From: Escherichia coli
GTDB taxonomy: Bacteria > Pseudomonadota > Gammaproteobacteria > Enterobacterales > Enterobacteriaceae
Assembly: GCF_013122565.1 (NCBI RefSeq)
Contig: NZ_CP053258.1
Length of the DNA stretch: 64,000 nt
Reading direction: 5' to 3' (one strand)
Shown piece after piece: positions 1-64,000 of the stretch. A program made the translations under genes and the position numbers. The notes beneath the pieces were generated by a model. The model did not search any database. It had not been told where the DNA came from and worked only from the letters and a program-made list of their open reading frames with translations. Each line of letters opens with the position of its first letter. Within the stretch, counting starts at the first letter, position 1.

Positions 1-199
1 GCAGCAATTGATTAATCAGGTCAACGAATACATAAACAGTAAGCAATGGCCTGGTAAAGCGGCGATTGGTCGCCTGAAAGGTGAGGAACTGGCGCAATAT
101 AATTTGTGGCTGGATTATCTGGACACACTGGAACTGGTCGATACTTCCGGTGCGCCAGATATTGAATGGCCTACGCCTCCGGCAGTTCAGGCCAGATGA
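1..199 (+). CDS. Tail fiber assembly protein, alternate copy, C-terminal fragment (5' end truncated by window edge; frame starts at position 2)
   Basis: Translation ...LAQYNLWLDYLDTLELVDTSGAPDIEWPTPPAVQAR matches conserved Tfa C-terminus; converges on and overlaps the minus-strand tfa at 171-764. Confidence 0.55.
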   Translation, partial: QQLINQVNEYINSKQWPGKAAIGRLKGEELAQYNLWLDYLDTLELVDTSGAPDIEWPTPPAVQAR

Positions 200-764
200 C
201 ATCCGGCGCAGTGCTGGTATCTGTTACCGTCACCGCGTCAATATAATCCAGCACGGCGTTAAGTCGGGTTGTTTCTGCCTGCGTCAGCTTCCGCCCGGCC
301 TGTAATTTCAGTTGAATCAGACTGATGGAAGCCATTGCAGCATCGATCAGCGACTGGCGCTGTGCTTCTGCCGCGTCTACTGCGGCACTATGCTGTGCCT
401 CAGTATCTGTCACCCATTTCTCACCATCCCATTTATCGTATGGCGTTAACGGTGAAAGCGTGACATAACCGTCTTTGATGGCACCGATATAATCCACTGT
501 AACAGCTGCGCCATTTTCTGTTGAGTAAACAGTCTCATTGCGATGGTCTTCTTCATGGCTCCATCCCTTACCCGTAAATACTGCCACTCTTCCCGGAATG
601 TATTCGCCCGGGTCAATACCAGTGGAACAGGCGGGCATACTTACGCCAGTATTAATATATTCATCAGACCAGCCAGTATATTCATACGTAACTGCCTCAT
701 AATAAAAACAACGCATATTACCAGGTACTGTAGCCAGCCCATTTTCATCAAAAACAGGTTTCAT
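171..764 (-). CDS. Tail fiber assembly protein (P2 gpG-like)
   Basis: 197 aa; conserved Tfa C-terminus ...VLDYIDAVTVTDTSTAPDVIWPELPEA; directly downstream of tail fiber gene with start/stop overlap. Confidence 0.85.
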   Translation of the reverse strand: MKPVFDENGLATVPGNMRCFYYEAVTYEYTGWSDEYINTGVSMPACSTGIDPGEYIPGRVAVFTGKGWSHEEDHRNETVYSTENGAAVTVDYIGAIKDGYVTLSPLTPYDKWDGEKWVTDTEAQHSAAVDAAEAQRQSLIDAAMASISLIQLKLQAGRKLTQAETTRLNAVLDYIDAVTVTDTSTAPDVIWPELPEA

Positions 765-2278
765 TATGCAGCCCTCACAATATAATTAAAGGCGATGTTA
801 CGTGGACGGTTTTCATTAGCTGTTGGCACGACACGAGAGGCGTCGAATCCAAGGTCATCGGTTTTGCCTATAGCAGTTGTGTTATTCGCCATTGTCGCTG
901 ATCGTGTTCCTGCATCGTAAAAAGCCCCTCTGATTGCATCAAAAGACATGCCGATCCCGCCATCTGCGAATCCCTCAATATTTCTTATTGCATCCCCCTG
1001 TGAAGATAATAATTGTCGCCCGGCATCCACTCCACGTCCGTCATCCCAGCCACGAATAAATTCACCGCGTAAATCAGGCAATTTATTTGTCGGATAAACC
1101 TTTGCCAGTTCCGGGTATTCTTCAGCAGAAAAAGCCGCACCATTGCATTTTAGCCAGCCTGTTGGCGGAGTGGCGGAAGGCCACGGGACAGGCACACCAA
1201 CGGGTAATGCCGAACCTTCTCCCAAACCAAGGTATGCGAGAAGACCAGCCACATCCTTTCCACTCAAATTGGTAAGCGTATTGTCCAGCGGTTGTTTACC
1301 TGCCAGCGCATTAAGCATTGTCGTGGCAAAGTTCGGATCATTCCCCAGTGCCGCCGCCAGTTCGTTCAGTGTATCCAGTGCCGCGGGTGCAGAACCCACC
1401 ATTGCTGCAATCGCTGATTTCACAAAAGCCGTAGTGGCAATCTGTGTATTGTTGACCGACTGCGCCGCCGTGGGGGCTGTTGGCGTTCCGGTGAGTGCCG
1501 GACTCGATAGCGGCGCTTTCAGTGCCAGCGCATTGTTAATGGTGGTACTGAATTTCGGATCATTGTTAATGGCTACAGCTATTTCTTTCAGCGTGTCCAG
1601 CGTGGCTGGCGCACCATTAATAAGAGCCGTCAGTGCCGCCTGAACAAACTCGGTGGTCGCAACCTGCGTGGTGTTATTCCCCGCCGCTGGCGTTGGCGCT
1701 TTGGGTGTCCCGGTAAACGTAGGACTTTCTTTCTGTGCATACTGTGAATGCGGGTCCGGTGCGGCAAGATGTTTTGCCATCTGATCATCTGCGTACACCT
1801 TCAGCTCCAGTACCTTATCATCCACATACTTGCGGGTTGCCAGCACTACGGCAGGGTCGATTTTCAGGGTGATATTGTCCGTGCTGCTGGTAATCAACAC
1901 CATACGCACGGTCTGGGTACGCCCGCTGCCTTCAGCCAGTTGCGGCTTATAACTTTCCGGGCAGTTGCCCACGGCAATCAATGCCCCGGACTCATCAAAC
2001 AGGCCCACTTCACGTATCCACCAACCGCCCTCGTTTTCAGGGATCACCTGTTCAGCAATAATCTGGCTGCTGTTCTGCGGGTCGATATAGAGCATATTCA
2101 GCGCAGCCCGGCGTTTCTCATTTACCAATGCTGTCTGCTTTGCGTCCGGCGTTGGCAATGTTCCACCGCCATCGCCGACCGCCATATGGGTAATTTTTAA
2201 AGGCACACCGAGCGCGGCGGCGCTGGCAAGGTTCGCCGCGCCAATATCCGTCAGCAGGGTATAAAATTTTGTGCTCAT
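764..2278 (-). CDS. Tail fiber protein (P2 gpH-like N-terminus, Mu S/P1 S-like C-terminal receptor-binding part)
   Basis: 504 aa; N-terminal MSTKFYTLL...MAVGDGGG and repeat block ...LNELAAALGNDPNFATTMLNALAGKQP typical of P2 H; ATGA overlap with upstream gpI. Confidence 0.9.
   Translation of the reverse strand: MSTKFYTLLTDIGAANLASAAALGVPLKITHMAVGDGGGTLPTPDAKQTALVNEKRRAALNMLYIDPQNSSQIIAEQVIPENEGGWWIREVGLFDESGALIAVGNCPESYKPQLAEGSGRTQTVRMVLITSSTDNITLKIDPAVVLATRKYVDDKVLELKVYADDQMAKHLAAPDPHSQYAQKESPTFTGTPKAPTPAAGNNTTQVATTEFVQAALTALINGAPATLDTLKEIAVAINNDPKFSTTINNALALKAPLSSPALTGTPTAPTAAQSVNNTQIATTAFVKSAIAAMVGSAPAALDTLNELAAALGNDPNFATTMLNALAGKQPLDNTLTNLSGKDVAGLLAYLGLGEGSALPVGVPVPWPSATPPTGWLKCNGAAFSAEEYPELAKVYPTNKLPDLRGEFIRGWDDGRGVDAGRQLLSSQGDAIRNIEGFADGGIGMSFDAIRGAFYDAGTRSATMANNTTAIGKTDDLGFDASRVVPTANENRPRNIAFNYIVRAA
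1217..1242. other. Candidate Din-family invertase crossover site (cix/gix/hix-like) inside tail fiber gene
   Basis: TTCTCCCAAACCAAGGTATGCGAGAA; left half matches the recalled consensus TTCTCnnAAACC with central AA, right half degenerate; lies at the constant/variable boundary of H. Confidence 0.3.
1289..1723. repeat. Internal tandem duplication (two units of about 216 bp, about 72 aa each) inside the tail fiber gene
   Basis: Protein units PTFTGTPKAPTPAAGNNTTQVATTEFVQAALTALINGAPATLDTLKEIAVAINNDPKFSTTINNALALKAPL and PALTGTPTAPTAAQSVNNTQIATTAFVKSAIAAMVGSAPAALDTLNELAAALGNDPNFATTMLNALAGKQPL; coordinates approximate. Confidence 0.7.
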
Positions 2279-2880
2279 GGATTCACTCTCATTGTGTCAA
2301 TAACATGGACCGCCCCACCTTCATGCGCGGTGCCGCCGGAAATAATTGTTTCGTTGATATACGGATAGATCGTGATTTCTTCGCCAAGATAGCTGGCGGC
2401 TCCCACCCAATGCGGGCCGCTGGTCTGCAGGTTGATGGACATGCCGATCATGTGACGGCTACATGGTTTGGCATCGCTTATCAGTCGCTCAAGTTCCAGA
2501 TAGGTATCTTCAGTGATGCCCTGGTCCTGCACGCCGATATCCAGACGAAACGTGCCCGGTGCCTCTCCGGTCTGCCACCACTCAATAATGCGGATCAGAA
2601 AACCGAACGGCTCCACCACCCGCCGCACGGCACTGGTGGTCCCTTTATGCTGATGAATATAAAAAGCATCCTTCACCACCTGGCGCTTGACGCTTTCTGT
2701 CCAGCCCTCGTCCCAGCGATCCACAGAGAACGCCCAGGCGAGATAAGGCAGGAAACTGATCGGACAGGTTGCCGGATTCCACAAGTCACGCAGCGGCACC
2801 TGCAGATCAGAAATCCCGCTACAGGTCTGCGCCAGTCGGCGCTCCAGTGAAGTTGAACCCGGTGGCAGCAGACTATTCAT
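2275..2880 (-). CDS. Baseplate/tail protein (P2 gpI-like)
   Basis: 201 aa; position and overlap pattern in J-I-H-G block. Confidence 0.8.
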   Translation of the reverse strand: MNSLLPPGSTSLERRLAQTCSGISDLQVPLRDLWNPATCPISFLPYLAWAFSVDRWDEGWTESVKRQVVKDAFYIHQHKGTTSAVRRVVEPFGFLIRIIEWWQTGEAPGTFRLDIGVQDQGITEDTYLELERLISDAKPCSRHMIGMSINLQTSGPHWVGAASYLGEEITIYPYINETIISGGTAHEGGAVHVIDTMRVNP

Positions 2881-3781
2881 CCGTTCCTCCGTTGGTCACG
2901 CTCCACTGCGTACATGATGCCGCCTGCGTTTTGTTCAGAACCACATCCGCCAGCGGAGAAGCCAGTTCCACACGTTGAACACCTTCAACATGCAGCGCGG
3001 CAAAAATAGCACTACGGCGAATATCCCGACCGAGCCGCGTCTGACTGGCGATGTACCTCTGCAGGCTGACTTTTGCCGCTGCCATTACCGGCTCTGCTTC
3101 CGGTCCCGGATAAAGAAAAATGGTGGCTTCCACACGGTACGGGATGATTTCTGCGCTGCGAACCGTCAGACGGTCAGCCACCGGGCGGACGTTCTCACTG
3201 TTCAGGGCTTTCTCCACCACGTCCAGTAAGTCTTTTTCTGCAGTTCCGTCGCCTTCGCGACTCAGGACAGTCAGCACCACCTCTGCAGGTGCCGGACTGG
3301 TTGCACTGGCATCCGCCACCCGACCGTCGGCGCTTCGGGCATGAAATTCATAAGCTGCAGTTGGCCCCGCAACTGAAAGTCCTTCAAAGGCTGCAGGCAC
3401 ACGCAGGCGTAACGCTTCATCACTTTCCATCACAGCCGCAACAGGCGGTACAGCGTCATCATCAGCAGGTGTCACCGTCAGGCGTTTCACGTTGTAGTTG
3501 GCAGCAATTTGGTCAAGGTCTCCGCCCATCGCGTAAGCCACCATCACCGCCTGCGCGGCTTCGTTAATGCGCTGGCGCAGAAGCAATTCACGGTAAGCGT
3601 TCTCCTGCAACAATTTGGTGACGGGTTCAGATTCAAGCTCCAGCGTACGCATCACTGCTTCCTGCTCATCTTTCGGATGAAGCGCCACAAATTCGGCCTT
3701 GCGTTCGGAAAGCAGCGTCTCAAAGTCCGGCACATCCACAATCTGCGGCGCAGGTAACTGCGAAAGGTCAATCACTGCCAT
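2873..3781 (-). CDS. Baseplate assembly protein (P2 gpJ-like)
   Basis: Start trimmed to MAVIDLSQLPAP... giving 302 aa as in P2 J; synteny. Confidence 0.85.
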   Translation of the reverse strand: MAVIDLSQLPAPQIVDVPDFETLLSERKAEFVALHPKDEQEAVMRTLELESEPVTKLLQENAYRELLLRQRINEAAQAVMVAYAMGGDLDQIAANYNVKRLTVTPADDDAVPPVAAVMESDEALRLRVPAAFEGLSVAGPTAAYEFHARSADGRVADASATSPAPAEVVLTVLSREGDGTAEKDLLDVVEKALNSENVRPVADRLTVRSAEIIPYRVEATIFLYPGPEAEPVMAAAKVSLQRYIASQTRLGRDIRRSAIFAALHVEGVQRVELASPLADVVLNKTQAASCTQWSVTNGGTDE

Positions 3782-4127
3782 TCTCTGCTCCTGTTGATAC
3801 GGAAAGGGAAACAGGCACACCGTTATTCCGCCGCCCGGTCAGCTCCACCACCATTGAACCGTCAAAATTGCTGTTGATGGTGATGGAATCCAGCGTCATC
3901 CTTGGCTCCCAGCGACTCAGCGCCACATACACTGCCGACATGACCTGCAGGTGTAATGCCGGATTTTGTGGCTGGTCTATCAGTGCCGACAGCAGGGAAC
4001 CATATTCCCGACGGGCAATGCGGCTACCCTGCGGCGTCAGCAAAATGTCCCGCACCGACTGGCGCAGATGGTCCGTGTCTGTAATAGTTTTTCCGTTGTT
4101 CTGACTCATGCCGATATACAGCGTCAT
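3768..4127 (-). CDS. Baseplate protein (P2 gpW-like)
   Basis: 119 aa; ...DILLTPQGSRIARREYGSLLSALIDQPQ... resembles gpW; ATGA overlap with V. Confidence 0.8.
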   Translation of the reverse strand: MTLYIGMSQNNGKTITDTDHLRQSVRDILLTPQGSRIARREYGSLLSALIDQPQNPALHLQVMSAVYVALSRWEPRMTLDSITINSNFDGSMVVELTGRRNNGVPVSLSVSTGAENGSD

Positions 4128-4702
4128 ACCGGGCCTCCGGTTGTATCGCCGCCTTTCAGGACGCCAGTATGCTGATGCGCATCAACCACGATCCCGTTAG
4201 AACTCATCGCTCCGCCGCCCTGGGTAACGCCACCATTGATCACAACTTCGCTGTTAATGCGCGTGCGGTCAGCCTCCAGTACAAACTCACTGGTTTTCAG
4301 GGTGATATTGTCAGCGGCCTCAATGACCATGGATTTGATGCCCCTGACATACCAGCGCCCGGTGGCGGGTTCGTATTCAAACCAGCCACCGTCTGGGTAC
4401 TCAACCACGTTGCCGTCCTCAGAGTCTGAAGGTGGTGGAAACTGATTTGAGTAGACAGCAGGCAGGGCAAACGCGGTTTCCAGATTGCCACCCAGGCTGA
4501 ACAGCACAACCTGCTCGCCCACAGACGGTTTCCACCAGGTGCGCGATTTGCCCGCGCGCAGTGTCAGCCAGTTAATCCAGTTGGTTTCGAGGTCGCCCGT
4601 TTTCACCCGACACAGCCAGTTTTCCCGGTCCACTTCGGTGACTACACCTGTGCGAATCAGATTGGTGATAAGGCGCATGATTTCGGTTAGTTGTGCATTC
4701 AT
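4124..4702 (-). CDS. Baseplate spike/assembly protein (P2 gpV-like)
   Basis: 192 aa; MNAQLTEIMRLITNLIRTGVV... aligns with P2 V N-terminus. Confidence 0.85.
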   Translation of the reverse strand: MNAQLTEIMRLITNLIRTGVVTEVDRENWLCRVKTGDLETNWINWLTLRAGKSRTWWKPSVGEQVVLFSLGGNLETAFALPAVYSNQFPPPSDSEDGNVVEYPDGGWFEYEPATGRWYVRGIKSMVIEAADNITLKTSEFVLEADRTRINSEVVINGGVTQGGGAMSSNGIVVDAHQHTGVLKGGDTTGGPV

Positions 4703-4750
4703 GTCGACGATATTTGCACAAACATATATTGTGGGACATTGAGTCAGAAA

Positions 4751-4768
4751 TGTATGACTTACTACACA
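4751..4768. promoter_or_regulatory. TGT-N12-ACA dyad (P2-type late promoter activator element) upstream of V
   Basis: tgtatgacttactacaca; P2 late promoters carry a TGT-N12-ACA dyad bound by Ogr-type activators. Confidence 0.3.
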
Positions 4769-4795
4769 ATGTTTATCCGCGCAAAGGAGTTACAG

Positions 4796-5701
4796 ATGAC
4801 ACAAATCGGTATCTATGGATATTGCTTCACGAAAGAATTTACTTTTAAAGGAGGGACACTGATACCTCGTTACAAATCCTTTAAGGAACTAAAAGAGAAT
4901 AAATGCGATGGAAGCGAATATGTATTAAGTGGATTTTTCTCTCCCGCACATGCTTCTGAAAACACCGTCACTCAAATAATTTATGATCTTTCAGCTGTTT
5001 TAAGTTTCATTGAACAAAAAAATGTAATCATATCAAACTTCCTAGAGGAACATGAAACACCTGAAAAGTTAGATAATAATTTCCCACTAAAATTGAAGTC
5101 AAAAAGAAAGTCATCACTAGGAATAATTGTTGAAGATTACTTCTCTGAAAAGAGTCGCTCAGCGTTCATTGAGCTTGCGATGGATAAACTTCATAGAAAT
5201 ATTAATTCTCATCAAAACCCTTTTAGAACTGCGTTCTATAAGTCTATATTTTCTTTTAGGGAAAGAATGGACTATGTAGATGTTAAATACTTCCTTAATT
5301 TCTCAGCATTAGAATCCCTGTGCAGATATATCGATAACGAGTCGACATCTAGTTATACACCACAAATAATTACAAAGGTTTTAAAAGATTATGGTTTTAA
5401 TGTATCTAAAGAAGGCAACCCTGTACCACAAAGAAACGTGATTCACTATTGCACGCTTCGAAACTCTCTATTCCACAATGGAAATTATATTGGATACATT
5501 AAGAAAGATGATCCAAGCAGTATCATTAAATTAAGTGATTATTATTCAAATCTAAATTTACTTTTACCTTTAGTATTAATGAAATATATAGGATTCGATG
5601 ATGGATTAATTAACTGGGACTCATGGATAGACTATGAACCATTTCTCGCCCTCAGGCCTAAAAACTTAACTCCATCGAATGGTAAACAATCAATTAGATA
5701 G
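4796..5701 (+). CDS. AT-rich cargo gene: hypothetical protein with Rx4H motif (HEPN-like, abortive-infection-like candidate)
   Basis: About 301 aa from MTQIGIYGYCF with AGGAG RBS upstream; low GC relative to flanks; antisense to the S-V tail operon; motif RNSLFH. Confidence 0.7.
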   Translation: MTQIGIYGYCFTKEFTFKGGTLIPRYKSFKELKENKCDGSEYVLSGFFSPAHASENTVTQIIYDLSAVLSFIEQKNVIISNFLEEHETPEKLDNNFPLKLKSKRKSSLGIIVEDYFSEKSRSAFIELAMDKLHRNINSHQNPFRTAFYKSIFSFRERMDYVDVKYFLNFSALESLCRYIDNESTSSYTPQIITKVLKDYGFNVSKEGNPVPQRNVIHYCTLRNSLFHNGNYIGYIKKDDPSSIIKLSDYYSNLNLLLPLVLMKYIGFDDGLINWDSWIDYEPFLALRPKNLTPSNGKQSIR

Positions 5702-6136
5702 CCAGCGCAATAATACATCGTGGGTTAAGGATTCTACGTCATCATTAATACCTAACAAACGACGCTCTGCGTAACGGACCTCCGGTCCTTTGCGACTAAC
5801 GCGATCACGCAGGCCGTAATGGTGAACACGGGCAATACGCTGCACCTTGCCTTCAAACTGTACGCTGGCAGAGTCGGCGCTGGCGGCAGTTTTCAGGTAT
5901 TTTGTGGTGCGCAGCTTTGCAAACATCTGACGTTTGATGCGCCCCTTCTTGCTACGTGCTGTTACCCTGCGCGGTTCATAACTGCTGCCATCTGGATTGC
6001 GCTGCATCCTGATATTCTGCTGCTGTGTCCGGCGCAGTTCCTGCGCCAGCTGGCGCATCATGCGGCTTCTCGTGGCTGGTTCCAGATTCGCCAGCAAGGC
6101 ACTCAGCCAGTCGTCCACCTTCTGCAGTTCAGCCAC
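5690..6136 (-). CDS. Tail completion protein (P2 gpS-like)
   Basis: 148 aa; synteny R-S-V. Confidence 0.85.
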   Translation of the reverse strand: MAELQKVDDWLSALLANLEPATRSRMMRQLAQELRRTQQQNIRMQRNPDGSSYEPRRVTARSKKGRIKRQMFAKLRTTKYLKTAASADSASVQFEGKVQRIARVHHYGLRDRVSRKGPEVRYAERRLLGINDDVESLTHDVLLRWLSN

Positions 6137-6581
6137 GTTTCACCGTCCACATTTCTTCAGGTGCATCAGGTTCCGCTACAGCTTCAACGCTCGACACACT
6201 GCCGTCAGTGCTGACCAGCACACGCTCCGTCAGTTGCAGGTTCAGGCTGATATCACAGACATCGTTGCGCAGAATATCCACCTCAAAGGTGAATAGCTTT
6301 TCCCGTAACGCCAGGTTATTGATAGCATCGGGCTGGTTATCCCTCAGCCACAGCAAAACCGGGGCCATCAGCAGATTCTGGTCGCCGCTGAAATCCTCAA
6401 TCACCACGTTCAGGGTGTAACGGTACTCCCATGACATGGAGCTGGCCCCCGTGGCAACCAGCGAACCGTTATCCACAAACAGATGCAGTTTGTCCGGGTT
6501 ATTGCGGACATAAGGCACCGCTTTATTGAGGGCGTGGCGCAGGGATTGTGGTTTGTTCACTGTTTCGCTCCTGACACGCAA
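6129..6581 (-). CDS. Tail completion protein (P2 gpR-like)
   Basis: 150 aa; synteny. Confidence 0.85.
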   Translation of the reverse strand: MRVRSETVNKPQSLRHALNKAVPYVRNNPDKLHLFVDNGSLVATGASSMSWEYRYTLNVVIEDFSGDQNLLMAPVLLWLRDNQPDAINNLALREKLFTFEVDILRNDVCDISLNLQLTERVLVSTDGSVSSVEAVAEPDAPEEMWTVKRG

Positions 6582-6813
6582 TAATCATGTCCACTTTGTC
6601 TGCACAGACCGCCCAGGCGGCCTCCGTTTCATCCAGCAACGCGTTCAGATTACCGTTAGTGCGCGGCGTTGCCTGATCCAGCCGACACGGCGTCACTCGC
6701 GGACAACCACTGACGGTAAGCTGCACCTCCGGTGAGTGTCGGACGTTCCCGCAGCCGGATAATGTCAGCAGGCAAAGGAGTATCAGCCCAGCGGCGTAAA
6801 TCCTCGTTCTCAC
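6523..6813 (-). CDS. Outer-membrane spanin lipoprotein (P2 LysC / Rz1-like), overlapping lysB and R out of frame
   Basis: 96 aa; lipobox LTLSGC in MRTRIYAAGLILLCLLTLSGCG; Pro-rich. Confidence 0.7.
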   Translation of the reverse strand: MRTRIYAAGLILLCLLTLSGCGNVRHSPEVQLTVSGCPRVTPCRLDQATPRTNGNLNALLDETEAAWAVCADKVDMIIACQERNSEQTTIPAPRPQ

Positions 6814-7084
6814 GTTTCAGTTCCTCAATCCGATGTTGTCGTTGTCTCAGCAGTGCACTGGTCTGTTCTGCTTCGGCGTAGAGCCGCGCCTGCTCCCGGT
6901 TGTTGGTTTCAGCCAGAATGGACAGACTGATCAGCTGGCTATTTTTCTTCGTTAGTTCGTGCGCTTTACTTTTCAGCGCCGCGCGCTGCGTTTCGATGGT
7001 ATGGCTGGCGCTGTTAAGCCGCCACGACTGCCAGCCCAGCGCAACGAGTGCCAGCGCCGCCACTACCGCCAGCGCACGTGTCAT
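6656..7084 (-). CDS. Inner-membrane spanin (P2 LysB / Rz-like)
   Basis: 142 aa; N-terminal TM segment then coiled-coil rich in R/E/Q. Confidence 0.8.
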   Translation of the reverse strand: MTRALAVVAALALVALGWQSWRLNSASHTIETQRAALKSKAHELTKKNSQLISLSILAETNNREQARLYAEAEQTSALLRQRQHRIEELKRENEDLRRWADTPLPADIIRLRERPTLTGGAAYRQWLSASDAVSAGSGNAAH

Positions 7085-7596
7085 AGTCCAGCTCCTTTAA
7101 GGCACCAGGCCATCTCCCGCGCACGGCGGTTATCCAGCCCCTGATTAAACACACCTTTTACATACACCCAGCGCGGCAACTGTCGGCACGCATCCGCCCA
7201 GCGCCGCTGATTGAGCAATTTCACCAGCGTGGAACTACAGGCATTGCCCGTCCCCACGTTGAAGGCAAACGACACCGTAGCGTCATACACCTTCTGCGGT
7301 GGCTGTTGCTTCACACACCTTTCCAGCGCCCGCTCCACACGCAGCACGTTGGAGATCAGCCCTTCTGCTGCCTGTCGCTCCGTGATTGTTTTGCCGGGAA
7401 TGACGCCCGATGTATTACCAATGCCGTCGGTCCAGACACCCGCGCTGCACTGATACGGCTGCAGACGACAGCCTTCGTAATCGGCGATCAGTTTCAGTCC
7501 CTCCACGGAGGTGTGAAGCTGCTGAAAACCCGGCAGCGTGGCAGCAATAGCCAGCACAGCCCCGACAAGGCAGCGTTTAACGATTGATGGATTCAT
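7081..7596 (-). CDS. SAR-type endolysin (T4-lysozyme/GH24-like, resembles phage 21 R)
   Basis: 171 aa; N-terminal hydrophobic CLVGAVLAIAATL then EGLKLIADYEGCRL...WTDGIGNT catalytic region. Confidence 0.85.
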   Translation of the reverse strand: MNPSIVKRCLVGAVLAIAATLPGFQQLHTSVEGLKLIADYEGCRLQPYQCSAGVWTDGIGNTSGVIPGKTITERQAAEGLISNVLRVERALERCVKQQPPQKVYDATVSFAFNVGTGNACSSTLVKLLNQRRWADACRQLPRWVYVKGVFNQGLDNRRAREMAWCLKGAGL

Positions 7597-7792
7597 AGTC
7601 CTCCCGCGAGATCTGCCCGTCGCGCAGAAGCTGGTAGGCTTTGTGTTTGTAGTACCAGTTGATAGCCAGCATCAGCACACCGATCATCAGGCCGCCCAGC
7701 GTTGAGGCATCCTTGATGGACAAATCACCCAGCCAGGCCAGCACAACGGCGATGCAATACGTGATAAAGGCGCTGATTCGCTCAAGCGTCAT
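7577..7792 (-). CDS. Holin (small two-TM, pinholin-like)
   Basis: 71 aa with two hydrophobic segments and charged C-terminus; immediately upstream of endolysin. Confidence 0.65.
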   Translation of the reverse strand: MTLERISAFITYCIAVVLAWLGDLSIKDASTLGGLMIGVLMLAINWYYKHKAYQLLRDGQISREDYESINR

Positions 7793-7795
7793 AAT

Positions 7796-7999
7796 TCAGT
7801 CCCATAGCTGGACGGTCTGCACGGTGGTGGTGGTCGGAATGTCCGGCAGCTCCACCTGCAGCCCGTGAGGTAAAAAGGGGCCAAATTCGGCAAGCCCCGG
7901 ATTTGCCTTCAGTACCTGCTCCGTGACACCCTGCGTGCGCCCGTAATGACGCCAGCAAAGCGCGTCCACCGTGTCATACTGATGCGCACGCACTTTCAT
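7796..7999 (-). CDS. Tail protein X (P2 gpX-like)
   Basis: 67 aa, same length and position as P2 X. Confidence 0.7.
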   Translation of the reverse strand: MKVRAHQYDTVDALCWRHYGRTQGVTEQVLKANPGLAEFGPFLPHGLQVELPDIPTTTTVQTVQLWD

Positions 8000-8526
8000 C
8001 AGATAAGCTCCACTGTGCAGTGCGGCGCATCCTGTACCCGGCAGATGGCCCAGCGGGCGTCACGCCACAAATCACCGCTGGCTTCTGCCAGTTCCTCGCC
8101 CCGCTTCACACCGGATGCCGTGGCGTCATAGTCCTGGTAACGTTCGTTGAGCATGGCGCGAGCCCAGCAGTAAACCGCGTTGAAATAGTGCTGAATTCGC
8201 TCGCTTTTCCCGTCCAGCTGTTCCGCCGGAACCTCTGCCAGCGAGGCATATCCCAGCATCTGCTGGCGTCTGCGAAACTCATACAGCTCTGCGTTGACCT
8301 CCGAAATTGCCGACAGCGCAACCTGCTTTAAACGCGGCTGCGTCACCGTGCCGTCAGTGCGCATCACACTGCGAAACTCCGACAGGTCCACATCAGGCCA
8401 GAACGGCGTATTTCTGATGATTTCCGCCTGTTCCGGTGCCTGTTCTGGCGCAACAAACTTCATGCTGCTTTCTCCTGAAATAGAGGGCGGTGGACGGGGT
8501 TTTGATGTGGCAGTGCCTTTCGCCAC
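7999..8526 (-). CDS. Capsid completion protein (P2 gpL-like)
   Basis: 175 aa; C-terminal ...DLWRDARWAICRVQDAPHCTVELI resembles gpL. Confidence 0.8.
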   Translation of the reverse strand: MAKGTATSKPRPPPSISGESSMKFVAPEQAPEQAEIIRNTPFWPDVDLSEFRSVMRTDGTVTQPRLKQVALSAISEVNAELYEFRRRQQMLGYASLAEVPAEQLDGKSERIQHYFNAVYCWARAMLNERYQDYDATASGVKRGEELAEASGDLWRDARWAICRVQDAPHCTVELI

Positions 8527-8558
8527 CCCGTGCCGCCCGTGCGCGGGGGCACGTTCTG

Positions 8559-9209
8559 TCAGCGGCTGTCATTGCGCAGTCTGCGCTCCAGCTGCTGTTT
8601 GTCTTTTTTCACGCCACAGCGGGGATCGAGCTGTAACGCATGGTTGAGATGATTAAGGGCGGAAGCCGGATTGCTTTCACTCAGGACAGCGCCAATCGCT
8701 TTATGCAGACGCGCCCGTGACTGGTCCGGCATATCCAGACCGTCTGTCAGCTCCAGCGTCTGCAGCAACAGATCGGCATCAAAGCCGGTGGCGGCAAGCA
8801 TTGCGCTCTGCGCGGCGTCTGCCATTTCCTCTGCCAGCACGGTCTGCACGTTGCGGTTACCCAGCGGCATCACCCAGCCATGACGCAGGGCATGACGCCC
8901 GATCTCCAGCGCCCCGGCATAATCTCCGGCATCAATACGCCACAGCATCACGTACATCAGCACGTCATCCTGTTGAGCGCCTCCGGCAGCCAGGACACCC
9001 TCTGCCCAGGCGGCGTACTTCGGCAGCAGCTCCACCTTGATTTCCGCTTTTTTGACCGTGGACTGAACGCCCTTGAGACGGCGGCGGTCTTCCGCCAGTT
9101 GCAGCAGCATCAGGTCATAGCCCGATGCGTGGCGAACACTGCCGCCCTCGCGGGCGGCCTGTTCAGCCTGAACGCGCAGGCGATGCTGCCGTGCGGGACT
9201 CAGGCTCAT
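8559..9209 (-). CDS. Terminase small (endonuclease) subunit (P2 gpM-like)
   Basis: 216 aa; synteny between N and L. Confidence 0.8.
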   Translation of the reverse strand: MSLSPARQHRLRVQAEQAAREGGSVRHASGYDLMLLQLAEDRRRLKGVQSTVKKAEIKVELLPKYAAWAEGVLAAGGAQQDDVLMYVMLWRIDAGDYAGALEIGRHALRHGWVMPLGNRNVQTVLAEEMADAAQSAMLAATGFDADLLLQTLELTDGLDMPDQSRARLHKAIGAVLSESNPASALNHLNHALQLDPRCGVKKDKQQLERRLRNDSR

Positions 9210-9212
9210 GGA

Positions 9213-10271
9213 TTACGCTCCGGTTTCGGCTGCGGCGGCGCTGAAATCACCAATCTGGATATTTTCCACCAGTGCGGCGCAGCGGTAGTCCTCAACCACA
9301 TAGGCTTCGTTAACGGATTCAAAGTTTTCAATCCGGTCACGTTTCGGGTTGTCGATAACTGAACGGCGGCGGGTGTCTTCCTGCCAGTAGATGGACAGGT
9401 TATCCAGACGGGTGATCAGCAGCGCATTCGGCGGGAAGAACGGCGCACGCACGGCCTGCAGGCCACCCATGCGTTTCTGACTGATGATCATATCGGCAGC
9501 CAGTTTTTCACTGTTTTCCTGCTCTTTGTTGACCAGCGGGAAATACTTGTCAGACAGCAGTTCACGACCGCAAATCACCACCAGATCGTCATCGTCCTGG
9601 TAGACCACGTCGATAAGCTCATTGACGGCATCCATCACCACGGCGTCCAGGTTGGCATATTCGCCACCTTTCCCGACTTTCACTGCGCCCGGTGTGGTTT
9701 CACCGCCCGTGGTGGTGCTGCCCATGACGTGATCCGGTGCATCCTCACGGATTTTCTGCAGCCAGCCTTTATTCACATCCTGCAGTAGCGGGTTTTCGCT
9801 ACGGTTGGAGGTTTTCGCACGCTTCACGCCGTTAAAGCCGATCATGATGCGGTCCAGTGCCTGACGTTTCACGATGGCGTCACGGATACGCACCTGAAAA
9901 TCCTGAAACTTCGCCCACAGGTCCAGCTTCGCGTAGGTCAGCACCGTGTCAAAGTTGGTCTGCTCGCATTTATATTCCACATCGACCATCAGCGTCGGAT
10001 CGACAGGTTCACGCTCTTTCGCGGTGGTATCAGTGGTTCCGGCAATGGTGCTGCCAACTCCCAGCCCCAGCAGCTGACCGGACTGCTCAGTCACTGGCGT
10101 GACGTTAATCAGCGTCAGGAAAGCGGCGGACTGCTGGATCTGGTCTTCCAGCGTCTGCTGCACAGACGGCTCCACGGTGAATTTGCTGGACAGTTCTTCA
10201 ACTGCCACACCGTTCAGACGCGCCAGCTGCTGCAGGTAAGCGTTAAAAGCAAAGCGGGTATTCTTCTTCAT
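9213..10271 (-). CDS. Major capsid protein (P2 gpN-like)
   Basis: 352 aa; synteny O-N-M. Confidence 0.9.
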   Translation of the reverse strand: MKKNTRFAFNAYLQQLARLNGVAVEELSSKFTVEPSVQQTLEDQIQQSAAFLTLINVTPVTEQSGQLLGLGVGSTIAGTTDTTAKEREPVDPTLMVDVEYKCEQTNFDTVLTYAKLDLWAKFQDFQVRIRDAIVKRQALDRIMIGFNGVKRAKTSNRSENPLLQDVNKGWLQKIREDAPDHVMGSTTTGGETTPGAVKVGKGGEYANLDAVVMDAVNELIDVVYQDDDDLVVICGRELLSDKYFPLVNKEQENSEKLAADMIISQKRMGGLQAVRAPFFPPNALLITRLDNLSIYWQEDTRRRSVIDNPKRDRIENFESVNEAYVVEDYRCAALVENIQIGDFSAAAAETGA

Positions 10272-10287
10272 CGGGTTTTGTGCTCCA

Positions 10288-11121
10288 TCAGCAATTGGTC
10301 AGAGTGTCAGCGGGGGCGTTACCGCCTGTTGCACGCTGGCGGTAGTCCTGGCGGCTGTCTTCATGACTTAGCTTGTCCACCAGTTCGTTAAAGGCGGTCA
10401 GCTGTGCCTGCAGGGCAGTCTCCAGCTCAGACAGGCGTTCTTCCTGCTCAGACAGGGATTTTTCGGTGCGTGCGCTCAGGTTCTGCTGCTCAGTGGCGAC
10501 CAGCTCCACGGCCTTATGCACATCAGAGAACCGGGCGTCATCGGACTGCTCTTTTTTGGTAAACAGCGCCGTGACGCGGGCAAACAGGGACGGTTTGTCG
10601 TCTTGGATTTCTTCCAGTTCGATCACCGTTTCCTCTGCAGCGGTAAAGAGATTGGCAGGATTCTGCTTGCGGTTTGCCAGCGGGTTATGGGCTGCACTGG
10701 CGCTGAATGTCAGCATTTCCGTACCCAGACTGGCAGGGTCATCAGTGGCAGCCAGGCCGACCAGGTAGGCTTTGCCCGTATCAGCGAACTTCGGGCTGAC
10801 TTCCATAGAGGTGAATAATTTCTGGCCTTTTTTCACCAGTTCCACCAGGGACTCCGTTGGCTCAACGTCGGCATACAGCGCCATCTTGCCTGCCAGCGGA
10901 CCTTCCGTGATTTCTTCAGCAAACAGCGCCGTCACCTTGCCGTAGCGGTTAAAGGTGCTGTCCGGCAGATAAGACTTGATGTGCTCAAGGTTAATCAGCG
11001 CGGTATACACCGCCGGGTTGTAGCTGGCTGCCATCTGTTCCAGCCATTCACGCTGGATTTCGCGTCCGTCGGTGGTGGCACCTTCCACCCCGATGCGAAA
11101 ACGCTTTGCTTTCACTGTCAT
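10288..11121 (-). CDS. Capsid scaffolding protein (P2 gpO-like)
   Basis: 277 aa; acidic/coiled-coil C-terminal part; divergent from P. Confidence 0.85.
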   Translation of the reverse strand: MTVKAKRFRIGVEGATTDGREIQREWLEQMAASYNPAVYTALINLEHIKSYLPDSTFNRYGKVTALFAEEITEGPLAGKMALYADVEPTESLVELVKKGQKLFTSMEVSPKFADTGKAYLVGLAATDDPASLGTEMLTFSASAAHNPLANRKQNPANLFTAAEETVIELEEIQDDKPSLFARVTALFTKKEQSDDARFSDVHKAVELVATEQQNLSARTEKSLSEQEERLSELETALQAQLTAFNELVDKLSHEDSRQDYRQRATGGNAPADTLTNC

Positions 11122-11199
11122 GAGCCGTGCTCCGTTAGAAAAAACTTACTGGAGCCTTATGGTTGCGGTGATGGGGGCAGTGAAACAATGCGCGGTATT

Positions 11200-11217
11200 T
11201 GTACCGACAACCACACA
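11200..11217. promoter_or_regulatory. TGT-N12-ACA dyad in the divergent O/P late promoter region
   Basis: tgtaccgacaaccacaca, about 80 bp upstream of the O start codon. Confidence 0.35.
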
Positions 11218-11263
11218 AACCGCAGGCGGGGAAAGCCTTCATTCAAGGCTGTAGGTTTGTGCC

Positions 11264-13030
11264 ATGAACACCACACTGACACCCGCAGATCTCGATCCCC
11301 GTCGGCAGGCCATGCTGCTGTACTTTCAGGGATACCGCGTAGCCCGCATTGCTGAAATGCTGGGCGAGAAAGTTGCAACCGTTCACAGCTGGAAAAAACG
11401 CGACAAGTGGGGTGACTATGGGCCGCTGGATCAGATGCAGCTCACCACCGCCGCACGCTACTGCCAGCTCATCATGAAGGAGCACAAAGAAGGGAAAGAT
11501 TTCAAAGAGATTGACCTGCTGGCGCGCCAGTCTGAGCGCCACGCGCGGATCGGCAAGTTTAACAATGGCGGCAACGAATCCGACTTAAACCCTAACGTCG
11601 CCAACCGCAACAAAGGCCCACGCCGTCAGCCGGAAAAGAATGTTTTCACCGATGAGCAGATTGAGAAGCTGGAAGAAATCTTCCATTCCTCCATGTTCAA
11701 CTACCAGCGCCACTGGTGGGAAGCCGGAAAAACCAACCGCATCCGCAACCTGCTGAAGTCACGCCAGATCGGCGCGACCTTTTACTTTGCCCGTGAAGCC
11801 CTGATTGACGCCCTGCTGACCGGACGTAACCAGATTTTCCTTTCCGCCAGCAAGGCACAGGCCCACGTCTTTAAGCAGTACATCATCGACTTCGCCAAAG
11901 AAGTGGAGGTGGAGTTGAAAGGCGATCCGATGGTGCTTCCTAACGGGGCCACGCTTTACTTCCTCGGCACCAATGCCCGCACGGCCCAGAGTTATCACGG
12001 CAACCTGTATCTGGATGAATATTTCTGGATACCGAAATTCCAGGAGCTGCGCAAAGTGGCTTCCGGTATGGCTATTCACAAGAAATGGCGACAAACCTAT
12101 TTTTCCACGCCATCCAGCCTGACACACAGTGCTTATCCGTTCTGGTCCGGTGCGCTATTCAACCGTGGGCGCAACAAAGCCGATAAGGTGGACATCGACC
12201 TGTCCCACAGCAATCTGGCCCCCGGCCTGCTGTGCGCAGACGGGCAATACCGCCAGATTGTCACCGTGGAAGATGCAGTGCGCGGCGGATGTAACCTGTT
12301 CGACCTCGATCAGTTACGCATGGAGTACAGCCCGGACGAATACCAGAACCTGCTGATGTGCGAGTTTGTGGACGATCTCGCGTCTGTGTTCCCACTCAGC
12401 GAGCTGCAGGCGTGCATGGTGGACAGCTGGGAAGTCTGGACCGACTTTCATGCACTGGCACTGCGCCCATTTGGCTGGCGCGAAGTGTGGATCGGTTATG
12501 ACCCGGCGAAAGGTACGCAGAACGGCGACAGTGCCGGATGCGTGGTGGTGGCACCGCCAGCCGTGCCGGGCGGCAAGTTCCGCATTCTTGAGCGTTACCA
12601 GTGGCGCGGGATGGACTTTCGCGCCCAGGCTGACGCCATCAAAAAACTGACCGAACAGTACAACGTGACCTATATCGGCATCGACTCAACCGGCGTTGGT
12701 CACGGGGTTTATGAGAACGTGAAAGCGTTCTTTCCTGCCGTCCGGGAGTTTGTCTACAACCCCAACGTTAAAAACGCCCTGGTACTCAAGGCCTACGACA
12801 TTATCAGCCACCGCCGTCTGGAGTTTGACGCCGGGCACACCGACATTGCGCAGTCATTCATGGCAATCCGTCGCGCCACCACCGCCAGTGGCAACCGCCC
12901 GACCTATGAAGCCAGCCGCAGCGAAGAAGCCAGCCACGCCGATCTGGCCTGGGCAACGATGCACGCACTGTTTAACGAACCGCTGCAGGGCGAATCCGCC
13001 AATACCAGCAATATTGTGGAGATTTTTTGA
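11264..13030 (+). CDS. Terminase large (ATPase) subunit (P2 gpP-like)
   Basis: 588 aa; divergent from O as in P2. Confidence 0.9.
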   Translation: MNTTLTPADLDPRRQAMLLYFQGYRVARIAEMLGEKVATVHSWKKRDKWGDYGPLDQMQLTTAARYCQLIMKEHKEGKDFKEIDLLARQSERHARIGKFNNGGNESDLNPNVANRNKGPRRQPEKNVFTDEQIEKLEEIFHSSMFNYQRHWWEAGKTNRIRNLLKSRQIGATFYFAREALIDALLTGRNQIFLSASKAQAHVFKQYIIDFAKEVEVELKGDPMVLPNGATLYFLGTNARTAQSYHGNLYLDEYFWIPKFQELRKVASGMAIHKKWRQTYFSTPSSLTHSAYPFWSGALFNRGRNKADKVDIDLSHSNLAPGLLCADGQYRQIVTVEDAVRGGCNLFDLDQLRMEYSPDEYQNLLMCEFVDDLASVFPLSELQACMVDSWEVWTDFHALALRPFGWREVWIGYDPAKGTQNGDSAGCVVVAPPAVPGGKFRILERYQWRGMDFRAQADAIKKLTEQYNVTYIGIDSTGVGHGVYENVKAFFPAVREFVYNPNVKNALVLKAYDIISHRRLEFDAGHTDIAQSFMAIRRATTASGNRPTYEASRSEEASHADLAWATMHALFNEPLQGESANTSNIVEIF

Positions 13031-14064
13031 TGGGAAAGAGTAAGAAGAACCGAGCTGCGGCGACGAAACAGATCCAGCTTAAAAGTCAAACTACAGCCGA
13101 AGCATTCAGCTTCGGCGATCCCGTTCCTGTTCTGGACCGCCGAGAATTACTGGACTATGTGGAATGCGTACAGATGGACCGTTGGTATGAGCCGCCCGTC
13201 AGCTTTGACGGACTGGCGCGCACCTTCCGCGCTGCAGTGCATCACAGTTCCCCGATTGCAGTAAAGTGCAACATTCTGACCAGTACCTACATCCCTCACC
13301 CGCTGCTCAGCCAGCAGGCTTTTTCACGTTTTGTGCAGGACTATCTGGTATTTGGTAACGCCTACCTGGAGAAACGCACGAACCGATTCGGTGAAGTTAT
13401 CGCCCTTGAGCCTGTGCTGGCAAAATACACCCGACGCGGGTTAGACCTGGATACCTACTGGTTTGTGCAATACGGCATGACTACACAGCCGTATCAGTTC
13501 ACGAAAGGCAGCATTTTTCACCTGATGGAACCGGATATCAACCAAGAGATCTACGGCCTGCCCGGTTATCTTTCTGCCATTCCGTCAGCCCTGCTCAACG
13601 AGTCCGCCACGCTGTTCCGCCGCAAGTATTACATTAACGGCAGCCACGCAGGCTTCATCATGTACATGACCGACGCCGCGCAGAACCAGGAGGATGTAAA
13701 CAACCTCCGTAACGCGATGAAAAGCGCCAAAGGACCAGGCAACTTCCGTAACCTGTTTATGTACTCGCCGAACGGCAAAAAGGACGGGCTTCAGATCATC
13801 CCATTGTCTGAAGTCGCGGCAAAGGATGAGTTTCTGAATATCAAAAATGTTAGTCGCGATGACATGATGGCGGCACACCGCGTGCCGCCGCAAATGATGG
13901 GGATTATGCCTAATAATGTTGGGGGGTTTGGGGATGTGGAGAAAGCGAGTATGGTATTTGTGAGGAATGAATTAATTCCTCTACAAAGGCGTTTAGAAGA
14001 GCTTAATTTGTGGCTAGAAGAGGAAGCCATAAAATTCAAACCATACAATTTATCAGATAATTAG
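13027..14064 (+). CDS. Portal protein (P2 gpQ-like)
   Basis: 345 aa; ATGA overlap with P. Confidence 0.9.
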   Translation: MMGKSKKNRAAATKQIQLKSQTTAEAFSFGDPVPVLDRRELLDYVECVQMDRWYEPPVSFDGLARTFRAAVHHSSPIAVKCNILTSTYIPHPLLSQQAFSRFVQDYLVFGNAYLEKRTNRFGEVIALEPVLAKYTRRGLDLDTYWFVQYGMTTQPYQFTKGSIFHLMEPDINQEIYGLPGYLSAIPSALLNESATLFRRKYYINGSHAGFIMYMTDAAQNQEDVNNLRNAMKSAKGPGNFRNLFMYSPNGKKDGLQIIPLSEVAAKDEFLNIKNVSRDDMMAAHRVPPQMMGIMPNNVGGFGDVEKASMVFVRNELIPLQRRLEELNLWLEEEAIKFKPYNLSDN

Positions 14065-14070
14065 AATCAT

Positions 14071-14108
14071 GGCCCTAGTATATTATCATTTTCACTAGGG
14101 CTTTCTTT
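14071..14108. terminator. Hairpin between convergent portal and RT genes (bidirectional terminator candidate)
   Basis: ggccctagt ... actaggg stem followed by ctttctttc. Confidence 0.4.
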
Positions 14109-15869
14109 CTATATGCTGCATATTTTTTTATAATGTTCAAAAACATCTTTAAAAGTGTTGAGTATTATTTCAAAACCACTAAAATCAACTTTTCGTTTTT
14201 TATCCCTAACTACTTTCACAGAGAAAACATGTTTCCCATATTCAGTTTTTGAGTCCCCATCGTTCTTTTTGTTAAATTTTTTACCACCAAGAATAGTTGA
14301 TAATACATCATGAGTAAAAAGATCTTCCATCGCAGTCTGCTCACCAGTAGCACTTAAAGGCGTTAGAATGATATAGAGATTTTTAAAGACATGGATAAAT
14401 CTCATTTTTCTCATTTTATTGGTATCATCGGGGCAGCTCTTAACATTATTTTTAAGGAAATTCAAAATCTCATTAGAACCAGAATCGTTGTCCAATACCA
14501 TGATAACCGGGTGCTTAGGAATGCTTCCATAGTAGCTTGAATATTCATCCATATATCTTTCGATGAATTTTTTAAGATCTGCGCTACCTCCAGACATATT
14601 AATAAAATAACTTGACTTCTCATCAGATTTAAAAATATTCAAGTTGATATCATTTCCTTTACCGTCTGTGCTTTTCTTGAGCAACTCAGGAAATTTGGCA
14701 GAAAGTGAACGAATAGCTGATTTTAAATATACTCGATCAGTTTTGCCTTCTGTCAAGATTGTCGGGGAAGCATGTCCATGAAAAAACTTGTAGTAAATAA
14801 ATTTACTATATGCCTTCTCTCGTACATTCAGCTTTAACCTGTAGTTTTTTAATGTAATATGAATAGGCGCATATTTTTCAGGCTGTTTACTTATTTTATC
14901 TTGTATGTTATTAAATTTATCAATCTGGTCAATAAACCCAAATCTTCCCTCTAGTTTTTCGATACTCCCCACGACTAGCTTACCATCTTCATCAGGTAGC
15001 TTATATTCTCCCTTACTATAAAGTGAATGAGCTAATGCTCTTGTTTTATTCGAATATTTCCTATCAACGTTAACAAATCTATTTATAGTAAGTCCCGTAA
15101 CTTCTTGTCTCGTGGATTTGTACGAGATCCTTGTTTTAGCATCATTAATATCAAAACCAGCACGTTTTATTTCACTGACAAGAATGCTCCCCAAGACAAC
15201 CCCCTCAGGAAGAGATATTGCCAAATCGGTAGGAAATTCTTTTTTATTAGTTGAAAACGTGATGTCATCGGCATAACGACTATATGAACAACCTAAACTC
15301 TTTGCTAATTTAGCTAATCTAATATCCATAATGCTACAAATTAAGTTTGTTATCACTGGAGAACACGGGCTACCCTGAGGCAAACTTCCCTTATAGCATG
15401 CGGCTTTAGCTAAAGTAGTGGCGACAATCGGATTTAATAAGAAATCCCTATTGGATAGGAAGTACCCTCTCACTCGCCCAAAATTAAAGCTTTTGAAAAA
15501 ATCCTTAAGATCAATATTGAGTATTATATTTTTCCCACGATGTCTGAAAGCATTGGAAATTATTGACTTATTTCTTTCAAAACCAAAGGAGTAATTGTTT
15601 TTAATTTTTTTAATTTTGAAAGTTTCATCTCTACACTCCATTAAAAGATCGGCTATTCGTCTTTGGAGATCTTTCAAACTATCTTCTGGCGCAGAAATCA
15701 ATCTGACTCCCTTACCTTTTTTTGGAATAGAGAAATCTTTATACTGATTATCAGTACCAATTCTGTAAAGAATATTCGTTAAAAACACCAACTTAACATC
15801 TAGCAATTTTGCCAAGTCAGCACGAGATGCTGCGACTTTCAAAAGTAGTAATTTAGAAGTTGCGACCAT
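14109..15869 (-). CDS. ret: Retron reverse transcriptase with C-terminal TOPRIM domain (RT-TOPRIM fusion; consistent with retron-Ec67 / Retron-Eco2 RT)
   Basis: 586 aa; RT motifs [23 protein letters not shown] (res 199-202); TOPRIM-like TEGKTD (373-378) and VLDNDSG (458-464); strongly AT-rich. Confidence 0.9.
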
Positions 15870-15904
15870 AATTATATTTTATCGTAGAAGTTAGTAAGAG
15901 AGGA

Positions 15905-16040
15905 AGAACGCATGTAGGCACTCCTTCGCACAGCACAACGGCCCTATAGCGACGAAACAAGGATGTCAGGGATGCGATTCCACCTGCCATTAAAATCACT
16001 GGTTGTGATACACAACCAACAAATCTGCCTACATGCGCAT
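15905..16040 (-). ncRNA. msr-msd: Retron msr-msd-like non-coding RNA locus flanked by a1/a2 inverted repeats
   Basis: 12-bp inverted repeat cgcatgtaggca at 15909-15920 and 16026-16037 with about 105 bp between them; internal hairpin ggttgtg-tat-cacaacc; a2 lies 40 nt upstream of the RT start. Confidence 0.5.
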
Positions 16041-16108
16041 AAATGAAACTACCATTTCAACGTCTTCATTTCCAGTAATATATTTCAAATATCTACACTG
16101 AGCGCGCG

Positions 16109-16127
16109 CTCGTATCCCCGCCACGCC
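16109..16127 (-). other. Candidate cos cohesive-end site
   Basis: Minus-strand GGCGTGGCGGGGATACGAG; first 13 nt match the 186/P2 cohesive end as I recall it (GGCGTGGCGGGGA...). Confidence 0.4.
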
Positions 16128-16171
16128 TGCCCGCTTTATGTAGTGGTTTTCATGCAGGTGCATGATCTACG

Positions 16172-16196
16172 CAAAAGCCCGCCAGTTCTGGCGGGC
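16172..16196 (-). terminator. Rho-independent terminator ending the A/tum early transcript
   Basis: Stem gcccgccag/tggcgggc with T-tract on the minus strand. Confidence 0.55.
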
Positions 16197-16469
16197 CTTA
16201 GCAAAAACGATCCTCAAACGATCATGCAATCTCATGCAGCATAGACATGCACAGACGAGTAAAGCGAATCGGACCTTACGCAAGGTGAACTCCTCAGCGG
16301 GCATAATCAGTATGTCGGAAGATCTCTAAAAATAAATAATTCGGTTAACAGGTATGCTTACAAAAGCATATATTTGATTAAAAATCATGTAAGGGGGAGG
16401 ATCTCAAACTGAATCGCCACGGGTTTTACAAATTTCGATAGTCTCTCTAACGTTTCGGCTGAGGTCAAA

Positions 16470-16895
16470 ATGAAAAGCTTTTACGTATTAATTTTAATTC
16501 TGGTTGCAAGCTTTGTTAGCGTCCCAGTTCAGGCGGTAACAGCTAAAAACTATGAGAAAGGAACTAAAGCTCAACAGAAATCAATATCTTACCTTTCATG
16601 TGCATTCTATGGCAGTAGCACACAATTAGATCCTAGCTACACGGAGCAAGTACCTACAGCCGATATCAAGATATTACAGAAAGCAGCTTACCACGCTTAC
16701 AACGATGCGCTCTCATACTTTGGCTATGAGGAACCAGATCACGAACAACGCATAATTGATTATGCTGAATTTGTGGCGTCGCAAGAAGCTGTGTTATGGG
16801 ATAAGCCGGGAATGAATGGAAAGCAGGTAACACTAATTGCTCGTTCTCTCTACAATGAGAGTAACTGTAACTTGTTACTGGACTCAATTAAGTAG
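16470..16895 (+). CDS. AT-rich cargo gene: small secreted protein of unknown function
   Basis: 141 aa; signal peptide MKSFYVLILILVASFVSVPVQA; GAGG RBS; low GC. Confidence 0.7.
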   Translation: MKSFYVLILILVASFVSVPVQAVTAKNYEKGTKAQQKSISYLSCAFYGSSTQLDPSYTEQVPTADIKILQKAAYHAYNDALSYFGYEEPDHEQRIIDYAEFVASQEAVLWDKPGMNGKQVTLIARSLYNESNCNLLLDSIK

Positions 16896-17054
16896 GAAAA
16901 AGATGGTATTTTGCCCGTAGTTTCAACCTTAATCTCCGAACCTGTCGCAGAACGGGCGTTCACTCATCAAATAAACGCCACACCTAACGCCTCACTGTAC
17001 TCGTTGTTCAACCTTGCTGACGCCAGAACCAAGTTCAGACGCCAGCAACTTTTC

Positions 17055-17288
17055 TTAATGCAGCCAGCTGTCGTCTTCCCACACCTTCTGCATAATCTTC
17101 ATCACTTGTTTTCTTTCTTCGTCCAGTTGCAGTCCGGTCAGTTCCACACCGTTAGAGCTACCTTTGCGGATGCGAATTACCGTTTTGGGATACAGGGGGC
17201 GCAGATTGCGGTAAAGCTCGGATTCAAGGGCGTCCAGGGTAGACTGGCTAATCTTCTGCTCTTTATCGATCATTATTTCAATGCGCAT
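17055..17288 (-). CDS. DinI-family protein (Tum antirepressor C-terminal-domain-like)
   Basis: Start trimmed to MRIEIMIDKEQ... (GAGGTG RBS); pattern MRIE...LDALESEL...WEDDSW resembles DinI. Confidence 0.7.
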   Translation of the reverse strand: MRIEIMIDKEQKISQSTLDALESELYRNLRPLYPKTVIRIRKGSSNGVELTGLQLDEERKQVMKIMQKVWEDDSWLH

Positions 17289-17298
17289 AAAGGTCACC

Positions 17299-17487
17299 TC
17301 AGCTGATGACATCCATTGAGCGGTTGTATTCGTGGGTTCTGATTTTTGCCATGAGTTCATCAGTCAATTCAGAAACCCACTGCAGAGCCAGCCCCTTCTC
17401 TTCATCACTACACTCACTAGCCGCTACAAGCTTAAGAAAAAAATCAATGCGCTGGAGCTTCAAAGACTCCAAAAAATAGTCCTGCAT
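17299..17487 (-). CDS. Small protein upstream of DinI-like ORF (possible N-terminal part of a Tum-like antirepressor)
   Basis: 62 aa; directly downstream of a LexA box; separated from the DinI ORF by a frame change. Confidence 0.5.
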   Translation of the reverse strand: MQDYFLESLKLQRIDFFLKLVAASECSDEEKGLALQWVSELTDELMAKIRTHEYNRSMDVIS

Positions 17488-17529
17488 CTTTCCTCCTATG
17501 ACACCAAAGCAATACTGTATATATAACCA

Positions 17530-17545
17530 CTGTTTATATTTACAG
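17530..17545. promoter_or_regulatory. LexA box (SOS operator)
   Basis: CTGTttatatttACAG fits CTGT-N8-ACAG with AT-rich spacer; a second half-site tactgtatatata lies just upstream. Confidence 0.6.
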
Positions 17546-17639
17546 TATATAATAATCTTACTGATGTAAAACGTTTTTTTACGTTCATCAGCCTGAAATG
17601 CCTGGTATTATTAAGAGCACGAATTGTTAACCCGCGTAA

Positions 17640-20054
17640 TTAATACAGGTTCCGCCACTTATCATCTTCCTGCAAACGCTGGTTCCGATAGAAGATACGC
17701 AGGCCTGCTCCTGACGGAATACTGCCGCCGCGAAGGAGTAAATCGACCTCTTTCTCGCTGCCATCAAATCCTCTGGACTTCAGTTCATAGACGAGCTGCT
17801 GTCGCTGATGGTCTGTAATTCGCTGTTTGTAGTCTTTACGCCGTTTCGGTTTCACCAGGCGTAACCTTGCAGCCAGTTCCCGGCGCTCTTTTTTGCTCAT
17901 ACTGTGCAGGTATTCGTGCAACTCCTTGTCATCCATGCGGGTAATGTCCGTTCTGGTATCCCCATCAGCTGATTTGTCTTTCCCTTGTTGGTTCAAATTT
18001 TCAGCAAGGGGACAGTTATTGCCACGAGTCCAAGGGGCGCAAGCGCCCTGGTCGGCTACCGCCTCCTGAACGTCAACGGCTTTACGAACCATTTTCCACT
18101 TCACTGCATGAGTGCAGATCTTGCCCTCTGCAATGGGTGACCAGATGCCATAAATACGAATGCCGTGATCGCCATAGGCGGTCGGCTCTTCGTTAATTTC
18201 ATAAGCAGTTCTGATGAGGTGATATTTGCGGGGAACCAGTACGCCGCCCTGCTTCATGATGTAAGTGGCAAAACAACCAGCATCAGCAGCAGCCAGGATT
18301 GCATCAAGGCGCGGGTTATCCAGTACCGGCGCACCTGCTTTTTTGTCCCCCTGTTGCCTTGCCGCCTGACCAGCCAACAATCGCAGTTCACGGTAAGCCT
18401 GACGCCCCGGAATGCCAAAGAAGCGGAATTGCTGAACACGATGCAAAGACGCCCAGGCATTCACGTATTCAGCGTTATCACGCAGAGATTTACCCGTTTC
18501 CTTGCTGATCTCGCCAGCCAGACCACGCCCGTCAATGTTCTTACTGATGTATTTCGCGATGTAGCTTGTTGGCGTACCTTTGCGCGGGTTTATCAGCTCA
18601 GACTTAAAGCGTGGTCCCGTGTTATTACCCAGCTCCTCGCGGTCTTCACGAATGGCAAACTTACGCAACAAAGCAGTAATGGCTCGGCGATCTTTTTTGC
18701 GCATAAAACACAACAGGTGCCAGTGCACTGTACCGTCATGATGCGGCTCAGCCACCCGCACGCCATACCAGCGCAATCCGGCTTTGTGCATCGCTTTACG
18801 AAATGCAGCAAACATGCCGACCAGATAATCACTGCTTTGTCTTACCGTCGCGTTTGTCCAGGTCGGGTTTGGTCTGCCGTTATTTAGCGTGGAATGGAAA
18901 CGTGACGGACAGGTGATGGTGTAGAAAACGGCGCAGTCACCGCGCATTTCCGCGATAAGCTCCAGACCTTTAACACAGGCCATCATCTCATTGCGGCGAT
19001 GCGCAGGGTTGCTGCTGCTGGCGTTTACCACGTCTTCCATATCCAGCGTGTCGCCGTCTTCGTTCACCAGTTCATGAGAACGAAAAAACTCCAGCGACTT
19101 ACGGCGCTGCTCACGTTTATGCATCACGGCTTCATAGCTGACATAGGGAGATGCTTTTTTGCTGACCAGGCAGACAGCGCGCAACTGCTCTTCCCGCCAT
19201 TCGCAACGCATCTTCCATAATTTCCGATACCACCAGTCGGCGCACAACATACGCGCCAGCGAACCCGGAATGAGTTCATAGGGCACGGGTTTACGGCGGT
19301 TTCTTTTCCGGCGGAGTTGCTCAAACGCAGGTGGGATGACATCCAGTCGCAGGGTTTCTGCTGCCACCCTTTCCCATGTCTTGCGGATTTCTTCTGGCTT
19401 AACGTCATCGGTGGCATACAAATCGCCACAAGCTGCATCAAGGCACATGCTCATATGCGCAGCTACCAGGGTGGACAGGCGTTTCACCTGATCCTGACTC
19501 ATTTCAGGCAGGATCAGCAGGCCGTCCAGCCCTTCCTGGCTCGCCATAAAGCGAAAAGCAGTGGATAGCTGACTGTCGCGTACATGCTCCAGCCGTTCCA
19601 GACATGGCTTAATCGTCTCACGCAAATAGCGGGAATAAGCCTTTGGCCTGCCCAGGCTGCTGAAGTATTCAATACGTTGCATCAGCGGCTTGCTGATATG
19701 GGAAGGCTGGGCGTTAACGTCCGCCAGAATGACCATGTCTGGATTAAAACGCTGCTGCTCATGCGCCAGCTTTGCCCGGCTAATGAGCTTATCCTGCTCT
19801 ATTTCGCGTTGGACAGGATCACGGGATTCATTAAAGAAATAACGCTCCCAGACCTGATCACTCAGAGCCTCGCGGCGCAGTTGTTCCTGCTCGTTATCGG
19901 CAGCGTACAGAGTGATCAGGTTTGAAAGCGCAGAAACCGGCGCAACTTCCGCCGGGTCCAGATAAGGGTTAATGGCCTTTTTCGGGCTGTTCCATGAGAA
20001 TGCTGCGGCGACCTCGTTAAAGCCGCTGCAGTTGTTCATATCATCATGGCTCAT
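17640..20054 (-). CDS. Replication initiation protein (P2 gpA-like rolling-circle nickase)
   Basis: 804 aa; position downstream of early genes; stop/start overlap with the methylase gene. Confidence 0.9.
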
Positions 20055-20908
20055 GCACGCACTCCGTACATGGCAGAACTATCCACGCCACGCGAAGGAT
20101 CAAATCCCACCCAGCAGCGCGCCCCGGAAACAGCAATGATTTCTGTTGCAGATTTACTCTCGCCAGCCGACACGCCGATGCTGCGTTTTGCCTTGATGTA
20201 GTGGTGAGTGAAATTGCGATACAGCGAACGAATCAGGGATGTGTCACTGTTAGAAACAATGACCGGATGTCCTTCAGATGCTCGATGTTCAAGAACGGAT
20301 GCCAGGTGATACTGGTCATCTTCAGTGAAACCATCAGTGTGATAGCCGGAAAACGTACCGTCATACGGCGGATCGCAATACACCACATCCCCCGCCTTCA
20401 ACATCGCCAGCGTTTCATCAAAGCTGGCGCAGATAAACGTTGCCCGCTGGGCTTTTTCTGCAAATGCGCGAATTTCTTTTTCAGGGAAATACGGATTTTT
20501 ATAATTACCGTAGGGAATGTTGAAATGCCCGCTCTTGTTATAGCGACATAAACCACGGTAACCGTGACGATTGAGATACAGGAAATATACCGCTTTCATG
20601 AAATCAGTAATTTCAGTGGAGTAATTAAACTCCTGCCTTATGTTGTAATAAGCCACCTCCCTGTTTGCGATCTCAAATAAAACTCTGGCGCGAGATATAA
20701 ACGATTCACAATCAGCGGCAACCTTTTTATAGAGGTTGATTAAATCAAGATTAATATCCGCAACCAGATAGCTTGGATAATCCGTCTCCATCATCACAGC
20801 ACAGGAACCCGCGAAAGGTTCAACCAGTCGCGGGCCAGCAGGAAGGTGTTTTTTCAGTTCGGACATAATTGCGGTTTTATTTCCCGCCCATTTCAGGATG
20901 GTGCTCAT
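20051..20908 (-). CDS. DNA adenine methyltransferase (Dam family, orphan)
   Basis: Start trimmed to [11 protein letters not shown]; motif I-like FAGSCAV and motif IV DPPY (VYCDPPYDG). Confidence 0.85.
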
Positions 20909-21132
20909 ACAGCACCTCCGTTGTAATGTTTGCCTTTCAGCTCTGCGATTTCCTGACAGGTAATGCAAAGCTGCACTCCCGGAATGGCGCGGCGTCGTGC
21001 TGGCGGAATTGGCGCTTCACATTCAATGCAAAGTACGCGTGACACGCCCGGTGATTTGGCACGGGCTGCACGGATATGGCGCTGGCGTTCTTCTTCAACG
21101 CGCTGCTGTACGAGATCCATTGCATCAGCCAT
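20905..21132 (-). CDS. DksA/TraR-family C4 zinc-finger protein
   Basis: 75 aa; CIECEAPIPPARRRAIPGVQLCITCQ (CxxC-N17-CxxC). Confidence 0.75.
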   Translation of the reverse strand: MADAMDLVQQRVEEERQRHIRAARAKSPGVSRVLCIECEAPIPPARRRAIPGVQLCITCQEIAELKGKHYNGGAV

Positions 21133-21371
21133 TAGTGGATCTCCTGCGCTTCGTTCTGGATTGCTTCAGCAGTGACACGCAGCAGTTCTGCCGCTTCGAC
21201 GTGGTTTAGCTGGCGGGATGTGATATGACACGCCAGGCTATCAAGGCGAGCTGCCATTGCTTCAGCCCTTGCCCGGCGCTCTTCCAGACGAGCCTCTGTC
21301 AGTAAAATATTAAGCCCTGCGTCATCCGGTCCGGTTTTAGTCGTGAGGGTTTCAATATTACGCATAATCAA
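21132..21371 (-). CDS. Hypothetical phage early protein
   Basis: 79 aa ORF in early operon, start/stop overlap with the downstream gene. Confidence 0.5.
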   Translation of the reverse strand: MIMRNIETLTTKTGPDDAGLNILLTEARLEERRARAEAMAARLDSLACHITSRQLNHVEAAELLRVTAEAIQNEAQEIH

Positions 21372-21432
21372 TTCTCCTGAATTTAGATAAAGGAATGCCC
21401 GGCGGGTTTACGCCATGAATTTCATTAGTTGG

Positions 21433-21774
21433 TTAATTCGGCATGGTTAGCCGTCTGGGAAATAAGCTCACCACTGCACGAAAATGATTCATTGCTTTAA
21501 TCAGCTCCCGCTTTTCGTCAGTGGTCAGCTCATTAATGCTGATGCTATGACGTTCAGCTGGAATTTTTGCCATAAAGAATATAGCAGCTAGTGCCCGTTT
21601 ATTTTGTTCATTATTGATATCCCGTGGATCACGCATATCTTTAATAAACCGCTCAAGCTCTGACTCAATATTCAGGCCAAAAACTTTCGCCCTTAATTCC
21701 GCTATGTGATTAAGTCCATTCAGGCGTTCACCGGGGCTTAATGGAACAGTCGCCGCAGCGCCATTAATTGCCAT
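21433..21774 (-). CDS. Hypothetical phage early protein
   Basis: 113 aa ORF in early operon. Confidence 0.5.
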   Translation of the reverse strand: MAINGAAATVPLSPGERLNGLNHIAELRAKVFGLNIESELERFIKDMRDPRDINNEQNKRALAAIFFMAKIPAERHSISINELTTDEKRELIKAMNHFRAVVSLFPRRLTMPN

Positions 21775-21796
21775 AATTCATATCCCCAAAACGCAA

Positions 21797-22021
21797 CTAT
21801 CGTTCTTTGTTCTTACGGTAACGTTCAAGAGGAGATACATTTTTTCGTATCGTCTCTTTAACCTGCTCTCCCCGTAAAAACGTCCCATCCTTTAACGCGA
21901 AAAAGTAACTGCCATCGCCCGACAATGACGGATAGCAACAGAGCAAATCATCTTCAGGTACTGAATAACTCTCCCCTCTGTAACGAAACTGATAAACCAC
22001 TTCACTTTCTGCCGCATACAT
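21797..22021 (-). CDS. Hypothetical phage early protein (overlaps next ORF in another frame; one of the two may be spurious)
   Basis: 74 aa ORF. Confidence 0.3.
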   Translation of the reverse strand: MYAAESEVVYQFRYRGESYSVPEDDLLCCYPSLSGDGSYFFALKDGTFLRGEQVKETIRKNVSPLERYRKNKER

Positions 22022-22188
22022 TTGGACTTTCTCCGTTTCCTCATGGTCAATTCAGACAGCAATTCATCTTGTGAATGACATGGATGCCAGCGTTTTCCAT
22101 CCTCACCCGTGATCCAGCCGTGACCGTAGTGCATTGCCGGGCTTTGTTTTACCAGCAGCGATGCAAATGATGGTTCTTTCGTCAGCAT
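21892..22188 (-). CDS. Hypothetical phage early protein (fil/dhr position of phage 186)
   Basis: ORF trimmed to MLTKEPSF start; immediately downstream of cII-like gene. Confidence 0.4.
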   Translation of the reverse strand: MLTKEPSFASLLVKQSPAMHYGHGWITGEDGKRWHPCHSQDELLSELTMRKRRKSKCMRQKVKWFISFVTEGRVIQYLKMICSVAIRHCRAMAVTFSR

Positions 22189-22195
22189 AAGCACC

Positions 22196-22705
22196 TCACA
22201 GCAAACCGAATGAAGCACCGAGGCCAGTCACGGTATCAACTGCACTCGCCATCGCAGGGTTAGCCTGTAAACGGGCCTGCAATGAAACAGCAGCCAACGC
22301 CATCAGTCGTGTTACAGAGTTAATGCTGCTGATAGCATCACGACGACCTGCACTGGTTTTTACATCGCCAGATACCGCACCTGCAGCAACACGCCCGATC
22401 TCTGCGGTTGCACTCATGACGTAATGTGGCAGTTTCTCTTTTGCCACCTCATTAATCGGTACGCATGGCAGGCAGTGAATCTGAGCCAGAAAACCATCTA
22501 CCAGCGTTGAATCTTCAGTCAGATCGGTAAGCAGCCAGATTTCTGGTGCGGTTAATAAATGAGGTTGAGCCGGGTTCAGCTTGTTCCGCAGAATCTGCAC
22601 ATTCATGCCAGCACGTTCTGCCAGTTGCACCAGGTTGTGGCGCAGCGCGAATGCACGACAGGCTTCATCAAAATGTGGATGTTTGGAAACTTGGTAATCA
22701 AACAT
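22196..22705 (-). CDS. cII: CII-like transcriptional activator (phage 186 CII family)
   Basis: Start trimmed to [24 protein letters not shown]...; resembles 186 CII as recalled. Confidence 0.7.
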
Positions 22706-22737
22706 GGTCGACACCTCTGATGTATCCCAAAATGGAA

Positions 22738-22959
22738 CTAGTTGAATACAACATTGCAATCAGTAAGTGCATCAACGGTAAGAGCAGCAAGGTTGATCAT
22801 TACTTTTTCTCTTTTCTTGTCTTTACGAAGACGATGCCGAGGAATGCGACCATCCGCCAACATATCGTTGATTGTGTCGATTGAAAGACCAGTAAGTTCG
22901 CTATAACGCTCGATTGTGACGTGTGGCGTATTCAGAGTTATTGAAATGTTAGGGGTCAT
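22738..22959 (-). CDS. apl: Apl/Cox-like excisionase and lytic-switch regulator (HTH)
   Basis: Start trimmed to [33 protein letters not shown]...; divergent from cI-like gene. Confidence 0.6.
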
Positions 22960-23008
22960 GATGCAACATCTCCTATTGGCTTGTGGTGAGCCTGTAGTAA
23001 TCGCGACA

Positions 23009-23024
23009 AGTACCCAATTGGGTA
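23009..23024. promoter_or_regulatory. Perfect 16-bp palindrome in the apl/cI switch region (operator candidate)
   Basis: gtacccaattgggtac; a related half-site agtacccaag recurs at about 23079-23088. Confidence 0.4.
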
Positions 23025-23054
23025 CAAAACTGATACTAGGATCGCAAAAGAGAT

Positions 23055-23651
23055 ATGTCAACATCAAAGTACCCAAGTGAGATCAAAATAAATCCCAATA
23101 AAGGTGGTAAGGCTGCGATTGAGCGATTAGTCGAAGCCTATGGCTTTACGACACGACAGGCTTTAGCTGATCACTTGGAAGTATCAAAAAGCACACTAGC
23201 GAACAGGTATTTGCGGGATACATTTCCTGCTGACTGGATAATCCAATGTGCTCTTGAAACAGGAACCTCCCTCAAATGGTTAACTACCGGACAAGGCCTT
23301 AAGCAAAGCTCGCTGACAGCAGCTACAGAAGAGCTTGTTAAGTTTCGCCTTGCCGCAGGCAAAATGATTGAAGACGGTTCATATGTCTTCGATTCATCAT
23401 TTCTTCCTGCAAACCTTTCATCACCAATTGTTATTCAGGATGGACTCGTCACATACATTTGTGATCAAAAATTTTCTGAAGTACTTGATGGAAACTGGTT
23501 AATCAATATCGACGGAACCTATTCCATTCGAAAAATCACAAGGCTTCCTAAAGGAATGATTAAAATTACAACAGCAGAGAATAGCTTTGAATGTGCATTT
23601 TCTGATATTGAAGTGGTTGCTTGTATAAGAAGTACAATAGTCTCGAATTAA
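23055..23651 (+). CDS. cI: CI-like immunity repressor (186 CI type)
   Basis: 198 aa; position between switch region and int; N-terminal HTH-like segment. Confidence 0.7.
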   Translation: MSTSKYPSEIKINPNKGGKAAIERLVEAYGFTTRQALADHLEVSKSTLANRYLRDTFPADWIIQCALETGTSLKWLTTGQGLKQSSLTAATEELVKFRLAAGKMIEDGSYVFDSSFLPANLSSPIVIQDGLVTYICDQKFSEVLDGNWLINIDGTYSIRKITRLPKGMIKITTAENSFECAFSDIEVVACIRSTIVSN

Positions 23652-23671
23652 TATAGTAAAAGGATTTTAAA

Positions 23672-25348
23672 ATGAATTCATTTGCCATCGTTATACTCTT
23701 ATTAGCATTTCTCGCCCCTGTTCTAGCTGTAATATTATTTAAACAAAGTAAAAAACACAAAGCGGCTATAGATAACCTGACAGCTAACAACATAGCCCTT
23801 TCTAACCAACTGATTGAAAATCAAGAAAAACTAGCACAGACCGTACGAGAATTATCAGATCTTGAAGGGCGAGCAGCACCATTGTGGCAATACGAAGAAT
23901 TGCACAGCGCAGTAATGGATGCAGAGAATAAGATAAAAAATGCGGACTCAATAGCCAAGCAAAAAATAGATGAAGCCCAAATTAAGGCGGCTAAAACAGT
24001 AAACGAAGCAAATTATCAAGCTCAGATAACAATAAGCAACGCTAATAGCGAAGCTATAGCAATCACCAAAGACGCTCGCGATGCACGCCTGAAAGCCAAA
24101 GAACGTCTTGATAATGCTAATAATAAAGCAAATGAGCTAATCTCAAATGCTAATGACAATGCAGTAAAAATTATTTCTGATGCAGAAGAAAGAGCAAAGG
24201 AGATTGCTGGTTCAGCATATGAAGCTAAAGAGTTTGCAGAAAAATATGAAGCAGTTGCAAAATCAATGAAAAATAAAATTGAAGGTTATGGTGATGAATG
24301 GATCATCCCTAACCGTAGTGTACTTGATGAGCTGGCAGAAAATTATGAATTTACAGATGCAGGCAAGGAATTACAAAAAGCCAGAGAGTTAACCAAATCA
24401 TTAATAAAAACTAATAAAGCTGCTTCGTGTGATTATGTTGAGCAAAACAGGCGTAATACTGCCATAAACTTTGTTTTGGATGCCTTCAATGGAAGAGTTG
24501 ACAGTATTTTATCAAAAGTCAAACACAACAATTTTGGAAAACTTTCCCAAGAAATAAAAGATGCATTTCAACTAGTAAATTACAATGGCTCTGCCTTTAG
24601 GTCCGCAAAAATAAGTGACATCTATCTTCAGGCAAGACTCAACGAGCTAAAATGGGGTGTAGCAGTTAATGAAATTATGCTCGAAGAAAAAGAAGAGCAA
24701 AGAAGGATTAAAGAACAGCTTCGTGAAGAGGAAAGAGCTCGTAGAGAATATGAAAAAGCGATAAAAGAAGCTGAAAAAGAAGAAAAAGCTATTCAGCAAG
24801 CTATAAATAAAGCAACGAAAGAACTTATGCTTGCAAATGAAGAACAACGCTTAGCTTTAGAGCAAAAAATAGCTGAACTACAGTTAAAATATGAAGAAGC
24901 TGAAGCTAAAAATCAACGAGCTATTTCTATGGCTCAACAAACCAGATCAGGCCACGTCTATATCATTAGTAATATTGGTTCATTTGGCGAAGATGTATAT
25001 AAAATTGGAATGACACGCCGCCTTGAACCACTTGATCGTGTTCGTGAACTCGGAGATGCTAGTGTTCCTTTTTCGTTCGATGTTCATGCGATGATTTATA
25101 GTGATGATGCACCATCATTAGAAAACCATCTGCATAAAGTTTTCAACGAAAAGCAGGTCAATAAAATTAACTCACGAAAAGAGTTTTTTAACGTAAATTT
25201 AAAAGAAATCAAATCAGTTATTGAAGACATGAACATCAACGCCCACTGGACAATGTTTGCAGAGGCGAAAGAATATAGAGAGTCTCTAGCTATTGAGCAG
25301 GAGCGCAAAGCAGCCACTTCCGCCAACGATGAACTACATGTTGCTTAG
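23672..25348 (+). CDS. AT-rich cargo gene: membrane-anchored coiled-coil protein with C-terminal T5orf172 (GIY-YIG-like) domain; DUF4041-type architecture; defense candidate
   Basis: 558 aa; N-terminal TM helix, long K/E/A-rich coiled coils, C-terminal GHVYIISNIGSFGEDVYKIGMTRRLEPLDRVRELGDASVPFSFDV; co-directional with cI and int. Confidence 0.85.
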   Translation: MNSFAIVILLLAFLAPVLAVILFKQSKKHKAAIDNLTANNIALSNQLIENQEKLAQTVRELSDLEGRAAPLWQYEELHSAVMDAENKIKNADSIAKQKIDEAQIKAAKTVNEANYQAQITISNANSEAIAITKDARDARLKAKERLDNANNKANELISNANDNAVKIISDAEERAKEIAGSAYEAKEFAEKYEAVAKSMKNKIEGYGDEWIIPNRSVLDELAENYEFTDAGKELQKARELTKSLIKTNKAASCDYVEQNRRNTAINFVLDAFNGRVDSILSKVKHNNFGKLSQEIKDAFQLVNYNGSAFRSAKISDIYLQARLNELKWGVAVNEIMLEEKEEQRRIKEQLREEERARREYEKAIKEAEKEEKAIQQAINKATKELMLANEEQRLALEQKIAELQLKYEEAEAKNQRAISMAQQTRSGHVYIISNIGSFGEDVYKIGMTRRLEPLDRVRELGDASVPFSFDVHAMIYSDDAPSLENHLHKVFNEKQVNKINSRKEFFNVNLKEIKSVIEDMNINAHWTMFAEAKEYRESLAIEQERKAATSANDELHVA

Positions 25349-25406
25349 CAATGTATGTTTCATAGTAATCACACATTGATTACTGGTTACATATACAGTT
25401 AAATTT

Positions 25407-25430
25407 AGCCCTCTGATATGAGGGCTTTTT
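25407..25430 (+). terminator. Rho-independent terminator after the cargo gene, abutting the int start codon
   Basis: agccctc-tgatatg-gagggct followed by TTTTT; a second hairpin agtaatca/tgattact at 25364-25384. Confidence 0.6.
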
Positions 25431-26486
25431 ATGGCAGTACGAAAACTAACCACAGGGAAATGGCTTTGCGAATGTTACCCCGCCGGACGTAGCGGACGCC
25501 GTGTGCGTAAACAATTCGCCACCAAAGGCGAAGCACTGGCCTTCGAGCGATACACCATGGGGGAAATAGAAGCAAAGCCCTGGCTGGGCGAATCAGTGGA
25601 TCGTCGGACACTGAAAGATATGGTTGAGCTATGGTTCAAATTACATGGCAAATCTCTTACTGCCGGACAGCATGTCTACAACAAGCTGCTGTTGATGGTT
25701 GACGCCTTGGGAAATCCCCTTGCAACTGATCTCACCTCAAAAATGTTTGCTCACTATCGCGATAAACGCCTTACTGGTGAAATCTACTTCAGTGAAAAAT
25801 GGAAGAAAGGAGCAAGCCCAGTTACTGTTAACCTGGAGCAAAGCCATCTAAGCAGCGTTTTCAGAGAACTTTCCCGCCTGGGTGAATGGACACTTCCAAA
25901 CCCATTAGAGAAGATGCGCAAATTCACTATCGCAGAAAAGGAAATGGCATGGCTTACACATGAGCAGATTATCGAATTACTGTCTGACTGCAAACGTCAG
26001 AACCCAATTCTGGCACTGGTGGTAAAAATATGTCTAAGTACAGGCGCACGTTGGCGAGAAGCAATCAATCTTACCCGCTCACAGGTCACCAAGTACCGAA
26101 TCACCTTTGTGAGAACGAAGGGGAAGAAAAACAGAAGCATCCCTATCAGTAAAGAGCTTTATGAAGAGATCATGGCGCTCGATGGGTTCAATTTCTTCAC
26201 AGACTGCTATTTTCAATTTTTATCCGTGATGGAAAAAACGTCTATCGTTCTCCCTCGCGGTCAACTGACACACGTTCTGCGCCATACGTTTGCGGCGCAC
26301 TTCATGATGTCGGGTGGAAACATCTTGGCCTTACAAAAAATTCTCGGACACCACGATATAAAAATGACTATGCGTTATGCGCATCTGGCACCGGATCATT
26401 TGGAAACGGCGCTCCGTTTCAATCCACTGGCAACGTTACCAAATGGCGACAAAGTGGCGGCAGCGGTTGGCATTACCCCGCAATAA
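25431..26486 (+). CDS. int: Tyrosine site-specific integrase (P2/186-like)
   Basis: 351 aa; C-terminal catalytic region ...LRHTFAAHFMMSGGNILALQKILGHHDIKMTMRYAHL (R, H-x-x-R, Y). Confidence 0.9.
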   Translation: MAVRKLTTGKWLCECYPAGRSGRRVRKQFATKGEALAFERYTMGEIEAKPWLGESVDRRTLKDMVELWFKLHGKSLTAGQHVYNKLLLMVDALGNPLATDLTSKMFAHYRDKRLTGEIYFSEKWKKGASPVTVNLEQSHLSSVFRELSRLGEWTLPNPLEKMRKFTIAEKEMAWLTHEQIIELLSDCKRQNPILALVVKICLSTGARWREAINLTRSQVTKYRITFVRTKGKKNRSIPISKELYEEIMALDGFNFFTDCYFQFLSVMEKTSIVLPRGQLTHVLRHTFAAHFMMSGGNILALQKILGHHDIKMTMRYAHLAPDHLETALRFNPLATLPNGDKVAAAVGITPQ

Positions 26487-26542
26487 CCACCACTGACCAC
26501 CACATTAAGTTATTGTTTTTTATCTAACTTATTGTTTTTATT

Positions 26543-26570
26543 AACCCATTTAGATAAGTGGGTTTTTTGT
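26543..26570 (+). terminator. Hairpin plus T-tract in the prophage-host junction (terminator; att region candidate)
   Basis: aaccca-tttagataag-tgggtt followed by TTTTTT; preceded by imperfect direct repeats ttattgttttt. Confidence 0.5.
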
Positions 26571-26587
26571 TGCCTAAAATTTATCTA

Positions 26588-27124
26588 CTACCCTGCAACC
26601 CTCTCAACCATCCTCAAAATCTCCTCGCGCGATAGCGGCTTACGGTCGGTGACAAAATGCAGCGTCATCCCCTCAATAAACGCATCAAGCGCGCGGGCGG
26701 TTCCGGGTTCAAACCATTGTTCGAGCGTTTGCTGACTGCGCTGCATCCAGTTTTGCATTACCGTTTTTAATAGCGGTTTTCGGCTAGCCAGCGCGTAGAG
26801 CTGGTACATCAGCTCCATGTTATCCGGCGTTGCCACCTGTGAGCTGTAGATCATATCGGTGATAGCCTGGCATGCGCCTTGAGCATCACGAACATCGCTA
26901 AAAAATGCCTGATATTGCCGGGACATGATCTCAGTAAAACTGCTGAACGCCTCCAGCAACAACTCATCAATTCCTGAAAAATAGTAGGTCATCGATCCCA
27001 ACGGTACCCCGGCAAGGGTAGCAATTTTGCGGTGCGTAACAGCATGTATTCCGTAAAGTTTCACCGCCTCCAGCGTGGCCTGGATAATTTTTTCTCGCCG
27101 TTGCGGATCGTTAGCGCGACGCAT
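26588..27124 (-). CDS. rcdA: TetR-family transcriptional regulator RcdA (YbjK)
   Basis: Trimmed to [21 protein letters not shown]... (178 aa); synteny with ybjJ. Confidence 0.9.
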
Positions 27125-27207
27125 GTCATTTCCTCTCTCTGCAATTGTGTACAAATGTACACAACCTTGCTAATGTTGTCTTCCCTCTTCTTATTTTGAC
27201 GTGATCT

Positions 27208-28416
27208 ATGACCGTAAATTCTTCACGTAATGCATTGAAACGCCGAACCTGGGCGCTGTTTATGTTCTTCTTTTTGCCAGGCCTGTTAATGGCGTCCTGG
27301 GCAACCCGTACGCCTGCTATCCGCGATATTCTCTCTGTCTCGATCGCTGAAATGGGCGGTGTTCTCTTTGGTCTGTCGATCGGTTCGATGAGCGGTATTC
27401 TCTGCTCGGCGTGGTTAGTGAAACGCTTTGGGACACGTAATGTCATCCTGGTCACGATGTCCTGCGCATTGATCGGGATGATGATATTAAGTCTGGCACT
27501 CTGGCTGACATCGCCCCTGCTCTTCGCGGTTGGTCTCGGTGTCTTTGGGGCAAGTTTTGGTTCTGCGGAAGTGGCGATAAACGTTGAAGGTGCCGCCGTT
27601 GAGCGAGAAATGAATAAAACGGTTTTGCCGATGATGCACGGTTTTTATAGCCTGGGCACGCTGGCAGGCGCTGGTGTCGGGATGGCACTGACGGCCTTTG
27701 GCGTTCCGGCAACGGTGCACATTTTATTGGCGGCGCTGGTGGGCATCGCGCCTATTTATATCGCCATTCAGGCAATCCCTGACGGTACGGGCAAAAATGC
27801 TGCCGATGGCACCCAGCATGGCGAAAAAGGCGTACCTTTTTATCGCGATATCCAGTTGCTGTTGATTGGTGTTGTAGTGCTGGCGATGGCCTTTGCCGAA
27901 GGTTCTGCCAACGACTGGTTACCCTTATTAATGGTTGACGGTCACGGTTTTAGCCCTACTTCCGGCTCGCTGATTTATGCCGGTTTTACCCTGGGGATGA
28001 CCGTTGGACGCTTCACCGGCGGTTGGTTCATCGACCGTTACAGTCGCGTTGCCGTGGTTCGTGCCAGTGCACTAATGGGGGCGTTGGGTATTGGGCTGAT
28101 TATTTTTGTCGATAGCGCCTGGGTCGCTGGGGTGTCTGTTGTACTCTGGGGACTGGGTGCCTCGCTGGGCTTCCCGCTGACCATTTCTGCCGCCAGCGAT
28201 ACCGGCCCCGATGCACCAACCCGCGTCAGTGTGGTAGCAACGACCGGTTATCTGGCTTTCCTCGTCGGGCCGCCGCTGCTGGGCTATCTCGGCGAACATT
28301 ATGGATTACGTAGTGCAATGCTGGTTGTACTGGCGCTGGTTATTCTCGCGGCTATTGTCGCGAAAGCCGTCGCCAAACCCGATACCAAAACGCAAACGGC
28401 GATGGAGAATAGTTGA
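27208..28416 (+). CDS. ybjJ: MFS transporter YbjJ
   Basis: 402 aa polytopic membrane protein; K-12 synteny. Confidence 0.9.
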
Positions 28417-29231
28417 TGAGCATTAAATTAATTGCGGTAGACATGGATGGTACTTTCTTAAGCGATCAAAAAACCTATAACCGTGAGCGGTTTATGGCTC
28501 AGTATCAGCAAATGAAAGCACAAGGCATTCGCTTTGTGGTCGCCAGCGGGAATCAATATTATCAGTTGATCTCTTTCTTCCCTGAAATTGCTAATGAAAT
28601 TGCCTTTGTGGCTGAAAACGGCGGCTGGGTAGTGAGCGAAGGCAAAGATGTTTTTAATGGCGAGCTGTCGAAGGATGCGTTTGCTACTGTCGTGGAACAT
28701 TTGCTGACGCGCCCGGAAGTGGAAATTATTGCCTGCGGAAAAAATAGCGCCTATACACTCAAAAAATATGACGATGCCATGAAAACGGTGGCGGAAATGT
28801 ATTATCACCGTCTGGAATACGTCGATAACTTTGACAACTTAGAAGATATCTTCTTTAAGTTTGGCCTGAATCTTTCCGATGAACTGATTCCACAAATACA
28901 AAAAGCATTACATGAGGCCATCGGCGATATTATGGTGCCGGTCCACACCGGCAACGGCAGCATCGATCTGATTATCCCCGGCGTACATAAAGCCAATGGC
29001 CTTCGCCAACTGCAGAAATTATGGGGAATAGACGACAGCGAAGTAGTGGTCTTTGGCGATGGCGGTAACGATATTGAGATGCTGCGTCAGGCAGGCTTTA
29101 GTTTTGCTATGGAAAATGCCGGCAGCGCGGTCGTCGCAGCTGCAAAATACCGGGCAGGCTCCAATAACCGTGAAGGCGTACTGGATGTGATCGATAAAGT
29201 GCTTAAACACGAAGCGCCATTTAACCAATAA
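28416..29231 (+). CDS. ybjI: HAD-family (Cof-like) phosphatase YbjI
   Basis: [15 protein letters not shown]... (DxDGT motif); ATGA overlap with ybjJ. Confidence 0.9.
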   Translation: MSIKLIAVDMDGTFLSDQKTYNRERFMAQYQQMKAQGIRFVVASGNQYYQLISFFPEIANEIAFVAENGGWVVSEGKDVFNGELSKDAFATVVEHLLTRPEVEIIACGKNSAYTLKKYDDAMKTVAEMYYHRLEYVDNFDNLEDIFFKFGLNLSDELIPQIQKALHEAIGDIMVPVHTGNGSIDLIIPGVHKANGLRQLQKLWGIDDSEVVVFGDGGNDIEMLRQAGFSFAMENAGSAVVAAAKYRAGSNNREGVLDVIDKVLKHEAPFNQ

Positions 29232-29315
29232 AACGGCAGCACGCCCGGCAACACAATACCAGAATGAAGGTTGCATAATTCGCGGAAATTAACCCGCTGC
29301 ATTATTTCAGGCGAA

Positions 29316-29600
29316 ATGTTTATGAAAAATTGTCTACTGTTGGGCGCGCTTTTAATGGGCTTTACTGGTGTGGCGATGGCGCAAAGTGTCACCGTCGATG
29401 TGCCGAGTGGATACAAAGTGGTTGTGGTTCCTGATTCAGTCAGCGTTCCACAAGCGGTCAGCGTCGCGACTGTGCCGCAAACCGTCTATGTGGCTCCTGC
29501 GCCAGCTCCGGCTTACCGCCCGCATCCTTATGTTCGCCATCTTGCCAGCGTAGGTGAAGGGATGGTTATCGAACACCAGATTGACGACCATCACCATTAA
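29316..29600 (+). CDS. ybjH: Small secreted protein YbjH
   Basis: MFMKNCLLLGALLMGFTGVAMA signal peptide; 94 aa. Confidence 0.8.
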   Translation: MFMKNCLLLGALLMGFTGVAMAQSVTVDVPSGYKVVVVPDSVSVPQAVSVATVPQTVYVAPAPAPAYRPHPYVRHLASVGEGMVIEHQIDDHHH

Positions 29601-29606
29601 TTCGAG

Positions 29607-29642
29607 AATGCCTGATCGCACAAAGCAATCAGGCATTTTTTT
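29607..29642. terminator. Bidirectional rho-independent terminator between ybjH and mdfA
   Basis: aatgcctgat ... atcaggcatt stem flanked by T-tract. Confidence 0.7.
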
Positions 29643-30873
29643 ACCCTTCGTGAGAATTTCCCATCTGTTTATCTTTTAAAAAGATAACCATCAGCGACAG
29701 CCACAAAATTCCGTTGACAAGGTTGAAGAGATTAAACAGTCCGTTGCCCCCGTTCAGCCAGGCATGTTTGCTGATTTCAATACCGACGGTAAAGATCAGC
29801 ATTTGCAGCATTCCCATCGCCGCAGAAACCGTACCTTTACTCATATCGCTGGCAAACAGGGTTAATCGCACCAGTCCCGCATTCGCCAGACCAATACCGA
29901 AAGCATAAATACTTAACCCGGCGGTCATCCATAAATACGCGTGCGATGAGATAACCGTTGCCGCAGCAGCGACCAACAGACCAATCATAATCGGCCAGCC
30001 GCCCATAATAATCAGCGAACGTACGGTGCGGCGCGAGGTCAGACGCGCTAACAGCAAGTTACCCGCAATTAACGCCCCGAAAATAGGCACTTGCAGCAAA
30101 CCATATTCATAGCTGCTCAACTGCTCGCCGGTAATGATGATAATCGGCGACTGGGCGATCCACGCCAGCAACGGCAGGCTAACGAATCCCAGCGCCAGCG
30201 CCCCCGCCACAAAGCGACCGTTCTTCAGCACCAGCTTATAATCACGACCGAGTTCTTTCAGCGACAGTTTCTCGCCTATACGCGTGGCGGTTTCAGGCAT
30301 GGCTCGTTGCAGACCGAAAAAGGAGATCGCTGCCAATGCGGCAAACAAGACAAACATCCCCTCCCAGGGCAGCACATGGATCCACGCCGCGCCCACCAGC
30401 GGACCAAGTAGCGGAGCAATCAGCGCCACGTTCGCCATCAGCGCGGTGATCTTGATACAAACCGCCTCTTCGAAGGATTCCTGAATTGCGGCGTATCCCA
30501 CAGCGCCAATGAAACAGAGGCTTATGCCCTGCAAGAAGCGCAACAGGGTGAATTGTTCAATGTTTTGCGCCAATAATATTGCCAGACAGGTGACAATAAA
30601 CCACACCACACCCGCCAGCATCACCGGCCGGCGACCAATACGATCCGACAGCGGCCCCAGGAGCCATTGTAAAAACATCCCGCCCGCCAGATACGCGGTC
30701 ATCGAAGTAGGAACCCAATCAATGCCCGCCTGATATTGTTCCACCACGGCCAACATACCGGGTTGAATCATATCGTTGCCGATATAGGTTGAAAATTCGT
30801 AAAGCACCAGACAGAGAGGGAAAAGTAACGCCTGACGTCCAAGCCTGGCACCGGAAGCTAATTTATTTTGCAT
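29641..30873 (-). CDS. mdfA: Multidrug efflux MFS transporter MdfA (Cmr)
   Basis: Trimmed to [14 protein letters not shown]... (410 aa). Confidence 0.95.
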
Positions 30874-31157
30874 GCAATTTCTTCGCCAATAATAATCGCG
30901 CAAAGTTTAATAAAAGCGCAGCTAACGAGAAAGCGAATTTTGTAGCTGAAACCGCGGTTAAGCACATTCTTACATTATTGCGAGTATAGCTACGCTTTCT
31001 TTAAGTTTTATTTAACCTATGCCCGTTACAATCACCCACCGTAAACAGGCCGCTTGAGGGAAATAAGACGATGCCGCTTTACCCAGTTTAACCTGCACTT
31101 TATTCTCAACGACTTGCCTGTATTGGCTCCCTTTTAATCACTTTGCGTCGGGAAGTT

Positions 31158-31754
31158 ATGCTGGAAAATTTGAATCTCTCTCTATTCTCTCTTATTAACG
31201 CGACGCCAGACTCGGCTCCGTGGATGATCTCGTTGGCGATTTTTATTGCTAAAGATTTGATTACCGTGGTGCCGCTGCTGGCCGCGGTACTTTGGTTGTG
31301 GGGGCTTACAGCACAACGGCAACTGGTGATAAAAATCGCTATCGCGCTGGCGGTCAGCCTGTTTGTGTCCTGGACGATGGGACATCTTTTTCCGCACGAC
31401 CGACCGTTTGTCGAAAATATCGGCTATAACTTCCTGCATCATGCGGCGGATGACTCATTCCCGAGCGATCACGGTACGGTGATTTTCACCTTTGCACTGG
31501 CATTTTTATGCTGGCATCGCCTGTGGTCCGGCTCACTTTTAATGGTGCTGGCCGTCGTCATTGCCTGGTCGCGCGTTTATCTTGGCGTCCACTGGCCGCT
31601 GGATATGCTCGGTGGATTGCTGGCAGGTATGATTGGCTGCCTTAGCGCCCAGATTATCTGGCAAGCGATAGGGCATAAACTCTATCAACGTCTGCAATCG
31701 TGGTATCGCTTCTGTTTTGCATTACCGATCCGCAAAGGCTGGGTGCGTGACTGA
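31158..31754 (+). CDS. ybjG: Undecaprenyl-diphosphate phosphatase YbjG (PAP2 family)
   Basis: Trimmed to MLENLNLSLFSLINATPDSAPW... (198 aa). Confidence 0.9.
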   Translation: MLENLNLSLFSLINATPDSAPWMISLAIFIAKDLITVVPLLAAVLWLWGLTAQRQLVIKIAIALAVSLFVSWTMGHLFPHDRPFVENIGYNFLHHAADDSFPSDHGTVIFTFALAFLCWHRLWSGSLLMVLAVVIAWSRVYLGVHWPLDMLGGLLAGMIGCLSAQIIWQAIGHKLYQRLQSWYRFCFALPIRKGWVRD

Positions 31755-31811
31755 TCTCTGCTAAAAAGTGTAGTATTGAGCGGCTCGCTTCAATAACTAT
31801 TCAGAGGGATT

Positions 31812-32570
31812 ATGGAAACACGTCGCGAAGAGCGTATCGGGCAGCTGCTGCAAGAATTAAAACGCAGCGATAAGTTACATCTTAAAGACGCCGCCGCCCT
31901 GCTTGGGGTTTCGGAGATGACGATTCGTCGCGATCTGAACAACCACAGTGCGCCCGTCGTTTTGCTCGGCGGCTATATTGTTCTGGAACCGCGCAGTGCC
32001 AGCCATTACCTGTTAAGCGATCAAAAATCCCGCCTGGTGGAAGAAAAACGCCGGGCGGCAAAACTGGCTGCGACACTGGTAGAACCCGATCAGACCCTCT
32101 TTTTTGACTGTGGCACCACCACGCCGTGGATTATTGAAGCGATTGATAATGAAATCCCTTTTACCGCCGTTTGTTATTCGCTAAATACCTTTCTGGCGCT
32201 GAAAGAGAAACCCCATTGCCGCGCATTTCTGTGCGGTGGTGAATTTCACGCCAGCAACGCCATTTTCAAACCCATCGATTTTCAGCAAACGCTGAATAAT
32301 TTTTGCCCGGATATCGCTTTTTATTCTGCGGCGGGCGTGCATGTCAGTAAAGGCGCTACCTGTTTTAATCTTGAAGAGTTGCCGGTAAAACACTGGGCCA
32401 TGTCGATGGCGCAAAAGCATGTGCTGGTTGTCGACCACAGTAAATTTGGCAAGGTGCGTCCGGCGCGCATGGGTGACCTGAAACGCTTTGATATTGTGGT
32501 GAGTGATTGTTGCCCGGAAGATGAGTATGTGAAGTACGCGCAGACGCAGCGTATTAAGTTGATGTATTAA
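31812..32570 (+). CDS. deoR: DeoR deoxyribose operon repressor
   Basis: METRREERIGQLLQELKRSDKLHLKDAAALLGVSEMTIRRDLN...; 252 aa. Confidence 0.95.
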   Translation: METRREERIGQLLQELKRSDKLHLKDAAALLGVSEMTIRRDLNNHSAPVVLLGGYIVLEPRSASHYLLSDQKSRLVEEKRRAAKLAATLVEPDQTLFFDCGTTTPWIIEAIDNEIPFTAVCYSLNTFLALKEKPHCRAFLCGGEFHASNAIFKPIDFQQTLNNFCPDIAFYSAAGVHVSKGATCFNLEELPVKHWAMSMAQKHVLVVDHSKFGKVRPARMGDLKRFDIVVSDCCPEDEYVKYAQTQRIKLMY

Positions 32571-32616
32571 TGAAGTATAACCGGATGACGTTTCGCGCCA
32601 TCCGGTTATCACAAAA

Positions 32617-33819
32617 TTAAGAGAACCAGCTGCCGAACCACTGATGGAATTTCATCATCACGAAATCCCACATCCGACCAAAGAATCCGCCCTCTTCCAC
32701 ATTTTCCATCACGATCAGCGGACGCTGCTCAATGGATTTACCGTTAAGCTGGAAATCAATGGTGCCGACAACCTGACCTTTTTTCAGCGGTGCGGTAAGC
32801 TGCGGTTCCGTTAACGTGTAGCTCGCCTTCAGGTTTTTCAGCTGCCCACGCGGTATGGTCACTGAGCCCGCTTCGCCTGCCCCGAGATTCACTTCGCTCT
32901 TATCACCAAACCAGACGCGCTGAGTCACAAAGGTGGCATCAGGTTTAATTGGCGTCACGGTTTCAAAGAAGCGGAAACCCCAGGTCAATAATTTCTCAGA
33001 CTCATTAAAACGGATACGGTCAGTTTTCGCCCCCAGCACTACGGAGATTAAACGCATATCACCCTGGGTAGCCGAAGCAACCAGATTATATCCCGCGCCT
33101 GCCGTGGTTCCTGTCTTCATGCCATCAACATTCAGATTGCTGCTCCACAGCAGACGGTTACGGTTAGGCTGACGAATTTTGTTGAAGGTGAACTCTTTCT
33201 CTTTATGAATGGCGTACTCTTCCGGCACATCGTGGATCAATGCTTTACCCAGCAATGCCATATCGCGCGCGGTACTGAACTGCCCCGGCGCATCCAGACC
33301 GTGCACCGTCTGGAAGGTAGTGTTGGTCAGACCCAGTTTTTTGGCATAACCATTCATCAAACCAATAAATGACTCCTGGCTCCCGGCAACGTAATCGGCC
33401 AGCGCAATACAGGCGTCATTACCGGACTGGATAATCACACCTTTGTTCAAGTCTGCCACCGAAACCTGATCGCCCGGTTTGAGGAACATTACCGATGAAC
33501 CACGCAGTGCCGGATTTCCCGTCGCCCAGGCATCTTTACCGACCGTCACCATATCGGTGAGTTTAATCTTATCGGCCTTAAGCGCCTGCCCAACCACATA
33601 GCTGGTCATGATTTTAGTCAGGCTTGCGGGATCCAGTTTCTCATCCGCATTGCCTTCTGCCAGCACTTTACCGCTGGCGTAATCCATTAAAATCCATGCA
33701 CGCGCATCCACGCTCGGCGCTTCAACGGTTTGTTCCGCCGCGAATGCCGTTGGGGCAAAAAGGAATAAAAATGCAGAACCCGCTGCAAGACCACGAAGGA
33801 GAGAGGAGTATTGCGTCAT
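32617..33819 (-). CDS. dacC: D-alanyl-D-alanine carboxypeptidase DacC (PBP6)
   Basis: Trimmed to [20 protein letters not shown]... (400 aa); SxxK motif context. Confidence 0.95.
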
Positions 33820-34064
33820 AAATGCCACCCGAGTATCCATTCAAAAAAATACGTTATATCGCCGTATGATAAGTTCGGTGATTAATAACGCACACACAAA
33901 CTTAAAGAAACCGTAAGTTGGTAAAGTTTTTAAAGTTTATGCAATATCCTGCCGCTTCGCTGCTTCTGGTGTCATTTTTTTGCCAGCTGTTGCTTAAAAG
34001 TTAACTTTACTTCACCATCGGAGTCCTGTTCAGCCTGTGGCTGCCTGTCGGAAAAGGGGGGAGT

Positions 34065-34691
34065 ATGATTACGCTGTGGGGTCGGAATAATTCAACTAAC
34101 GTAAAAAAAGTATTGCTGACGCTCGAAGAACTGGAACTACCTTATGAGCAAATTCTCGCGGGCCGTGAGTTTGGGATAAATCACGATGCTGATTTTCTGG
34201 CGATGAACCCTAACGGGCTGGTGCCGTTGTTACGTGACGACGAAAGTGATCTCATTCTTTGGGAATCAAACGCCATTGTCCGCTATCTGGCGGCACAGTA
34301 CGGGCAAAAACGTCTGTGGATCGACTCACCGGCACGTCGTGCGGAAGCGGAAAAATGGATGGACTGGGCAAACCAGACACTCAGTAATGCTCATCGCGGG
34401 ATCCTGATGGGATTAGTCAGAACACCACCCGAAGAGCGCGATCAGGCCGCCATTGATGCCAGTTGCAAAGAGTGCGACGCCCTGTTTGCCCTGCTCGATG
34501 CGGAACTGGCAAAAGTAAAATGGTTCTCTGGCGACGAGTTTGGTGTGGGCGATATCGCTATCGCACCGTTCATCTACAATTTGTTTAACGTTGGCCTGAC
34601 CTGGACACCGCGTCCAAATCTGCAACGCTGGTATCAGCAACTCACTGAACGCCCCGCAGTGCGCAAAGTGGTGATGATTCCCGTTAGCTAA
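34065..34691 (+). CDS. gstB: Glutathione S-transferase GstB (YliJ)
   Basis: 208 aa; K-12 synteny. Confidence 0.9.
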
Positions 34692-35803
34692 TTGCGTGGG
34701 CTAACTTTAAGTAATTCCCCAATGGACTCGTCGGTGAGAACGTATAAATAACCGTCGGGTCCAGTGCGAACATCACGAATTCGCTGCCCTCTGTCCGTTA
34801 AAATACGGCCATCTTCTGTCACTTTGTCGCCGTTGACGCTCATCACAATGACATCTTTATCTTTCAGCGCGCCAATAAATAATTTTTGCTGCCACTGGGG
34901 GAATTTATCGCTGTTATAGAAGGCCATGCCGCTCACGGCGGGCGAATCTTTCCAGTAAAAAACAGGTTGCTCGGTCCCGGCGACGATCTCCCCTTTCGCT
35001 TCCGGTATCTTAAAGCCTGAATAGTTGATTCCCCAGGTTGCCAGCGGCCAGCCGTAGTTTTTGCCTTTTTGCGGGATATTAATTTCATCACCTCCGCGCG
35101 GGCCATGTTCATTCAGCCACAGTGCATTACTCCACGGATTCATCGCCATTCCTTGCGGATTACGAATGCCATAAGACCAGATCTCGGCGCGCGCACCGGA
35201 TTCCTTTATAAAAGGATTATCATCCGGGATTTCGCCCTGGTCGGTCAGTCGCACCAGTTTGCCCTGTAATTTATCCAGATCCTGCGCCGTCGGGCGCTGA
35301 TTGTTTTCGCCCAGAGCAATAAAAAGATAACCTTTACCGTCGAATACCAGCCGCCCGCCAAAATGGTTGCCGGTAGACAGTTTTGGCATCTGGCGAAAGA
35401 CGGTGCGAAAGTCGGTCACTTTTGAGAGATCATCACTTAAGCGGCCATAACCCACAGCAGTTCCGGCTTTGCCATCATCACCAACTTCGGAATAACTTAA
35501 CCAGATGCGGCGAGACTGAGCAAAATCAGGCGCTAAAACCACGTCCAGCAGGCCGCCCTGCCCGTGCGCCCAAACGTCCGGAACTCCGGAAAGCGGCGCA
35601 GATAATCCTTTTCCTGCTTGCCAGTGACGCAACTCGCCGCCGCGCAGAGTGATTAACATACCGTGATTGTCGGGTAAAAAGGCCAGCGCCCAGGGATGGT
35701 CGAGTTTGTCTTGCAGTACTTCGACATTTACCGTTGCAGGAGCCGCCCAGAGAGCGGAAGAAAGACAAATAAGGGGCACAAGGAAAAAGGATTGTCGATG
35801 CAT
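34688..35803 (-). CDS. yliI: PQQ-dependent aldose sugar dehydrogenase YliI
   Basis: 371 aa with signal peptide; synteny. Confidence 0.9.
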
Positions 35804-35913
35804 AACGCCTCCGGATTGACTCTGGCTTAAAGCGTAGTCAGTGGAGGAGATAACAAATTCATTTTTACAAAAACTTAAACATGAAGGGGGAGACGCTTTC
35901 TCCCCCTTAGTTT

Positions 35914-36297
35914 TCAGGCCTTCTCAAGCATGGCGTGCTTCTGCAGGCTCTGGATACTCAGCGTTAAGCTCATCAGACAATTTTCAAGCTTATCGGCGTT
36001 GACGGTAATAACAGTCGGGCAATCATGGTGCCCACTCATCAAACATACTGCGGCTGTCGCTAATGCTTCTTCAGCATGATGAAGAGCACTCCACTCTTCC
36101 TGATCCAGATGAAGATTCAACCGCAGCGATTTATCGTGCAGTTCGCGATTCAGTTTAAAAAAGTTATCTCGTAGATGATTGCTTTCGCTGACGGACATGT
36201 ATCCTTTTGCCTTCCTCAGTTGCACGTATGCGGCGAGGTCAACGCGTGCGTCGATCAACCGGTTCAGCAGATCGATTCGCTGTCTGTCAACGAACAT
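35914..36297 (-). CDS. bssR: Biofilm regulator BssR (YliH)
   Basis: Trimmed to MFVDRQRIDLLNRLIDARVDLAAY... (127 aa). Confidence 0.9.
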   Translation of the reverse strand: MFVDRQRIDLLNRLIDARVDLAAYVQLRKAKGYMSVSESNHLRDNFFKLNRELHDKSLRLNLHLDQEEWSALHHAEEALATAAVCLMSGHHDCPTVITVNADKLENCLMSLTLSIQSLQKHAMLEKA

Positions 36298-36509
36298 ACT
36301 TCGATCCTCCTCTTTCCAGCCTTGTTGCAATTAAATAGTATGGCTATTTTTTGAGCAAAATGCTGTCCAGGATCAATTCTTCACGCCGAATTAACAAAAT
36401 TTACATTTCCTTCGCCTCCGCCAGCGAATGAGATTGCGATACAAATTTTATCCAGAACTCTGTAGAATCCCTGCCCTGACCTTTCCTGTAACTGAATATT
36501 TTTTAAGCT

Positions 36510-37835
36510 ATGAGCAAAGTAACTCCCCAGCCGAAAATCGGCTTTGTTTCCCTTGGCTGTCCGAAAAACCTTGTCGATTCAGAGCGTATTCTCACCGAAC
36601 TCCGCACTGAAGGTTATGACGTGGTACCGAGCTATGACGATGCGGACATGGTGATCGTCAACACCTGCGGCTTTATTGACAGCGCGGTACAAGAATCACT
36701 GGAAGCCATTGGTGAAGCGTTGAATGAAAACGGCAAGGTAATTGTGACCGGGTGTCTGGGGGCAAAAGAAGATCAGATCCGCGAAGTCCACCCGAAAGTG
36801 CTGGAAATCACCGGGCCTCATAGCTATGAGCAGGTTCTGGAGCACGTTCATCACTACGTGCCAAAACCGAAACACAACCCGTTCCTGAGCCTGGTGCCAG
36901 AACAAGGTGTCAAACTGACGCCGCGTCATTATGCTTATCTGAAAATTTCTGAAGGCTGTAATCACCGCTGCACCTTCTGCATTATTCCGTCTATGCGCGG
37001 CGATCTGGTGAGCCGTCCGATTGGCGAAGTGTTAAGTGAAGCGAAACGTCTGGTAGATGCTGGCGTTAAAGAGATTCTGGTGATCTCGCAGGATACTTCC
37101 GCCTATGGCGTTGATGTTAAACATCGTACTGGCTTCCACAACGGCGAGCCGGTAAAAACCAGCATGGTCAGCCTGTGCGAACAGTTATCGAAACTGGGGA
37201 TCTGGACACGTCTGCACTACGTTTACCCTTATCCGCATGTGGACGACGTCATCCCACTGATGGCAGAAGGCAAAATCCTGCCGTATCTGGACATTCCGTT
37301 GCAGCACGCCAGCCCGCGCATTCTCAAACTGATGAAGCGTCCGGGTTCTGTAGATCGCCAACTGGCGCGCATCAAACAGTGGCGCGAAATCTGCCCGGAA
37401 CTGACCCTACGCTCAACCTTTATTGTCGGCTTCCCTGGCGAGACAGAAGAAGATTTCCAGATGCTACTCGACTTCCTGAAAGAAGCGCGTCTGGATCGCG
37501 TTGGCTGCTTTAAATACAGCCCGGTTGAAGGTGCAGACGCCAATGCCCTGCCTGACCAGGTTCCGGAAGAAGTGAAAGAAGAACGCTGGAACCGTTTCAT
37601 GCAGCTGCAGCAGCAGATTTCCGCCGAGCGCCTGCAAGAGAAAGTGGGCCGTGAAATTCTGGTGATTATCGACGAAGTGGACGAAGAAGGCGCTATTGGT
37701 CGCAGCATGGCAGATGCACCGGAAATCGACGGCGCGGTTTATCTCAATGGTGAAACCAACGTTAAGCCGGGTGATATCCTGCGTGTGAAAGTCGAGCACG
37801 CCGATGAGTACGATTTGTGGGGTAGCCGGGTTTAA
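36510..37835 (+). CDS. rimO: Ribosomal protein S12 methylthiotransferase RimO (radical SAM)
   Basis: 441 aa; CxxxCxxC in ...[14 protein letters not shown]... Confidence 0.95.
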
Positions 37836-38019
37836 TTAATCTAAAGGCAGATCTAACAAGGATATTGTTCTTCGATCTGCCTCTACTACCCTTCCCGATG
37901 TCCTACCCTTACGCACAAAATCCCCTGACGCATAAATCGAGAAAAATGAATCGTACTCGAGGCAACTCTCACTTTTTCACACCAAATTAAAGTTTTGATC
38001 GCAATTACTTGAAATAAGC

Positions 38020-38045
38020 GTAATGGTTACTATAGTAAACATTAC
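38020..38045. promoter_or_regulatory. Imperfect palindrome overlapping a -10-like TATAGT upstream of the toxin-antitoxin pair (autoregulatory operator candidate)
   Basis: gtaatggttactatagtaaacattac. Confidence 0.4.
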
Positions 38046-38060
38046 CACAAGGATGGATGT

Positions 38061-38447
38061 ATGGGTGTGTATAAGGCAAGGCGATTCAGCCAAAGCACGA
38101 AAAAACTTGGTATTCACGATAAAGTTCTCATGGCTGCCGCTGAAGAAGTGATGCAAGGCATATGGGAGGCTGATTTAGGTAGCGGTGTCATCAAAAAACG
38201 GTTACCCCTCCAACAAGGAAAGAGTGGTGGAGCCAGAACAATTATCTTTTTTAAATCAGCAAATCATGTGTTTTTTTATGATGGTTGGTCCAAGAGTGGT
38301 CTAAGCAGTAAAGGAACCAAAGAAATCGAAGATGATGAACTGGCAGCCTACAAAAAAATGGCAAATGCATTTCTGGCCTTTAGCAATAAGCAAATAGAGG
38401 ATTTGATCGAAACTGGCTTCTTGATTGAGGTGAAAAATGAGCGATAA
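38061..38447 (+). CDS. Type II toxin, RelE/ParE superfamily (HigB-2-like), toxin-first arrangement
   Basis: 128 aa; ...GKSGGARTIIFFKSANHVFFYDGWSKS... pattern typical of this toxin family. Confidence 0.65.
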   Translation: MGVYKARRFSQSTKKLGIHDKVLMAAAEEVMQGIWEADLGSGVIKKRLPLQQGKSGGARTIIFFKSANHVFFYDGWSKSGLSSKGTKEIEDDELAAYKKMANAFLAFSNKQIEDLIETGFLIEVKNER

Positions 38448-38766
38448 ATTACAAATGATGCTGGAAGATGCAAAGGAACTGAATGCATTGGGCCTGATGT
38501 CTGATAGTGAGGTTGATGCCATTGCCGTCATGGTCAAAGCCCGTGAAGTCAGCGCCCGTATAGCCAAAGTCAAATCAATGACGGGTGAAGAGATCAAAGC
38601 CATCCGCACCCGATACGGCATGTCACAATCCGTGCTGGCACATACAATGGGAATGTCAAAAGAAAGTGTCTCGAAATGGGAACGTAATGAAATAAAACCG
38701 AGCGGCCCGGCACTACGTATTTTGAATACATTGGCAATAAAAGGGCCGGAAGTTTTTGCAAAGTAA
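38437..38766 (+). CDS. HTH (Xre/NadS-like) antitoxin
   Basis: 109 aa; C-terminal HTH ...YGMSQSVLAHTMGMSKESVSKWERNE...; 11-bp overlap with toxin gene. Confidence 0.65.
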   Translation: MSDKLQMMLEDAKELNALGLMSDSEVDAIAVMVKAREVSARIAKVKSMTGEEIKAIRTRYGMSQSVLAHTMGMSKESVSKWERNEIKPSGPALRILNTLAIKGPEVFAK

Positions 38767-38835
38767 AATGTTTGCAAATGATTTACCACATTCATTAGTA
38801 CCCCTTGATTCAGGGGTACTAACACTATTCTAATT

Positions 38836-40164
38836 CTACTGCCAGCTAATCTGCGCCCTGCCGTTTTTCTTACTCTTATACAGCCGCTCATCTGCCAGCA
38901 TTTTCAAGCGTTCGACGGTAGTACATTCATTTGAATGCGCTATACCGATACTGGTGCTTAAATTAATGCTTCCCACCTGGAAATGAACAATTTCTTTTAG
39001 AATCGATAGCAACTCTTCCAGCGTTCCACCCGTATAAATCACCGCAAATTCGTCACCGCCGAAGCGGTAGACTTTACCTTTATCTACGGGGATCTGTGAT
39101 TTAAGGATTTTCACCACTTTCATCAACACTTCATCGCCCAGCAAATGACCGAAGGTGTCGTTAATGTTTTTGAATTTATCGACGTCAAACAGGCACAAAT
39201 ATCCGCCTTTTTCCGGCAGGGCTTTTAAATCTTCGTCAAAGGATTTTCTGCCCATTGCTTTGGTCAGGTCGTCCAGGAACGCTGAGTTATACAGACTGTA
39301 GAGTTTTTTGACATCGGCAGCCGAAAAGAAAAGCCCGCCATCCAGTACACGTTCAAAATGGTTATTAATGATGGCTTCTTTCTCCACAATACCACGATTA
39401 ATCACTCTGCGTACCATATAGAGGCAACTGGTACCCGATATCACTGCCACCAATGCGGCAAAGAAAATAATCAATGTACAGACCCGCAAATAAACATCTT
39501 TTTTATACGCAAATACGTACAATCCTGTCGGCAAATAGGCGAAGTGCTCCATCGCTTCCGAAACGGTGAAGATGGCGTTTTTAGCATTATATTCATCACC
39601 GGTCACCGGTTTACCGTTCTTAAACAGAGAGAACATCAGGTTTTCGCTATCCATCGCCAGCGATTTTGACAGTAAAGAAAAACGCTCCAGACCAAGCAAA
39701 AATATCAGACTACGATTGTGAGTTACCGGATAGAGGTAATAGACGAAGGTTTTACCGTCAAAAGAGATAAACCCTGTATTTTTGACATGTCGATACTTCA
39801 CAACCTGCATAATATCTGCACAATAATTTTTCTCGAACTCCTTTACCTGAATACATTCGTCACTGGAAATCAGATAAGGACCGACATCGTACAAATAAGA
39901 GGGTGAAACCGAGTCGGCGTAAGCTGTGCGTAAGCCAACCAACAGCTGTTCCTCCGTGGGATTTAGCGTGTTGATAAGATCAATTGCCACGCTACGCCGA
40001 TATTCAGCAATATTTGCCACCGCAAAAGCAGTATCAATAACGGACTGTTTCAGGCTATACACCCGTTCCTTTACCATTTGAGTGTAGATCCCGCAGGCAA
40101 CTGCTGAAATCATGATAAAAATCAGCAGACTGACTGTAAGTACGAACTTATTGATTCTGGACAT
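38836..40164 (-). CDS. dgcI: Diguanylate cyclase DgcI (YliF)
   Basis: 442 aa; GGDEF motif in ...[12 protein letters not shown]... Confidence 0.9.
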
Positions 40165-40171
40165 ACGTAAA

Positions 40172-42520
40172 CTACTCTTTTACTAATTTTCCACTTTTAT
40201 CCCAGGCGGAGAATGGCATGGGTTTCTGGTACAGATACCCCTGAGCCTGAACACATCCTAATTTGATTAATTCGCGCGCAACGTCTTCGCTCTCTACGCC
40301 TTCCGCAATCACCGGGATCCGGTTATAGCGTGCCAGGTCGAAAATAATGCGCACAATTTTTCCCGCAGTACCGAAAATATCGCCGGTAAATTGCGAGTCC
40401 ACCTTTATGCTGTCTGGATTAATTTCATAAAAACGTTTCAGGTTTGACAAACCGGTGCCAAAGTCATCAATCGATATCCGTACCCCTTGTTTACGCAGTT
40501 GTTCAATATTGAGATAAAAATGTTCATTAATTCGCTCGATCACGGTTTCAGTGATCTCAACACAGAGGCTGTTCGCCTTCAGGCCATTTTCTTTCATGAT
40601 GGTGGTAAAACGCTCATGAAAGTGCGGTTCGTTTAACTGCCAGGGCGAAACATTAATATGCAGTAAGAAATCATCCTTCAGCGATGCACGCTGACTAAAA
40701 TGTCTGAATTCACCCATTGCCGTTTTAATAATCTGATAACCCAGCTCATTGATAAACCCGATATCTTCAGCAATGGTAATGAACTTCAGCGGTGAAATGA
40801 TCCCCCGCTCCGCAGACACCCAACGGCACAACGCCTCCGCGCCCAGAATGGCGCGGGTGTTAATATCAACGATCGGTTGATAGACGAGGAATAGTTCGCC
40901 AATTTCCATTGCATGGCGAATATTACGCGCAATCCAGATATTCTCTTCTATTTCGTTGAGTTTCGCGTCATCACAGAAAATAAACTCGGAGAACATATGG
41001 TCACGGATACTGGAAATCGCCAGTTTCAGTTTTTCTGCGTAACTCCAGGCGTTTTCCCCCTGCAAAGGTTCACAAATGGCAGACTTATGGATGCGCAGAT
41101 TGCGGTAGCCAAAGCTGCTGTCAAAATCGTTTACCATCGCTATTTTACGGGTAAATGTCTGTACATTTTCCCGACACAGAAGTAAATAGAGATCGGCATT
41201 GAATGTCACGATATCGCAGCATTGTGCATATTTCTCGGCAATTCGCTGACACAATTTCCTGACGATTTTATTACGTTCATCAACACCAAACACCGCTTCC
41301 ACGGCTTCCAGACCACACAGTTTGATGATCCCCACAGCCAGATACTGATTATTGTTGGACTCAATAATCGCCATATTTTTAATAAAACCACTTTCCTGAT
41401 CGTAAGAGATCAGTGAGAGCAATTTATTTGACCGTTCAATTTCGGCATCTTTCATTTCCGCGATCGAATTTTTGATGCTGATAATCTCTTTCGCATCGCC
41501 TTCGCGAATTTTCAGAGCCTCGATCTGATCCGTTGAGTCAGGCAAAAACGCCAGCGTATTAACCAGCTCTGTCATTTCAGAAAATTGCCGACGGAACACA
41601 CGAGTGGTCATTAAATAAACCACCAGCAATACGATAATAATGAACGCAAACGGCAGATAAAAAAGTTTATCTGAGGCGTTCAATAAATTACCACCCGGAT
41701 AATAAAAATAGATTTCGAATAATGCGTTGTTTGGCACCGCTGATGTTTTTTCGATATATTTAGTATCGACAGAATCAATAATATTATAATTACCTTCGCT
41801 ATTATAAATAATCAGTTTTTCACGAGCGAGTTGATTCTTGGCAATGATCTCATGGCCTTGTTTCAAAAATAGAACTTCATCATTAGCGCTGATTTGATCA
41901 AGATACTCGTTCAGATATCGCCAGTTTAAATCGACATGAATTTTATCCACCGCTAACAAATCGTGATCTTTGCCGTTGATGCGTAGCGTAAAAGAGATAC
42001 ATTTTTTACCCGGACGATCAAAGCAATTGTAGGCCGGATTCCAGCTGTTGTTAGAGTCATCTGAAGCCACCGACCACGGTCGTTTCGATGGGTTAAAATC
42101 GGCAAAAATAACCCGCCCTGACTCGTCGACAAGCGGTCCATTTACTTGTTCCTGATGATAAACAACGATTTTATCGTTCGCCCTCCGCGAAAAGAGATAA
42201 TATTTATTATCATCAAGTACCAGTCCCACCGAGTCTAAAAATGGCATCATTTCCATTTTCAGGATCACAGCGCGTTGAATCTCCTCTGTATTTTTTAATA
42301 AATACAGTGAGTCCTTTAATGTCAGGGCCGAACGTTCAATATCTTTAAAGAAATAGCCAACGTTTTTCTGAATAAGTTCAAAGCGGCTATCGGCACGTTT
42401 TACCGCGCGTTCCGATACCAGTTGATAGTTAATGATGAAAAAAAGGCCAATAAATGACAGTGCTGCCAATAAAAATAAAATTATCAGCCTTATCTTTATC
42501 TTTTCGTATAAACTCAGCAT
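40172..42520 (-). CDS. pdeI: c-di-GMP phosphodiesterase PdeI (YliE), EAL domain
   Basis: Trimmed to [18 protein letters not shown]... (782 aa); EAL motif present. Confidence 0.9.
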
Positions 42521-42697
42521 GTTAATACATTTAACAAAATAACTGTCTGAACGCTGTGCCGCTGCAAAAACAGTCCCTTGCTGCGGCTTTTTAACCAAAT
42601 TACCCGATTCTACAAAATCAGCAGAAAGTTACAACACTTGCTTAGGGCAATAATTTCCTGTGAGGTGATTACTCTTTCAAGCAATATTCAAACGTAA

Positions 42698-43609
42698 CTA
42701 TCCTTTAATTTTCGGATCCAGCGCATCGCGTAAACCATCGCCCAACAAATTGAACGCCAGTACAGTCAGAAAAATAGCCAGGGCCGGAAAAACAGCGACA
42801 TGCGGCGCGATAACCATATCCGCTCGAGCCTCATTGAGCATTGCTCCCCACTCTGGTGTCGGCGGCTGCGCACCGAGGCCGAGAAATGACAGGCTGGCGG
42901 CAGAGATAATCGAGGTACCAATCCGCATGGTGAAAAACACCACGATAGAAGAGACGGTCCCAGGCAGGATATGACGCAACAAAATGGTCATATCGCTGGC
43001 ACCAATACTGCGTGCTGACTCAATAAAGGTTTGCTGTTTCAACACCAGCGTGTTGCCGCGCACCAGGCGGGCAAACGCGGGGATGGAAAAAATGGCGACT
43101 GCAATAATCACGTTAGCAATGCCGCTTCCCAACACCGCAACAACAGCGATCGCCAGTAAAATACCCGGGAAGGCAAACAGCACATCGCAAATGCGCATGA
43201 TCAGCCGATCCCACCAGCCTTCATAATATCCAGCCAGCAAACCCAGCAACGTCCCTATCGCCGCACCGATAAACACGGCAAACACGCCCGCCGCCAGCGA
43301 GATTTGCGCACCAACCAGGACACGGCTGAAAATGTCACGCCCCAGTGAATCGACGCCAAACCAGTGCTGCAAAGAAGGTCCGTTATTCAGATTGTCATAA
43401 TCAAAATAATTTTCGGCGTCATAGGGAGCGATCCAGCGTGCAAAAATGGCCACCACAATCAATAAAATAACGAATAATGCGGCGGTCATCGCCATATGCT
43501 GACGGCGAAATCGTCGCCAGAATTCATGCCACGGTGTACGTACCTGGTCAGGTTTGACCAGTGGCATGGCGTTTAACACCGCCTGACGTCGCCAGTTAAA
43601 TAGTCGCAT
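42698..43609 (-). CDS. gsiD: Glutathione ABC transporter permease GsiD
   Basis: 303 aa permease; synteny gsiABCD. Confidence 0.9.
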
Positions 43610-43611
43610 CC

Positions 43612-44532
43612 TTACTTGTACCTGATAGCCGGGTTAATGGCGGCGTAAAGCACATCCACCACTAAGTTGATAAGAATAAATTCCAGCGAGAAAAGCAGAA
43701 TTTCCGCCTGAATCACCGGGTAATCGCGCATTTCTACGGAGTCAACGAGTAAGCGTCCAAGTCCGGGCCAGTTGAAAACTTTCTCCACCACGATGGAACC
43801 ACCGAGCAAAAAGCCAAACTGTAAGCCCATCATGGTCACTACCGGGATCATCGCGTTGCGTAGCCCGTGTTTGAGGACAACCCAGGTTTCGCTCACCCCT
43901 TTCGCCCTCGCGGTACGCATATAATCTTCGCTTAAAACGTCGACAAACGACGCGCGGGTAAAGCGCGCCATCACGGCGGCCACTGCCGCGCCGAGCGTCA
44001 GGGAGGGTAAAATGTAGTGCTGCCAACTGTCTGCTCCCACGGTCGGCAGCCAGCCCAGTTCAACAGAGAATACCTGAATTAAAAGCATCCCCAGAGCAAA
44101 TGCCGGAAACGAGATCCCCGACACCGCAATGGTCATACTCAATCGATCCGGCCAACGGTTACGCCAGACGGCGGCGATAATTCCCGCCGCCATACCAAAT
44201 ATCACCGCCCAGACCATACTGGTTATGGTCAGCCACAGCGTTGGCATAAAGCGGCTGGCAATCTCATCGGCAACCGGACGACGCGACACCATCGACAGGC
44301 CAAAATCCCCCTGCACAGCATTGCTGATATAGTGCCAGAACTGGTGATACAGCGGCTGATCCAACCCCAGCTGCTGACGCACCAGTTCTATAACCTGCGC
44401 ATCAGCTTCGGGCCCGGCAATCAATCGCGCCGGATCGCCGGGCAGCATATGGACAAATAAAAACACCAGCACCGAGACGATAAACAGCGTCGGAATCAAC
44501 CCCAGCAAGCGTTTGATAACGTAATTAAGCAT
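43612..44532 (-). CDS. gsiC: Glutathione ABC transporter permease GsiC
   Basis: 306 aa permease. Confidence 0.9.
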
Positions 44533-44549
44533 TCCACTCCCTGCGTTGC

Positions 44550-46088
44550 TTATTGCAAATCCGCGTCTTCAAAGCTGAAGCCGGTGTCTGGCATGATCCA
44601 AAAACCGGTCAGGTTTTTACTGTGTGCCGACACCAGTTTTTCTACCACCAGCGGGATCCATGGCGATTCTTGCCAGATGATATCCTGCGCCGCCTTATAT
44701 AAGCGGGTCTTTTCCGCCGGATCATTAGTTTTCAGTGCCTGAGACAGGAAGTCATCCACCTGTTTATTGCTGTAAAACGCGGTATTAAACAGCGTCGGTG
44801 GCCAGTTTTGCGAGGCAAACAGCGGCGATAGTGCCCAGTCAGCTTCGCCGGTTGAAGCCGACCAGCCAGTGTAGAACATCCGCACGCCGCTCTCTTTTTG
44901 CCCTTTACCTTCAACTTCTGCCGCCCGCTGTCCGGCATCCATCGCAGTCACCTGGGCTTTAATCCCGACCTGCGCTAACTGCTGCTGGGTAAATTGCAGC
45001 ACTTTCTGCGCGGTGCTGTGGTTATGTGACGACCACAGCGTGGTACTGAAACCGTTGGGATATCCCGCCTCTTTCAGTAATTCGCGCGCTTTCACTGGAT
45101 CGTAAGGCCACGGTTTATAACTTTGCGCGTAGGCGATACTCGGCGGTACCACACCAGTAGCTGGCGTTGCATAGCCCGCGAAGGCCACTTTCACCAGCGC
45201 CGGGCGGTTAATGGCGTAATTCAGCGCCTCACGGACCTTCGGGTTATCGAACGGCTTTTGCGTCACGTTCATACTGATATAACGCTGCATAATTGACGGA
45301 CTGGCCATCAACTCTATATTTTTGTTTTTTTCCAGCAGTGCGGCCTGCTCGTAAGGAATGGGGAAAGCAAACTGCGCTTCACCGGTTTGCAGCATTGCCG
45401 CGCGGGTGTTGTTATCCGCCACCGGACGCCAGGTTATGCTGTCCAGTTTGGGCAATCCTGGCTGCCAGTAACCCGCGAATTTTTTCACCTTCACAAAATC
45501 GGTCTGATTCCAGGTATCCAGTTCATACGGTCCGGTTCCCACCGGATGAAAACCAATCTCCTTGCCATATTTTTCCAGCGCTGCCGGTGAAATCATCGCG
45601 GTCGCCGGATGGGCAAGAATATTAATAAACGCTGAGAACGGCTGTTTGAGGGTAATCTTTACCGTTGTCGGATCGATCGCTTCCGTTTTGGCAATATTCT
45701 TATACAGGTTGTAGCGTTTAAGATGATTCGCCGGATCGCTGGCCCGGTCCAGATTCGCTTTCACCGCCGCTGCGTTGAAATCGGTGCCATCCTGGAATTT
45801 AATGCCTTCCCGCAATTTCACGGTGTATGTAAGGCCGTCATCGGAAACGGTATAACTCTCCGCCAGCACGTTTTTCAGTTTCATCTCTTTATCCAGACCA
45901 AACAGCCCCTGGTAAAACGATTTCGCTACGGCCTGAGATAACGTGTCATTTGCGTCATACGGATCGAGCGTGGTGAAGTTCGATCCTACCGCTACCACCA
46001 CATCTTTGGCAGCGAATGCACAAGATGCCATCAACGCTGTCGCAATGCCCAGCGCCACTAACCCACTACGGTGTACAGCTCTTGCCAT
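44550..46088 (-). CDS. gsiB: Glutathione-binding periplasmic protein GsiB
   Basis: Trimmed to [26 protein letters not shown]... (512 aa). Confidence 0.9.
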
Positions 46089-46107
46089 TTTATTCTCCGC
46101 CTGAATG

Positions 46108-47979
46108 TTATCTACGCATGAATGCGTATTCTGATTGTGGTTGTGCGACGTAATGCCCCGGCCCGACGCATTGCAACGAGACGGCTGCCACCTCTTCGCC
46201 ACGCAGATGAATATTGCTGGGAAGATCGTCCGACAGCAGTACACGCTGCGGTCGTTGTCGGGACGGTTCAGCGACCGGAACTGCCGCCAGTAATTTACGC
46301 GTATAAGGATGCTGCGGGTTTTCGAAGACCGCGCGCCGTGGACCAATTTCAACAATTTGCCCGAGATACATCACCGCCACACGATGACTAATCCGCTCTA
46401 CCACAGCCATATCGTGGGAGATAAACAGATACGCAATGCCGAAATCACGCTGGAGATCGAGCAACAAGTTGATAATCTGCCCGCGAATAGAAACATCCAG
46501 CGCCGAAACGGCTTCGTCGGCAATGATCACTTTTGGATTCAATGCCAACGCGCGAGCAATGCAGATGCGCTGGCGCTGACCGCCGGAAAACTCATGCGGG
46601 TAACGCCAGGCATGTTCAGGTAACAGGCCCACGCGCTCCAGCAACCACGCAACGCGTGCAGCCGCGTCTTTACCTGGCAATAAACCGTGTACACGCAGCG
46701 GTTCGATAATCGAATCACCGATGGTCTGACGTGGGTCCAGCGAAGCGTAAGGGTCCTGAAAAATAAACTGAATATCCCGGCGCAATGCCTGAAGTTTGCC
46801 GGGTGACAAGGTATCGATTCGCTGACCGTTAAAGATAATTTCGCCGCCCTGCGATTCGACCAGGCGCAGCAACGCCCGCCCGGTAGTGGATTTACCGCTG
46901 CCAGACTCGCCCACCAGCGATAGCGTTTCGCCAGGCCAGAGATCAAAACTGACTTTCTCAACGGCATGCACTTCCCGCGTTACGCGATTCAACAAACCGC
47001 TGCGCAAAGAGAAACGGGTGACCAGATTACGCACCCGTAAAACAGGTTCGCCATCCACCACCGTTTTCTGCTCGATGGGGGGTCCCTGTTTCGCTGGATG
47101 TTCAAGCGATATCAACGGGAAACGTCGGGGATAATCTAACCCTTTCATCGCACCAAGTTGCGGAACAGCAGCTAACAGCGCACGGGTGTGAGGATGTTGC
47201 GGCGCATGAAAAATCTGTTCGACGGTACCCGTTTCCACCGCCTCGCCCTGATACATCACCAGTACCCGATCGGCAATCTCTGCCACCACGCCCATATCGT
47301 GCGTGATAAAGATAACGCCCATCGACATCTCTTTTTGCAATACTTTGATTAATTGCAGGATCTGCGCCTGAATAGTGACATCCAGCGCGGTGGTTGGCTC
47401 ATCGGCAATCAGCACCGCCGGGCGGCATGACAGCGCCATCGCAATCATCACTCGCTGGCGCATCCCGCCAGAGAGTTGATGCGGATAACGTGAAAGGATG
47501 GTTTGTGCCTCCGGAATGCGTACCTGATCCAGCATCCGCTTCGCCTCGACCATCGCTTCTTCACGACTGGCGTTTTGATGCAGACGAATTGATTCGGCAA
47601 TCTGTTCACCCACAGTAAATACCGGGTTCAGCGATGTCATCGGCTCCTGAAATATCATCGCCATATCCGCACCGCGCACATGGCGCATTTGTGCAGCGCT
47701 CTGCTCGCTAAGTTCAATCACTTCGCGACTGCGCCGCCGCAACAGCATTTGATCGCACTGCACTAAACCGCCCGCCTGTTCCAACAGGCGCATCAATGCC
47801 AGCGCAGTCACTGACTTACCGGAGCCGGATTCGCCAACAATTGCCAGCGTCTCACCGCGTTGCAGGCTAAAAGAGAGATTGCGGACCGCAGCTATTTTCT
47901 GCTGGTCCTGCATAAAGGCAATATTCAGATTTTCAACCGCCAGCACATCACCGGCATCAAGTTCATCACTGTGTGGCAA
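46108..47979 (-). CDS. gsiA: Glutathione ABC transporter ATPase GsiA (two ABC domains); apparent TTG start
   Basis: 623 aa if initiated at TTG 47977-47979 preceding [11 protein letters not shown]...; duplicated Walker A GESGSGKS. Confidence 0.85.
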
Positions 47980-48931
47980 CGGTGTCCCCTTTTTCACGGT
48001 AGATACCGGTGGTTGGCGTATCGCCTGCGTAGCCCCAGGCGCGATACATTCCTTCGGTGTTAAACGGTAGCGCGACATTCCCTTCATGGTCGATAGCGAT
48101 TAAGCCACCGTTACCGCCAAGCGCAGGGAGTTTTTCCATTACTACCCGCTCGCAGGCTTCCGCGAGACTTAATCCGCCGTAATCCATTAACGCGGCGATG
48201 TCATATGCCGCCAGCGAGCGGATGAAGACTTCGCCCGTGCCGGTACAAGAAACCGCCACACTGGCATTATTGGCGTAGCATCCGGCACCCACTAAGGGGC
48301 TATCGCCAACTCGTCCGGGTAATTTATTGGTCATTCCGCCCGTGGACGTGGCTGCCGCCAGATTGCCGTCTAAATCCAACGCCACGGCCCCCACGGTGCC
48401 CATTTTCTGTTTTTCATCCAGTGGCGCACCGCTATGGTCGAGGACTGTTGCCCCTTCCTCGCGCGCTGCCAGTAGTTGTTCATAACGCAAAGGCGTGGAG
48501 AAAATCTCCGGTGAGACGCGCTCCATGCCATGAGCAAACGCAAAATTTTCTGCCCCTTCGCCAATCATCATCACGTGCGCGCTTTGCTCCATCACCAGCC
48601 GGGCGGCAAGAACCGGATTACGCAGATGACTAACGCCCGCCACCGCACCGGCTTTCAGGGTGTTACCATCCATCACACAGGCGTCCAGTTCATGGGTTTC
48701 ATCACGCGTAAAGACAGCGCCAATTCCGGCGTTAAACAGTGGACACTCTTCCAGCAGACGCACCGCTTCCGTCACCACATCCAGTGCACTTTCGCCCGCT
48801 TCCAGCATTTTCTGCCCGGTTTCAACAATGGCAGACAATGCCTCGATGTAGCGTAATTCCTGTTGCAGACTCATCTGTGCGCGGCTAATTGCACCTGCGC
48901 CGCCATGAATTGCAATGACTGCTTTGCCCAT
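47966..48931 (-). CDS. iaaA: Isoaspartyl peptidase / L-asparaginase IaaA
   Basis: 321 aa; [19 protein letters not shown]... Confidence 0.95.
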
Positions 48932-49134
48932 AGTATTCGTCCATTAAGGGTGGCTCGCCACTTTTGTTATAAATATCAGAATTTTTATTAATTACTCATT
49001 CAATTTTTGAATATAGAAAGATGGATATGGCATGTAAAGGCAGGAGCCAGCGCTACGCCCGAGGTGGAATACAGTCCGTGGCATTTTTCTGACATAATAG
49101 GCAAATTCGATTTTCCCTCCGCAGGAGTGTTTTC

Positions 49135-50370
49135 ATGGAATTTACCACCGGATTGATGTCGCTCGACACCGCGCTTAATGAGATGCTTTCTCGCGTCACC
49201 CCACTGACCGCCCAGGAAACGCTGCCACTGGTACAGTGTTTTGGACGTATTCTGGCGAGCGATGTCGTTTCGCCACTGGATGTCCCGGGTTTTGATAACT
49301 CCGCTATGGACGGCTACGCGGTGCGTTTAGCCGATATTGCCTCCGGGCAACCGCTGCCCGTTGCCGGTAAATCCTTTGCCGGTCAGCCGTACCATGGTGA
49401 ATGGCCTGCGGGTACCTGCATTCGTATTATGACCGGTGCGCCGGTGCCGGAAGGCTGCGAAGCGGTGGTGATGCAGGAGCAGACTGAACAAACGGACAAT
49501 GGCGTGCGTTTTACTGCTGAAGTGCGTAGCGGGCAAAATATTCGCCGTCGCGGTGAAGATATCTCTGCAGGTGCGGTTGTTTTCCCGGCGGGAACTCGCC
49601 TGACTACCGCAGAGCTGCCAGTAATTGCTTCACTGGGGATTGCCGAAGTTCCGGTGATTCGTAAAGTGCGTGTAGCGCTTTTTTCTACCGGTGATGAACT
49701 CCAGTTGCCCGGTCAGCCGCTGGGCGACGGCCAAATCTACGATACCAACCGTCTCGCCGTACACCTGATGTTAGAACAGTTGGGATGCGAGGTAATCAAC
49801 TTAGGGATTATCCGCGACGATCCACATGCCCTGCGCGCCGCATTTATTGAAGCCGACAGCCAGGCGGATGTGGTGATCAGTTCCGGCGGTGTTTCAGTGG
49901 GTGAAGCGGATTACACCAAAACGATTCTTGAAGAGCTGGGGGAGATCGCCTTCTGGAAGCTGGCGATTAAACCAGGTAAACCGTTCGCGTTCGGTAAACT
50001 CAGCAATAGCTGGTTCTGCGGCCTGCCGGGCAACCCGGTTTCAGCGACGCTGACCTTCTATCAACTGGTACAGCCTTTGCTGGCAAAACTAAGCGGTAAC
50101 ACCGCCAGCGGCCTGCCCGCGCGCCAGCGCGTACGCACAGCGTCCCGCCTGAAAAAAACGCCAGGTCGCCTTGATTTCCAGCGCGGCGTGCTGCAACGCA
50201 ACGCCGATGGAGAACTGGAAGTGACGACCACCGGACATCAGGGTTCACATATATTTAGCTCCTTTAGCCTCGGCAACTGCTTTATCGTGCTGGAACGCGA
50301 TCGCGGCAATGTGGAAGTGGGCGAATGGGTGGAAGTAGAACCGTTTAACGCATTGTTCGGAGGCCGGTAA
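49135..50370 (+). CDS. moeA: Molybdopterin molybdenumtransferase MoeA
   Basis: 411 aa; synteny with moeB. Confidence 0.95.
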
Positions 50371-51119
50371 TGGCGGAACTCAGCGATCAGGAGATGCTGC
50401 GCTATAACCGGCAAATCATTCTGCGCGGTTTTGATTTTGACGGTCAGGAGGCGCTAAAAGATTCTCGTGTGCTGGTAGTCGGCCTCGGTGGACTCGGCTG
50501 CGCAGCCTCGCAGTATCTGGCAAGCGCCGGTGTCGGCAACCTGACGCTGCTCGACTTCGACACGGTTTCGCTCTCGAATCTGCAACGCCAGACGCTGCAC
50601 AGTGATGCTACGGTCGGGCAACCGAAGGTGGAATCCGCCCGTGACGCCCTGACGCGGATCAACCCACATATCGCGATTACGCCAGTCAATGCACTGCTGG
50701 ATGACGCAGAACTTGCAGCATTGATTGCTGAACACGATCTTGTGCTCGACTGTACGGATAACGTTGCGGTACGTAATCAACTGAACGCAGGCTGTTTTGC
50801 CGCGAAGGTGCCGCTGGTTTCCGGCGCGGCAATTCGTATGGAAGGGCAAATCACGGTCTTCACTTATCAGGACGGCGAGCCTTGCTATCGCTGCCTTAGC
50901 CGTTTGTTTGGCGAGAACGCGTTAACCTGCGTAGAAGCAGGCGTGATGGCACCGTTGATCGGCGTAATTGGTTCGTTGCAGGCAATGGAAGCGATCAAAC
51001 TGCTGGCAGGTTATGGTAAACCGGCCAGCGGGAAAATCGTCATGTACGATGCGATGACCTGTCAGTTTCGTGAAATGAAACTGATGCGCAATCCGGGGTG
51101 TGAGGTGTGCGGGCAGTAA
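50370..51119 (+). CDS. moeB: Molybdopterin-synthase adenylyltransferase MoeB
   Basis: 249 aa; GLGGLGC nucleotide-binding motif and C-terminal CxxC. Confidence 0.95.
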   Translation: MAELSDQEMLRYNRQIILRGFDFDGQEALKDSRVLVVGLGGLGCAASQYLASAGVGNLTLLDFDTVSLSNLQRQTLHSDATVGQPKVESARDALTRINPHIAITPVNALLDDAELAALIAEHDLVLDCTDNVAVRNQLNAGCFAAKVPLVSGAAIRMEGQITVFTYQDGEPCYRCLSRLFGENALTCVEAGVMAPLIGVIGSLQAMEAIKLLAGYGKPASGKIVMYDAMTCQFREMKLMRNPGCEVCGQ

Positions 51120-51206
51120 TTGCCACCTCCAGGCCTGATAAGACGTGGCAGGCATCGGTGCACTCCGCCACGTCATCAGCAATTTATGAGGATGCAGAAC
51201 GTCCGG

Positions 51207-51869
51207 TTAAATCGACGTTCTGCCAAACGCTCCCTGCCAGTCCTGCTCAAACTTCGCCACAGCGGCATCAACCGCCGGATAGCTAATCATATGTTGTGCC
51301 ACATCCAGTGGCAGAGTAATTGATTCACATCCTGCCAGTAAGCAGTCCAGCGCCTGACGCGGGGTTTTGAAACTCGCGGCTAACACTTTCGCCCGCGGCG
51401 CATGCATTTTCAATAACTGGTGTAAGTCGGTCACAGTCTGAATACCGCTACCGCCCTGAGCATCAATACGATTAACGTAAGGCGCAACATATTCCGCACC
51501 TGCCAGCGCCGACAGCAGCCCTTGTGCTGCGCCATATACCGCGGTTCCCAGCGTCGGAATCCCTTCCGCTTTTAACATCTTAATCGCTGCCAGCCCCTCG
51601 GTGGTAACCGGAACTTTCACCACGATATCCGCAATAATAGAACGCAATTTACGTGCGTCATTCACCATCCCTTCAGCAGTGGTAGCCATTACCTGGGCAA
51701 ACAGACGCCCCTGACCGCCCATCGCTTCATGAAGTTGCGGAAGCACAACCTCCAGCGGTTTTTTACCCGCGGCGATAATGCTTGGGTTAGTGGTCACACC
51801 CGCCAGCGGAAAAATACGTGACAGCGCCTTCACCGCAACAACGTCTGAAGTATCCAGATACAGTTCCAT
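51207..51869 (-). CDS. fsaA: Fructose-6-phosphate aldolase 1
   Basis: Trimmed to [31 protein letters not shown]... (220 aa). Confidence 0.95.
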
Positions 51870-51999
51870 AAACATCCTCAAAATGTACTTTTTGTCTGAA
51901 TGTAGACTATCACGGGAAAACTCTCTGAACAGTTGACGCACATCAATCTAACTTTCATTCGAAAGTATTTTAATGTTTGAACGAAACAGAGAGGCAACT

Positions 52000-52899
52000 A
52001 TGATTTTCAATATTCAGCGCTACTCGACCCATGATGGCCCCGGTATCCGCACGGTCGTATTTCTTAAAGGCTGTTCGCTGGGCTGCCGATGGTGTCAGAA
52101 CCCGGAAAGCCGCGCCCGAACGCAGGATCTGCTGTATGACGCACGACTGTGTCTGGAAGGCTGCGAGCTGTGCGCTAAGGCCGCGCCGGAAGTGATTGAG
52201 CGCGCACTGAATGGCTTGCTTATTCATCGGGAAAAGTTAACCCCGGAGCATCTGACGGCGTTAACCGACTGCTGCCCGACACAGGCGTTAACCGTGTGTG
52301 GGGAAGTGAAAAGCGTTGAGGAGATCATGGCGACCGTTCTGCGCGATAAACCGTTTTACGATCGCAGCGGCGGCGGCTTAACGCTTTCTGGCGGTGAACC
52401 GTTTATGCAGCCGGAAATGGCGACGGCGCTACTGCAAGCCTGCCACGAGGCCGGCATTCATACTGCGGTAGAAACCTGTCTGCATGTGCCGTGGAAATAT
52501 ATCGCCCCTTCTCTGCCCTATATCGATCTGTTTCTTGCCGATTTAAAACACGTCGCCGACGCGCCGTTTAAACAGTGGACCGACGGTAACGCCGCCAGGG
52601 TGCTGGATAATCTGAAAAAACTCGCTGCGGCGGGGAAAAAAATCATCATCCGCGTACCGCTGATTCAGGGCTTTAATGCCGACGAAACCGCTGTAAAAGC
52701 CATTACCGATTTTGCCGCCGACGAGCTGCACGTTGGCGAAATCCATTTCCTGCCCTACCACACGCTGGGCATCAACAAATATCACTTACTTAATCTGCCC
52801 TATGACGCCCCGGAAAAACCGCTTGATGCGCCAGAACTGCTCGACTTTGCCCAGCAGTATGCCTGCCAGAAAGGGTTAACCGCGACCTTACGAGGATAA
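52000..52899 (+). CDS. pflE: Glycyl-radical enzyme activating enzyme PflE (YbiY)
   Basis: Trimmed to [36 protein letters not shown] (radical SAM CxxxCxxC). Confidence 0.9.
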
Positions 52900-52904
52900 C
52901 AACC

Positions 52905-55337
52905 ATGACCACACTGAAACTGGACACGCTCAGCGACCGCATTAAAGCGCACAAAAATGCGCTGGTGCATATTGTGAAACCGCCGGTTTGTACCGAGCGC
53001 GCGCAGCACTATACCGAGATGTATCAACAACATCTCGATAAGCCGATCCCGGTACGTCGCGCGCTGGCGCTGGCACATCACCTGGCGAATCGCACCATCT
53101 GGATCAAGCACGATGAGTTGATCATCGGCAACCAGGCAAGCGAGGTTCGCGCCGCGCCGATCTTCCCGGAATATACCGTCTCGTGGATCGAAAAAGAGAT
53201 TGATGATCTGGCAGATCGTCCCGGTGCTGGTTTTGCGGTGAGCGAAGAGAACAAACGCGTTCTGCATGAAGTGTGCCCGTGGTGGCGCGGTCAGACCGTA
53301 CAGGATCGCTGCTACGGCATGTTTACCGATGAGCAAAAAGGTCTGCTGGCGACCGGAATCATTAAAGCGGAAGGCAATATGACCTCCGGCGATGCGCACC
53401 TGGCGGTGAATTTCCCGCTGCTGCTGGAAAAAGGTCTTGATGGTCTGCGCGAGAAAGTAGCGGAACGTCGCTCGCGCATCAATCTGACGGTGCTGGAAGA
53501 TTTGCACGGCGAACAATTCCTGAAAGCGATTGATATCGTGCTGGTGGCAGTCAGTGAACACATTGAACGTTTCGCTGCCCTGGCGCGTGAAATGGCCGCG
53601 ACCGAAACTCGCGAAAACCGTCGCGATGAACTGCTGGCGATAGCAGAAAACTGCGATCTTATCGCCCACCAGCCGCCGCGGACTTTCTGGCAGGCGCTGC
53701 AACTGTGTTACTTCATCCAGTTGATTTTGCAGATCGAATCCAACGGTCACTCGGTATCGTTTGGTCGTATGGACCAGTATCTGTACCCGTATTATCGTCG
53801 CGACGTTGAACTCAACCAGACGCTGGATCGCGAACACGCCATCGAGATGCTGCATAGCTGCTGGCTGAAACTGCTGGAAGTGAACAAGATCCGCTCCGGC
53901 TCGCACTCAAAAGCCTCTGCGGGTAGTCCGCTGTATCAGAACGTCACCATTGGCGGGCAAAATCTGGTTGATGGTCAACCAATGGACGCGGTGAATCCAC
54001 TCTCTTACGCGATCCTCGAATCCTGCGGTCGCCTGCGTTCCACTCAGCCTAACCTCAGCGTGCGTTACCACGCGGGAATGAGCAACGATTTCCTCGACGC
54101 CTGCGTACAGGTGATCCGCTGCGGCTTCGGGATGCCGGCGTTCAACAACGACGAAATCGTCATCCCGGAATTTATTAAACTCGGTATTGAACCGCAGGAC
54201 GCTTACGACTATGCAGCAATTGGCTGTATAGAAACCGCCGTCGGTGGCAAATGGGGCTATCGCTGTACCGGCATGAGCTTTATCAACTTCGCCCGTGTGA
54301 TGCTGGCGGCGCTGGAAGGTGGTCGAGACGCCACCAGCGGCAAAGTGTTCCTGCCACAAGAAAAAGCGTTGTCAGCGGGTAACTTTAACAATTTCGATGA
54401 AGTAATGGACGCGTGGGATACGCAAATCCGTTACTACACCCGCAAATCAATCGAAATCGAATATGTCGTCGACACCATGCTGGAAGAGAACGTGCACGAT
54501 ATTCTCTGCTCGGCGCTGGTGGATGACTGTATTGAGCGAGCAAAAAGTATCAAGCAAGGCGGCGCGAAATATGACTGGGTTTCTGGCCTGCAGGTCGGCA
54601 TTGCCAACCTCGGCAACAGCCTGGCTGCAGTGAAGAAACTGGTGTTTGAACAGGGCGCGATTGGTCAGCAACAGCTGGCTGCCGCACTGGCGGATGACTT
54701 CGACGGCCTGACGCACGAGCAGCTGCGTCAGCGGCTGATTAACGGTGCGCCGAAGTACGGCAACGACGATGATACTGTCGATACGCTGCTGGCTCGCGCT
54801 TATCAGACCTATATCGACGAACTGAAGCAGTACCATAACCCGCGCTACGGACGTGGTCCGGTTGGCGGCAACTATTACGCGGGTACGTCGTCTATCTCCG
54901 CTAACGTACCGTTTGGCGCGCAAACTATGGCAACGCCAGACGGACGTAAAGCCCACACCCCGCTGGCAGAAGGCGCAAGCCCGGCCTCCGGTACTGACCA
55001 TCTTGGCCCTACTGCGGTCATTGGCTCGGTGGGTAAACTGCCTACGGCAGCGATCCTCGGCGGCGTGTTGCTCAACCAGAAACTGAATCCGGCAACGCTG
55101 GAGAACGAATCTGACAAGCAGAAACTGATGATCCTGCTGCGTACCTTCTTTGAAGTGCATAAAGGCTGGCATATTCAGTACAACATCGTTTCCCGCGAAA
55201 CGCTGCTGGAAGCGAAAAAACATCCGGATCAGTACCGCGATCTGGTAGTGCGCGTCGCGGGCTATTCCGCCTTCTTCACCGCGCTCTCTCCAGACGCACA
55301 GGACGATATCATCGCCCGTACCGAACATATGCTGTAA
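52905..55337 (+). CDS. pflF: Glycyl-radical enzyme (pyruvate formate-lyase-like) PflF (YbiW)
   Basis: 810 aa; C-terminal glycyl radical motif region ...RVAGYSAFF... Confidence 0.9.
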   Translation: MTTLKLDTLSDRIKAHKNALVHIVKPPVCTERAQHYTEMYQQHLDKPIPVRRALALAHHLANRTIWIKHDELIIGNQASEVRAAPIFPEYTVSWIEKEIDDLADRPGAGFAVSEENKRVLHEVCPWWRGQTVQDRCYGMFTDEQKGLLATGIIKAEGNMTSGDAHLAVNFPLLLEKGLDGLREKVAERRSRINLTVLEDLHGEQFLKAIDIVLVAVSEHIERFAALAREMAATETRENRRDELLAIAENCDLIAHQPPRTFWQALQLCYFIQLILQIESNGHSVSFGRMDQYLYPYYRRDVELNQTLDREHAIEMLHSCWLKLLEVNKIRSGSHSKASAGSPLYQNVTIGGQNLVDGQPMDAVNPLSYAILESCGRLRSTQPNLSVRYHAGMSNDFLDACVQVIRCGFGMPAFNNDEIVIPEFIKLGIEPQDAYDYAAIGCIETAVGGKWGYRCTGMSFINFARVMLAALEGGRDATSGKVFLPQEKALSAGNFNNFDEVMDAWDTQIRYYTRKSIEIEYVVDTMLEENVHDILCSALVDDCIERAKSIKQGGAKYDWVSGLQVGIANLGNSLAAVKKLVFEQGAIGQQQLAAALADDFDGLTHEQLRQRLINGAPKYGNDDDTVDTLLARAYQTYIDELKQYHNPRYGRGPVGGNYYAGTSSISANVPFGAQTMATPDGRKAHTPLAEGASPASGTDHLGPTAVIGSVGKLPTAAILGGVLLNQKLNPATLENESDKQKLMILLRTFFEVHKGWHIQYNIVSRETLLEAKKHPDQYRDLVVRVAGYSAFFTALSPDAQDDIIARTEHML

Positions 55338-55476
55338 TCTCCTCAGCCCGGTAACGGTTGTTGCCGGGCGAAAATACTCATCCCATCGATATTATTTTAA
55401 TCCGAAATAAATTTGTGCTCCGCGTCCCATTGTCATTACACTGTGGCGGTTTGCATTCATTGTCAGGAGCACATCT

Positions 55477-56292
55477 ATGAGCGTAAAAGTTATCGTCACA
55501 GACATGGACGGTACTTTTCTGAGCGACGCCAAAACGTACAACAATGAGCGTTTTATGGTGCAATATCAGGAACTTAAAAAGCGCGGCATTGAGTTCGTTG
55601 TCGCCAGCGGTAATCAGTATTACCAGCTTATTTCGTTCTTTCCTGAGCTAAAGGATGAGATCTCTTTTGTCGCGGAAAACGGCGCACTGGTTTACGAAAA
55701 TGGCATGCAGTTGTTCCACGGCGAATTAACCCGACATGAATCGCGGATTGTTATTGGCGAGTTGCTGAAAGACAAGCAACTCAATTTTGTCGCCTGCGGT
55801 TTGCAAAGCGCGTATGTCAGCGAAAATGCCCCCGAAGCATTCGTCGCACTGATGGCAAAACACTACCATCGCCTGAAACCTGTAAAAGATTATCAGGAGA
55901 TTGACGACGTACTGTTCAAGTTTTCGCTCAACCTGCCGGATGAACAAATCCCGTTAGTGATCGACAAACTGCACGTAGCGCTCGATGGCATTATGAAACC
56001 CGTCACCAGTGGTTTTGGCTTTATCGACCTGATTATTCCCGGTCTACATAAAGCGAATGGTATTACGCGGTTGCTGAAACGCTGGGATCTGTCACCGCAA
56101 AATGTGGTAGCGGTTGGCGACAGCGGTAACGATGCGGAGATGCTGAAAATGGCGCGTTATTCCTTTGCGATGGGCAATGCTGCGGAAAACATTAAACAAA
56201 TCGCCCGTTACGCTACCGATGATAATAATCATGAAGGCGCGCTGAATGTGATTCAGGCGGTGCTGGATAATAAAGCGCCGTTTACTCTTTAA
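55477..56292 (+). CDS. ybiV: HAD-family sugar phosphatase YbiV (SupH)
   Basis: 271 aa; [15 protein letters not shown] (DxDGT). Confidence 0.9.
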
Positions 56293-56333
56293 TAATTGCC
56301 GATTCATTTTATTGAGAAAGTGCGCGTCGTCAT

Positions 56334-56431
56334 GCCGGATGCGGCGTGACCGCCTTATCCAGCCTACAAAATCATGCAAATTCAACATATTGCGATACGC
56401 TGCCAGGTCTGATAAGCGTAGCGCATCAGGC
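56334..56431. repeat. REP/BIME element (two REP units in opposite orientation) plus adjacent hairpin at 56456-56482
   Basis: gccggatgcggcgtgaccgccttatccagcctac and ggtctgataagcgtagcgcatcaggc match the E. coli REP consensus. Confidence 0.8.
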
Positions 56432-56491
56432 AATTTTGCATTTGTCATCAGTCTCAGTAGCCCTGACATTATCAGGGCTACTGGTAATAAC

Positions 56492-58084
56492 TTACTCGAT
56501 CCCTTTACTACGCAGGTAATCTTCGTAATTACCGCTAAAGTCGATCACGCGTTCCGGGGTGATTTCCAGAATACGGGTCGCCAGGGAGCTTACAAACTCA
56601 CGGTCGTGAGAAACAAAGATCAGCGTGCCCTGATACAGTTCCAGTGCCATGTTCAGCGACTCGATGGATTCCATATCCAGATGGTTGGTCGGTTCGTCCA
56701 TGATCAGAATGTTTGGCTTCTGCATCATTAACTTACCAAACAGCATCCGCCCTTTTTCCCCACCGGAAAGCACTTTAGCTGGCTTTTTGATGTCGTCCTG
56801 GCTGAACAGCAAACGACCGAGAATGCTGCGTACCGCCTGCTCGTCATCGCCTTCCTGCTTCCACTGACTCATCCATTCGAACACGGTCAGATCATTTTCG
56901 AACTCATATTCGTGGTCCTGAGCGTAGTAACCAATGCGCGCATTTTCAGACCATTTTACGGTGCCGCTCTCCGGTTGCAGATCGCCCACCAGCGTTTTCA
57001 GCAGCGTTGATTTACCGACGCCGTTGGTACCCAGTACCGCCAGTTTTTCACCGACTTCCAGCAGCAGGTTGAGATTTTTAAACAGCGGACCGTTATCAAA
57101 CCCTTTGGTCAGACCTTCCACTTCCAGCGCGTTACGGAACAGTTTCTTATCCTGTTCAAAACGGATGAACGGGTTCTGACGGCTGGAGGCTTTCACCTCT
57201 TCCAGTTTGATTTTATCAATCTGGCGCGCGCGCGAAGTTGCCTGGCGAGATTTCGAGGCGTTGGCGCTAAAGCGGCTAACGAAAGATTGCAGCTCAGCAA
57301 TCTGCGCTTTCTTCTTGGCGTTATCAGCCAGCAGACGTTCACGCGCCTGGGTCGCCGCCGTCATGTACTCATCGTAGTTGCCCGGATAAACGCGCAGCTC
57401 ACCGTAATCCAGATCCGCCATGTGGGTACAAACCATGTTAAGGAAGTGACGGTCGTGCGAGATGATGATCATGGTGCTGTCACGCTCGTTCAGCACCTGT
57501 TCCAGCCAGCGAATGGTGTCGATGTCGAGGTTGTTGGTCGGTTCGTCGAGCAGGAGAATGTCTGGATCAGCAAACAGCGCCTGCGCCAGCAGCACACGAA
57601 GCTTCCAGCCAGGAGCAACTTCACTCATCGGGCCGAAGTGCTGTTCCACTGGAATTCCCACGCCAAGCAACAGTTCACCGGCGCGAGCTTCCGCAGAGTA
57701 ACCGTCCATTTCGCCGTATTTCACTTCCAGATCGGCCACTTTATAGCCGTCTTCTTCACTCATTTCCGGCAAAGCATAGATGCGGTCACGCTCCTGCTTC
57801 ACTTCCCACAACTCTTTATGCCCCATGATCACCGTATCCAGCACAGTGAACTCTTCAAAGGCAAACTGATCCTGACGCAGCTTACCAATGCGCTCGTTGG
57901 GATCGAGGGAAACGTTACCCAACGTCGGCTCTAAGTCGCCGCCGAGGATCTTCATAAAGGTGGATTTACCACTACCGTTCGCGCCAATCAGGCCGTAACG
58001 GTTGCCGCCGCCAAATTTGACGGAAATGTTTTCAAACAACGGCTTACTGCCGAACTGCATGGTGACGTTACTGGAAACTAACAC
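56492..58084 (-). CDS. ybiT: ABC-F family ATPase YbiT
   Basis: 530 aa; two ABC domains ([20 protein letters not shown]). Confidence 0.95.
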
Positions 58085-58302
58085 AGGCGTATCCTGAAAA
58101 GAGATATGACAAACCGCGCATTATGCCATAAGTCTGAAAGAAGATCCTGCTCCTCGCTTAAGGTCTACACTCAAGCCAAAGGCAAAAAATGTGATTTCGT
58201 ACACATCTGATTTCACTGTGAGCTGGAATGAACTTATAATGCGCTTCCAATACTCTAATATTCTCAACCCAATGGCCTGCCAGGCACAAAATCTCGCTTA
58301 AC

Positions 58303-59223
58303 ATGAATATGAAATTGAAAACATTATTCGCAGCGGCCTTCGCTGTTGTCGGCTTTTGCAGTACCGCCTCTGCGGTAACTTATCCTCTGCCAACCGACGG
58401 GAGTCGCCTGGTTGGTCAGAATCAGGTGATCACCATTCCTGAAGGTAACACTCAGCCGCTGGAGTATTTTGCCGCCGAGTACCAGATGGGGCTTTCCAAT
58501 ATGATGGAAGCGAACCCGGGTGTGGATACCTTCCTGCCGAAAGGCGGTACTGTACTGAACATTCCACAGCAGCTGATCCTGCCGGATACCGTTCATGAAG
58601 GCATCGTCATTAACAGTGCAGAGATGCGTCTGTATTACTATCCGAAAGGGACCAACACCGTTATCGTGCTGCCGATCGGCATTGGTCAGTTAGGCAAAGA
58701 CACGCCTATCAACTGGACCACCAAAGTTGAGCGTAAAAAAGCAGGCCCGACCTGGACGCCGACCGCCAAAATGCACGCAGAGTACCGCGCTGCGGGCGAA
58801 CCGCTTCCGGCTGTCGTTCCGGCAGGTCCGGATAACCCGATGGGTCTGTATGCACTCTATATCGGTCGCCTGTACGCTATCCATGGCACCAACGCCAACT
58901 TCGGTATCGGCCTGCGTGTAAGTCATGGTTGTGTGCGTCTGCGTAACGAAGACATCAAATTCCTGTTCGAGAAAGTACCGGTTGGTACCCGCGTACAGTT
59001 TATTGATGAGCCGGTAAAAGCGACCACCGAGCCAGACGGCAGCCGTTATATTGAAGTCCATAACCCGCTGTCTACCACCGAAGCCCAGTTTGAAGGTCAG
59101 GAAATTGTGCCAATTACCCTGACGAAGAGCGTGCAGACAGTGACCGGTCAGCCAGATGTTGACCAGGTTGTTCTTGATGAAGCGATCAAAAATCGTTCCG
59201 GGATGCCGGTTCGTCTGAATTAA
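58303..59223 (+). CDS. ldtB: L,D-transpeptidase LdtB (YbiS)
   Basis: 306 aa; signal peptide; YkuD active site HGCVRL. Confidence 0.95.
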
Positions 59224-59280
59224 TCTTCAAAACGTAAAACAAAGGCGGACTCATAATCCGCCTTTTTTATTTGCCAGACC

Positions 59281-60399
59281 TTACCAGGCCGGGAGCATAA
59301 CCAACAAAACATATCCCACCAGCGCCGCCCACAACAGCATCGGTATTGAATAGAGATGGAAACGCCACCAGATGCGGCGATCGTTCGCCATACGTAGCGC
59401 AATCAAATTTGCCAGCGATCCGGGTAATAACCCAAAGCCACCTACGTTTACCGCCCATGCCAGTAATAAAGACGGCGGCACATAGTTCAGCAACAATATG
59501 GTACTCGGCACGTTACTGATCACCTGCGATAAACCGATTGCCGTTAACCATAACCCGGGTTCAGATAAATGACTCACGTTAACCAACACGCCTTGCAACG
59601 CTGGAAGCTGGGTCAGTAAATGGACGTCGATAAACATCGCCATAAACACCAGCAGCAACGTCCAGTCCACACTCAACACCACGCGACGTGCCAGCAGCGC
59701 AAAGCCCGCCGCCACAATCACCAGTCCCCACAGCTCTTGTTTGAACTCCAGCGCCGTCAGAAAAACGATATACAGCCCCAGACAACTCCACACCAGCCGC
59801 GGTTTCCACTCCGGCGTTTGCACCCCAGTATGGTATTGCAGCGCCTTTCCAGGGAAACAACACCAGCACAACAGCATGAGTGTCAGCATCATTGCGCCAG
59901 CCAGCGGTGCCATTTGGGCAATAAATCCGGCAAACGAAAGACCAGAACGTCCCCAGATAAGAATATTTTGCGGGTTGCCAATTGGCGTCAGTAGCGAACC
60001 AGCGTTGACTGCCAGCGCCTCAAAAATAATCAGCCGATTAACCGGGATCTCACACAGTCTTTTTAGCGTGATAGTCAGCGGAACAACAATAAACAGCGCG
60101 ACATCGTTGGTCAGAAAGGTAGAAAGCAGCGCCGCCGCCAGCACCATAAACATCGCCAGCCGACGCTCTGTAGCAAAGCGGCGCACCATTTTGCGCCCCA
60201 GCACATCAAAATAACCGCTTAACTCCACACCTTTGGTCAGCAGCATCAGGCCGCTTAATGTGATGATGGTGTGCCAGTCGATAGCAGCAGGCCAGGATTT
60301 CGGTGCAAAGGGCACGAAAAAGCTTAATCCGATACCAACAAGAATTAATAACTGAAAAAAACGATCGCCTTGCAGCGTGCGTAAAAAAGGCAGGCTCAT
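59281..60399 (-). CDS. ybiR: Inner membrane transporter YbiR
   Basis: 372 aa polytopic membrane protein; synteny. Confidence 0.9.
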
Positions 60400-60863
60400 T
60401 TGGCACCGTGTTTCTGGGTAAACAAACGAAAAGCGTCGAGCGTCTCTTCACTAACATGGTGCTCCATGCCTTCCGCGTCGCGACGGGCGATTTCCGGACT
60501 GACGCCCAACACCAACAAGAAATTTTCGACTATCTGATGTCGCTCGCGGCTTTCCTGCGCCAGCTTCTCTCCTTCTGCCGTTAAAAACACGCCACGCCAG
60601 GGGATCATTTCAATCAGCCCCATGGTTGCCAGCCGCTTAAGCATTTTAGCCACCGTCGGTTGCGAAACTCCCAAACGAGCAGCCATGTCTACCTGACGAG
60701 CTTCCCCCACTTCCCTGATCAAGTCAGAAATCAGCTCAACGTAATCATCAATAAGCTCGCGCCGATGCGCCTCTCTGACCTGGCGGAACCCTTCAACGTG
60801 CTCTTCCACGTTCACTAACTGCGTCACTTTTTTTGCTGTTGGCGTACCTGCGCGACGACTCAT
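60396..60863 (-). CDS. mntR: Manganese-responsive repressor MntR
   Basis: 155 aa; [29 protein letters not shown]... Confidence 0.95.
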
Positions 60864-61048
60864 TGTGCTTCCTCATTATGGTGACGCATACATAGCGTTC
60901 TCATTTCGTGCGCACATTGTAAACCAGAGTTGCGAAGGTACAAAAAATTAACGTTTTAGCAATAGCTATATAATATAGCCTGTGCTATATCTGTATGTAA
61001 TGCAATCATCCCTCAAGGATCGACGGGATTAGCAAGTCAGGAGGTCTT

Positions 61049-61177
61049 ATGAATGAGTTCAAGAGGTGTATGCGCGTGTTTAGTCATTCTCCCTTTAAAG
61101 TACGGTTAATGCTGCTCTCTATGTTGTGCGATATGGTCAACAACAAACCGCAGCAAGATAAACCTTCAGATAAATAG
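61049..61177 (+). CDS. mntS: Small protein MntS (rybA locus)
   Basis: 42 aa MNEFKRCMRVFSHSPFKVRLMLLSMLCDMVNNKPQQDKPSDK; GGAGG RBS. Confidence 0.85.
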   Translation: MNEFKRCMRVFSHSPFKVRLMLLSMLCDMVNNKPQQDKPSDK

Positions 61178-61448
61178 CGGCGTCGCGGTACGCCGCTTCA
61201 CTCCTGCTTTTATGCAGGCATAACGCGTTTTGGTCTGAAAAACCCCACTTTTTGTCGGATTTGCAATCCCCTTCGCAAAAGATTTGTTCGTCAGTAGTTG
61301 ACCTGAACGGCGGCTCGCTCTATCTTCTTGCAGCCCTGCGTATATTGCGGCTCGCGGATGCGGACCCCTTTCCCCTCTTCACGCACTCTTGCAGGTATTG
61401 ACCCTTGACGCCAGGGTAAGCACATGGCGTTTGTTACGATAGTGGCAT

Positions 61449-63032
61449 ATGAATTTAACCCTCAAAGAATCGCTTGTTACCCGTAGCCGGGTATTTAGCC
61501 CGTGGACTGCGTTCTACTTTTTACAGTCGCTATTAATTAACCTCGGCTTAGGTTACCCCTTCAGTTTGCTCTACACCGCTGCATTTACGGCTATTTTGCT
61601 TTTGCTATGGCGAACATTGCCTCGCGTACAAAAAGTTCTGGTCGGTGTCAGTTCGCTGGTGGCGGCTTGTTATTTCCCTTTTGCTCAGGCCTACGGCGCG
61701 CCTAATTTCAATACATTGCTGGCATTGCACTCCACCAATATGGAAGAGTCGACCGAAATCCTGACGATTTTTCCGTGGTACAGCTACCTGGTCGGCTTAT
61801 TTATTTTTGCGCTCGGCGTAATAGCAATCAGGCGAAAAAAAGAGAATGAAAAAGCGCGCTGGAATACCTTCGACAGCCTGTGTCTGGTATTCAGTGTGGC
61901 GACATTTTTTGTTGCTCCCGTGCAAAACCTGGCCTGGGGTGGCGTATTTAAACTGAAAGATACTGGCTATCCGGTATTTCGTTTTGCTAAGGATGTCATC
62001 GTCAATAATAACGAGGTGATTGAAGAGCAAGAACGGATGGCAAAACTTTCCGGAATGAAAGATACCTGGACGGTCACTGCCGTTAAGCCGAAGTATCAGA
62101 CCTATGTGGTGGTGATCGGTGAAAGCGCGCGTCGCGATGCCCTCGGTGCCTTTGGCGGTCACTGGGACAATACCCCGTTTGCCAGCAGCGTTAACGGTTT
62201 GATATTTGCTGACTACATTGCCGCCAGTGGCTCCACGCAGAAATCGCTTGGCTTAACGCTCAATCGCGTAGTCGATGGCAAACCACAGTTTCAGGATAAC
62301 TTTGTCACCCTGGCAAATCGCGCGGGCTTCCAGACCTGGTGGTTTTCCAACCAGGGTCAAATCGGCGAATACGATACCGCTATCGCCAGCATCGCCAAAC
62401 GAGCAGATGAAGTGTACTTCCTGAAAGAAGGTAATTTTGAAGCAGATAAAAACACGAAAGACGAAGCGTTACTGGATATGACCGCTCAAGTGCTGGCGCA
62501 AGAGCACTCGCAACCGCAGCTGATTGTTCTGCATCTGATGGGCTCGCATCCGCAGGCCTGCGACCGGACACAAGGAAAATACGAAACCTTTGTGCAATCG
62601 AAAGAAACGTCGTGCTATCTCTATACTATGACGCAAACGGACGATTTACTGCGCAAGCTGTACGATCAGTTACGCAACAGCGGCAGCAGCTTCTCGATGG
62701 TTTACTTTTCTGACCACGGTCTGGCCTTTAAAGAGCGCGGCAAAGACGTGCAATACCTTGCCCATGATGATAAATATCAGCAAAATTTCCAGGTGCCTTT
62801 TATGGTCATTTCCAGCGACGATAAAGCGCATCGTGTGATTAAAGCCCGCCGCTCAGCCAATGACTTCTTAGGCTTTTTCTCCCAGTGGACGGGAATTAAA
62901 GCGAAGGAAATTAACATCAAATACCCGTTTATATCTGAGAAGAAAGCCGGGCCGATATACATCACCAACTTCCAGTTACAGAAGGTGGATTACAACCATC
63001 TCGGAACCGATATTTTCGACCCGAAGCCTTAA
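61449..63032 (+). CDS. opgE: Phosphoethanolamine transferase OpgE (YbiP)
   Basis: 527 aa; N-terminal membrane helices then sulfatase-like domain. Confidence 0.9.
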   Translation: MNLTLKESLVTRSRVFSPWTAFYFLQSLLINLGLGYPFSLLYTAAFTAILLLLWRTLPRVQKVLVGVSSLVAACYFPFAQAYGAPNFNTLLALHSTNMEESTEILTIFPWYSYLVGLFIFALGVIAIRRKKENEKARWNTFDSLCLVFSVATFFVAPVQNLAWGGVFKLKDTGYPVFRFAKDVIVNNNEVIEEQERMAKLSGMKDTWTVTAVKPKYQTYVVVIGESARRDALGAFGGHWDNTPFASSVNGLIFADYIAASGSTQKSLGLTLNRVVDGKPQFQDNFVTLANRAGFQTWWFSNQGQIGEYDTAIASIAKRADEVYFLKEGNFEADKNTKDEALLDMTAQVLAQEHSQPQLIVLHLMGSHPQACDRTQGKYETFVQSKETSCYLYTMTQTDDLLRKLYDQLRNSGSSFSMVYFSDHGLAFKERGKDVQYLAHDDKYQQNFQVPFMVISSDDKAHRVIKARRSANDFLGFFSQWTGIKAKEINIKYPFISEKKAGPIYITNFQLQKVDYNHLGTDIFDPKP

Positions 63033-63066
63033 AAACAAAAATCCGCCCCGAGAGGCGGATTTTTTA
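63032..63066. terminator. Bidirectional rho-independent terminator between opgE and ompX
   Basis: aaaaacaaaa-atccgcc-ccgaga-ggcggat-ttttt. Confidence 0.75.
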
Positions 63067-63080
63067 TATCACCAAAGTGA

Positions 63081-63596
63081 TTAGAAGCGGTAACCAACAC
63101 CGGCAATCCAGGTGCCTACGTCAACGCTACGAATACGGCTCTGCTCGTAAGAGAAGTCCAGAGCAACGTTTTCCATCGGGTTGAACTGCAGACCAGCACC
63201 GTAGGAGAAACCGTAGTCGCTGGTGTCGTGTTTGTAGGTCGGGTATTCAGTGGTCTGGAATTTACCATAACCCACACCCACTACACCGTAGATGCTTGCC
63301 CAGTCGTTAATGCGGTAAGCCGGACCAGCAGTGATGCCGTAGTACTGGTTTTTGTTGTAGTCACCAGAGCTTGCAGTACGGCTTTTCTCGGTGTAAGTGA
63401 AAGAACCGATCACACCCAGCGGGCTGTTGTCTTCTTCATAGCGGTATTTCAGGTTGAAACCGCCCATTTTGTTCATTTGGCCCTGAGCGTCGCTCTGTGC
63501 GTAACCGCCAGTTACGGTAGAAGTCGCAGCTACGGAAGTACCTGCGGTGAAAGCCAGAACTGCGGCCAGTGCTGAAAGACATGCAATTTTTTTCAT
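63081..63596 (-). CDS. ompX: Outer membrane protein X
   Basis: Trimmed to MKKIACLSALAAVLAFTAGTSVA...; C-terminal ...AGVGYRF. Confidence 0.95.
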   Translation of the reverse strand: MKKIACLSALAAVLAFTAGTSVAATSTVTGGYAQSDAQGQMNKMGGFNLKYRYEEDNSPLGVIGSFTYTEKSRTASSGDYNKNQYYGITAGPAYRINDWASIYGVVGVGYGKFQTTEYPTYKHDTSDYGFSYGAGLQFNPMENVALDFSYEQSRIRSVDVGTWIAGVGYRF

Positions 63597-63948
63597 AACC
63601 ACCTCAAATGTGATTCAAATAAGTCCTAAGTTTTAAATATATCAAAAATTAATGGGAAACTCTTCGCGATTTGTGATGTCTAACGGGCCATTTCATGTAA
63701 CAGAACGTTTCCATACACCGCTATCCATCTAAATTTAAATCACTTTTTCAGAGAACTGCGTAAGTATTACGCATGTTTTCCCTGTCATTCATCCAGATTA
63801 TTCCTAATCACAAGACTAATGATTCCATCAATCCTGGCGCATTTTAGTCAAAACGGGGGAAAATTTTTTCAACAAATGCTCAACCAGCATTGGGTATATC
63901 CAGTACACTCCACGCTTTACTTAAGTCTAGATATTTGTGGGAGAAAGG

Positions 63949-64000
63949 ATGCCTGGTTCATTACGTAAAATGCCGGTCTGGTTACCAATAGTCATATTGC
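63949..64000 (+). CDS. rhtA: Threonine/homoserine exporter RhtA, N-terminal fragment (3' end beyond window)
   Basis: MPGSLRKMPVWLPIVIL...; GGAAAGG RBS; divergent from ompX. Confidence 0.8.
   Translation, partial: MPGSLRKMPVWLPIVIL

What the first reader, a model, noticed from the sequence alone, without database searches (positions are those of the whole stretch)
13900..14108. Compositional break in the last part of the portal gene suggests the cargo insertion replaced the native 3' end of Q
The final stretch of Q (roughly the last 50 codons) switches abruptly to AT-rich sequence similar to the adjacent retron island, then ends in a hairpin shared with the convergent RT gene. This looks like a recombination junction inside Q rather than at a gene boundary.
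Basis: seen in the sequence. Interest (0 to 1): 0.3.

Follow-up and report, generated by a model that had tools for sequence, protein, structure and literature searches.

The report
Portal gene tail swapped with retron
The last 37 codons of this prophage's portal gene belong to the swappable, AT-rich retron defence cassette next to the cos site, so the recombination junction lies inside the gene; this refines a known phage defence hotspot and is not a new kind of element.

Summary
GC falls from 0.53 in the body of portal gene Q to 0.33 in its last 114 nt. That matches the adjacent retron (0.34) and is lower than any 114-nt window in 8 kb of late genes.

The break is at 13950/13951 (codon 308 of 344), not 13900. 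Three comparisons fix the junction:
- L014 has a 99.5% identical Q body but a different tail and cargo from 13950 onward.
- L088 and L093 have Q bodies about 7% diverged but carry this tail, hairpin, retron and msr/msd at about 100% identity.
- Their last mismatches lie at 13911 (L088) and 13947/13952 (L093).

The exchanged cassette is 13951-16101. It ends 7-8 nt from the 19-nt cos end, and that right boundary is identical in 58 alleles.

Among 86 relatives every cargo type has its own AT-rich Q tail and its own terminator hairpin. Tail and cargo were never found in discordant combinations. The replaced tail still encodes the conserved C-terminal portal helix.

The cargo is an Ec67-family (RT-Toprim, type I-C) retron in the known P2/186-like cos-proximal hotspot. 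The one refinement is that the left junction is inside Q, not after its terminator as the literature states. Interest is modest.

The parts
13030..13950 (+). Body of portal gene Q (codons 1-307), part of the phage backbone
   Evidence: Matches Pfam Phage_portal and TIGR01540 portal_PBSX (363.7 bits, cutoff 166). It is 90-98% nt identical to relatives carrying other cargo. GC is 0.527.
13912..13953 (.). Interval containing the left recombination junction
   Evidence: Against L088 (same cassette, other backbone) the last mismatch is at 13911. Against L093 the last mismatches are at 13947 and 13952. Against L014 (same backbone, other cassette) the first mismatch is at 13950. In at least 15 other same-cassette pairs the last Q-body mismatch lies at 13938-13950.
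13951..14064 (+). Q tail: codons 308-344 plus the stop. AT-rich and inherited with the cargo. It encodes the C-terminal portal helix.
   Evidence: GC is 0.325 and GC3 is 0.316. It is 100% identical in L088 although the adjacent Q body there is only 90% identical. Nucleotide diversity among 78 distinct Q genes rises from 0.05-0.10 to 0.28-0.56. Residues V309, F310, N313, Q319, N326, W328 and Y341 are invariant. It lies within the portal family models, which cover up to residue 335-336. Residues 301-329 are predicted helical with pLDDT 78-91.
14071..14102 (.). Hairpin between the convergent Q and RT genes; probable terminator of the P-Q operon, possibly bidirectional
   Evidence: The fold has dG -18.1 kcal/mol with z = -5.7 on the + strand, and is followed there by UUUCUUUCU. 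On the - strand z = -5.5 with a weaker U tract. The simple terminator scan did not call it because the loop is 14 nt. Nearly every other cassette allele has its own, different GC-rich hairpin right after its Q stop.
14109..15869 (-). Retron reverse transcriptase fused to Toprim (Ec67 family, type I-C), 586 aa
   Evidence: PADLOC RT-Toprim_I-C gives E = 6e-213. NCBIfam NF038237 retron_Ec67_fus gives 685.9 bits against a cutoff of 450. Pfam RVT_1 also matches. The YADD motif is read directly at about 15265-15279. The exact protein is recorded on 119 contigs and named 'retron Ec67 family'.
15908..16038 (-). Retron non-coding RNA (msr-msd), closed by the 13-bp a1/a2 inverted repeat, with a CAGA branch-G motif
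   Evidence: a1 is GCGCAUGUAGGCA (16038-16026) and a2 is UGCCUACAUGCGU (15920-15908). The fold has dG -53.2 kcal/mol with z = -3.6. CAGA is the Ec67-type branch motif according to PMC6868368. Rfam gave no hit.
16039..16101 (-). Right end of the cassette, presumably the retron promoter region
   Evidence: It is identical in L088 and L090-L099. It is unrelated between alleles, with column conservation of 0.3-0.5. Promoter function is inferred only.
16102..16156 (-). Conserved cos island. The 19-nt cohesive end GGCGTGGCGGGGATACGAG lies at 16127-16109 on the - strand, followed by CGCGCGCT.
   Evidence: It is identical to the annotated putative cos of phage Cartapus and similar to the P2 and 186 cos sites. 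In 58 alleles homology starts at exactly the same base, G16102. E. coli prophages without this retron match at 99.9% from 16101-16103 onward. Beyond about 16157 a second variable region begins.

Best explanation
The window holds a 186/P2-like prophage of E. coli. The slot between portal gene Q and the cos site is a defence-gene hotspot.

The unit that is exchanged between phages is not just the cargo. It is a 2.15-kb cassette (13951-16101) made of:
- the last 37 codons of Q,
- a cassette-specific terminator hairpin,
- the Ec67-family RT-Toprim retron gene,
- its msr/msd RNA gene.

The cassette was placed on this backbone by homologous recombination with another P2-like phage or prophage. The left crossover fell in the last stretch of Q that is still similar enough to recombine (13912-13950). 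The right limit is the conserved 55-nt cos island, or for linear virion DNA the physical end of the genome, in which case one crossover in Q would be enough.

The tails of different cassettes are only about 55-65% identical in DNA. They therefore behave as heterologous DNA and always travel with their cargo. Purifying selection keeps the helix-forming residues, so the chimeric portal still works.

Shown: the junction position, co-inheritance of tail and retron across three backbones, complete tail-cargo linkage, and the fixed right boundary at cos.

Inferred: that the exchange is by homologous recombination; that the tails are AT-rich because they share the history of the AT-rich cargo (low-GC donor phages, or AT drift where recombination is suppressed); and that the hairpin terminates the P-Q transcript.
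For: Composition:
- The break lies at 13950.

Junction mapping:
- L014 has the same Q body (0.5% divergence). From 13950 on it has a different tail (45% divergence) and different cargo.
- L088 has 0 mismatches in 13912-14437 and one in the whole cassette, but only 90.4% identity in 13700-13950.
- L093 has the same cassette in a Q body that is 6.7% diverged, with mismatches up to 13947.

Population pattern:
- There were 3321 locus pairs. In 60 the tails were >=95% identical and the cargo was the same. In 3261 the tails were <80% identical and the cargo was different or only partly shared. No pair was discordant.
- Tail GC correlates with cargo GC (Spearman 0.58, p = 2.6e-6).
- Nucleotide diversity and AT content rise over the last ~45 codons, while key residues stay invariant.
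- Each allele has its own hairpin.
- The right boundary is the same base in 58 alleles.
- Same-cassette pairs share upstream identity tracts of variable length, with last mismatches from 13416 to 13950. This is what recombination predicts.

Controls and context:
- P2 and 186 have no cargo between Q and cos, and their tails have GC 0.52-0.55.
- The Ec86 prophage of E. coli B shows the same anatomy.
- The hotspot, and a proposal of cos-end plus homologous recombination exchange, are published (PMC9122126).
Against: - No donor phage with a uniformly AT-rich portal gene matching this tail was found. The origin of the AT-rich tails is therefore unexplained.
- Many independent pairs break within a few nt of codon 308. 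This is sharper than a simple model of crossovers spread along Q would suggest, although it is expected if the tail itself counts as heterology.
- The IMG/VR loci are the best 80 of more than 600 and are not phylogenetically independent.
- No experiment shows recombination, portal function or termination.
Confidence: 0.8

Rival explanations
1. Cassettes are inserted or exchanged by a site-specific or terminase-dependent mechanism that cuts at fixed points. One point would be at Q codon 307/308 and the other 7-8 nt from the cohesive end. Homologous recombination would not be involved.
For: - The right boundary is the same base in 58 alleles.
- Many same-cassette pairs differ up to 13938-13950.
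- Window-versus-relative changepoints cluster at 13941-13951.
Against: - The two junctions share no significant direct or inverted repeat. The best match is 6 nt, reached in 235 of 300 shuffles.
- The cassette encodes no recombinase; only the RT-Toprim gene is present.
- Shared tracts upstream of the junction vary from 0 to more than 500 nt, and diversity rises as a gradient rather than a step.
- The fixed right edge is explained equally well by selection for a minimal cos site.
Confidence: 0.07
2. There was no exchange. The portal C-terminus simply evolves fast in place, through relaxed constraint or diversifying selection such as escape from portal-sensing immunity, and drifts towards AT.
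For: - Exposed positions of the tail differ in 60-90% of pairwise comparisons, while the Q body is 98% identical at protein level.
- Tails within this one lineage differ as much from each other (median 62% aa identity) as they do from P2 (62%) or 186 (57%).
Against: - The tail is 100% identical between the window and L088/L093, whose Q bodies differ by about 7%. This is the opposite of fast in-place evolution.
- No intermediate tails (80-95% identity) were seen among 3321 pairs.
- Synonymous sites shift composition together with the cargo.
- Diversifying selection on top of exchange is not excluded.
Confidence: 0.05
3. The AT-richness is a by-product of the amino-acid composition of the portal C-terminus (rich in K, N, I and E) and marks no junction.
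For: The tail encodes many Lys, Glu, Asn and Ile residues.
Against: - P2 and 186 encode the homologous helix with GC 0.52-0.55.
- Alleles L014 and L027 do so at GC 0.44-0.53.
- GC3 drops from 0.64 to 0.32.
- The break coincides to the base with the loss of identity to L014.
Confidence: 0.02

Closest known systems
Cos-proximal defence hotspot of P2-like phages, between gpA and gpQ (Rousset et al. 2022, PMC9122126; 2026 preprint 10.64898/2026.02.27.708500)
   Same: - The location is the same: between the portal gene and replication gene A, next to cos.
- Otherwise near-identical prophages carry unrelated, AT-rich defence cargo there.
- Exchange via cos ends plus one homologous crossover has been proposed.
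   Different: - Those papers delimit the hotspot by whole core genes, and the 2026 preprint reports almost no linkage between defence genes and core genes.
- Here the last 37 codons of the core gene Q are in complete linkage with the cargo.
- The hotspot also resolves into two independently assorting cargo regions, separated by a 55-nt conserved cos island.
Retrons Ec67 and Ec86 in a 186-related prophage (Dodd & Egan 1996, as summarised in PMC6868368)
   Same: - A retron lies between the packaging/portal gene and cos of a 186-like prophage.
- The RT is 586 aa, the same length as the published Ec67 RT.
- The branch motif is CAGA, as in Ec67.
- The prophage carries a dam-type methylase gene (20051-20968; annotated as such in relatives).
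- The Ec86 locus of E. coli B has the same layout.
   Different: - The published description places the replaced ~180 bp between cos and the terminator of the packaging gene, that is, downstream of the gene.
- Comparison with close relatives, rather than with 186 (about 65% identical), puts the left junction 114 nt inside the portal ORF and shows that the terminator is cassette-specific.
- Whether this RT is Ec67 itself or a close allele was not verified.
Hitch-hiking of flanking core-gene sequence next to a hypervariable locus, e.g. gnd beside the E. coli O-antigen cluster (from general knowledge, not tested here)
   Same: Diversity peaks in the part of a conserved gene that abuts a non-homologous, selected, frequently exchanged locus, and decays with distance.
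   Different: - The affected tract is very short (about 110-250 nt).
- It reaches near-saturation divergence.
- It takes on the base composition of the cargo.

Membership tests
Retron type I-C / Ec67 family (RT-Toprim) | Retron-type reverse transcriptase with a YADD catalytic motif | tested here: met
   Pfam RVT_1 gives E = 4e-27. YADD is read directly from the sequence at about 15265-15279 on the - strand.
Retron type I-C / Ec67 family (RT-Toprim) | Full-length match to the curated RT-Toprim fusion family model, above its cutoff | tested here: met
   NCBIfam NF038237 gives 685.9 bits against a cutoff of 450, covering residues 10-580. PADLOC RT-Toprim_I-C gives E = 6e-213.
Retron type I-C / Ec67 family (RT-Toprim) | msr-msd gene upstream of the RT, closed by a1/a2 inverted repeats, with a branching G | tested here: met
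   A 13-bp a1/a2 stem is followed by G within CAGA, and structured msr and msd hairpins are present. The CAGA motif is that of Ec67. No Rfam model matched.
Retron type I-C / Ec67 family (RT-Toprim) | Production of msDNA and anti-phage activity | not testable with these tools
   Requires experiment.
P2-like cos-proximal defence hotspot | Located between portal gpQ and replication gpA, adjacent to cos | tested here: met
   The order is Q 13030-14064, cos 16109-16127, gpA 17640-20054.
P2-like cos-proximal defence hotspot | Content varies between otherwise near-identical phages | tested here: met
   At least 57 different cassettes were found among 86 loci whose Q bodies are 95-100% identical at protein level.
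Phage portal protein (P2 gpQ / PBSX type) | Full-length match to the portal family model, including the C-terminal region | tested here: met
   TIGR01540 gives 363.7 bits (cutoff 166), with residues 52-335 covering profile positions 1-319 of 320. The replaced tail lies inside the model. Portal function is not testable here.
Rho-independent terminator (analogue of P2 tQ / 186 tW) | GC-rich stem-loop followed by a U tract just after the gene | tested here: inconclusive
   A stable 9-bp stem is followed by UUUCUUUCU on the + strand. The loop is 14 nt, and the consensus scan did not call it. P2 and 186 have annotated terminators at the equivalent place.

The most novel reading that the evidence does not exclude
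The C-terminal helix of the portal may not be a passive hitch-hiker. It could be a hypervariable module that is functionally matched to, or co-selected with, the neighbouring defence cargo. Examples would be variation that avoids portal-sensing immunity, or that avoids self-triggering of the phage's own defence system.

Alternatively, the tail may be a built-in control. A piece of a core structural gene has taken on the cargo's base composition. That would suggest the AT-richness of defence islands comes from a regional mutational or recombinational process (AT drift where recombination is suppressed), not from selection on the defence genes themselves.
Probability: 0.12. Interest if true: 0.6.

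Novelty: already known. Interest (0 to 1): 0.3.

Why it matters
It corrects a detail of a textbook case. Retrons Ec67 and Ec86 are described as replacing DNA between cos and the terminator of the packaging gene. In fact the exchanged unit starts 114 nt inside the portal gene and brings its own terminator.

Practical consequences:
- Hotspot-mining pipelines that delimit cargo by whole core genes will misplace the left border.
- They will also miss the fact that the portal's last 37 codons are a perfect marker of cargo identity.
- Portal-based phylogenies of P2-like phages should drop the 3' end.

Conceptually, a fragment of a core structural gene that shares the cargo's AT-rich composition offers a handle on why defence islands are AT-rich. 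The element itself, an Ec67-family retron in the P2/186 hotspot, is well known.

Tried and rejected
- Rfam at permissive E-value over 13800-17700 gave no hit. No retron RNA family model matched.
- A donor of the AT-rich tail was not found.
  - blastn and tblastn of the tail against 50,697 phage records found nothing closer than Cartapus (78% nt, 81% aa). No low-GC host phage stood out.
  - An exact 27-mer of the tail was absent from 100,044 species-representative genomes and from JGI metagenomes.
  - It occurred in only one IMG/VR contig, L088.
  - RT peptide patterns found no relative in the species representatives.
- None of 5,426 complete RefSeq E. coli genomes carries this cassette at megablast sensitivity. 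The best RT match there is an Ec67-family allele at about 78-79% nt identity, about 71% at protein level.
- PDB sequence search with Q gave no hit.
- AlphaFold on a 50-sequence alignment gave a poor model (mean pLDDT 38). Only the tail helix 301-329 was confident, so no fold search was run.
- Pseudo-cos or repeat at the junctions: the resemblance between GGGGAT...GAGAAAGCGAG in Q and the cos sequence is not above chance. Rejected.
- The GC-skew spike at 13850-14000 is just the G-rich codons for GGFGDVEK. It belongs to the backbone and was not pursued.
- My first attempt to translate Q used the wrong frame. It was corrected.

Full report
**Context.** The window carries an E. coli chromosome segment; gsiABC at 44-47 kb is 99.3% identical to E. 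coli genomes. It contains a P2/186-like prophage lying in reverse orientation to the P2 map:
- capsid genes on the - strand at 8559-11121;
- terminase P at 11264-13030 (+);
- portal Q at 13030-14064 (+);
- a 586-aa gene on the - strand at 14109-15869;
- a cos-like site at 16109-16127;
- replication gene A at 17640-20054 (-);
- a 186-type CI repressor and an integrase further on.

The 586-aa protein is a retron reverse transcriptase fused to Toprim, of the Ec67 family (type I-C). PADLOC gives E = 6e-213 and NCBIfam NF038237 gives 686 bits against a cutoff of 450. Upstream of it lies an msr-msd gene closed by a 13-bp a1/a2 stem, with the Ec67-type CAGA branch motif.

**Checking the observation.** GC is 0.527 (GC3 0.635) in Q codons 1-307. 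It is 0.325 (GC3 0.316) in the last 114 nt, equal to the retron region (0.343). No 114-nt window in 8 kb of late genes is that AT-rich (minimum 0.439), and z = -4.7. A two-segment likelihood model puts the break at 13950. The stretch 13900-13950 still has backbone composition, so the affected part is 37 codons plus the stop, not about 50. The hairpin at 14071-14102 is real (dG -18 kcal/mol, z = -5.7). It sits in the 44-nt spacer, 6 nt from each of the two convergent stop codons.

**Where the junction is.** Three comparisons fix it.
- IMG/VR locus L014 has a Q body 99.5% identical to the window and is identical through 13949. From 13950 on it diverges by about 45% and is followed by unrelated cargo.
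- IMG/VR locus L088 has the opposite pattern. Its Q is 94% identical in 13030-13699 and 90.4% identical in 13700-13950, with the last mismatch at 13911. There is then a single mismatch from 13912 to 16910, which covers the tail, hairpin, RT, msr/msd and cos.
- Locus L093, an NCBI draft genome, has the same cassette in a Q body that is 6.7% diverged, with mismatches up to 13947 and one at 13952.

The left junction therefore lies at codons 307/308, within 13912-13953. On the other side, E. coli prophages without this retron become 99.9% identical from 16101-16103 onward. The exchanged unit is 13951-16101, which is 2151 nt.

**This is the rule in the lineage.** I retrieved 80 IMG/VR relatives of Q (93-96% protein identity) and added five annotated relatives.
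- Q-body GC is 0.51-0.54 in all of them. The last 120 nt have GC 0.26-0.53, mostly below 0.45.
- There are 59 distinct tail DNA sequences (52 distinct tail proteins). Each is followed by cargo of a different length, 525-3504 nt to cos.
- Nucleotide diversity among 78 distinct Q genes is 0.03-0.10 along the body. It then climbs through 0.20, 0.28, 0.36, 0.48 and 0.56 over the last 45 codons, while GC3 falls from about 0.65 to 0.26.
- Residues V309, F310, N313, Q319, N326, W328 and Y341 stay invariant.
- Tail and cargo were never found in discordant combinations. Of 3321 locus pairs, 60 had tails >=95% identical and all of these shared cargo. The other 3261 had tails <80% identical and different or only partly shared cargo. 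There were no discordant pairs and no intermediate tails.
- Tail GC tracks cargo GC (Spearman 0.58, p = 2.6e-6).
- Nearly every allele has its own, unrelated GC-rich hairpin just after its own Q stop, so the terminator belongs to the cassette.
- Tails of this one lineage are as different from each other (median 62% aa identity) as from P2 (62%) or 186 (57%). The Q bodies are 98% identical.
- P2 and 186 have no cargo between Q and cos, and their tails have GC 0.52-0.55.
- The classical Ec86 locus of E. coli B shows the same anatomy: tail GC 0.40, its own hairpin, and the same cos boundary.

**The right boundary and cos.** In all 58 alleles examined, homology resumes at the same base (G16102). 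That is 7-8 nt beyond the 19-nt cohesive end GGCGTGGCGGGGATACGAG, which is identical to the annotated putative cos of phage Cartapus. The conserved island is only about 55 nt long (16102-16156). Beyond it a second variable region starts. The same retron cassette is found combined with different right-arm genes: SIR2 plus DUF87 in L091, DUF6694 in L095, and other ORFs elsewhere. In the linear virion the retron cassette would therefore sit at the extreme left end of the genome.

**Mechanism.** The best-supported reading is allelic cassette exchange by homologous recombination between P2-like genomes. The left crossover falls in the last recombination-competent part of Q. The right limit is at the cos island, or for linear DNA at the molecule's end, so that a single crossover in Q would be enough. 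Same-cassette pairs share upstream identity tracts of very different lengths, with last mismatches from 13416 to 13950. This fits recombination. The tails are too diverged (35-45% mismatches) to recombine, so they behave as part of the heterology and remain locked to their cargo. Selection on the portal keeps the helix residues; the tail lies inside the portal family models and is predicted helical. Rousset et al. proposed cos-end plus homologous exchange for this hotspot.

What remains unexplained is why all the tails are AT-rich and near-saturated in divergence. I found no low-GC donor phage. Import from unsampled low-GC P2-like phages, and AT drift in a recombination-suppressed flank, both remain open.

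**Rivals.**
- A site-specific or terminase-driven mechanism is suggested by the sharp common boundaries. However, the junctions share no repeat above chance, the cassette has no recombinase, and tract lengths vary.
- Pure in-place fast evolution is contradicted by the 100% identical tail on backbones that are about 7% diverged.
- An amino-acid-composition artefact is contradicted by the GC3 drop and by GC-normal homologous tails.

**Comparison with what is known.** The hotspot between gpA and gpQ next to cos is published (PMC9122126; the 2026 preprint). Retrons Ec67 and Ec86 at this site have been known since Dodd & Egan 1996. [quoted passage not shown] The exact RT protein is already in NCBI on 119 contigs, named as an Ec67-family retron. 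The element is therefore already known.

The refinement I could not find in the papers searched has three parts:
- the left junction lies inside the portal ORF;
- the terminator is cassette-specific;
- the portal's last 37 codons are in complete linkage with the cargo.

By contrast, the 2026 preprint reports almost no linkage between defence genes and whole core genes. The RT length (586 aa), the CAGA motif, the dam-type methylase gene and the map position near gsiABC are compatible with this being retron Ec67 itself. That rests partly on memory and was not verified.

**Caveats.**
- The 80 IMG/VR loci are the best of more than 600 matches and are not independent samples.
- Alignment in the last few codons involves indels.
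- The changepoint model is a simple two-rate model.
- Recombination, portal function and termination are inferred, not demonstrated.

**Verdict.** The system is known, and the refinement is a modest one. Interest is 0.3.

Noticed in passing
window 16157-17640; loci L090-L099: A second variable region starts about 30 nt beyond cos on the gene-A side. The same retron cassette is paired with different genes there: SIR2_2 plus DUF87 in L091, DUF6694 in L095, and 225-243-aa ORFs in others. In the window this region holds ORFs 16470-16895 and 16911-17306, which have no Pfam or PADLOC hit, plus dinI-like genes annotated on the - strand in relatives. Cos is thus a 55-nt conserved island between two independently assorting cargo regions.
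   Followed up: partly
window 23672-25345 (+): An AT-rich (GC 0.35-0.39) 558-aa gene lies between the CI repressor (23055-23648) and the integrase (25431-26483). It matches the defence gene PD-Lambda-1 (PADLOC E = 3e-120; Pfam DUF4041 plus T5orf172/MUG113). This is a second defence cargo in the same prophage, at the integrase-proximal site.
   Followed up: partly
window 4691-5698 (+): An AT-rich (GC about 0.38) 336-aa ORF is embedded among GC-rich tail genes. It gave no convincing Pfam, NCBIfam or PADLOC hit. It may be cargo at a late-gene hotspot comparable to Z/fun of P2.
   Followed up: partly
window 13060-13089 (Q codons 11-20): A small variable patch lies near the N-terminus of the portal (nucleotide diversity 0.13, amino-acid difference 0.26), within an otherwise 98% conserved protein.
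   Followed up: no
L098 (GCA_051179775.1): This is a degraded prophage. The same retron cassette and only the 3' part of Q (identity lost upstream of about 13450) lie next to a resolvase and tail genes. The cassette persists in a rearranged or defective element.
   Followed up: no
loci L005/L006/L024 and L035/L062: Two further RT-Toprim alleles (70.6% and 55% protein identity to the window's RT) sit in the same slot. Their own Q tails are 65% and 56% identical to the window's tail, so tail divergence roughly parallels RT divergence. This is suggestive of long co-divergence, but the range is small.
   Followed up: partly
window 38000-43000: A lower-GC stretch (0.40-0.44) lies in the host chromosome, with large - strand ORFs (38301-42598). 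It was not examined.
   Followed up: no

Follow-up and report, generated by a model that had tools for sequence, protein, structure and literature searches.

A diverged Ec67-family retron beside cos in a P2-like prophage of Escherichia coli

Organization of the Locus

The window analyzed here is a 64-kb stretch of Escherichia coli DNA, and the features that concern us are collected in Table 1. A P2-like prophage is integrated beside rcdA, and the interval that separates its portal gene from cos is taken up by a cassette. This cassette consists of a gene for a reverse transcriptase (RT) fused to a TOPRIM domain and, directly upstream on the same strand, a gene for an msr-msd non-coding RNA (ncRNA). 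Nothing else is found in the slot (14065-16108) except ORFs of 50-58 aa that lie antisense within the RT gene. A separate effector gene is therefore absent, which gives the single-protein layout of type I-C1 retrons.

Table 1. Coordinates of the retron cassette and of the prophage features around it, in window numbering
Feature	Coordinates	Strand	Basis or remarks
Portal gene (gpQ)	13027-14064		TIGR01540
Hairpin GCCCTAGT / ACTAGGGC, then TTTCTTTCT on + strand	14072..14101	+	Read from sequence
RT-TOPRIM fusion gene, retron type I-C1 (Ec67 family)	14109..15869	-	586 aa, ATG start
C-terminal TOPRIM nuclease domain, about residues 361-586	14112..14789	-	Homology to solved Eco2 TOPRIM
Reverse-transcriptase domain core (Pfam RVT_1, residues 48-262)	15084..15728	-	Pfam 8.2e-27
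msr-msd non-coding RNA gene, 131 nt	15909..16039	-	Ungapped alignment to Ec67 ncRNA (positions 1-131 in Ec67 numbering)
a2 arm, terminal inverted repeat	15909..15920	-	12/12 complementary to a1; 39 nt upstream of RT ATG
msd, template for predicted 67-nt msDNA	15922..15988	-	Start and stop transferred from Eco2 via ungapped alignment
msr stem-loop 1 (8-bp stem, 3-nt loop)	16000..16018	-	Arms 16000-16007/16011-16018
Guanosine predicted as the branching (priming) residue, counterpart of Eco2 G15	16025	-	Aligned to Ec67 G15; predicted 2'-5' branch
a1 arm, terminal inverted repeat	16026..16037	-	12/12 complementary to a2
Putative ncRNA promoter	16046..16074	-	-35 TGGAAA (16069-16074), 17-nt spacer, -10 TAGTTT (16046-16051)
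cos cohesive-end sequence, P2-like prophage	16109..16127	-	GGCGTGGCGGGGATACGAG, then GCGCGCT; homologous to P2 cosL
gpA	17640-20054
Dam methylase	20054-20968		TIGR00571
Integrase	25431-26486		Host genes rcdA, ybjJ and ybjI come next

The initial annotation had described a retron cassette in an AT-rich island of a P2/186-like prophage, one with a Dam methylase and located near rcdA, and had placed the cassette between cos and the 3' end of Q. Each part of this description is borne out. The GC content is 0.31-0.37 across 14000-16000 as compared to about 0.55 in the adjoining phage genes, and the RT-TOPRIM ORF has 33.6% GC against 54% for the prophage backbone. The portal gene and cos bracket the cassette, the Dam methylase gene is recognized by its family model, and the integrase gene is followed by rcdA. 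The annotated cosL of phage P2 reads GGCGAGGCGGGGAAAGCAC, then tGCGCGCT. A hairpin downstream of the portal gene overlaps the RT stop codon; P2 has its annotated tQ terminator at the equivalent place, and we infer that the hairpin is likely the tQ-like terminator of the P-Q operon.

The content of the slot varies among related phages. Similarity of the backbone to one related prophage (L101) stops at 13961 and restarts at 16097, with other cargo in between; where related prophages share the flanks, the slot is occupied by a RES NAD+ phosphorylase or by a DUF4145 protein. Phage P2 has just 167 bp there. The cos-proximal gpA-cos-gpQ region has been described as a defence hotspot of P2 phages whose cargo includes retrons (Rousset et al. 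2022, PMC9122126). The window has this arrangement, with gpA and gpQ on the flanks, cos adjoining, and variable cargo in related phages.

The RT-TOPRIM Protein

The 586-aa ORF matches the PADLOC model RT-Toprim_I-C over its full length (6.4e-213, 706 bits). It scores 685.9 bits against NCBIfam NF038237 (retron_Ec67_fus, 'retron Ec67 family'), for which the curated cut-off is 450, and it aligns without gaps, residues 1-583 on 1-583, to the solved chains of the 'Retron Ec67 protein' in PDB entries 9lm3 and 9i2f (E 4e-288). The PADLOC match, the NCBIfam cut-off, and the ungapped match to the solved Eco2 chains together show the family assignment.

The RT motifs that had been quoted for this ORF are all present in its translation, NIDLKDFF among them. 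The YADD motif occupies residues 199-202 (nt 15264-15275), and Y199, A200, D201, and D202 are invariant among 24 family members. The RT also carries N106-A107-x-x-H110 and V257-T258-G259, which correspond to the NAxxH and VTG motifs that are hallmarks of retron RTs; together with YADD, they are mostly invariant in the 24 relatives. In the C-terminal region, TEGKTD contains E374 (nt 14748-14750) and D378 (nt 14736-14738), and VLDNDSG contains D460 and D462 (D460-N-D462, nt 14484-14492). All 24 relatives, without exception, have E374, G375, D378, D460, D462, and E515. The assignment of this region as a TOPRIM domain relies on the Eco2 structures that have been solved and on the conservation of the EGxxD and DxD motifs. 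The HMM search that had been suggested for RVT_1 and Toprim was successful for the former (8.2e-27), whereas a Pfam scan of the 586-aa protein returned RVT_1 alone and no Toprim match. The earlier TOPRIM call thus agrees with the structures and motifs, but Pfam is silent on it. Type I-C1 is defined by an RT with a C-terminal TOPRIM that has EGxxD as motif IV and DxD as motif V (Mestre et al. 2020, PMC7736814); here, these motifs read E374-G-K-T-D378 and D460-N-D462.

The identical protein sequence occurs on 119 public contigs from several Enterobacteriaceae, under the correct family name. Compared with Ec67, dN is 0.22 and the synonymous sites are saturated, so dN/dS is not computable for this pair; a 90%-identical Raoultella allele was therefore used. 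The resulting dN/dS of 0.06 indicates that the RT-TOPRIM gene is under purifying selection. No paper turned up in a literature search by identifiers of the 90%-identity cluster, namely four RefSeq (WP_) accessions and one from UniParc. No Shine-Dalgarno sequence was seen before the RT-TOPRIM ATG, and Ec67 too is without a strong one.

The msr-msd RNA

A perfect 12-bp inverted repeat enclosing an internal hairpin had been noted upstream of the RT gene and interpreted as the a1/a2 layout of an msr-msd. These observations hold: the two arms are complementary at 12 of 12 positions and 105 nt apart, the hairpin has a stem of 8 bp, and the region aligns without gaps to the Ec67 ncRNA. The fold of the msr-msd RNA has a z value of -3.96. 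In the 64-kb window, a1/a2 is the sole perfect 12-mer inverted repeat with a spacing of 60-200 nt. The repeat by itself is not significant window-wide because shuffling the sequence in blocks yields about 0.7 pairs of this kind per 64 kb; a 12-bp repeat less than 40 nt from the RT start is expected by chance about 0.002 times. What really proves the repeat is its covariation in homologous loci.

An Rfam scan of 13500-17700 with E up to 1 gave no match and no curated retron msr family, which reflects the coverage of Rfam and not a lack of ncRNA. Because Rfam gave no match, we built our own covariance model from 8 close ncRNAs. On the 64-kb window, this model scores the locus at 165 bits, the sole match above 13 bits; the alignment and covariance-model check proposed for the 15905-16040 region thus gave a clear result by both routes. 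A scan of genome contigs supplied relatives, mostly of 34-47% protein identity with one of 51%, on which the RNA model could be tested independently. A full-length match lies directly upstream of the RT in 59 of the 59 distant RT-TOPRIM loci with upstream DNA. These distant relatives were unhelpful for close comparison.

In 63 RT-TOPRIM loci, covariation supports two helices, that of a1/a2 and that of the first msr hairpin. The a1/a2 stem is 95.6% paired, with changes on both sides in 12 of 13 pairs, so that the inverted repeats, as had been anticipated, are conserved in homologous loci. Stem-loop 1 is 96.5% paired, with both-side changes in 6 of 8 pairs. Across the 63 loci, 92.6% of cells are paired, as compared to 68% in shuffled alignments and 34-45% when the partners are slid, and 449 cells are changed on both sides versus 134 in the shuffles. 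The G directly 3' of a1 is invariant in 63/63 loci and lies within an invariant A-G-A; its counterpart in Eco2 is the branching guanosine numbered G15 (PMC12916289). The predicted RNA structure behind the priming step is thereby shown by covariation.

The msDNA of Eco2 is primed at G15 and ends opposite G52 (PMC12916289). Transferred to the window, these boundaries predict an msDNA that starts opposite RNA position 118 and corresponds to the + strand of 15922-15988, TCCTTCGCACAGCACAACGGCCCTATAGCGACGAAACAAGGATGTCAGGGATGCGATTCCACCTGCC, for which we infer a length of 67 nt from the Eco2 alignment. A consensus promoter scan between cos and a1 reported nothing. The putative promoter in Table 1 has a -10 element that ends 7 nt ahead of RNA position 1, and Ec67 has, at the aligned place, the identical -35 hexamer TGGAAA, 17 nt, and then TATGTT.

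Comparison with Retron-Eco2

Retron-Eco2 (Ec67; PDB 9I2F, 9I2G, 9S1F, 9LM3) is also a single RT-TOPRIM polypeptide of 586 aa that aligns without gaps to the window protein, and it likewise lies between portal and cos in a P2-like prophage that has a Dam methylase gene. The window allele keeps every catalytic residue of the Eco2 RT and TOPRIM, and the two ncRNAs are alike in length and layout, with a1 followed by the branch G15, stem-loop 1, the stop site at U51/G52, and a2. The initial annotation had matched the locus to retron-Ec67 and had considered it probably a known retron rather than a new one, proposing a comparison with the Ec67 RT. That comparison gives 70% identity, and the match is correct for the family, where the retron is indeed known, but not for the element itself. 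The ORF DNA is 69% identical to Ec67, and the predicted msDNA agrees with that of Ec67 at 56 of 67 positions. By these measures, the window retron is a distinct, diverged Ec67-family allele of the studied protein.

Conservation is much higher in the ncRNA, at about 87% identity and without gaps, than in the ORF. The 11 msDNA differences are concentrated in nucleotides 17-52, overlapping the three-way-junction nucleotides (29-50), and the central msDNA region folds in a different register from that of Ec67. Four cytosines have been mapped as DenB cut sites in Eco2 msDNA (PMC12916289); dC15 and dC37 are kept here, whereas dC17 and dC31 are each replaced by A (2/4 lost). In the protein, the trimer-contact loop (residues 325-347) is 43% identical to Eco2 and the last 26 residues are 38% identical. 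The window has alanine in place of S513, a reported metal-B ligand of Eco2; this change is probably tolerated, as 9 of 24 relatives share it. The U-G wobble in the a1/a2 stem of Ec67 is a U-A pair in the window, and two mismatches weaken the counterpart of the second pre-RT hairpin of Ec67 (GGAGG/CCUCC). Given the changes in the central msDNA region, the assembly state and the trigger range may differ from those of Eco2. Mapping of the 'catalytic K562' of PMC12405507 places a D at position 562 in both the Ec67 sequence (L002) and the window.

Interpretation of the Locus

In our view, with a probability of about 90%, this locus holds a retron of type I-C1 that belongs to the Ec67 / Retron-Eco2 family, is complete and functional, and serves as anti-phage cargo of the P2-like prophage. 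A reading close to this one is that the retron is of the Eco2 type and has a sensing specificity other than that of Eco2, responding to different phage nucleases or assembling differently. The 11 msDNA substitutions, which include the loss of DenB sites dC17 and dC31, are consistent with such a change, as is the divergence of the trimer-contact loop relative to the 70% identity overall. However, DenB acts as a general endonuclease with specificity for dC, and many cytosines remain in the msDNA. Moreover, DNase I also activates Eco2 (PMC12916289), so any msDNA damage may suffice. An altered specificity is therefore possible but, in our estimation, rather unlikely. Slightly more doubtful is the particular form in which the msDNA sensor and the single protein-protein contact within the trimer diverged jointly, yielding a natural Eco2 specificity variant. 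If this is true, the two alleles would detect partly different phage nucleases and form no mixed complexes, and the cos-proximal retron alleles would constitute a diversifying sensor series.

The replacement of S513, the weakened second msr hairpin, and the missing Shine-Dalgarno and consensus promoter sequences could instead indicate a decaying or inactive remnant carried as a passive passenger of the prophage. Against this reading stand the full-length ORF, its invariant catalytic residues, the low dN/dS against the nearest allele, the spread of the identical protein over several Enterobacteriaceae, and an ncRNA in which the a1/a2 stem is still perfect and both the branch G and stem-loop 1 are retained; Ec67 itself has no strong Shine-Dalgarno sequence either. 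A degenerate remnant is rejected on these grounds as highly improbable.

Two further readings have a negligible probability. Equal length, architecture, slot, prophage type, and ungapped alignment would fit retron-Ec67 itself, but sequence comparison refutes this identity: the protein, ORF DNA, and msDNA all differ to the extent given above, the synonymous sites are saturated, and an Ec67-family cassette occupies the same slot in 13 of 5,426 complete E. coli genomes, each only about 73% identical to the window. Another kind of RT element (a DRT/Abi defence RT, a group II intron, or a retron of either type XI (protease) or type XII (TIR)) is suggested by weaker matches to RT-TIR_XII, RT-Protease_XI, group II intron RT, and Drt2, but it is refuted by the domain and cut-off results. 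All of these matches score less than half of the I-C match (at most 321 versus 706 bits), and the NCBIfam scores lie below the curated cut-offs (TIR 264 vs 600, group II 47 vs 300, Drt2 37 vs 390). The protease, group II intron, and Drt2 matches are confined to the RT half, the two RT-TIR_XII matches, at residues 11-431 and 13-484, stop partway through the C-terminal region, and the C-terminal half has TOPRIM motifs instead.

Proposed Mechanism and Significance

For the functional Ec67-family retron that we favor, a mechanism can be proposed in some detail. That of Eco2 has been established experimentally (PMC12916289; PMC12405507), with the mechanism of the RT-TOPRIM fusion solved in 2025-2026, and it is transferred to the window allele by homology because the two proteins are 70% identical. 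A promoter between cos and a1 would drive the msr-msd RNA and the downstream RT-TOPRIM gene on the same strand. The a1/a2 stem would present G16025, from whose 2'-OH the RT would prime, copying the msd into an msDNA that is branched and about 67 nt long. As in Eco2, a trimer of RT-TOPRIM subunits with three msDNAs would then assemble, in which msDNA covers the TOPRIM active sites. A nuclease of the infecting phage, such as T-even DenB or T5 A1, would cut the msDNA, and its decay would uncage the TOPRIM RNase. The freed RNase, as expected from the Eco2 experiments, would nick tRNA acceptor stems and other RNAs, so that translation stops and phage growth is aborted. The presumed beneficiaries are the lysogen and its prophage.

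An intact Ec67-family retron at this position is real but ordinary, and its family is already known. The discovery value is small because the family, structure, trigger, tRNA-cleaving mechanism, and P2 hotspot home have all been published. The two points that the initial annotation had held to remain interesting, the placement between cos and Q and the fusion of RT to TOPRIM, do not survive as novelties, since the former appears in PMC9122126 and the latter in PMC12405507 and PMC12916289. The exact protein is already correctly named in public records. The practical value of the locus is that it offers a natural variant of Eco2 in which the msDNA core and the trimer loop are different; comparison with Eco2 could tell which msDNA and protein features set the trigger range and the assembly. 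In addition, one ncRNA family goes with RT-TOPRIM genes from Enterobacteria to Firmicutes and is so far absent from Rfam.

Other type I-C RT-TOPRIM retrons, found in Proteobacteria and Firmicutes, have the fusion and the upstream ncRNA family in common with the window, but their proteins are only 34-51% identical to it and they occur in varied contexts rather than in P2 prophages. The TOPRIM nucleases of the OLD family, Gabija (GajA), and PARIS (AriB) are regulated by a sensor ATPase. In contrast, the TOPRIM of the window is without an ATPase partner, is fused to the RT, and would be regulated by msDNA. The slot and its flanking genes are those of the other P2-like hotspot cargo, which comprises old, tin, retrons, restriction enzymes, and others. 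The side of cos differs, however: old and tin lie on the gpA side in the P2 map, whereas the cassette in the window lies on the Q side.

Family assignment and divergence of the RT-TOPRIM protein

The RT and TOPRIM motifs quoted in the initial annotation are present in the translation of the 586-aa ORF, which sits in a region of 31-37% GC between phage genes whose GC content is about 55%. PADLOC matches the full length of the protein to RT-Toprim_I-C (6.4e-213), and NCBIfam assigns it to NF038237, 'retron Ec67 family RNA-directed DNA polymerase/endonuclease', with 686 bits where the cut-off is 450. Among solved structures, the top matches (E 4e-288) are chains 9LM3, 9I2F, 9I2G and 9S1F of Retron Ec67 (Eco2), which align with the window protein without gaps (1-583 to 1-583). 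Three curated libraries agree on a single family. Other RT families fall below their NCBIfam cut-offs: group II intron RT scores 47 against 300, Drt2 37 against 390, and TIR-RT 264 against 600.

An HMM search for RVT_1 and Toprim had been suggested. Pfam places RVT_1 at residues 48-262, but none of its Toprim models matched the protein; the TOPRIM assignment is therefore based on the Eco2 structures and the EGxxD/DxD signature. The Eco2 C-terminal domain has a Toprim fold resembling the OLD, Gabija and PARIS nucleases (PMC12405507). The type I-C1 signature, EGxxD plus DxD (PMC7736814), occurs in the window protein as E374-G-K-T-D378 and D460-N-D462. These motifs, YADD at 199-202 and E515 are invariant in 24 family members (47-99% identity). 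Residue 513 is naturally alanine in the window allele and in 9 of 24 relatives; in the Eco2 TOPRIM, S513 is reported to be a metal-B ligand, and its substitution by alanine abolished defence (PMC12405507). The same study names a 'catalytic K562'. Position 562 is D in the Ec67 sequence read here, so the published numbering may be offset.

The proposal that the cassette is probably retron-Ec67 holds for the family. Identity with Ec67 itself is ruled out, as 410 of 586 residues (70%) match the canonical protein, taken from two E. coli genomes (L001 and L002). The RT part is 75% identical and the TOPRIM part 65%; for the trimer-contact loop (residues 325-347) the figure is 43%, and for the final 26 residues 38%. 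DNA identity between the ORFs is 69%, with a dN of 0.22 and saturated synonymous sites, and dN/dS against a 90%-identical Raoultella allele is 0.06. The low dN/dS and the divergence from Ec67 indicate that the gene is old, diverged and under purifying selection; it is intact, with all catalytic residues.

Ec67-family cassettes covering the query occur in 13 of 5,426 complete E. coli genomes, each only about 73% identical to the window. The exact window protein, named 'MULTISPECIES: retron Ec67 family...', is found on 119 public contigs from E. coli, Shigella, Citrobacter and Enterobacter, and on one IMG/VR viral contig. A literature search by accessions from its 90%-identity cluster returned no paper mentioning them, so the window allele appears to be without experimental study. 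The locus is nothing new in kind: its family, mechanism, genomic niche and exact protein annotation are all public. The initial annotation is sound in observation and interpretation, the sole correction being that this is a diverged Ec67-family allele and not Ec67.

Coordinates of the retron and its prophage neighbourhood in the window
Feature	Position	Strand	Remarks
Portal gene gpQ	13027-14064		TIGR01540; left of RT-TOPRIM ORF
Terminator-like hairpin	14072-14110	+	GCCCTAGT / ACTAGGGC, 14-nt loop, then TTTCTTTCT
RT-TOPRIM ORF	14109-15869	minus	586 aa, ATG start
Residue 513 codon	14333-14335		
Trimer loop, residues 325-347	14829-14897		
Leader, a2 to RT start codon	15870-15908	minus	39 nt
Inverted repeat (a2, a1)	15909-15920 and 16026-16037	minus	perfect, 12 bp; encloses 105 nt
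msd template	15922-15988	minus	Eco2 numbering via gap-free alignment
Stem-loop 1	16000-16018	minus	8-bp hairpin inside repeat
Branching G (predicted)	16025	minus	Eco2 numbering via gap-free alignment
cos	16109-16127		GGCGTGGCGGGGATACGAG then GCGCGCT; homologous to annotated cosL of P2
141-aa ORF	16470-16895	+	gpA side of cos
gpA, replication gene	17640-20054		
Dam methylase	20054-20968		
Upstream of 558-aa protein gene	23055-23651	+	
558-aa protein	23672-25348	+	PD-Lambda-1
Prophage integrase	25431-26486		abuts host genes rcdA, ybjJ, ybjI

A covarying ncRNA upstream of the RT gene

The 12-bp inverted repeat with an internal hairpin that the initial annotation described was recovered 39 nt upstream of the RT ATG, on the same strand. 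No other perfect 12-mer inverted repeat with a spacing of 60-200 nt occurs anywhere in the 64-kb window. Because shuffled sequence yields about 0.7 pairs of this kind per 64 kb, what makes the repeat persuasive is its position and its behaviour in relatives, not its length. Between cos and the RT start, the alignment with Ec67 is free of gaps. Eco2 numbering, in which priming occurs at G15 and synthesis ends opposite G52 (PMC12916289), was transferred with RNA position 1 at 16039. Identity to Ec67 is about 87% for the ncRNA but 69%, with saturated silent sites, for the adjoining ORF; this difference argues for constraint on the RNA itself. The 137-nt segment folds more stably than 200 of 200 shuffles (z = -3.96). 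Between a2 and the RT start codon, the leader is rich in A and U and lacks a Shine-Dalgarno sequence; binding of ribosomal protein S1 to the ncRNA precursor, reported in the Eco2 study, could bear on translation start from such a leader.

Covariation was examined first in 8 distinct ncRNAs from loci with RTs 53-100% identical. In the a1/a2 stem and stem-loop 1, 99.4% of cells are paired, and 6 pairs show changes in both partners, compared with 0.7 in shuffles and 0-1 with slid partners. The suggested covariance-model check was made by building a model from these ncRNAs and running it on 63 distant RT-TOPRIM loci, which range from Proteobacteria to Firmicutes and have 34-51% protein identity. 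A full-length match, on the RT strand and ending just before the RT gene, was obtained in each of the 59 loci that have upstream DNA; the 4 loci without a match each have <80 nt upstream. The window gave one match (15901-16042, minus), and loci with other cargo gave none. In a 63-sequence alignment, which was fitted to the model and thus favours structure but is guarded by slid controls and the independent 8-sequence result, 92.6% of cells are paired, versus 68% when shuffled and 34-45% with slid partners. Both-side changes number 449 cells versus 134 in shuffles and affect 12 of 13 a1/a2 pairs and 6 of 8 stem-loop-1 pairs. In all 63 sequences the branch G and the A-G-A it forms with its neighbours are unchanged, as is GAGU before a2. 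Rfam 15 contains no model matching type I-C retron ncRNA.

Differences from Ec67 and proposed mechanism

Two U-G pairs of Ec67, one in a1/a2 and one in stem-loop 1, are U-A pairs in the window allele. Two mismatches interrupt the second hairpin of its primary transcript, which in Ec67 is GGAGG/CCUCC. The predicted 67-nt msDNA, with length and ends taken from the gap-free alignment, differs from that of Ec67 at 11 positions (17, 19, 23, 30-32, 36, 44, 46, 52 and 61). Most of these changes affect the segment that wraps around the RT fingers and builds the three-way junction of the Eco2 trimer centre. DenB cuts Eco2 msDNA before cytosines 15, 17, 31 and 37 (PMC12916289); two of the four are kept in the window allele and two are A. 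In the Eco2 trimer, loop 325-347 provides the sole protein-protein contact (PMC12916289), and the identity of this loop to Ec67 lies well below the overall value. The msDNA core where the substitutions cluster is adjacent to this loop. A trigger range or assembly noticeably different from Eco2 seems rather unlikely.

By analogy with Eco2, we consider it highly probable (about 0.9) that the window locus is a working Eco2-type retron. Following the Eco2 experiments, the RT would prime on the 2'-OH of the branch G to yield branched msDNA, and three protein-msDNA units would form a trimer with the TOPRIM sites covered by msDNA. Phage DNA endonucleases, DenB of T-even phages or A1 of T5-like phages, would nick the msDNA, and its decay would expose and rearrange the TOPRIM site. 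The enzyme would then nick tRNA acceptor stems and other RNAs, halting translation and aborting infection.

Prophage context and second defence cargo

The placement between cos and Q is borne out, as is a prophage with a Dam methylase near rcdA. A terminase gene precedes gpQ, and past cos the order is the 141-aa ORF, a DinI-like gene, gpA and the Dam methylase. In P2, 167 bp separate cos from Q. In one E. coli prophage, whose flanks are 95-99% identical, the slot is occupied by a RES-family NAD+ phosphorylase; similarity of this prophage to the window stops at 13961 and restarts at 16097. Phage Cartapus has a DUF4145 protein there. The cos-proximal gpA-gpQ interval is a defence hotspot of P2-like phages, retrons included (PMC9122126; bioRxiv 2026.02.27.708500), and this defence-cargo slot is where the retron is located.

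The plus-strand hairpin beside gpQ has the look of a terminator for the terminase-portal operon, like tQ in P2. Its T-run and the RT stop codon overlap. The 141-aa ORF has a signal-peptide-like N-terminus and no NCBIfam or PADLOC match; L101, a related prophage with other cargo, has the same 426-nt ORF under a hypothetical-protein annotation (WP_000834899.1).

The 558-aa protein, encoded in an AT-rich patch adjoining the integrase, matches the PADLOC defence family PD-Lambda-1 (3e-120) and is named 'SNIPE associated domain-containing protein' in RefSeq. Defence cargo is therefore present at two sites of the prophage, the second being a different known P2 hotspot. Close retron alleles also occur outside P2 prophages, in L088 (Raoultella, 90%), L093 (Arsenophonus, 65%) and L099/L100 (53%). 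Some adjoin DUF927/Toprim_3 primase and Ogr_Delta genes, a P4-like satellite setting, and others adjoin HEPN_LA2681 and DUF4917 genes, suggesting that phage, satellite and island hotspots exchange the cassette.

Follow-up and report, generated by a model that had tools for sequence, protein, structure and literature searches.

A very probable Fels-2-type cos site adjoining a diverged Ec67-family retron in an Escherichia coli prophage

The segment at 16102-16252 of the window, which denotes here the whole 64,000-nt stretch of Escherichia coli contig NZ_CP053258.1 that was analysed, is with high confidence the cos site of a P2/186-like prophage (Peduoviridae, Fels-2-type) residing in the E. coli chromosome. 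This assignment draws on sequence identities, limits of conservation and gene identities that were observed directly, and DNA beyond the prophage is E. coli chromosome at about 99% identity. The site and its relation to the neighbouring retron are already known, because the arrangement has been described since 1996, with Dodd and Egan (1996) cited for the retron placement and Rousset et al. (2022) describing the surrounding hotspot. The main value of the present analysis is one of annotation, as it fixes the virion map of this prophage, running from the left end, retron and portal gene through to the tum gene, the secreted-protein gene and the right end.

The cohesive end and the conserved island around it

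The features of the site are as follows, with distances counted from the predicted cut.

16102-16252, minus strand: full extent of the conserved cos island (151 bp; -125 to +26), flanked by unrelated cargo DNA
16102-16156, minus strand: cos core, 55 bp, -29 to +7 about the 19-mer, the block common to P2 and P4
16109-16127, minus strand: 19-nt cohesive end, with nicks predicted between 16128 and 16127 (minus strand) and between 16108 and 16109 (plus strand) and 5' overhangs
16152-16156, minus strand: proximal TGCAT at -29, at the edge of the 55-bp core
16159-16163, plus strand: inverted TGCAT copy at -36, at the edge of the 55-bp core
16171-16202, minus strand: GC-rich hairpin (GCCCGCCAG/CTGGCGGGC) followed by TTTT, from an inverted repeat search and folding
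16247-16251, 16234-16238 and 16224-16228, minus strand: three TGCAT repeats at -124, -111 and -101, respectively, a putative terminase recognition array

The minus strand from 16127 to 16109 reads GGCGTGGCGGGGATACGAG (19 nt; CTCGTATCCCCGCCACGCC on the plus strand at 16109-16127), so that the sequence cited for this strand in the initial annotation is present at exactly the coordinates given there. The same annotation had equated its first 13 nt with the cohesive end of P2 and 186. This is correct for 186, whose annotated cohesive end GGCGTGGCGGGGAAAGCAT (NC_001317, 1-19) agrees at all 13 leading bases and at 15 of 19 overall, but it misses by one base for P2, whose annotated end GGCGAGGCGGGGAAAGCAC (NC_001895, 1-19) agrees at 12 of the 13 leading bases and at 14 of 19 overall, as P4 does over the whole length (14/19). 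The sequence fits the P2-family type GGCG(A/T)GGCGGGG..., a GC-rich cohesive end of 19 nt, and its leading 13-mer occurs once in the 64-kb window, where 0.10 occurrences would be expected by chance even with one mismatch permitted. The cos of phage SEN8 agrees at 19/19 positions; positions 1-19 of the SEN8 record are annotated as 'putative cos site', and the genome announcement prints 'cos site (ggcgtggcggggatacgag)', which is the same 19-mer as that read from 16127 to 16109 (PMC5427200). Moreover, the records of SEN8 and Erwinia phage EtG both stop at the base equivalent to 16128, one before the 19-mer. A literature search for an experimentally mapped terminus of the ATACGAG overhang variant returned annotation-based assignments only (SEN8 and related variants).

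In the window the 19-mer is followed by CGCGCGC, and the same succession is found unchanged in Fels-2, an E. coli Ec67-family prophage, E. coli 64EVA and Klebsiella phage Kp4846-2. The resulting 26-mer (19-mer plus CGCGCGC) is identical in at least 120 IMG/VR contigs. Several of these contigs are only about 11 kb long and were considered as P4-like satellites; this was rejected, as a gpA homologue lies upstream wherever the right flank is long enough, and they are fragments of P2-like phages. No satellite-like locus appeared among the listed IMG/VR loci with an identical cos. In the E. coli 19KM2415N prophage (L011), the overhang is one base off (GGCGTGGCGGGGATACGAT) and is followed by TGCGCGC, a change at the junction of overhang and GCGCGC, where positions also vary between the 186/P2 type and the Fels-2 type.

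The ends of P2, P4, 186 and SEN8 were circularised and then aligned to the window. The uninterrupted identity block of P2 and P4 in this alignment extends from -29 to +7 (55 bp), a size that agrees with the '55-bp core' credited to Ziermann and Calendar (1990) in citing papers. When scored over a frame shifted by one base (-28 to +8, 55 bp), the core of the window is identical to that of P2 at 42/55 positions, P4 at 42/55, 186 at 43/55 and SEN8 at 53/55, and the alignment with P2 and 186 that the initial annotation had proposed as a check thus reveals similarity across the core, beyond the 13-mer.

The conserved region is considerably longer than this core. Identity to the window was computed position by position across 112 distinct IMG/VR segments among the matches listed, each with the identical 26-mer, so that positions 1-26 were set by the search itself; it is about 0.2-0.4 outside the island and 0.8-0.98 from 16252 (-125) inward. 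On the other side, identity in the same segments is back to background at 16101/16100, 1-2 bases past GCGCGC. Ziermann and Calendar are said to have found that about 125 bp is required for cos function. Over the 151 bp, identity amounts to 149/151 with the E. coli Ec67-family locus (L009), 149-150/151 with other E. coli prophages, 142/151 with Fels-2, 140/151 with SEN8, 112/151 with 186 and 100/151 with P2. A BLAST comparison of 15870-16470 with about 50,000 phage genomes matched only ~16094-16252 (best E 2e-65), and the matches, in 92-104 records, all belong to P2-like phages (Klebsiella, Escherichia, Salmonella, Yersinia, Erwinia, Ralstonia and Aeromonas).

A repeat-bearing recognition region, a feature defined empirically in this analysis rather than from a published definition, is present on the right-end side of the cut. 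TGCAT occurs at -124, -111, -101 and -29 in the window and at the same positions in P2, 186 and P4; SEN8 has three of the four, the -101 copy being absent. The five copies within 133 bp compare with 0.26 expected, and one other, unrelated region of the window is as dense. PSP3 and Ralstonia RSA1 have a TGCAT layout equivalent to that of P2, 186 and P4, and across these five phages the positions are kept though the intervening DNA is not conserved. In phiCTX and Smp131, position -29 reads TGCAG and several copies of the CGCAG/GCAGG type lie upstream; the phiCTX record itself annotates cos-proximal repeats and an IHF site. Conservation marks the TGCAT repeats as putative terminase binding sites, and their variation across phages suggests a recognition code that may co-vary with the terminase.

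Within the island, the hairpin at 16171-16202 folds at -27.6 kcal/mol with its flanks and is kept in Fels-2-type islands. It is probably a terminator that would keep transcription from the tum side out of cos and the retron. An open reading frame at 16162-16329 (plus strand), which overlaps the island and is without family matches, was taken as spurious.

The retron and the cargo slots on either side of cos

The surrounding genes and elements are listed below from left to right.

8559-9209, minus strand: small terminase subunit (gpM homologue; phrog_74, 1.4e-88), presumed reader of the cos island
11264-13030, plus strand: large terminase subunit (gpP homologue; phrog_3746, 2e-160)
13027-14064, plus strand: portal protein (gpQ / 186 W homologue; phrog_68, 1.7e-175)
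14071-14102: hairpin (9-bp stem, -18.1 kcal/mol) where the portal and RT genes converge, with a T-rich run after it on the plus strand
14109-15869, minus strand: RT-Toprim protein, 586 aa, Ec67 family, type I-C (PADLOC, NCBIfam)
15909-16037, minus strand: retron msr/msd ncRNA gene, with a1/a2 inverted repeats at its ends and Ec67-family homology
16038-16101, minus strand: retron leader/promoter region, the cargo junction meeting the cos core at ~16101
16470-16895, plus strand: 141-aa protein with an N-terminal signal peptide, right-end cargo between tum and cos (phrog_7437, 4e-99)
17055-17360, minus strand: Tum/DinI-like gene of the right arm (phrog_189, 1.2e-30; weak NCBIfam DinI match)
17640-20054: gpA, right of the tum-like gene
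20051-20968, minus strand: dam-type DNA methyltransferase, adjoining gpA (phrog_56, 2.5e-121)
23055-23651: CI-like repressor
23672-25348, plus strand: DUF4041 protein, 558 aa, between the CI-like repressor and the integrase (PADLOC PD-Lambda-1, 3e-120)
25431-26486: integrase

Both terminase subunits and the portal protein are encoded by the same element as cos, and capsid and scaffold genes also lie to the left of cos, between the small and the large terminase genes. To the right of cos follow the genes for the 141-aa protein, the Tum/DinI-like protein, gpA, the dam-type methylase, CII, CI, the PD-Lambda-1-like protein and the integrase. The order of gpA, tum-like gene, cos, portal and large terminase is that of P2, 186, Fels-2 and SEN8. 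E. coli homologues of the gene at 17055-17360 are annotated as DinI-like, and the prophage has a tum/LexA module like that of 186; an open reading frame overlapping it (16911-17306, plus strand) has no family matches and was taken as spurious. A dam-type methylase in the original Ec67-carrying element is attributed to Hsu et al. (1990) by a citing paper.

Two sequence hallmarks of an Ec67-family retron were found between cos and the portal gene, namely a reverse transcriptase (RT) with a C-terminal Toprim nuclease domain and, just upstream, an msr/msd region whose a1/a2 repeats (15909-15920 and 16026-16037) form a perfect inverted repeat of 12 nt. The protein matches PADLOC RT-Toprim_I-C over its full length (6.4e-213) and NCBIfam retron_Ec67_fus with a score of 685.9 bits (curated cutoff, 450). 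An Rfam 15 scan of 13000-18000 at E<=1 returned no family, the msr/msd region at 15909-16037 included; Rfam models appear not to cover retron ncRNAs of the Ec67-family type.

Compared with the E. coli Ec67-family locus, the RT protein is 71% identical in amino acids, and nucleotide identity is 69% for the cassette, 87% for the ncRNA, 69% for the RT gene and 66% for the leader. The leader and ncRNA align to L009 without change in length, and in both the distance between the 19-mer's first base and the start of the a2 repeat is 90-91 nt. Judged by these identities, the classical Ec67 arrangement is represented in the window by a diverged allele, because the cassettes of the two prophages share only 69% nucleotide identity while the adjacent cos islands are 99% identical. 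Among 5,426 complete RefSeq E. coli genomes, none gave a close DNA match to the retron (14109-16101), yet an identical RT protein is recorded in NCBI under the Ec67-family name in 119 public contigs from E. coli, Shigella, Citrobacter and Enterobacter.

The limits of the retron cassette were placed by comparison with prophages that carry other cargo. In E. coli prophages 95-98% identical to the window on both flanks, homology is lost at 14048-14051 and returns at 16097-16101, and the slot holds a RES-family NAD+ phosphorylase or hypothetical proteins. The cassette limits of ~14050 and ~16101 fit the retron placement of Dodd and Egan. The hairpin at 14071-14102 is likely to be the terminator of the portal/terminase operon as well as the left boundary of the cassette, and cargo variants each bring their own hairpin after the portal stop codon. 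A simple terminator scan flagged neither this hairpin nor that at 16171-16202, both of which came from the repeat search and folding.

The interval between cos and portal behaves as a cargo slot, because its length ranges from 184 to 3455 bp, with differing contents, in 89 IMG/VR loci with identical cos among the matches listed. The shortest distance, 184 bp, corresponds to an empty slot as in P2 and 186, and the window has 2044 bp. The view in the initial annotation that this is a variable cargo region beside cos is well supported by this range of lengths and by the hotspot literature discussed below. Homologues of the RT occupy the slot in eight IMG/VR loci among the matches listed (closest identity 55%), in one of which the portal gene was not reached.

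Unrelated, shorter RT genes with 30-37% identity fill the slot in Klebsiella phage 4LV2017 (3225-5208) and in other P2-like phages (loci L109, L082, L063, L094, L022 and L103). Since unrelated RTs occur at one slot, several retron or RT types have been captured independently at the cos-portal position.

A second variable slot, at 16253-16983, lies on the right-end side of cos. E. coli 64EVA and 19KM share its gene for the 141-aa signal-peptide protein, which is missing from the Ec67-family locus L009, where homology runs from 16984 on. The DUF4041/PD-Lambda-1 protein represents a second defence cargo of the prophage, located in an integrase-proximal hotspot.

Packaging model and alternative readings

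In the model proposed here, binding, nick positions and packaging are carried over by homology. After excision and replication, the terminase (small subunit at 8559-9209, large subunit at 11264-13030) would bind the right-end side of the island, that is, the side bearing TGCAT at -124, -111, -101 and -29. Two nicks 19 nt apart, predicted between 16128 and 16127 on the minus strand and between 16108 and 16109 on the plus strand, would then leave 5' cohesive ends GGCGTGGCGGGGATACGAG. This cut geometry follows the annotation of 186 and the P2-family literature, in which the ends are described as '5'-extruding cohesive ends', and the predicted nick positions and 19-nt 5' overhangs take P2, 186 and P4 as models. 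The cut DNA would then pass through the portal (13027-14064).

The linear virion chromosome would then begin, at its left end, with the retron promoter/leader ~30-90 nt in, followed by msr/msd, RT-Toprim and the convergent portal-terminase operon, with the portal gene ~2 kb from that end; its right end would carry gpA, tum and, as the last gene, that for the secreted protein. The initial annotation had likewise put the retron at the extreme virion end between cos and the portal gene (Q), and the secreted-protein gene and tum module at the opposite end. The first placement accords with the positions of msr/msd (15909-16037), RT-Toprim (14109-15869) and portal (13027-14064), and the second with the genes at 16470-16895 and 17055-17360 to the right of cos. 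The retron would be passenger cargo in a replaceable cassette (~14050 to ~16101) that travels with the phage.

Three other readings of the site were weighed against this model. The prophage may be defective or non-inducible, in which case the site would be a genuine cos by descent that is never cut and the retron would effectively be a chromosomal gene. A cryptic state is common among P2-like prophages in E. coli, and the window opens in the tail-fibre region, with the tail sheath/tube genes, ogr and attR lying outside it. This reading is nevertheless quite unlikely, as the visible phage genes (small and large terminase, portal, capsid, scaffold, gpA, CI, CII and integrase) are all full length, and the identity of the island with other E. 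coli prophages (149-150/151) and with the isolated phage SEN8 (140/151) argues for continued selection.

If the prophage is taken to possess a functional cos, its true nicks could still be offset from the 19-nt stagger, giving an overhang of another length or position in the Fels-2-type variant. The 3' third of the 19-mer is unlike the experimentally mapped ends of P2, 186 and P4, and 20-nt or slightly different ends have been reported within the family for AP3 and phiCTX; however, positions 1-13 and the GCGCGC beside the overhang are conserved and keep the register of P2, 186 and P4, and no gaps are needed to align the island around the cut, which makes such an offset very unlikely. The possibility that a GC-rich 13-mer matches here by chance and plays no part in packaging is practically negligible and was refuted by BLAST homology, core alignment and island conservation across 112 segments: although at least one match arises in 10 of 100 shuffles when one mismatch is permitted, the actual 13-mer match is exact, sits within a 151-bp stretch homologous to about 100 P2-like phages (E down to 2e-65), occupies the canonical genome position and belongs to a 26-mer that recurs identically in at least 120 viral contigs. 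A functional cos cut with the 19-nt stagger is therefore the reading retained here.

Significance and comparison with known systems

The Ec67-family retron of this prophage would be packaged into virions and spread with them as cargo of the phage, and would not be an autonomous mobile element. The locus contributes one diverged retron allele to the cos-proximal defence hotspot of P2-like phages, which is already well documented. The analysis also delimits a 151-bp packaging signal that could be used for cosmids or transducing particles with Fels-2/SEN8-type helpers. The edges of the island are sharp to the nucleotide, as variability sets in 1-2 bases past GCGCGC on one side and exactly beyond the outermost TGCAT at -125 on the other. 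These sharp edges, together with 99% identity in the island against 69% in the cassette, might mean that the cos island or its DNA ends serve as a recombination anchor for swaps of defence cassettes in P2-like phages, and that the in-register TGCAT array shared with P4 is a small-terminase recognition code that satellites must copy. This proposal is speculative and rather unlikely; purifying selection on cos combined with homologous recombination of the ordinary kind in the portal and tum genes on either side could equally explain the same data.

Among known phages, SEN8 and Fels-2 (Felsduovirus) share with the window an identical 19-mer followed by CGCGCGC and a cos flanked by the tum/DinI side and by the portal gene. 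They differ in their cos-portal cargo, which consists of two ORFs including an HNH-like gene in SEN8 and of a 565-aa hypothetical protein in Fels-2, whereas the window has a retron; their host is Salmonella and that of the window E. coli. SEN8 was isolated as virions, and its cos was assigned by annotation. The phages with experimentally defined 19-nt 5' ends, 186, P2 and P4, resemble the window in having GCGCGC after the overhang, terminase and portal genes as neighbours, and the same genome position. The differences concern overhang positions 14-19, which read TACGAG in the window, AAGCAT in 186 and AAGCAC in P2 and P4, as well as the cos-portal interval, which is empty and ~170 bp long in P2 and 186, compared with 2044 bp in the window.

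The retron arrangement itself has close precedents. Dodd and Egan (1996; Virology 219:115) are cited as having placed retrons Ec67 and Ec86 between cos and the portal terminator of a 186-related prophage, and, as in the window, an Ec67-family RT-Toprim retron there replaces the DNA between cos and the post-portal terminator. The insertion of Ec67 between cos and a DNA packaging gene has since been restated (PMC7826664). At the E. coli Ec67-family locus L009, too, a homologous retron lies equally far from cos and the early region includes a dam-type methylase; the window differs from Ec67-family loci in its diverged retron allele. More generally, the cosL-gpQ interval has already been termed a hotspot (PMC5694545), and the cos-proximal gpA-gpQ hotspot was surveyed in 18,150 E. 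coli loci, retrons included (Rousset et al. 2022; PMC9122126); the cos-proximal defence hotspot of P2-like phages also features in a preprint (bioRxiv 10.64898/2026.02.27.708500). With variable cargo flanking cos on either side within the gpA-gpQ interval, the window represents one more instance of this hotspot and shows no substantive difference from it.

What the first reader, a model, noticed from the sequence alone, without database searches (positions are those of the whole stretch)
16470..16895. Small AT-rich secreted protein of unknown function in the cargo region next to the retron
A 141-aa ORF with a clear signal peptide (cleavage likely after VQA), a GAGG RBS and low GC lies on the opposite strand to the phage early genes, between the tum module and cos. 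I do not recognize the family. Its location suggests a lysogenic-conversion or exclusion function.
Basis: seen in the sequence. Interest (0 to 1): 0.45.

Follow-up and report, generated by a model that had tools for sequence, protein, structure and literature searches.

The report
Orphan secreted prophage protein beside cos
A real, conserved gene for a small protein exported to the periplasm sits in its own cargo slot at the right end of a 186/P2-like prophage; it has nothing to do with the neighbouring retron, and its function is unknown, most plausibly protection of the cell envelope against other phages.

Summary
Window 16470-16895 (+) is a 141-aa ORF with a GAGG ribosome-binding site, 40% GC against about 51% in the prophage, and a Sec-type signal peptide.

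It is a real gene:
- full-length match to PHROG 7437 (function unknown);
- dN/dS 0.18-0.27;
- the exact protein is indexed in 11,519 sample blocks.

All 15 family members keep a signal peptide. All 14 full-length mature domains keep exactly two cysteines and an acidic, hydrophilic character. AlphaFold gives a confident helical bundle (pLDDT 94.7) with no informative structural or Pfam relative. The DUF1311/LprI lead failed testing.

The cos site lies at 16109-16127. The retron Ec67 sits on the portal side of cos. The ORF sits on the other side, in a roughly 730-bp insertion (16254-16985) between cos and the DinI/Tum-like gene. In phage 186 that slot holds orf97, annotated as blocking 186 infection.

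Across 46 loci carrying the ORF, the portal-side cargo falls into 26 classes, so the ORF is independent of the retron. Bases 16364-16450 are a dead remnant of a 215-aa two-transmembrane partner gene that precedes homologs in Hafnia and Klebsiella prophages.

Function is inferred, not shown. My best guess is an envelope-level exclusion or immunity protein (about 0.4).

The parts
16470..16895 (+). CDS of the 141-aa exported protein (PHROG 7437 family)
   Evidence: ORF call; same CDS annotated in RefSeq; PHROG 7437 at E 4e-99; dN/dS 0.18-0.27
16470..16535 (+). Signal-peptide coding part (22 codons, predicted cleavage VQA|VT)
   Evidence: The only hydrophobic segment. Equivalent Sec-type leaders in all 15 family members. 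In comparisons with Hafnia and the lambdoid copy, the leader has higher dN than the mature part. No SignalP run was available.
16461..16464 (+). GAGG ribosome-binding site, 5 nt before the ATG
   Evidence: Read from the sequence; conserved in the Klebsiella copy, AAGG in Hafnia
16345..16374 (+). Sigma-70 promoter-like site TTAACA-18-TATATT (10 of 12), candidate promoter
   Evidence: Consensus scan. The number of such sites in the region is not above shuffles, so this is only a candidate. The -10 lies inside the pseudogene remnant.
16364..16450 (+). Dead remnant (last ~28 codons, with stops) of the 215-aa two-TM partner gene that precedes homologs elsewhere
   Evidence: tblastn of the Hafnia 215-aa protein: 57% over 28 aa here, 64% in the Klebsiella loci. 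The window reads KHIFD*KSCKGEDLKLNRHGFYKFR* against the Hafnia C-terminus KHTFDYKSGKWEDLKPWEFYRFRDAL*.
16254..16985 (.). Roughly 730-bp insertion cassette (moron) relative to P2/186-like prophages that lack the ORF; 41% GC
   Evidence: Alignment with the ORF-less E. coli prophage L020; boundaries are approximate to within a few bases. GC.
16109..16127 (.). cos cohesive-end sequence (19 nt) of the prophage
   Evidence: Single pattern hit in 64 kb. Aligns to the annotated cos of phage 186 in the circularised junction.
16128..16253 (.). Conserved cos-flanking right-end segment of the virion DNA (backbone; left boundary of the slot)
   Evidence: About 1290 E. coli genomes share sequence starting at 16102; also found in phage records; alignment
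17055..17360 (-). DinI/Tum-like gene, convergent with the ORF (backbone; right boundary of the slot). RefSeq calls 17055-17288.
   Evidence: NCBIfam DinI at E 1e-10; RefSeq annotation; 186 tum annotation
14109..15869 (-). Retron Ec67-family RT-Toprim gene. A neighbour on the other side of cos, not part of this feature.
   Evidence: NCBIfam retron_Ec67_fus at 686 bits, above the cut-off of 450; PADLOC RT-Toprim_I-C, 'single gene'

Best explanation
Shown:
- The ORF is a genuine gene under purifying selection.
- It is carried on a ~730-bp low-GC insertion in the slot between cos and the DinI/Tum-like gene, at the extreme right end of a 186/P2-like genome.
- It is independent of the retron and of every other portal-side cargo.

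Strongly inferred:
- The product is exported through Sec and its leader is removed after VQA.
- The ~119-aa acidic mature protein folds in the periplasm into a compact five-helix bundle.
- The two invariant cysteines (C44 and C133) probably form a disulfide.

Inferred from context only:
- It acts by binding a protein target in the cell envelope, so that the lysogen (or, for the distant homologs, the infected cell) is protected at the envelope.
- The most likely mode is superinfection exclusion: blocking a periplasmic step of an incoming phage, such as the tail-tip cell-wall hydrolase or DNA transfer across the periplasm. Periplasmic T4 Spackle and P1 Sim work this way (from memory).
- It originally came as the second gene of a pair, behind a 215-aa membrane protein with two N-terminal transmembrane helices. 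In the E. coli/Klebsiella P2-likes only the last 28 codons of that partner survive. The orphan is still under selection, so it works alone.

Confidence by step:
- real, exported, autonomous accessory gene: about 0.9;
- envelope-level exclusion as its role: about 0.35-0.4.
For: Gene reality:
- PHROG 7437 full-length match.
- dN/dS 0.18-0.27, including 0.19 between the two orphan copies in E. coli and Klebsiella.
- Exact protein indexed in 11,519 blocks.
- 104 of 5426 complete E. coli genomes carry it.

Export:
- All 15 members carry a Sec-type leader although the leader sequence diverges.
- All 14 full-length mature domains have exactly 2 Cys, pI 4.5-5.3 and negative GRAVY.
- C44 is invariant; C133 is kept in every member except the C-terminally aberrant P0005. 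In the mature-domain alignment, which leaves P0005 out, C22, W88, Y106, N110 and C111 are invariant.

Fold: AF2 pLDDT 94.7, pTM 0.87, five helices.

Autonomy:
- Insertion boundaries against an ORF-less prophage.
- 26 portal-side cargo classes among 46 ORF-bearing loci. Named examples are SLFN/AlbA_2, KAP NTPase, trypsin, AAA_15/21, PIN_12, SieB, DprA+PRTase, AIPR and nSTAND1; only one other locus has this retron.

Phage-only contexts:
- Two different P2-like slots, a lambdoid prophage end, SU10-type prophages, and ~105-116-kb non-mobilizable plasmids that may be phage-plasmids.
- In the distant relatives it lies in co-directional runs of other exported small proteins and lipoproteins.

Slot precedent:
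- Phage 186 carries orf97 there, with the GenBank note 'expression from plasmid blocks 186 infection'.
- Other E. coli prophages carry DUF4145 or REase+ASCH genes there.
- The whole gpA-gpQ interval is a documented anti-phage hotspot (PMC9122126).
Against: - No PADLOC hit.
- Expression is unproven. The promoter-like site is one of three in a region where shuffles give 3.7, and no canonical terminator follows the ORF.
- The P2 hotspot also carries non-defence cargo such as partition systems and cytolethal distending toxin, so position alone is weak evidence.
- The signal peptide was judged by rule and by conservation, not by a trained predictor.
Confidence: 0.4

Rival explanations
1. Orphan periplasmic immunity or inhibitor protein. 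It neutralises a cell-envelope toxin. The toxin could be the 215-aa two-TM partner protein made by phages that carry the full cassette, or a cell-wall hydrolase delivered from outside (lysozyme-type bacteriocin, T6SS amidase, host lysozyme). The P2-like lysogen keeps only the protective half.
For: - Partner and homolog are kept in the same order in two prophage lineages. The two partner proteins are 29% identical to each other, and the two ORF141 homologs are 77% and 34% identical to the window protein. A remnant of the partner lies upstream in the window.
- The orphan is still under purifying selection.
- Tandem runs of diverged exported proteins with a similar C-terminal NC motif resemble immunity arrays.
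Against: - No T6SS, CDI or bacteriocin gene in any of the neighbourhoods examined; every context is a phage, or a large plasmid with phage-type genes.
- The Tai4/Rap2a scores are no better than dozens of unrelated helical bundles, at 6-8% identity.
- A third partner homolog is followed by an unrelated protein.
- The partner has no recognisable toxin domain.
Confidence: 0.2
2. Lysogenic-conversion factor for host fitness or virulence, unrelated to phages or toxins. Examples would be a periplasmic stress chaperone or a binder of a host or environmental molecule.
For: - Classic moron features: low GC, own RBS, present or absent between close relatives, and located at prophage ends next to att sites in the lambdoid and integrase-adjacent copies.
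- The P2 hotspot also carries virulence cargo.
- Very high prevalence in Enterobacteriaceae.
Against: - Distant homologs sit inside long co-directional clusters of small phage genes, next to replication-type genes in L068, rather than at conversion sites.
Confidence: 0.2
3. It serves the phage's own lytic cycle from the periplasm, for example lysis timing (antiholin-like sensing) or envelope remodelling during entry or exit.
For: - The family is restricted to phages.
- Distant homologs are co-transcribed with other phage genes.
Against: - In no locus is it adjacent to a holin, endolysin or spanin gene.
- About 92% of E. coli genomes that carry the matching cos-DinI-gpA right-arm sequence lack it: 104 of about 1290.
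- It moves between unrelated phage types as a bare gene plus RBS.
Confidence: 0.08
4. It is an accessory or effector component of the adjacent retron Ec67.
For: Physical proximity only (about 600 nt).
Against: - cos separates them.
- Ec67-type retrons are single-gene RT-Toprim systems.
- 44 of 46 ORF-bearing loci have other cargo.
- Retrons Ec67 and Ec86 are known to replace ~180 bp between cos and the packaging-gene terminator (PMC6868368, citing Dodd and Egan 1996).
- The E. coli genome carrying the nearest retron Ec67 relative shows no ORF141 feature under the match (H21).
Confidence: 0.02
5. It is a functionless hitch-hiking remnant of a broken two-gene cassette.
For: - The upstream partner is dead.
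- No convincing promoter or terminator.
Against: - dN/dS is 0.19 between the two orphan lineages, with dS 0.23.
- The ORF is intact in nearly all of the thousands of copies, and the cluster holds mostly full-length members.
Confidence: 0.05

Closest known systems
Phage 186 orf97 (SOS operon, between tum and cos)
   Same: It occupies the same genomic slot, between the tum/DinI gene and the right cohesive end. It is an accessory envelope-associated protein, with two predicted N-terminal TM helices by my reading of the sequence. It is annotated as blocking 186 infection when expressed from a plasmid.
   Different: No sequence similarity (hhalign probability 0.3%). It is 243 aa and membrane-anchored rather than secreted. 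It is co-directional with tum and transcribed from the SOS promoter p95, whereas the 141-aa ORF is convergent with the tum-like gene.
T4 Spackle (Sp) and P1 Sim, periplasmic superinfection-exclusion proteins (from memory)
   Same: They are phage-encoded small proteins with cleavable signal peptides that act in the periplasm. Spackle is mostly helical with a disulfide.
T6SS periplasmic immunity proteins Tai4 / Rap2a
   Different: Identity is 6-8%, and the scores cannot be told apart from unrelated helical bundles. No effector or T6SS gene is nearby in any locus.
DUF1311 / LprI domain (Pfam PF07007)
   Same: It is a helical periplasmic domain with conserved cysteines. A 30%-identical family member in AFDB carries the label 'DUF1311 domain-containing protein'.
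   Different: No member of the alignment matches PF07007, even at E of 0.1 or below. hhalign against a RefSeq LprI-family protein gives probability 0.16%. There are two conserved cysteines, not four (PMC7933661). The LprI domain itself has no demonstrated lysozyme-inhibitor activity.
P2 old / tin and the gpA-gpQ hotspot cargo (Rousset et al. 2022, PMC9122126)
   Same: It is accessory cargo in the cos-proximal hotspot of P2-like phages, low in GC, and swapped between relatives.
   Different: Known hotspot cargo is cytoplasmic nucleic-acid or NTPase machinery. This is a lone secreted protein, and it sits in the sub-slot on the gpA side of cos rather than the fast-swapping portal side.

Membership tests
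PHROG 7437 (unknown function) | Full-length match to the family profile | tested here: met
   E 4.3e-99, residues 1-141 on profile positions 1-141 of 141
Sec (signal peptidase I) exported protein | Positive n-region, hydrophobic h-region of 10 residues or more, small residues at -3/-1, no lipobox, no further TM segment | tested here: met
   Leader MK + SFYVLILILVASFVSVPV + VQA|V; no other hydrophobic window. The layout is conserved in 15 of 15 members. Judged by rule only; no trained predictor was available.
Phage moron / accessory cassette | Present or absent between close relatives with sharp boundaries and deviant composition | tested here: met
   Insertion at about 16254-16985 relative to L020; 41% GC against 50-53%; the same gene occurs in four kinds of phage context
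Phage moron / accessory cassette | Own promoter and terminator | tested here: inconclusive
   One 10-of-12 promoter-like site at 16345-16374, not above shuffle expectation. No canonical terminator between 16895 and 17055; fold z-score -0.75.
Retron Ec67 system (type I-C) | Co-occurrence with the RT and msr/msd as one unit | tested here: not met
   2 of 46 ORF-bearing loci carry this retron and there are 26 cargo classes. cos lies between the two. PADLOC models the system as a single gene.
DUF1311 / LprI (PF07007) | Match to the Pfam HMM | tested here: not met
   No hit for the query even at E up to 10, and none for any of the 15 members at E 0.1 or below. hhalign against an LprI-family protein gives probability 0.16%.
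DUF1311 / LprI (PF07007) | Four conserved cysteines | tested here: not met
   Exactly two cysteines in all 14 mature domains. The four-cysteine feature is taken from PMC7933661.
T4 Spackle-type exclusion protein | Sequence or structural homology to Spackle | tested here: not met
T4 Spackle-type exclusion protein | Binds and inhibits a phage tail lysozyme; blocks superinfection | not testable with these tools
   Needs biochemical and plating assays
T6SS immunity protein (Tai4/Rap family) | Specific fold match, and adjacency to a cognate effector or T6SS genes | tested here: not met
Phage 186 Orf97 | Sequence homology | tested here: not met
   hhalign probability 0.3%. Only the slot is shared.
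Known anti-phage defence proteins (PADLOC-DB 2.0) | Match to any model | tested here: not met
   0 families at E 0.01 or below

The most novel reading that the evidence does not exclude
The 141-aa protein founds a new family of periplasmic exclusion or immunity proteins, with a fold unrelated to Spackle, Sim, Cor or Llp. The family is shared by P2/186-like, lambdoid and SU10-type prophages and by large, possibly phage-type, plasmids of Enterobacterales. It originally worked with a two-TM inner-membrane partner. The P2-like lineage keeps it as a self-sufficient orphan in a second, previously undistinguished cargo slot on the gpA side of cos.
Probability: 0.3. Interest if true: 0.55.

Novelty: new member of a known kind. 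Interest (0 to 1): 0.35.

Why it matters
The exact protein occurs in more than eleven thousand sequenced samples, yet it has no name, no domain and no structural relative. Work on P2-like hotspots has concentrated on cytoplasmic defence systems. A secreted, envelope-acting cargo protein would add a different layer, blocking at entry rather than after injection. This analysis also separates the gpA-gpQ hotspot into two slots on either side of cos, which matters for how cargo boundaries are drawn in hotspot surveys. The gene is short, autonomous and easy to clone, so the exclusion or immunity hypothesis can be tested directly. If no phenotype is found, it is an ordinary hypothetical moron.

Tried and rejected
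- **Pfam, NCBIfam, PADLOC.** No hit on the protein, and no Pfam hit on any of the 15 family members.
- **PDB sequence search** with the family profile: nothing at E up to 10.
- **Foldseek against AFDB50.** Only the family itself appears. One member is labelled DUF1311. I followed that lead and rejected it.
- **Tandem neighbours in L015/L019.** I tested whether these exported proteins are paralogs. Only a short C-terminal 'LY..NC.LL' match appeared (probability 19-26%), so this is unproven.
- **Partner 215-aa protein.** No PHROG or Pfam assignment, and only two clusters in 5.8 billion proteins. The third homolog is not followed by an ORF141 relative.
- **Orf97 of 186** against ORF141 and against the partner: no homology.
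- **tblastn against the phage collection:** no match at 1e-5. The family is seen in prophages and plasmids rather than in deposited phage genomes.
- **Rfam and tRNA scans of the window:** nothing.
- **Literature search for WP_000834899:** nothing.
- **Terminator search downstream of the ORF:** no convincing structure.

Full report
**1. The observation**

GAGG lies at 16461-16464, five bases before the ATG. The ORF is 40.4% GC. gpA is 53%, the portal gene 50%, and the first 23 kb of the window 50.6%. RefSeq annotates the identical CDS as a hypothetical protein, WP_000834899.1.

**2. It is a real gene**

- It matches PHROG 7437 (unknown function) end to end, at E 4e-99.
- The exact protein is in the large protein collection as 'MULTISPECIES: hypothetical protein [Enterobacteriaceae]'. 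It is indexed in 11,519 blocks.
- 104 of 5426 complete E. coli genomes carry the locus, 100 of them at 99% identity or more.
- Nei-Gojobori dN/dS against the Klebsiella (90% aa), Hafnia (77%) and lambdoid-prophage (77%) copies is 0.18-0.27.
- An exhaustive HMMER scan of 1.84 billion representatives found only 13 clusters. Those with a named source are Escherichia, Klebsiella, Hafnia, Enterobacter and Salmonella.

**3. The product is exported**

All 15 aligned members begin with M-K/R, then a hydrophobic run, then a leader that in most ends in small residues: VQA, VRS, AHA, AMA, VPA, VMA, TYA, VSA, SQA, ANA, VHA. This holds even though the leader sequences have diverged. The leader is the only hydrophobic window in the protein.

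All 14 full-length mature domains are acidic (pI 4.5-5.3), hydrophilic, and contain exactly two cysteines. C44 and W110 are invariant in the full alignment. C133 is kept in every member except the C-terminally aberrant P0005. In the mature-domain alignment, which leaves P0005 out, Y128 and N132 are also invariant (full-length numbering). The most conserved stretch is IIDYAEFVASQEAVLWDKPGMNG.

AlphaFold2 on the mature domain gives pLDDT 94.7 and pTM 0.87. The predicted helices are at mature residues 3-28, 41-61, 69-88, 98-108 and 111-118. The full-length model gave pLDDT 88.8. A periplasmic, probably disulfide-bonded helical bundle is therefore a strong inference. It has not been tested with a trained signal-peptide predictor or by experiment.

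**4. Anatomy of the locus**

The window is a 186/P2-like prophage. The genes, in order:
- terminase, 11264-13030;
- portal, 13027-14064;
- retron RT-Toprim, 14109-15869 (-);
- the ORF;
- DinI/Tum-like gene, 17055-17360 (-);
- a 62-aa ORF;
- gpA, 17640-20054 (-);
- Dam methylase, 20051-20968 (-).

A cos-like sequence gave a single hit in the window. Aligning the reverse complement of the circularised ends of phage 186 (NC_001317, cos annotated at 1-19) places the 19-nt cohesive end at window 16109-16127.

From 16102 rightwards the sequence is shared with about 1290 E. coli genomes. Everything to the left, up to the portal gene, is variable. The retron therefore lies between the portal gene and cos. 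Published work describes exactly this position for retrons Ec67 and Ec86 (PMC6868368, citing Dodd and Egan 1996). The ORF lies on the other side of cos, at the extreme right end of the virion DNA.

Compared with an E. coli prophage that lacks the ORF (L020), the window has an insertion of about 730 bp, roughly 16254-16985, between the cos flank and the 3' end of the DinI-like gene.

The same slot has other occupants elsewhere:
- In phage 186 it holds orf97, whose GenBank note reads 'expression from plasmid blocks 186 infection'.
- In other E. coli prophages it holds a DUF4145 gene, or a restriction-endonuclease fragment plus an ASCH gene. In both cases the portal-side slot holds something else at the same time.

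So the gpA-gpQ hotspot described by Rousset et al. (PMC9122126) has two slots, one on each side of cos.

**5. Independence from the retron**

The retron is an Ec67-family RT-Toprim: NCBIfam 686 bits against a cut-off of 450, and PADLOC type I-C, which is modelled as a single gene.

I took 46 loci that carry the ORF and its cos flank and clustered the 2.5 kb on the portal side of cos. This gave 26 classes. Only one other locus (L050, 99.95% identical) has this retron. Named alternatives include SLFN/AlbA_2+HATPase, KAP NTPase, trypsin-like, AAA_15/21, PIN_12, SieB, DprA+PRTase, AIPR, nSTAND1, DUF4325 and DUF6953. The ORF-DinI-62aa-gpA arm stays constant throughout.

**6. Origin of the cassette**

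Homology to a Hafnia alvei P2-like prophage runs from 16363 to 16902. Homology to a lambdoid or siphovirus-type prophage runs only from 16439 to 16893, which is the bare gene plus its RBS.

In Hafnia the homolog sits between tail gene S and baseplate gene V. It is preceded, 20 nt upstream, by a 215-aa protein with two N-terminal transmembrane helices (my reading of the sequence). A 29%-identical version of that protein (E 5e-17) precedes the 34%-identical homolog in Klebsiella aerogenes SU10-type prophages.

Window 16364-16450 translates to KHIFD*KSCKGEDLKLNRHGFYKFR*. The Hafnia C-terminus is KHTFDYKSGKWEDLKPWEFYRFRDAL*. This is a dead remnant of the partner gene, and it is shared by the Klebsiella P2-like copies.

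The P2-like cassette is therefore an orphan half of a two-gene unit. The pairing is not universal: a third partner homolog is followed by an unrelated protein.

**7. Wider contexts**

Family members were found in these places:
- at the end of a lambdoid prophage, after the tail spike and next to the trp operon;
- directly after an integrase;
- in a contig with ParA/ParG and a terminase gene;
- on non-mobilizable plasmids of 105 kb upward, most of them 105-116 kb, which are possibly phage-plasmids;
- next to replication-type genes.

In the distant relatives, the flanking genes often encode other exported small proteins or lipoproteins (L012, L014, L015, L017, L019). No locus contains T6SS, CDI, bacteriocin or lysis genes next to a family member.

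**8. What it resembles**

Nothing specific.
- Pfam, NCBIfam and PADLOC are empty.
- The PDB sequence search is empty.
- Foldseek against AFDB50 returns only the family.

One AFDB member carries a DUF1311 label. I rejected that link for three reasons. There is no PF07007 match in any member. hhalign against a RefSeq LprI-family protein gives probability 0.16%. The family has two conserved cysteines rather than four. Orf97 of 186 is not homologous either.

**9. Mechanism**

Shown: this is a selected, autonomous, phage-restricted accessory gene in a variable slot.

Strongly inferred: the product is a periplasmic, probably disulfide-bonded helical bundle.

Inferred from context only: it binds an envelope target and protects the cell. 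The most likely mode is exclusion of superinfecting phage at a periplasmic step (about 0.35-0.4). Three observations favour this:
- the family is found only in phage or phage-type contexts;
- the slot's occupant in 186 blocks infection;
- it is placed among co-directional phage genes in the distant relatives.

The main rivals are:
- an orphan immunity or inhibitor protein, against the membrane partner or against cell-wall hydrolases (0.2);
- a host-fitness conversion factor (0.2);
- a role in the phage's own lytic cycle (0.08);
- a dead remnant (0.05);
- a retron component (0.02).

**10. Verdict**

The finding is real and correctly described. Its link to the retron is only positional. It is a new, uncharacterised member of a familiar kind: a phage moron encoding an exported protein. 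It is notable for three things: high prevalence, orphan origin, and its location in a second cargo slot beside cos. Interest is moderate (0.35).

Noticed in passing
window 16109-16127, with slots at 14065-16101 and 16254-16985: The cos site divides the published gpA-gpQ hotspot of P2-like phages into two cargo slots that vary independently. The portal-side slot swaps quickly (26 classes in 46 loci). The gpA-side slot is empty in many prophages but holds orf97 in 186, and DUF4145 or REase+ASCH genes in other E. coli prophages.
   Followed up: partly
window 14109-16100 (-): The retron is an Ec67-family RT-Toprim (586 aa) with its presumed msr/msd upstream of the RT. The nearest copy in 5426 complete E. 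coli genomes is only about 79% identical (H21), while an IMG/VR contig (L050) is 99.95% identical. Rfam found no msr family at gathering threshold.
   Followed up: partly
window 23672-25348 (+): A 558-aa ORF lies between the CI-like repressor (23055-23651) and the integrase (25431-26486). It is 82% identical to the Klebsiella prophage protein that carries the SNIPE/T5orf172/MUG113 Pfam hits in L004 and L006, and it has no NCBIfam hit. This looks like a third cargo slot (cI-int) holding a nuclease-like candidate defence gene.
   Followed up: partly
L014 5672-7438; L015 6267-8635; L017 6113-7179; L019 6540-7917; L012 351-1092: Distant homologs of the 141-aa protein sit in co-directional runs of other small exported proteins and lipoproteins. 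Several of these are helical-looking, with an N-terminal Cys and a C-terminal 'NC' motif. These may be islands of envelope-acting phage proteins. Paralogy is not established (hhalign probability 19-26%).
   Followed up: partly
L007 8624-9640 (Hafnia alvei P2-like prophage): Just downstream of the Hafnia cassette is a 338-aa ORF with what looks by eye like a PD-(D/E)xK nuclease motif (DLLAID...VVIELK). It lies in the S-V (P2 orf30) slot, which suggests that slot is also a cargo or defence site.
   Followed up: no
L021 1146-1844 (E. coli plasmid NZ_CP010244.1): On this plasmid a RefSeq 'lysozyme inhibitor LprI family protein' lies about 3 kb from the distant ORF141 homolog. It shows no homology to the ORF141 family, so the proximity is probably coincidental.
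   Followed up: yes
window 16895-17055: The ORF and the DinI/Tum-like gene converge with no canonical terminator between them. If the 186-type SOS promoter p95 exists here, induction would send antisense transcription across the ORF. That could be an on-in-lysogen, off-on-induction switch. This is untested.
   Followed up: no
protein cluster of the query (P0020): One public source names an identical-length cluster member 'outer membrane lipoprotein-sorting protein'. No profile or structural result here supports that name.
   Followed up: yes

Follow-up and report, generated by a model that had tools for sequence, protein, structure and literature searches.

How does a prophage whose repressor is not cleaved respond to damage of the host DNA? 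The question is raised by two short open reading frames on the minus strand of Escherichia coli DNA, a 62-aa ORF (ORF1) that follows a LexA box and, after a frame change, an ORF of the DinI family (ORF2). The original prediction described them as an SOS-controlled antirepressor module akin to Tum of phage 186 and offered three explanations for the two frames: a frameshift mutation, a programmed frameshift, or genuinely separate genes. The analysis reported here favors, with a probability of about 85%, an SOS operon of a 186/Fels-2-like prophage of the P2 family that acts as its DNA-damage switch; such a module explains how a prophage with a non-cleavable repressor can sense DNA damage. Hereinafter ORF1 and ORF2 are called tumA and tumB.

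Prophage context

The window (the whole stretch of 64,000 nucleotides that was analysed) contains the early region and most of the late genes of a P2-family prophage, that is, part of the prophage only. The features discussed below are listed in Table 1; the coordinates and sequences originally described are correct, and all elements of the module are on the minus strand. The tumA gene is situated directly downstream of the replicase gene gpA and before the cargo region and the portal gene, as expected of a Tum/TumA-type antirepressor, and this gpA-tumA synteny is common to 186, PSP3, Fels-2 and every other locus for which the upstream flank is available.

Table 1. Features of the tumA-tumB locus and of the surrounding prophage region
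Feature	Position	Strand	Evidence and remarks
Retron type I-C, 586-aa RT-Toprim	14109-16040	-	PADLOC match, 6e-213
141-aa ORF, signal-peptide-like N-terminus	16470-16895	+	convergent with tumB
Hairpin, 15 bp, between tumB and the 141-aa ORF	17014-17048		fold with 11+4 bp stem
tumB, 77 aa, DinI family, MRIEIMIDKEQ...WEDDSWLH	17055-17288	-	Pfam DinI PF06183, 8.2e-23
tumB ribosome-binding site GAGGTG	17295-17300	-	read from sequence
tumA, 62 aa, putative antirepressor	17299-17487	-	phrog_698, 3.6e-38; AGGAGG upstream
Predicted LexA box 2, CAGTGGTTATATATACAGTA	17513-17532	-	16/20; shares 5 nt with box 1
Predicted LexA box 1, TACTGTAAATATAAACAGTG	17528-17547	-	17/20 versus LexA consensus
-10 hexamer TACTGT	17542-17547	-	also left arm of LexA box 1; identical to annotated -10 of 186 p95
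-35 hexamer TTTACA of the tumAB promoter	17565-17570	-	counterpart of 186 p95
Gene A (gpA replicase, P2/186-type)	17640-20054	-	adjoins the tumAB intergenic region
Dam-type DNA adenine methylase gene	20051-20908	-	directly upstream of gene A, overlapping
cI, 186-type immunity repressor, predicted TumA target	23055-23651	+	Phage_CI_repr 1.2e-31, Phage_CI_C 4.4e-27
PD-Lambda-1-like defence protein, 558 aa	23672-25348	+	match 3e-120; between cI and int

Between the portal gene and tumB, the P2 cargo region is filled by a retron, in which msr/msd precedes the RT-Toprim gene, with inverted repeats at 16026-16040 and 15908-15920. A search of the whole window with Rfam at gathering thresholds gave no match, retron RNA included. 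The name 'retron EC67' is used in annotations of relatives for neighboring genes; the Dam-type gene is their 'retron EC67 DNA adenine methylase', and it belongs to the conserved early operon, not to the retron. At the position of the PD-Lambda-1-like gene, phage vB_EcoM-813R9 has a gene of the same length (1677 nt), the two being likened by length and position. Since the prophage bears both the retron and the PD-Lambda-1-like gene, its induction would control the spread of defence cargo. The 141-aa ORF had no match in PADLOC, the sole library tried.

The hairpin downstream of tumB has a fold z-score of -0.43, which is not significant overall; as its T-run is on the plus strand, it should serve as the terminator of the 141-aa ORF and would stop tumAB transcription in part at most. 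Just upstream of the retron, the minus strand has a canonical intrinsic terminator, GCCCGCC-loop-GGCGGGC-TTTT, at 16173-16197; any transcript running on from the SOS promoter would be halted there and not reach the retron. A generic promoter and terminator scan of the window gave nothing relevant at tumAB: the hairpin was missed because of its internal loop, and the promoter because TACTGT fits TATAAT at only three of six positions.

Predicted LexA operator and promoter

The intergenic region between gene A and tumA is 152 nt long and holds the promoter and two LexA boxes, which together span the promoter's -10 region. The strong box of the original prediction, CTGTttatatttACAG at 17530-17545, is confirmed as the sole perfect CTGT-N8-ACAG core within the 64-kb window. 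By itself, such a bare core is at chance level and not significant, with 0.61 expected per window and at least one found in 47 of 100 shuffles; with up to three mismatches to the LexA consensus allowed, the window has a single matching 20-mer and the 100 shuffles have none. The adjacent element, originally read as a half-site, is indeed present, but it is a full second box overlapping the first one, with a degenerate left arm (GTGG) and a perfect right arm (ACAG).

We consider conservation to be stronger evidence for the LexA box than these chance statistics. A perfect or near-perfect LexA box precedes, by 35-96 nt, all 14 tum and tumA genes taken from phage records, and seven more members of the family, strongly diverged and drawn from genomes and metagenomes, all have a comparable box at a distance in the same range, 21 of 21 in total. 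In six diverged Fels-2-type sequences TTTACA, the 17-nt spacing and TACTGT are all retained, the spacer sequence being different, and TACTGT is kept in all Fels-2-type relatives compared. The right arm of box 2, TACAGT, is likewise unchanged in ten Fels-2-type phages, with a variable spacer. At the sequence level, then, the tumAB promoter is overlapped by a LexA box in the manner of a Tum/TumA-type antirepressor, and binding of LexA to the predicted operator is probable by analogy with 186, PSP3 and Fels-2.

TumA and TumB

TumA matches the phrog_698 profile (63 positions) end to end, is 98.4% identical to STM2728 of Fels-2, and has 100% identical counterparts among the ORFs of many P2-like phages of Klebsiella and E. 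coli; no model of Pfam or NCBIfam matches it. In the alignment with 186 Tum that had been proposed as a check, ORF2 corresponded to residues 71-145, and BLASTP of TumA produced no match to either 186 Tum or PSP3 TumA. Because the pairwise comparison was blank, the homology was established with PHROG profiles, a profile search for the TumA family over 1.8 billion representatives, and hhalign. Residues 7-44 of 186 Tum match phrog_698 at 2.7e-5, phrog_8554 and phrog_1993 are matched by both TumA and 186 Tum, and hhalign of two disjoint clades gave a gapless alignment of positions 1-46 to positions 1-46 at E=1e-5. The common motif of TumA and the N-terminal half of Tum is L-x-R-I/V-x(3)-A/L-x-L/M-x(5)-C-x(3)-D/E-K/R-x-I/L-A-L-x-W/L-I/V-A/S-E-L/I. 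These results support a remote homology of TumA to the N-terminal half of 186 Tum, as expected of a Tum/TumA-type antirepressor.

The AF2 model of TumA (pLDDT 89.9) is a helical hairpin of helices 2-23 and 28-61; a fold search with the model returned generic matches only, all with E>1, and no solved relative. Gene callers often push the tumA start upstream through the promoter and the LexA boxes, giving 'proteins' of 84-109 aa (P0005, P0007, P0103 and others), and the 'levan regulatory domain protein' of MK416009 is such an extended call. In the window, the upstream frame of tumA (17496-17588, minus strand) is shut by a stop codon. For annotation, the 62-aa 'hypothetical protein' beside 'DinI-like' genes in such prophages can be named a TumA-type antirepressor.

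TumB covers the Pfam DinI model completely (positions 1-63 of 63). Its amino-acid sequence is 100% identical in Fels-2, 78% identical to TumB of PSP3, and 41% identical to residues 71-145 of 186 Tum. It also matches the solved E. coli DinI structure 1GHH at 2.7e-6; the two align end to end, and the acidic C-terminal helix (...VWEDDSW) is kept in TumB. With 42.7 bits against the NCBIfam equivalog model for chromosomal DinI (NF007893, cut-off 111 bits), TumB stays under the cut-off and is therefore a phage paralogue, not chromosomal DinI. Binding of TumB to RecA filaments is likely from its membership in the DinI family.

The CI repressor and its pairing with TumA

The window CI contains the Pfam domains PF07022 and PF16452 and no Peptidase_S24 domain. 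It is thus a 186-type CI without RecA-stimulated autocleavage, the cognate repressor expected of a Tum-type antirepressor, and, having no autocleavage domain, would be unable to sense RecA directly. It is 32% identical to 186 CI and 41% identical to Fels-2 CI (29% in the C-terminal domain). As CI is only 41% identical to that of Fels-2 despite 98% identity of TumA, the genetics of Fels-2 is not automatically transferable to this prophage; that TumA binds CI is probable by analogy with 186, PSP3 and Fels-2.

The same TumA accompanies rather different repressors. Together with a 100% identical TumA, CI proteins are found whose N-terminal domains are 82-100% identical and whose C-terminal domains are only 32-33% identical. 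In Klebsiella phage ST11-OXA245phi3.1 the genes compared from tumB through apl are all 95-100% identical to those of the window and TumA is identical, and CI is 84% identical in the N-terminal and 36% in the C-terminal domain. Phage Cartapus has a replacement for each of Apl, CI and Int (CI still 76% and 34% identical in the N- and C-terminal domains, respectively); between Apl of the window and Apl of Cartapus or Fels-2, similarity was not detectable. Over the loci compared (L008, L009, L004/L006), which have an identical or 98% identical TumA, the N-terminal HTH domain of CI is 62-84% and the C-terminal domain about 30-36% identical.

Across the family, the type of TumA tracks the type of CI (186-like, PSP3-like or Fels-2-like), and a PSP3-like TumA together with a CI bearing two HTH domains is seen twice independently, in PSP3 and in locus L024. 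TumA identity correlates with identity of the CI N-terminal domain (Spearman 0.82) rather than with that of the C-terminal domain (0.27), a correlation that is not independent evidence, since the phages are related and the genes linked. The pattern of these pairings suggests that TumA may recognise the conserved N-terminal domain of CI. Genomic linkage and recombination breakpoints inside cI could yield the same pattern without any functional meaning.

Separate genes and alternative explanations

The frame change between the ORFs is real, the two being 10 nt apart and their frames offset by 1. The ribosome-binding site of tumB overlaps the tumA stop codon TGA (17299-17301), and every relative compared retains all three elements at the junction: stop codon, ribosome-binding site and ATG. 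The junction itself varies: spacers of 3, 10, 11, 12 and 13 nt occur, and the frames are offset by 1 in the window and Fels-2, by 2 in SopEPhi and KpST437phi4.1, and by 0 in MLG42 and PSP3. Strong purifying selection acts on both genes (dN/dS 0.05-0.09: 0.06-0.08 for tumA and 0.05-0.09 for tumB), with dS reaching approximately 1-2. In Cartapus, tumA is nearly identical to that of the window (dS 0.09), whereas tumB has diverged (dS 1.08); therefore the two genes recombine independently. Moreover, tumA occurs without tumB in ESSI2_ev040, YenM_06.16-2 and three further loci (L023, L024 and L025), and since these P2-like lineages retain a LexA-boxed tumA, TumB would be dispensable for the antirepressor. 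LexA-boxed tumA-like genes with no DinI-like gene after them are located at 7453-7713 of L017, 6950-7132 of L018, and 8001-82xx of L023, L024 and L025.

The pair might be thought a 186-type tum broken by a frameshift mutation or a sequencing error, with loss of SOS inducibility, and the sequence offers some ground for it: the 25 codons before the ORF2 ATG are open in its frame, which overlaps the 3' end of ORF1, so that a single-base change could fuse the two. However, 68 phage records share this two-ORF layout, as do 1125 of 5426 complete E. coli genomes (about one fifth), two CDS being annotated for the module in the top-scoring E. coli records listed. Such conservation refutes a mutation or sequencing error, and the selection on both ORFs, the ribosome-binding site and ATG of ORF2, and the assignment of ORF1 to a distinct full-length family, phrog_698, and not to a truncated 186 Tum, argue in the same direction; we regard this reading as extremely improbable. 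None of the 120 closest TumA homologues carries a DinI fusion, the extra length of some of them arising because gene callers read upstream through the promoter. A programmed +1 ribosomal frameshift, for instance at GCA-AAA-A near 17340, could give a Tum-like fusion beside the separate products: a run of five A lies within the 62-nt overlap of both frames, and the shift needed is indeed +1. But such a mechanism calls for a conserved slippery site and a fixed frame relation, and no conserved slippery motif was found, the frame offset takes all three values among relatives, the ORF2 frame is open upstream for merely 1-14 codons in several of them (range 1-25), and tumB is absent altogether in many lineages. 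The variation of spacer and frame at the junction thus excludes a conserved programmed frameshift, to which we leave a very small probability. Of the three original options, then, only genuinely separate genes stands, the two frameshift options being set aside by selection, junction variability and rarity of fusion. Relatives keep the two as separate genes; a fused form does exist, and among the best 150 of 180 TumA-like clusters (defined at 50% identity; median length 67 aa) a fused DinI domain is confined to the 186-type cluster, two frameshifted variants of which are also among these 150. In the 186 record, an internal GTG start in tum yields a 76-aa DinI-only product that begins exactly at residue 1 of TumB. 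Judged by these comparisons, tumA and tumB are genuinely separate genes with the two-gene layout as the normal state; free-standing tumA is the common form and the fused 186 tum the exception. The word 'split' is misleading for tumA and tumB.

A different objection accepts the SOS regulation of the operon and holds that ORF1 has some role other than antirepressor of this CI, the prophage being induced by another route or not inducible, and TumB merely modulating the host SOS response. The function assigned to ORF1 comes from comparison with other phages, the window CI is strongly unlike Fels-2 CI in the C-terminal domain, and in the Salmonella P2-like prophage BTP5 the tum homologue is transcribed and no infectious phage was recovered (PMC7067206). 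Against this, P2-like prophages that are very diverged invariably combine a LexA box and a tumA-like gene with a 186-type CI that has no cleavage domain, the type of TumA follows the type of CI (the PSP3-like one going with double-HTH CI), and both the PSP3 tumA annotation and published work (PMC3121763) attribute antirepressor activity to the upstream gene. We therefore consider a non-antirepressor role of ORF1 unlikely. The original comparison with 186 Tum is supported by the same genomic position, the p95-like layout of the promoter and the Tum-related ORFs.

Proposed mechanism

For the SOS operon favored here, the following mechanism can be proposed. In a healthy lysogen, two LexA dimers would occupy the overlapping boxes over the sigma-70 -10 region and keep tumA-tumB silent. 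Upon DNA damage, active RecA would promote self-cleavage of LexA, and tumAB would be transcribed. TumA, a 62-aa helical hairpin, is then predicted to bind the 186-type CI and to sequester it from its operators, so that the early lytic promoter would be derepressed and the prophage induced, reversibly upon the return of LexA. TumB, translated from its own ribosome-binding site, most likely would bind RecA filaments and tune the strength or duration of the SOS response. Inducibility of the prophage and the role of TumB are, like the binding steps, expected from 186, PSP3 and Fels-2.

Comparison with known systems

In phage 186, Tum is an anti-CI factor that is expressed from the LexA-regulated promoter p95 and sequesters CI, repression being restored when the SOS signal decays (PMC7708051). 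The promoter p95, its LexA site and tum are annotated at the same position as the module described here, just downstream of gene A. The layout of p95 is TTCACA-18-TACTGT, and its -10 hexamer TACTGT is likewise inside the LexA box; the antirepressor part precedes the DinI-like part, as in the window, and the target is likewise a 186-type CI without an autocleavage domain. The differences are that 186 has one fused 146-aa ORF, a single LexA box and orf97 downstream (p95-tum-orf97), whereas in the window there are two cistrons, each in its own frame, and a pair of boxes that overlap. No homologue of orf97 was found in the window, where variable cargo including the retron takes its place.

The two-gene layout is shared with Fels-2 and PSP3. 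In Fels-2, the pair is STM2728 and STM2726.1, with the 10-nt junction and the double operator of the window, whereas CI, Apl and Int are unlike those of the window. PSP3 also has two genes, tumA and tumB, with a LexA box upstream, but its TumA is of a different sequence type, its genes are in the same frame with TAG and one codon between them, and the LexA box is single. The GenBank record of PSP3 names tumA ('similar to 5' end 186 tum; UV induction of prophage') and tumB, and the Fels-2 record cites PSP3 TumB. In the literature, tum of Fels-2 and PSP3 has been described as split in two, with the upstream gene of PSP3 being the antirepressor (PMC3121763), and Lemire et al. cite Bunny et al. 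on the already described tum pairs; a literature search for tumA and tumB by name returned unrelated papers only. As the tum pairs of Fels-2 and PSP3 have been published, the finding is already known, and the module adds nothing new beyond the knowledge from 186, PSP3 and Fels-2. A further system to which it can be likened, by description, is the dinI-gfoA/gftA operon of the Gifsy phages 1 to 3, which is LexA-repressed and encodes a small antirepressor and a DinI homologue; what inactivates the Gifsy repressor is binding rather than cleavage (PMC3121763). In these lambdoid phages the order is reversed, dinI being first, and the antirepressor and the repressor belong to other families.

The double operator also has a close likeness outside the phages. 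Over its whole length of 41 nt, it shares 34-35 positions with the dual SOS operators of colicin and klebicin genes, the odd GTGG arm included, and it conforms to the definition of a dual overlapping SOS operator, with two overlapping boxes and a common CAGTG junction. The colicin and klebicin operators likewise have two LexA boxes with a 15-nt offset and CAGTG in common. In 186, PSP3, ESSI2 and the Yersinia phage there is a single LexA box. The matched 41-nt operators precede a pore-forming colicin gene and a tRNase bacteriocin gene, and their flanking promoter elements and regulated genes are unlike those of tumAB. They are located on small Col plasmids (L020, 1500-1540; L021, 1501-1541; the window counterpart is at 17513-17547), and the 41-mer operator is matched by more than 1100 plasmid records. 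In colicin genes, dual boxes bind two LexA dimers, which prevents untimely expression (PMC2994835). On sequence grounds, shared ancestry and convergence under the same constraint are both possible sources of this likeness. Two minor points may be previously undescribed: the colicin-like double operator, and the presence of one TumA allele alongside several divergent CI proteins. We suggest only tentatively, as a reading that is possible and rather doubtful, that a single TumA allele serves as the shared antirepressor of heteroimmune CI proteins by way of their N-terminal helix-turn-helix domain, and that the colicin-type operator is a cassette common to colicin plasmids and P2-like phages. If the former is true, co-resident Fels-2-type prophages would be induced together; if the latter is true, prophage induction would be a late SOS function with low basal expression.
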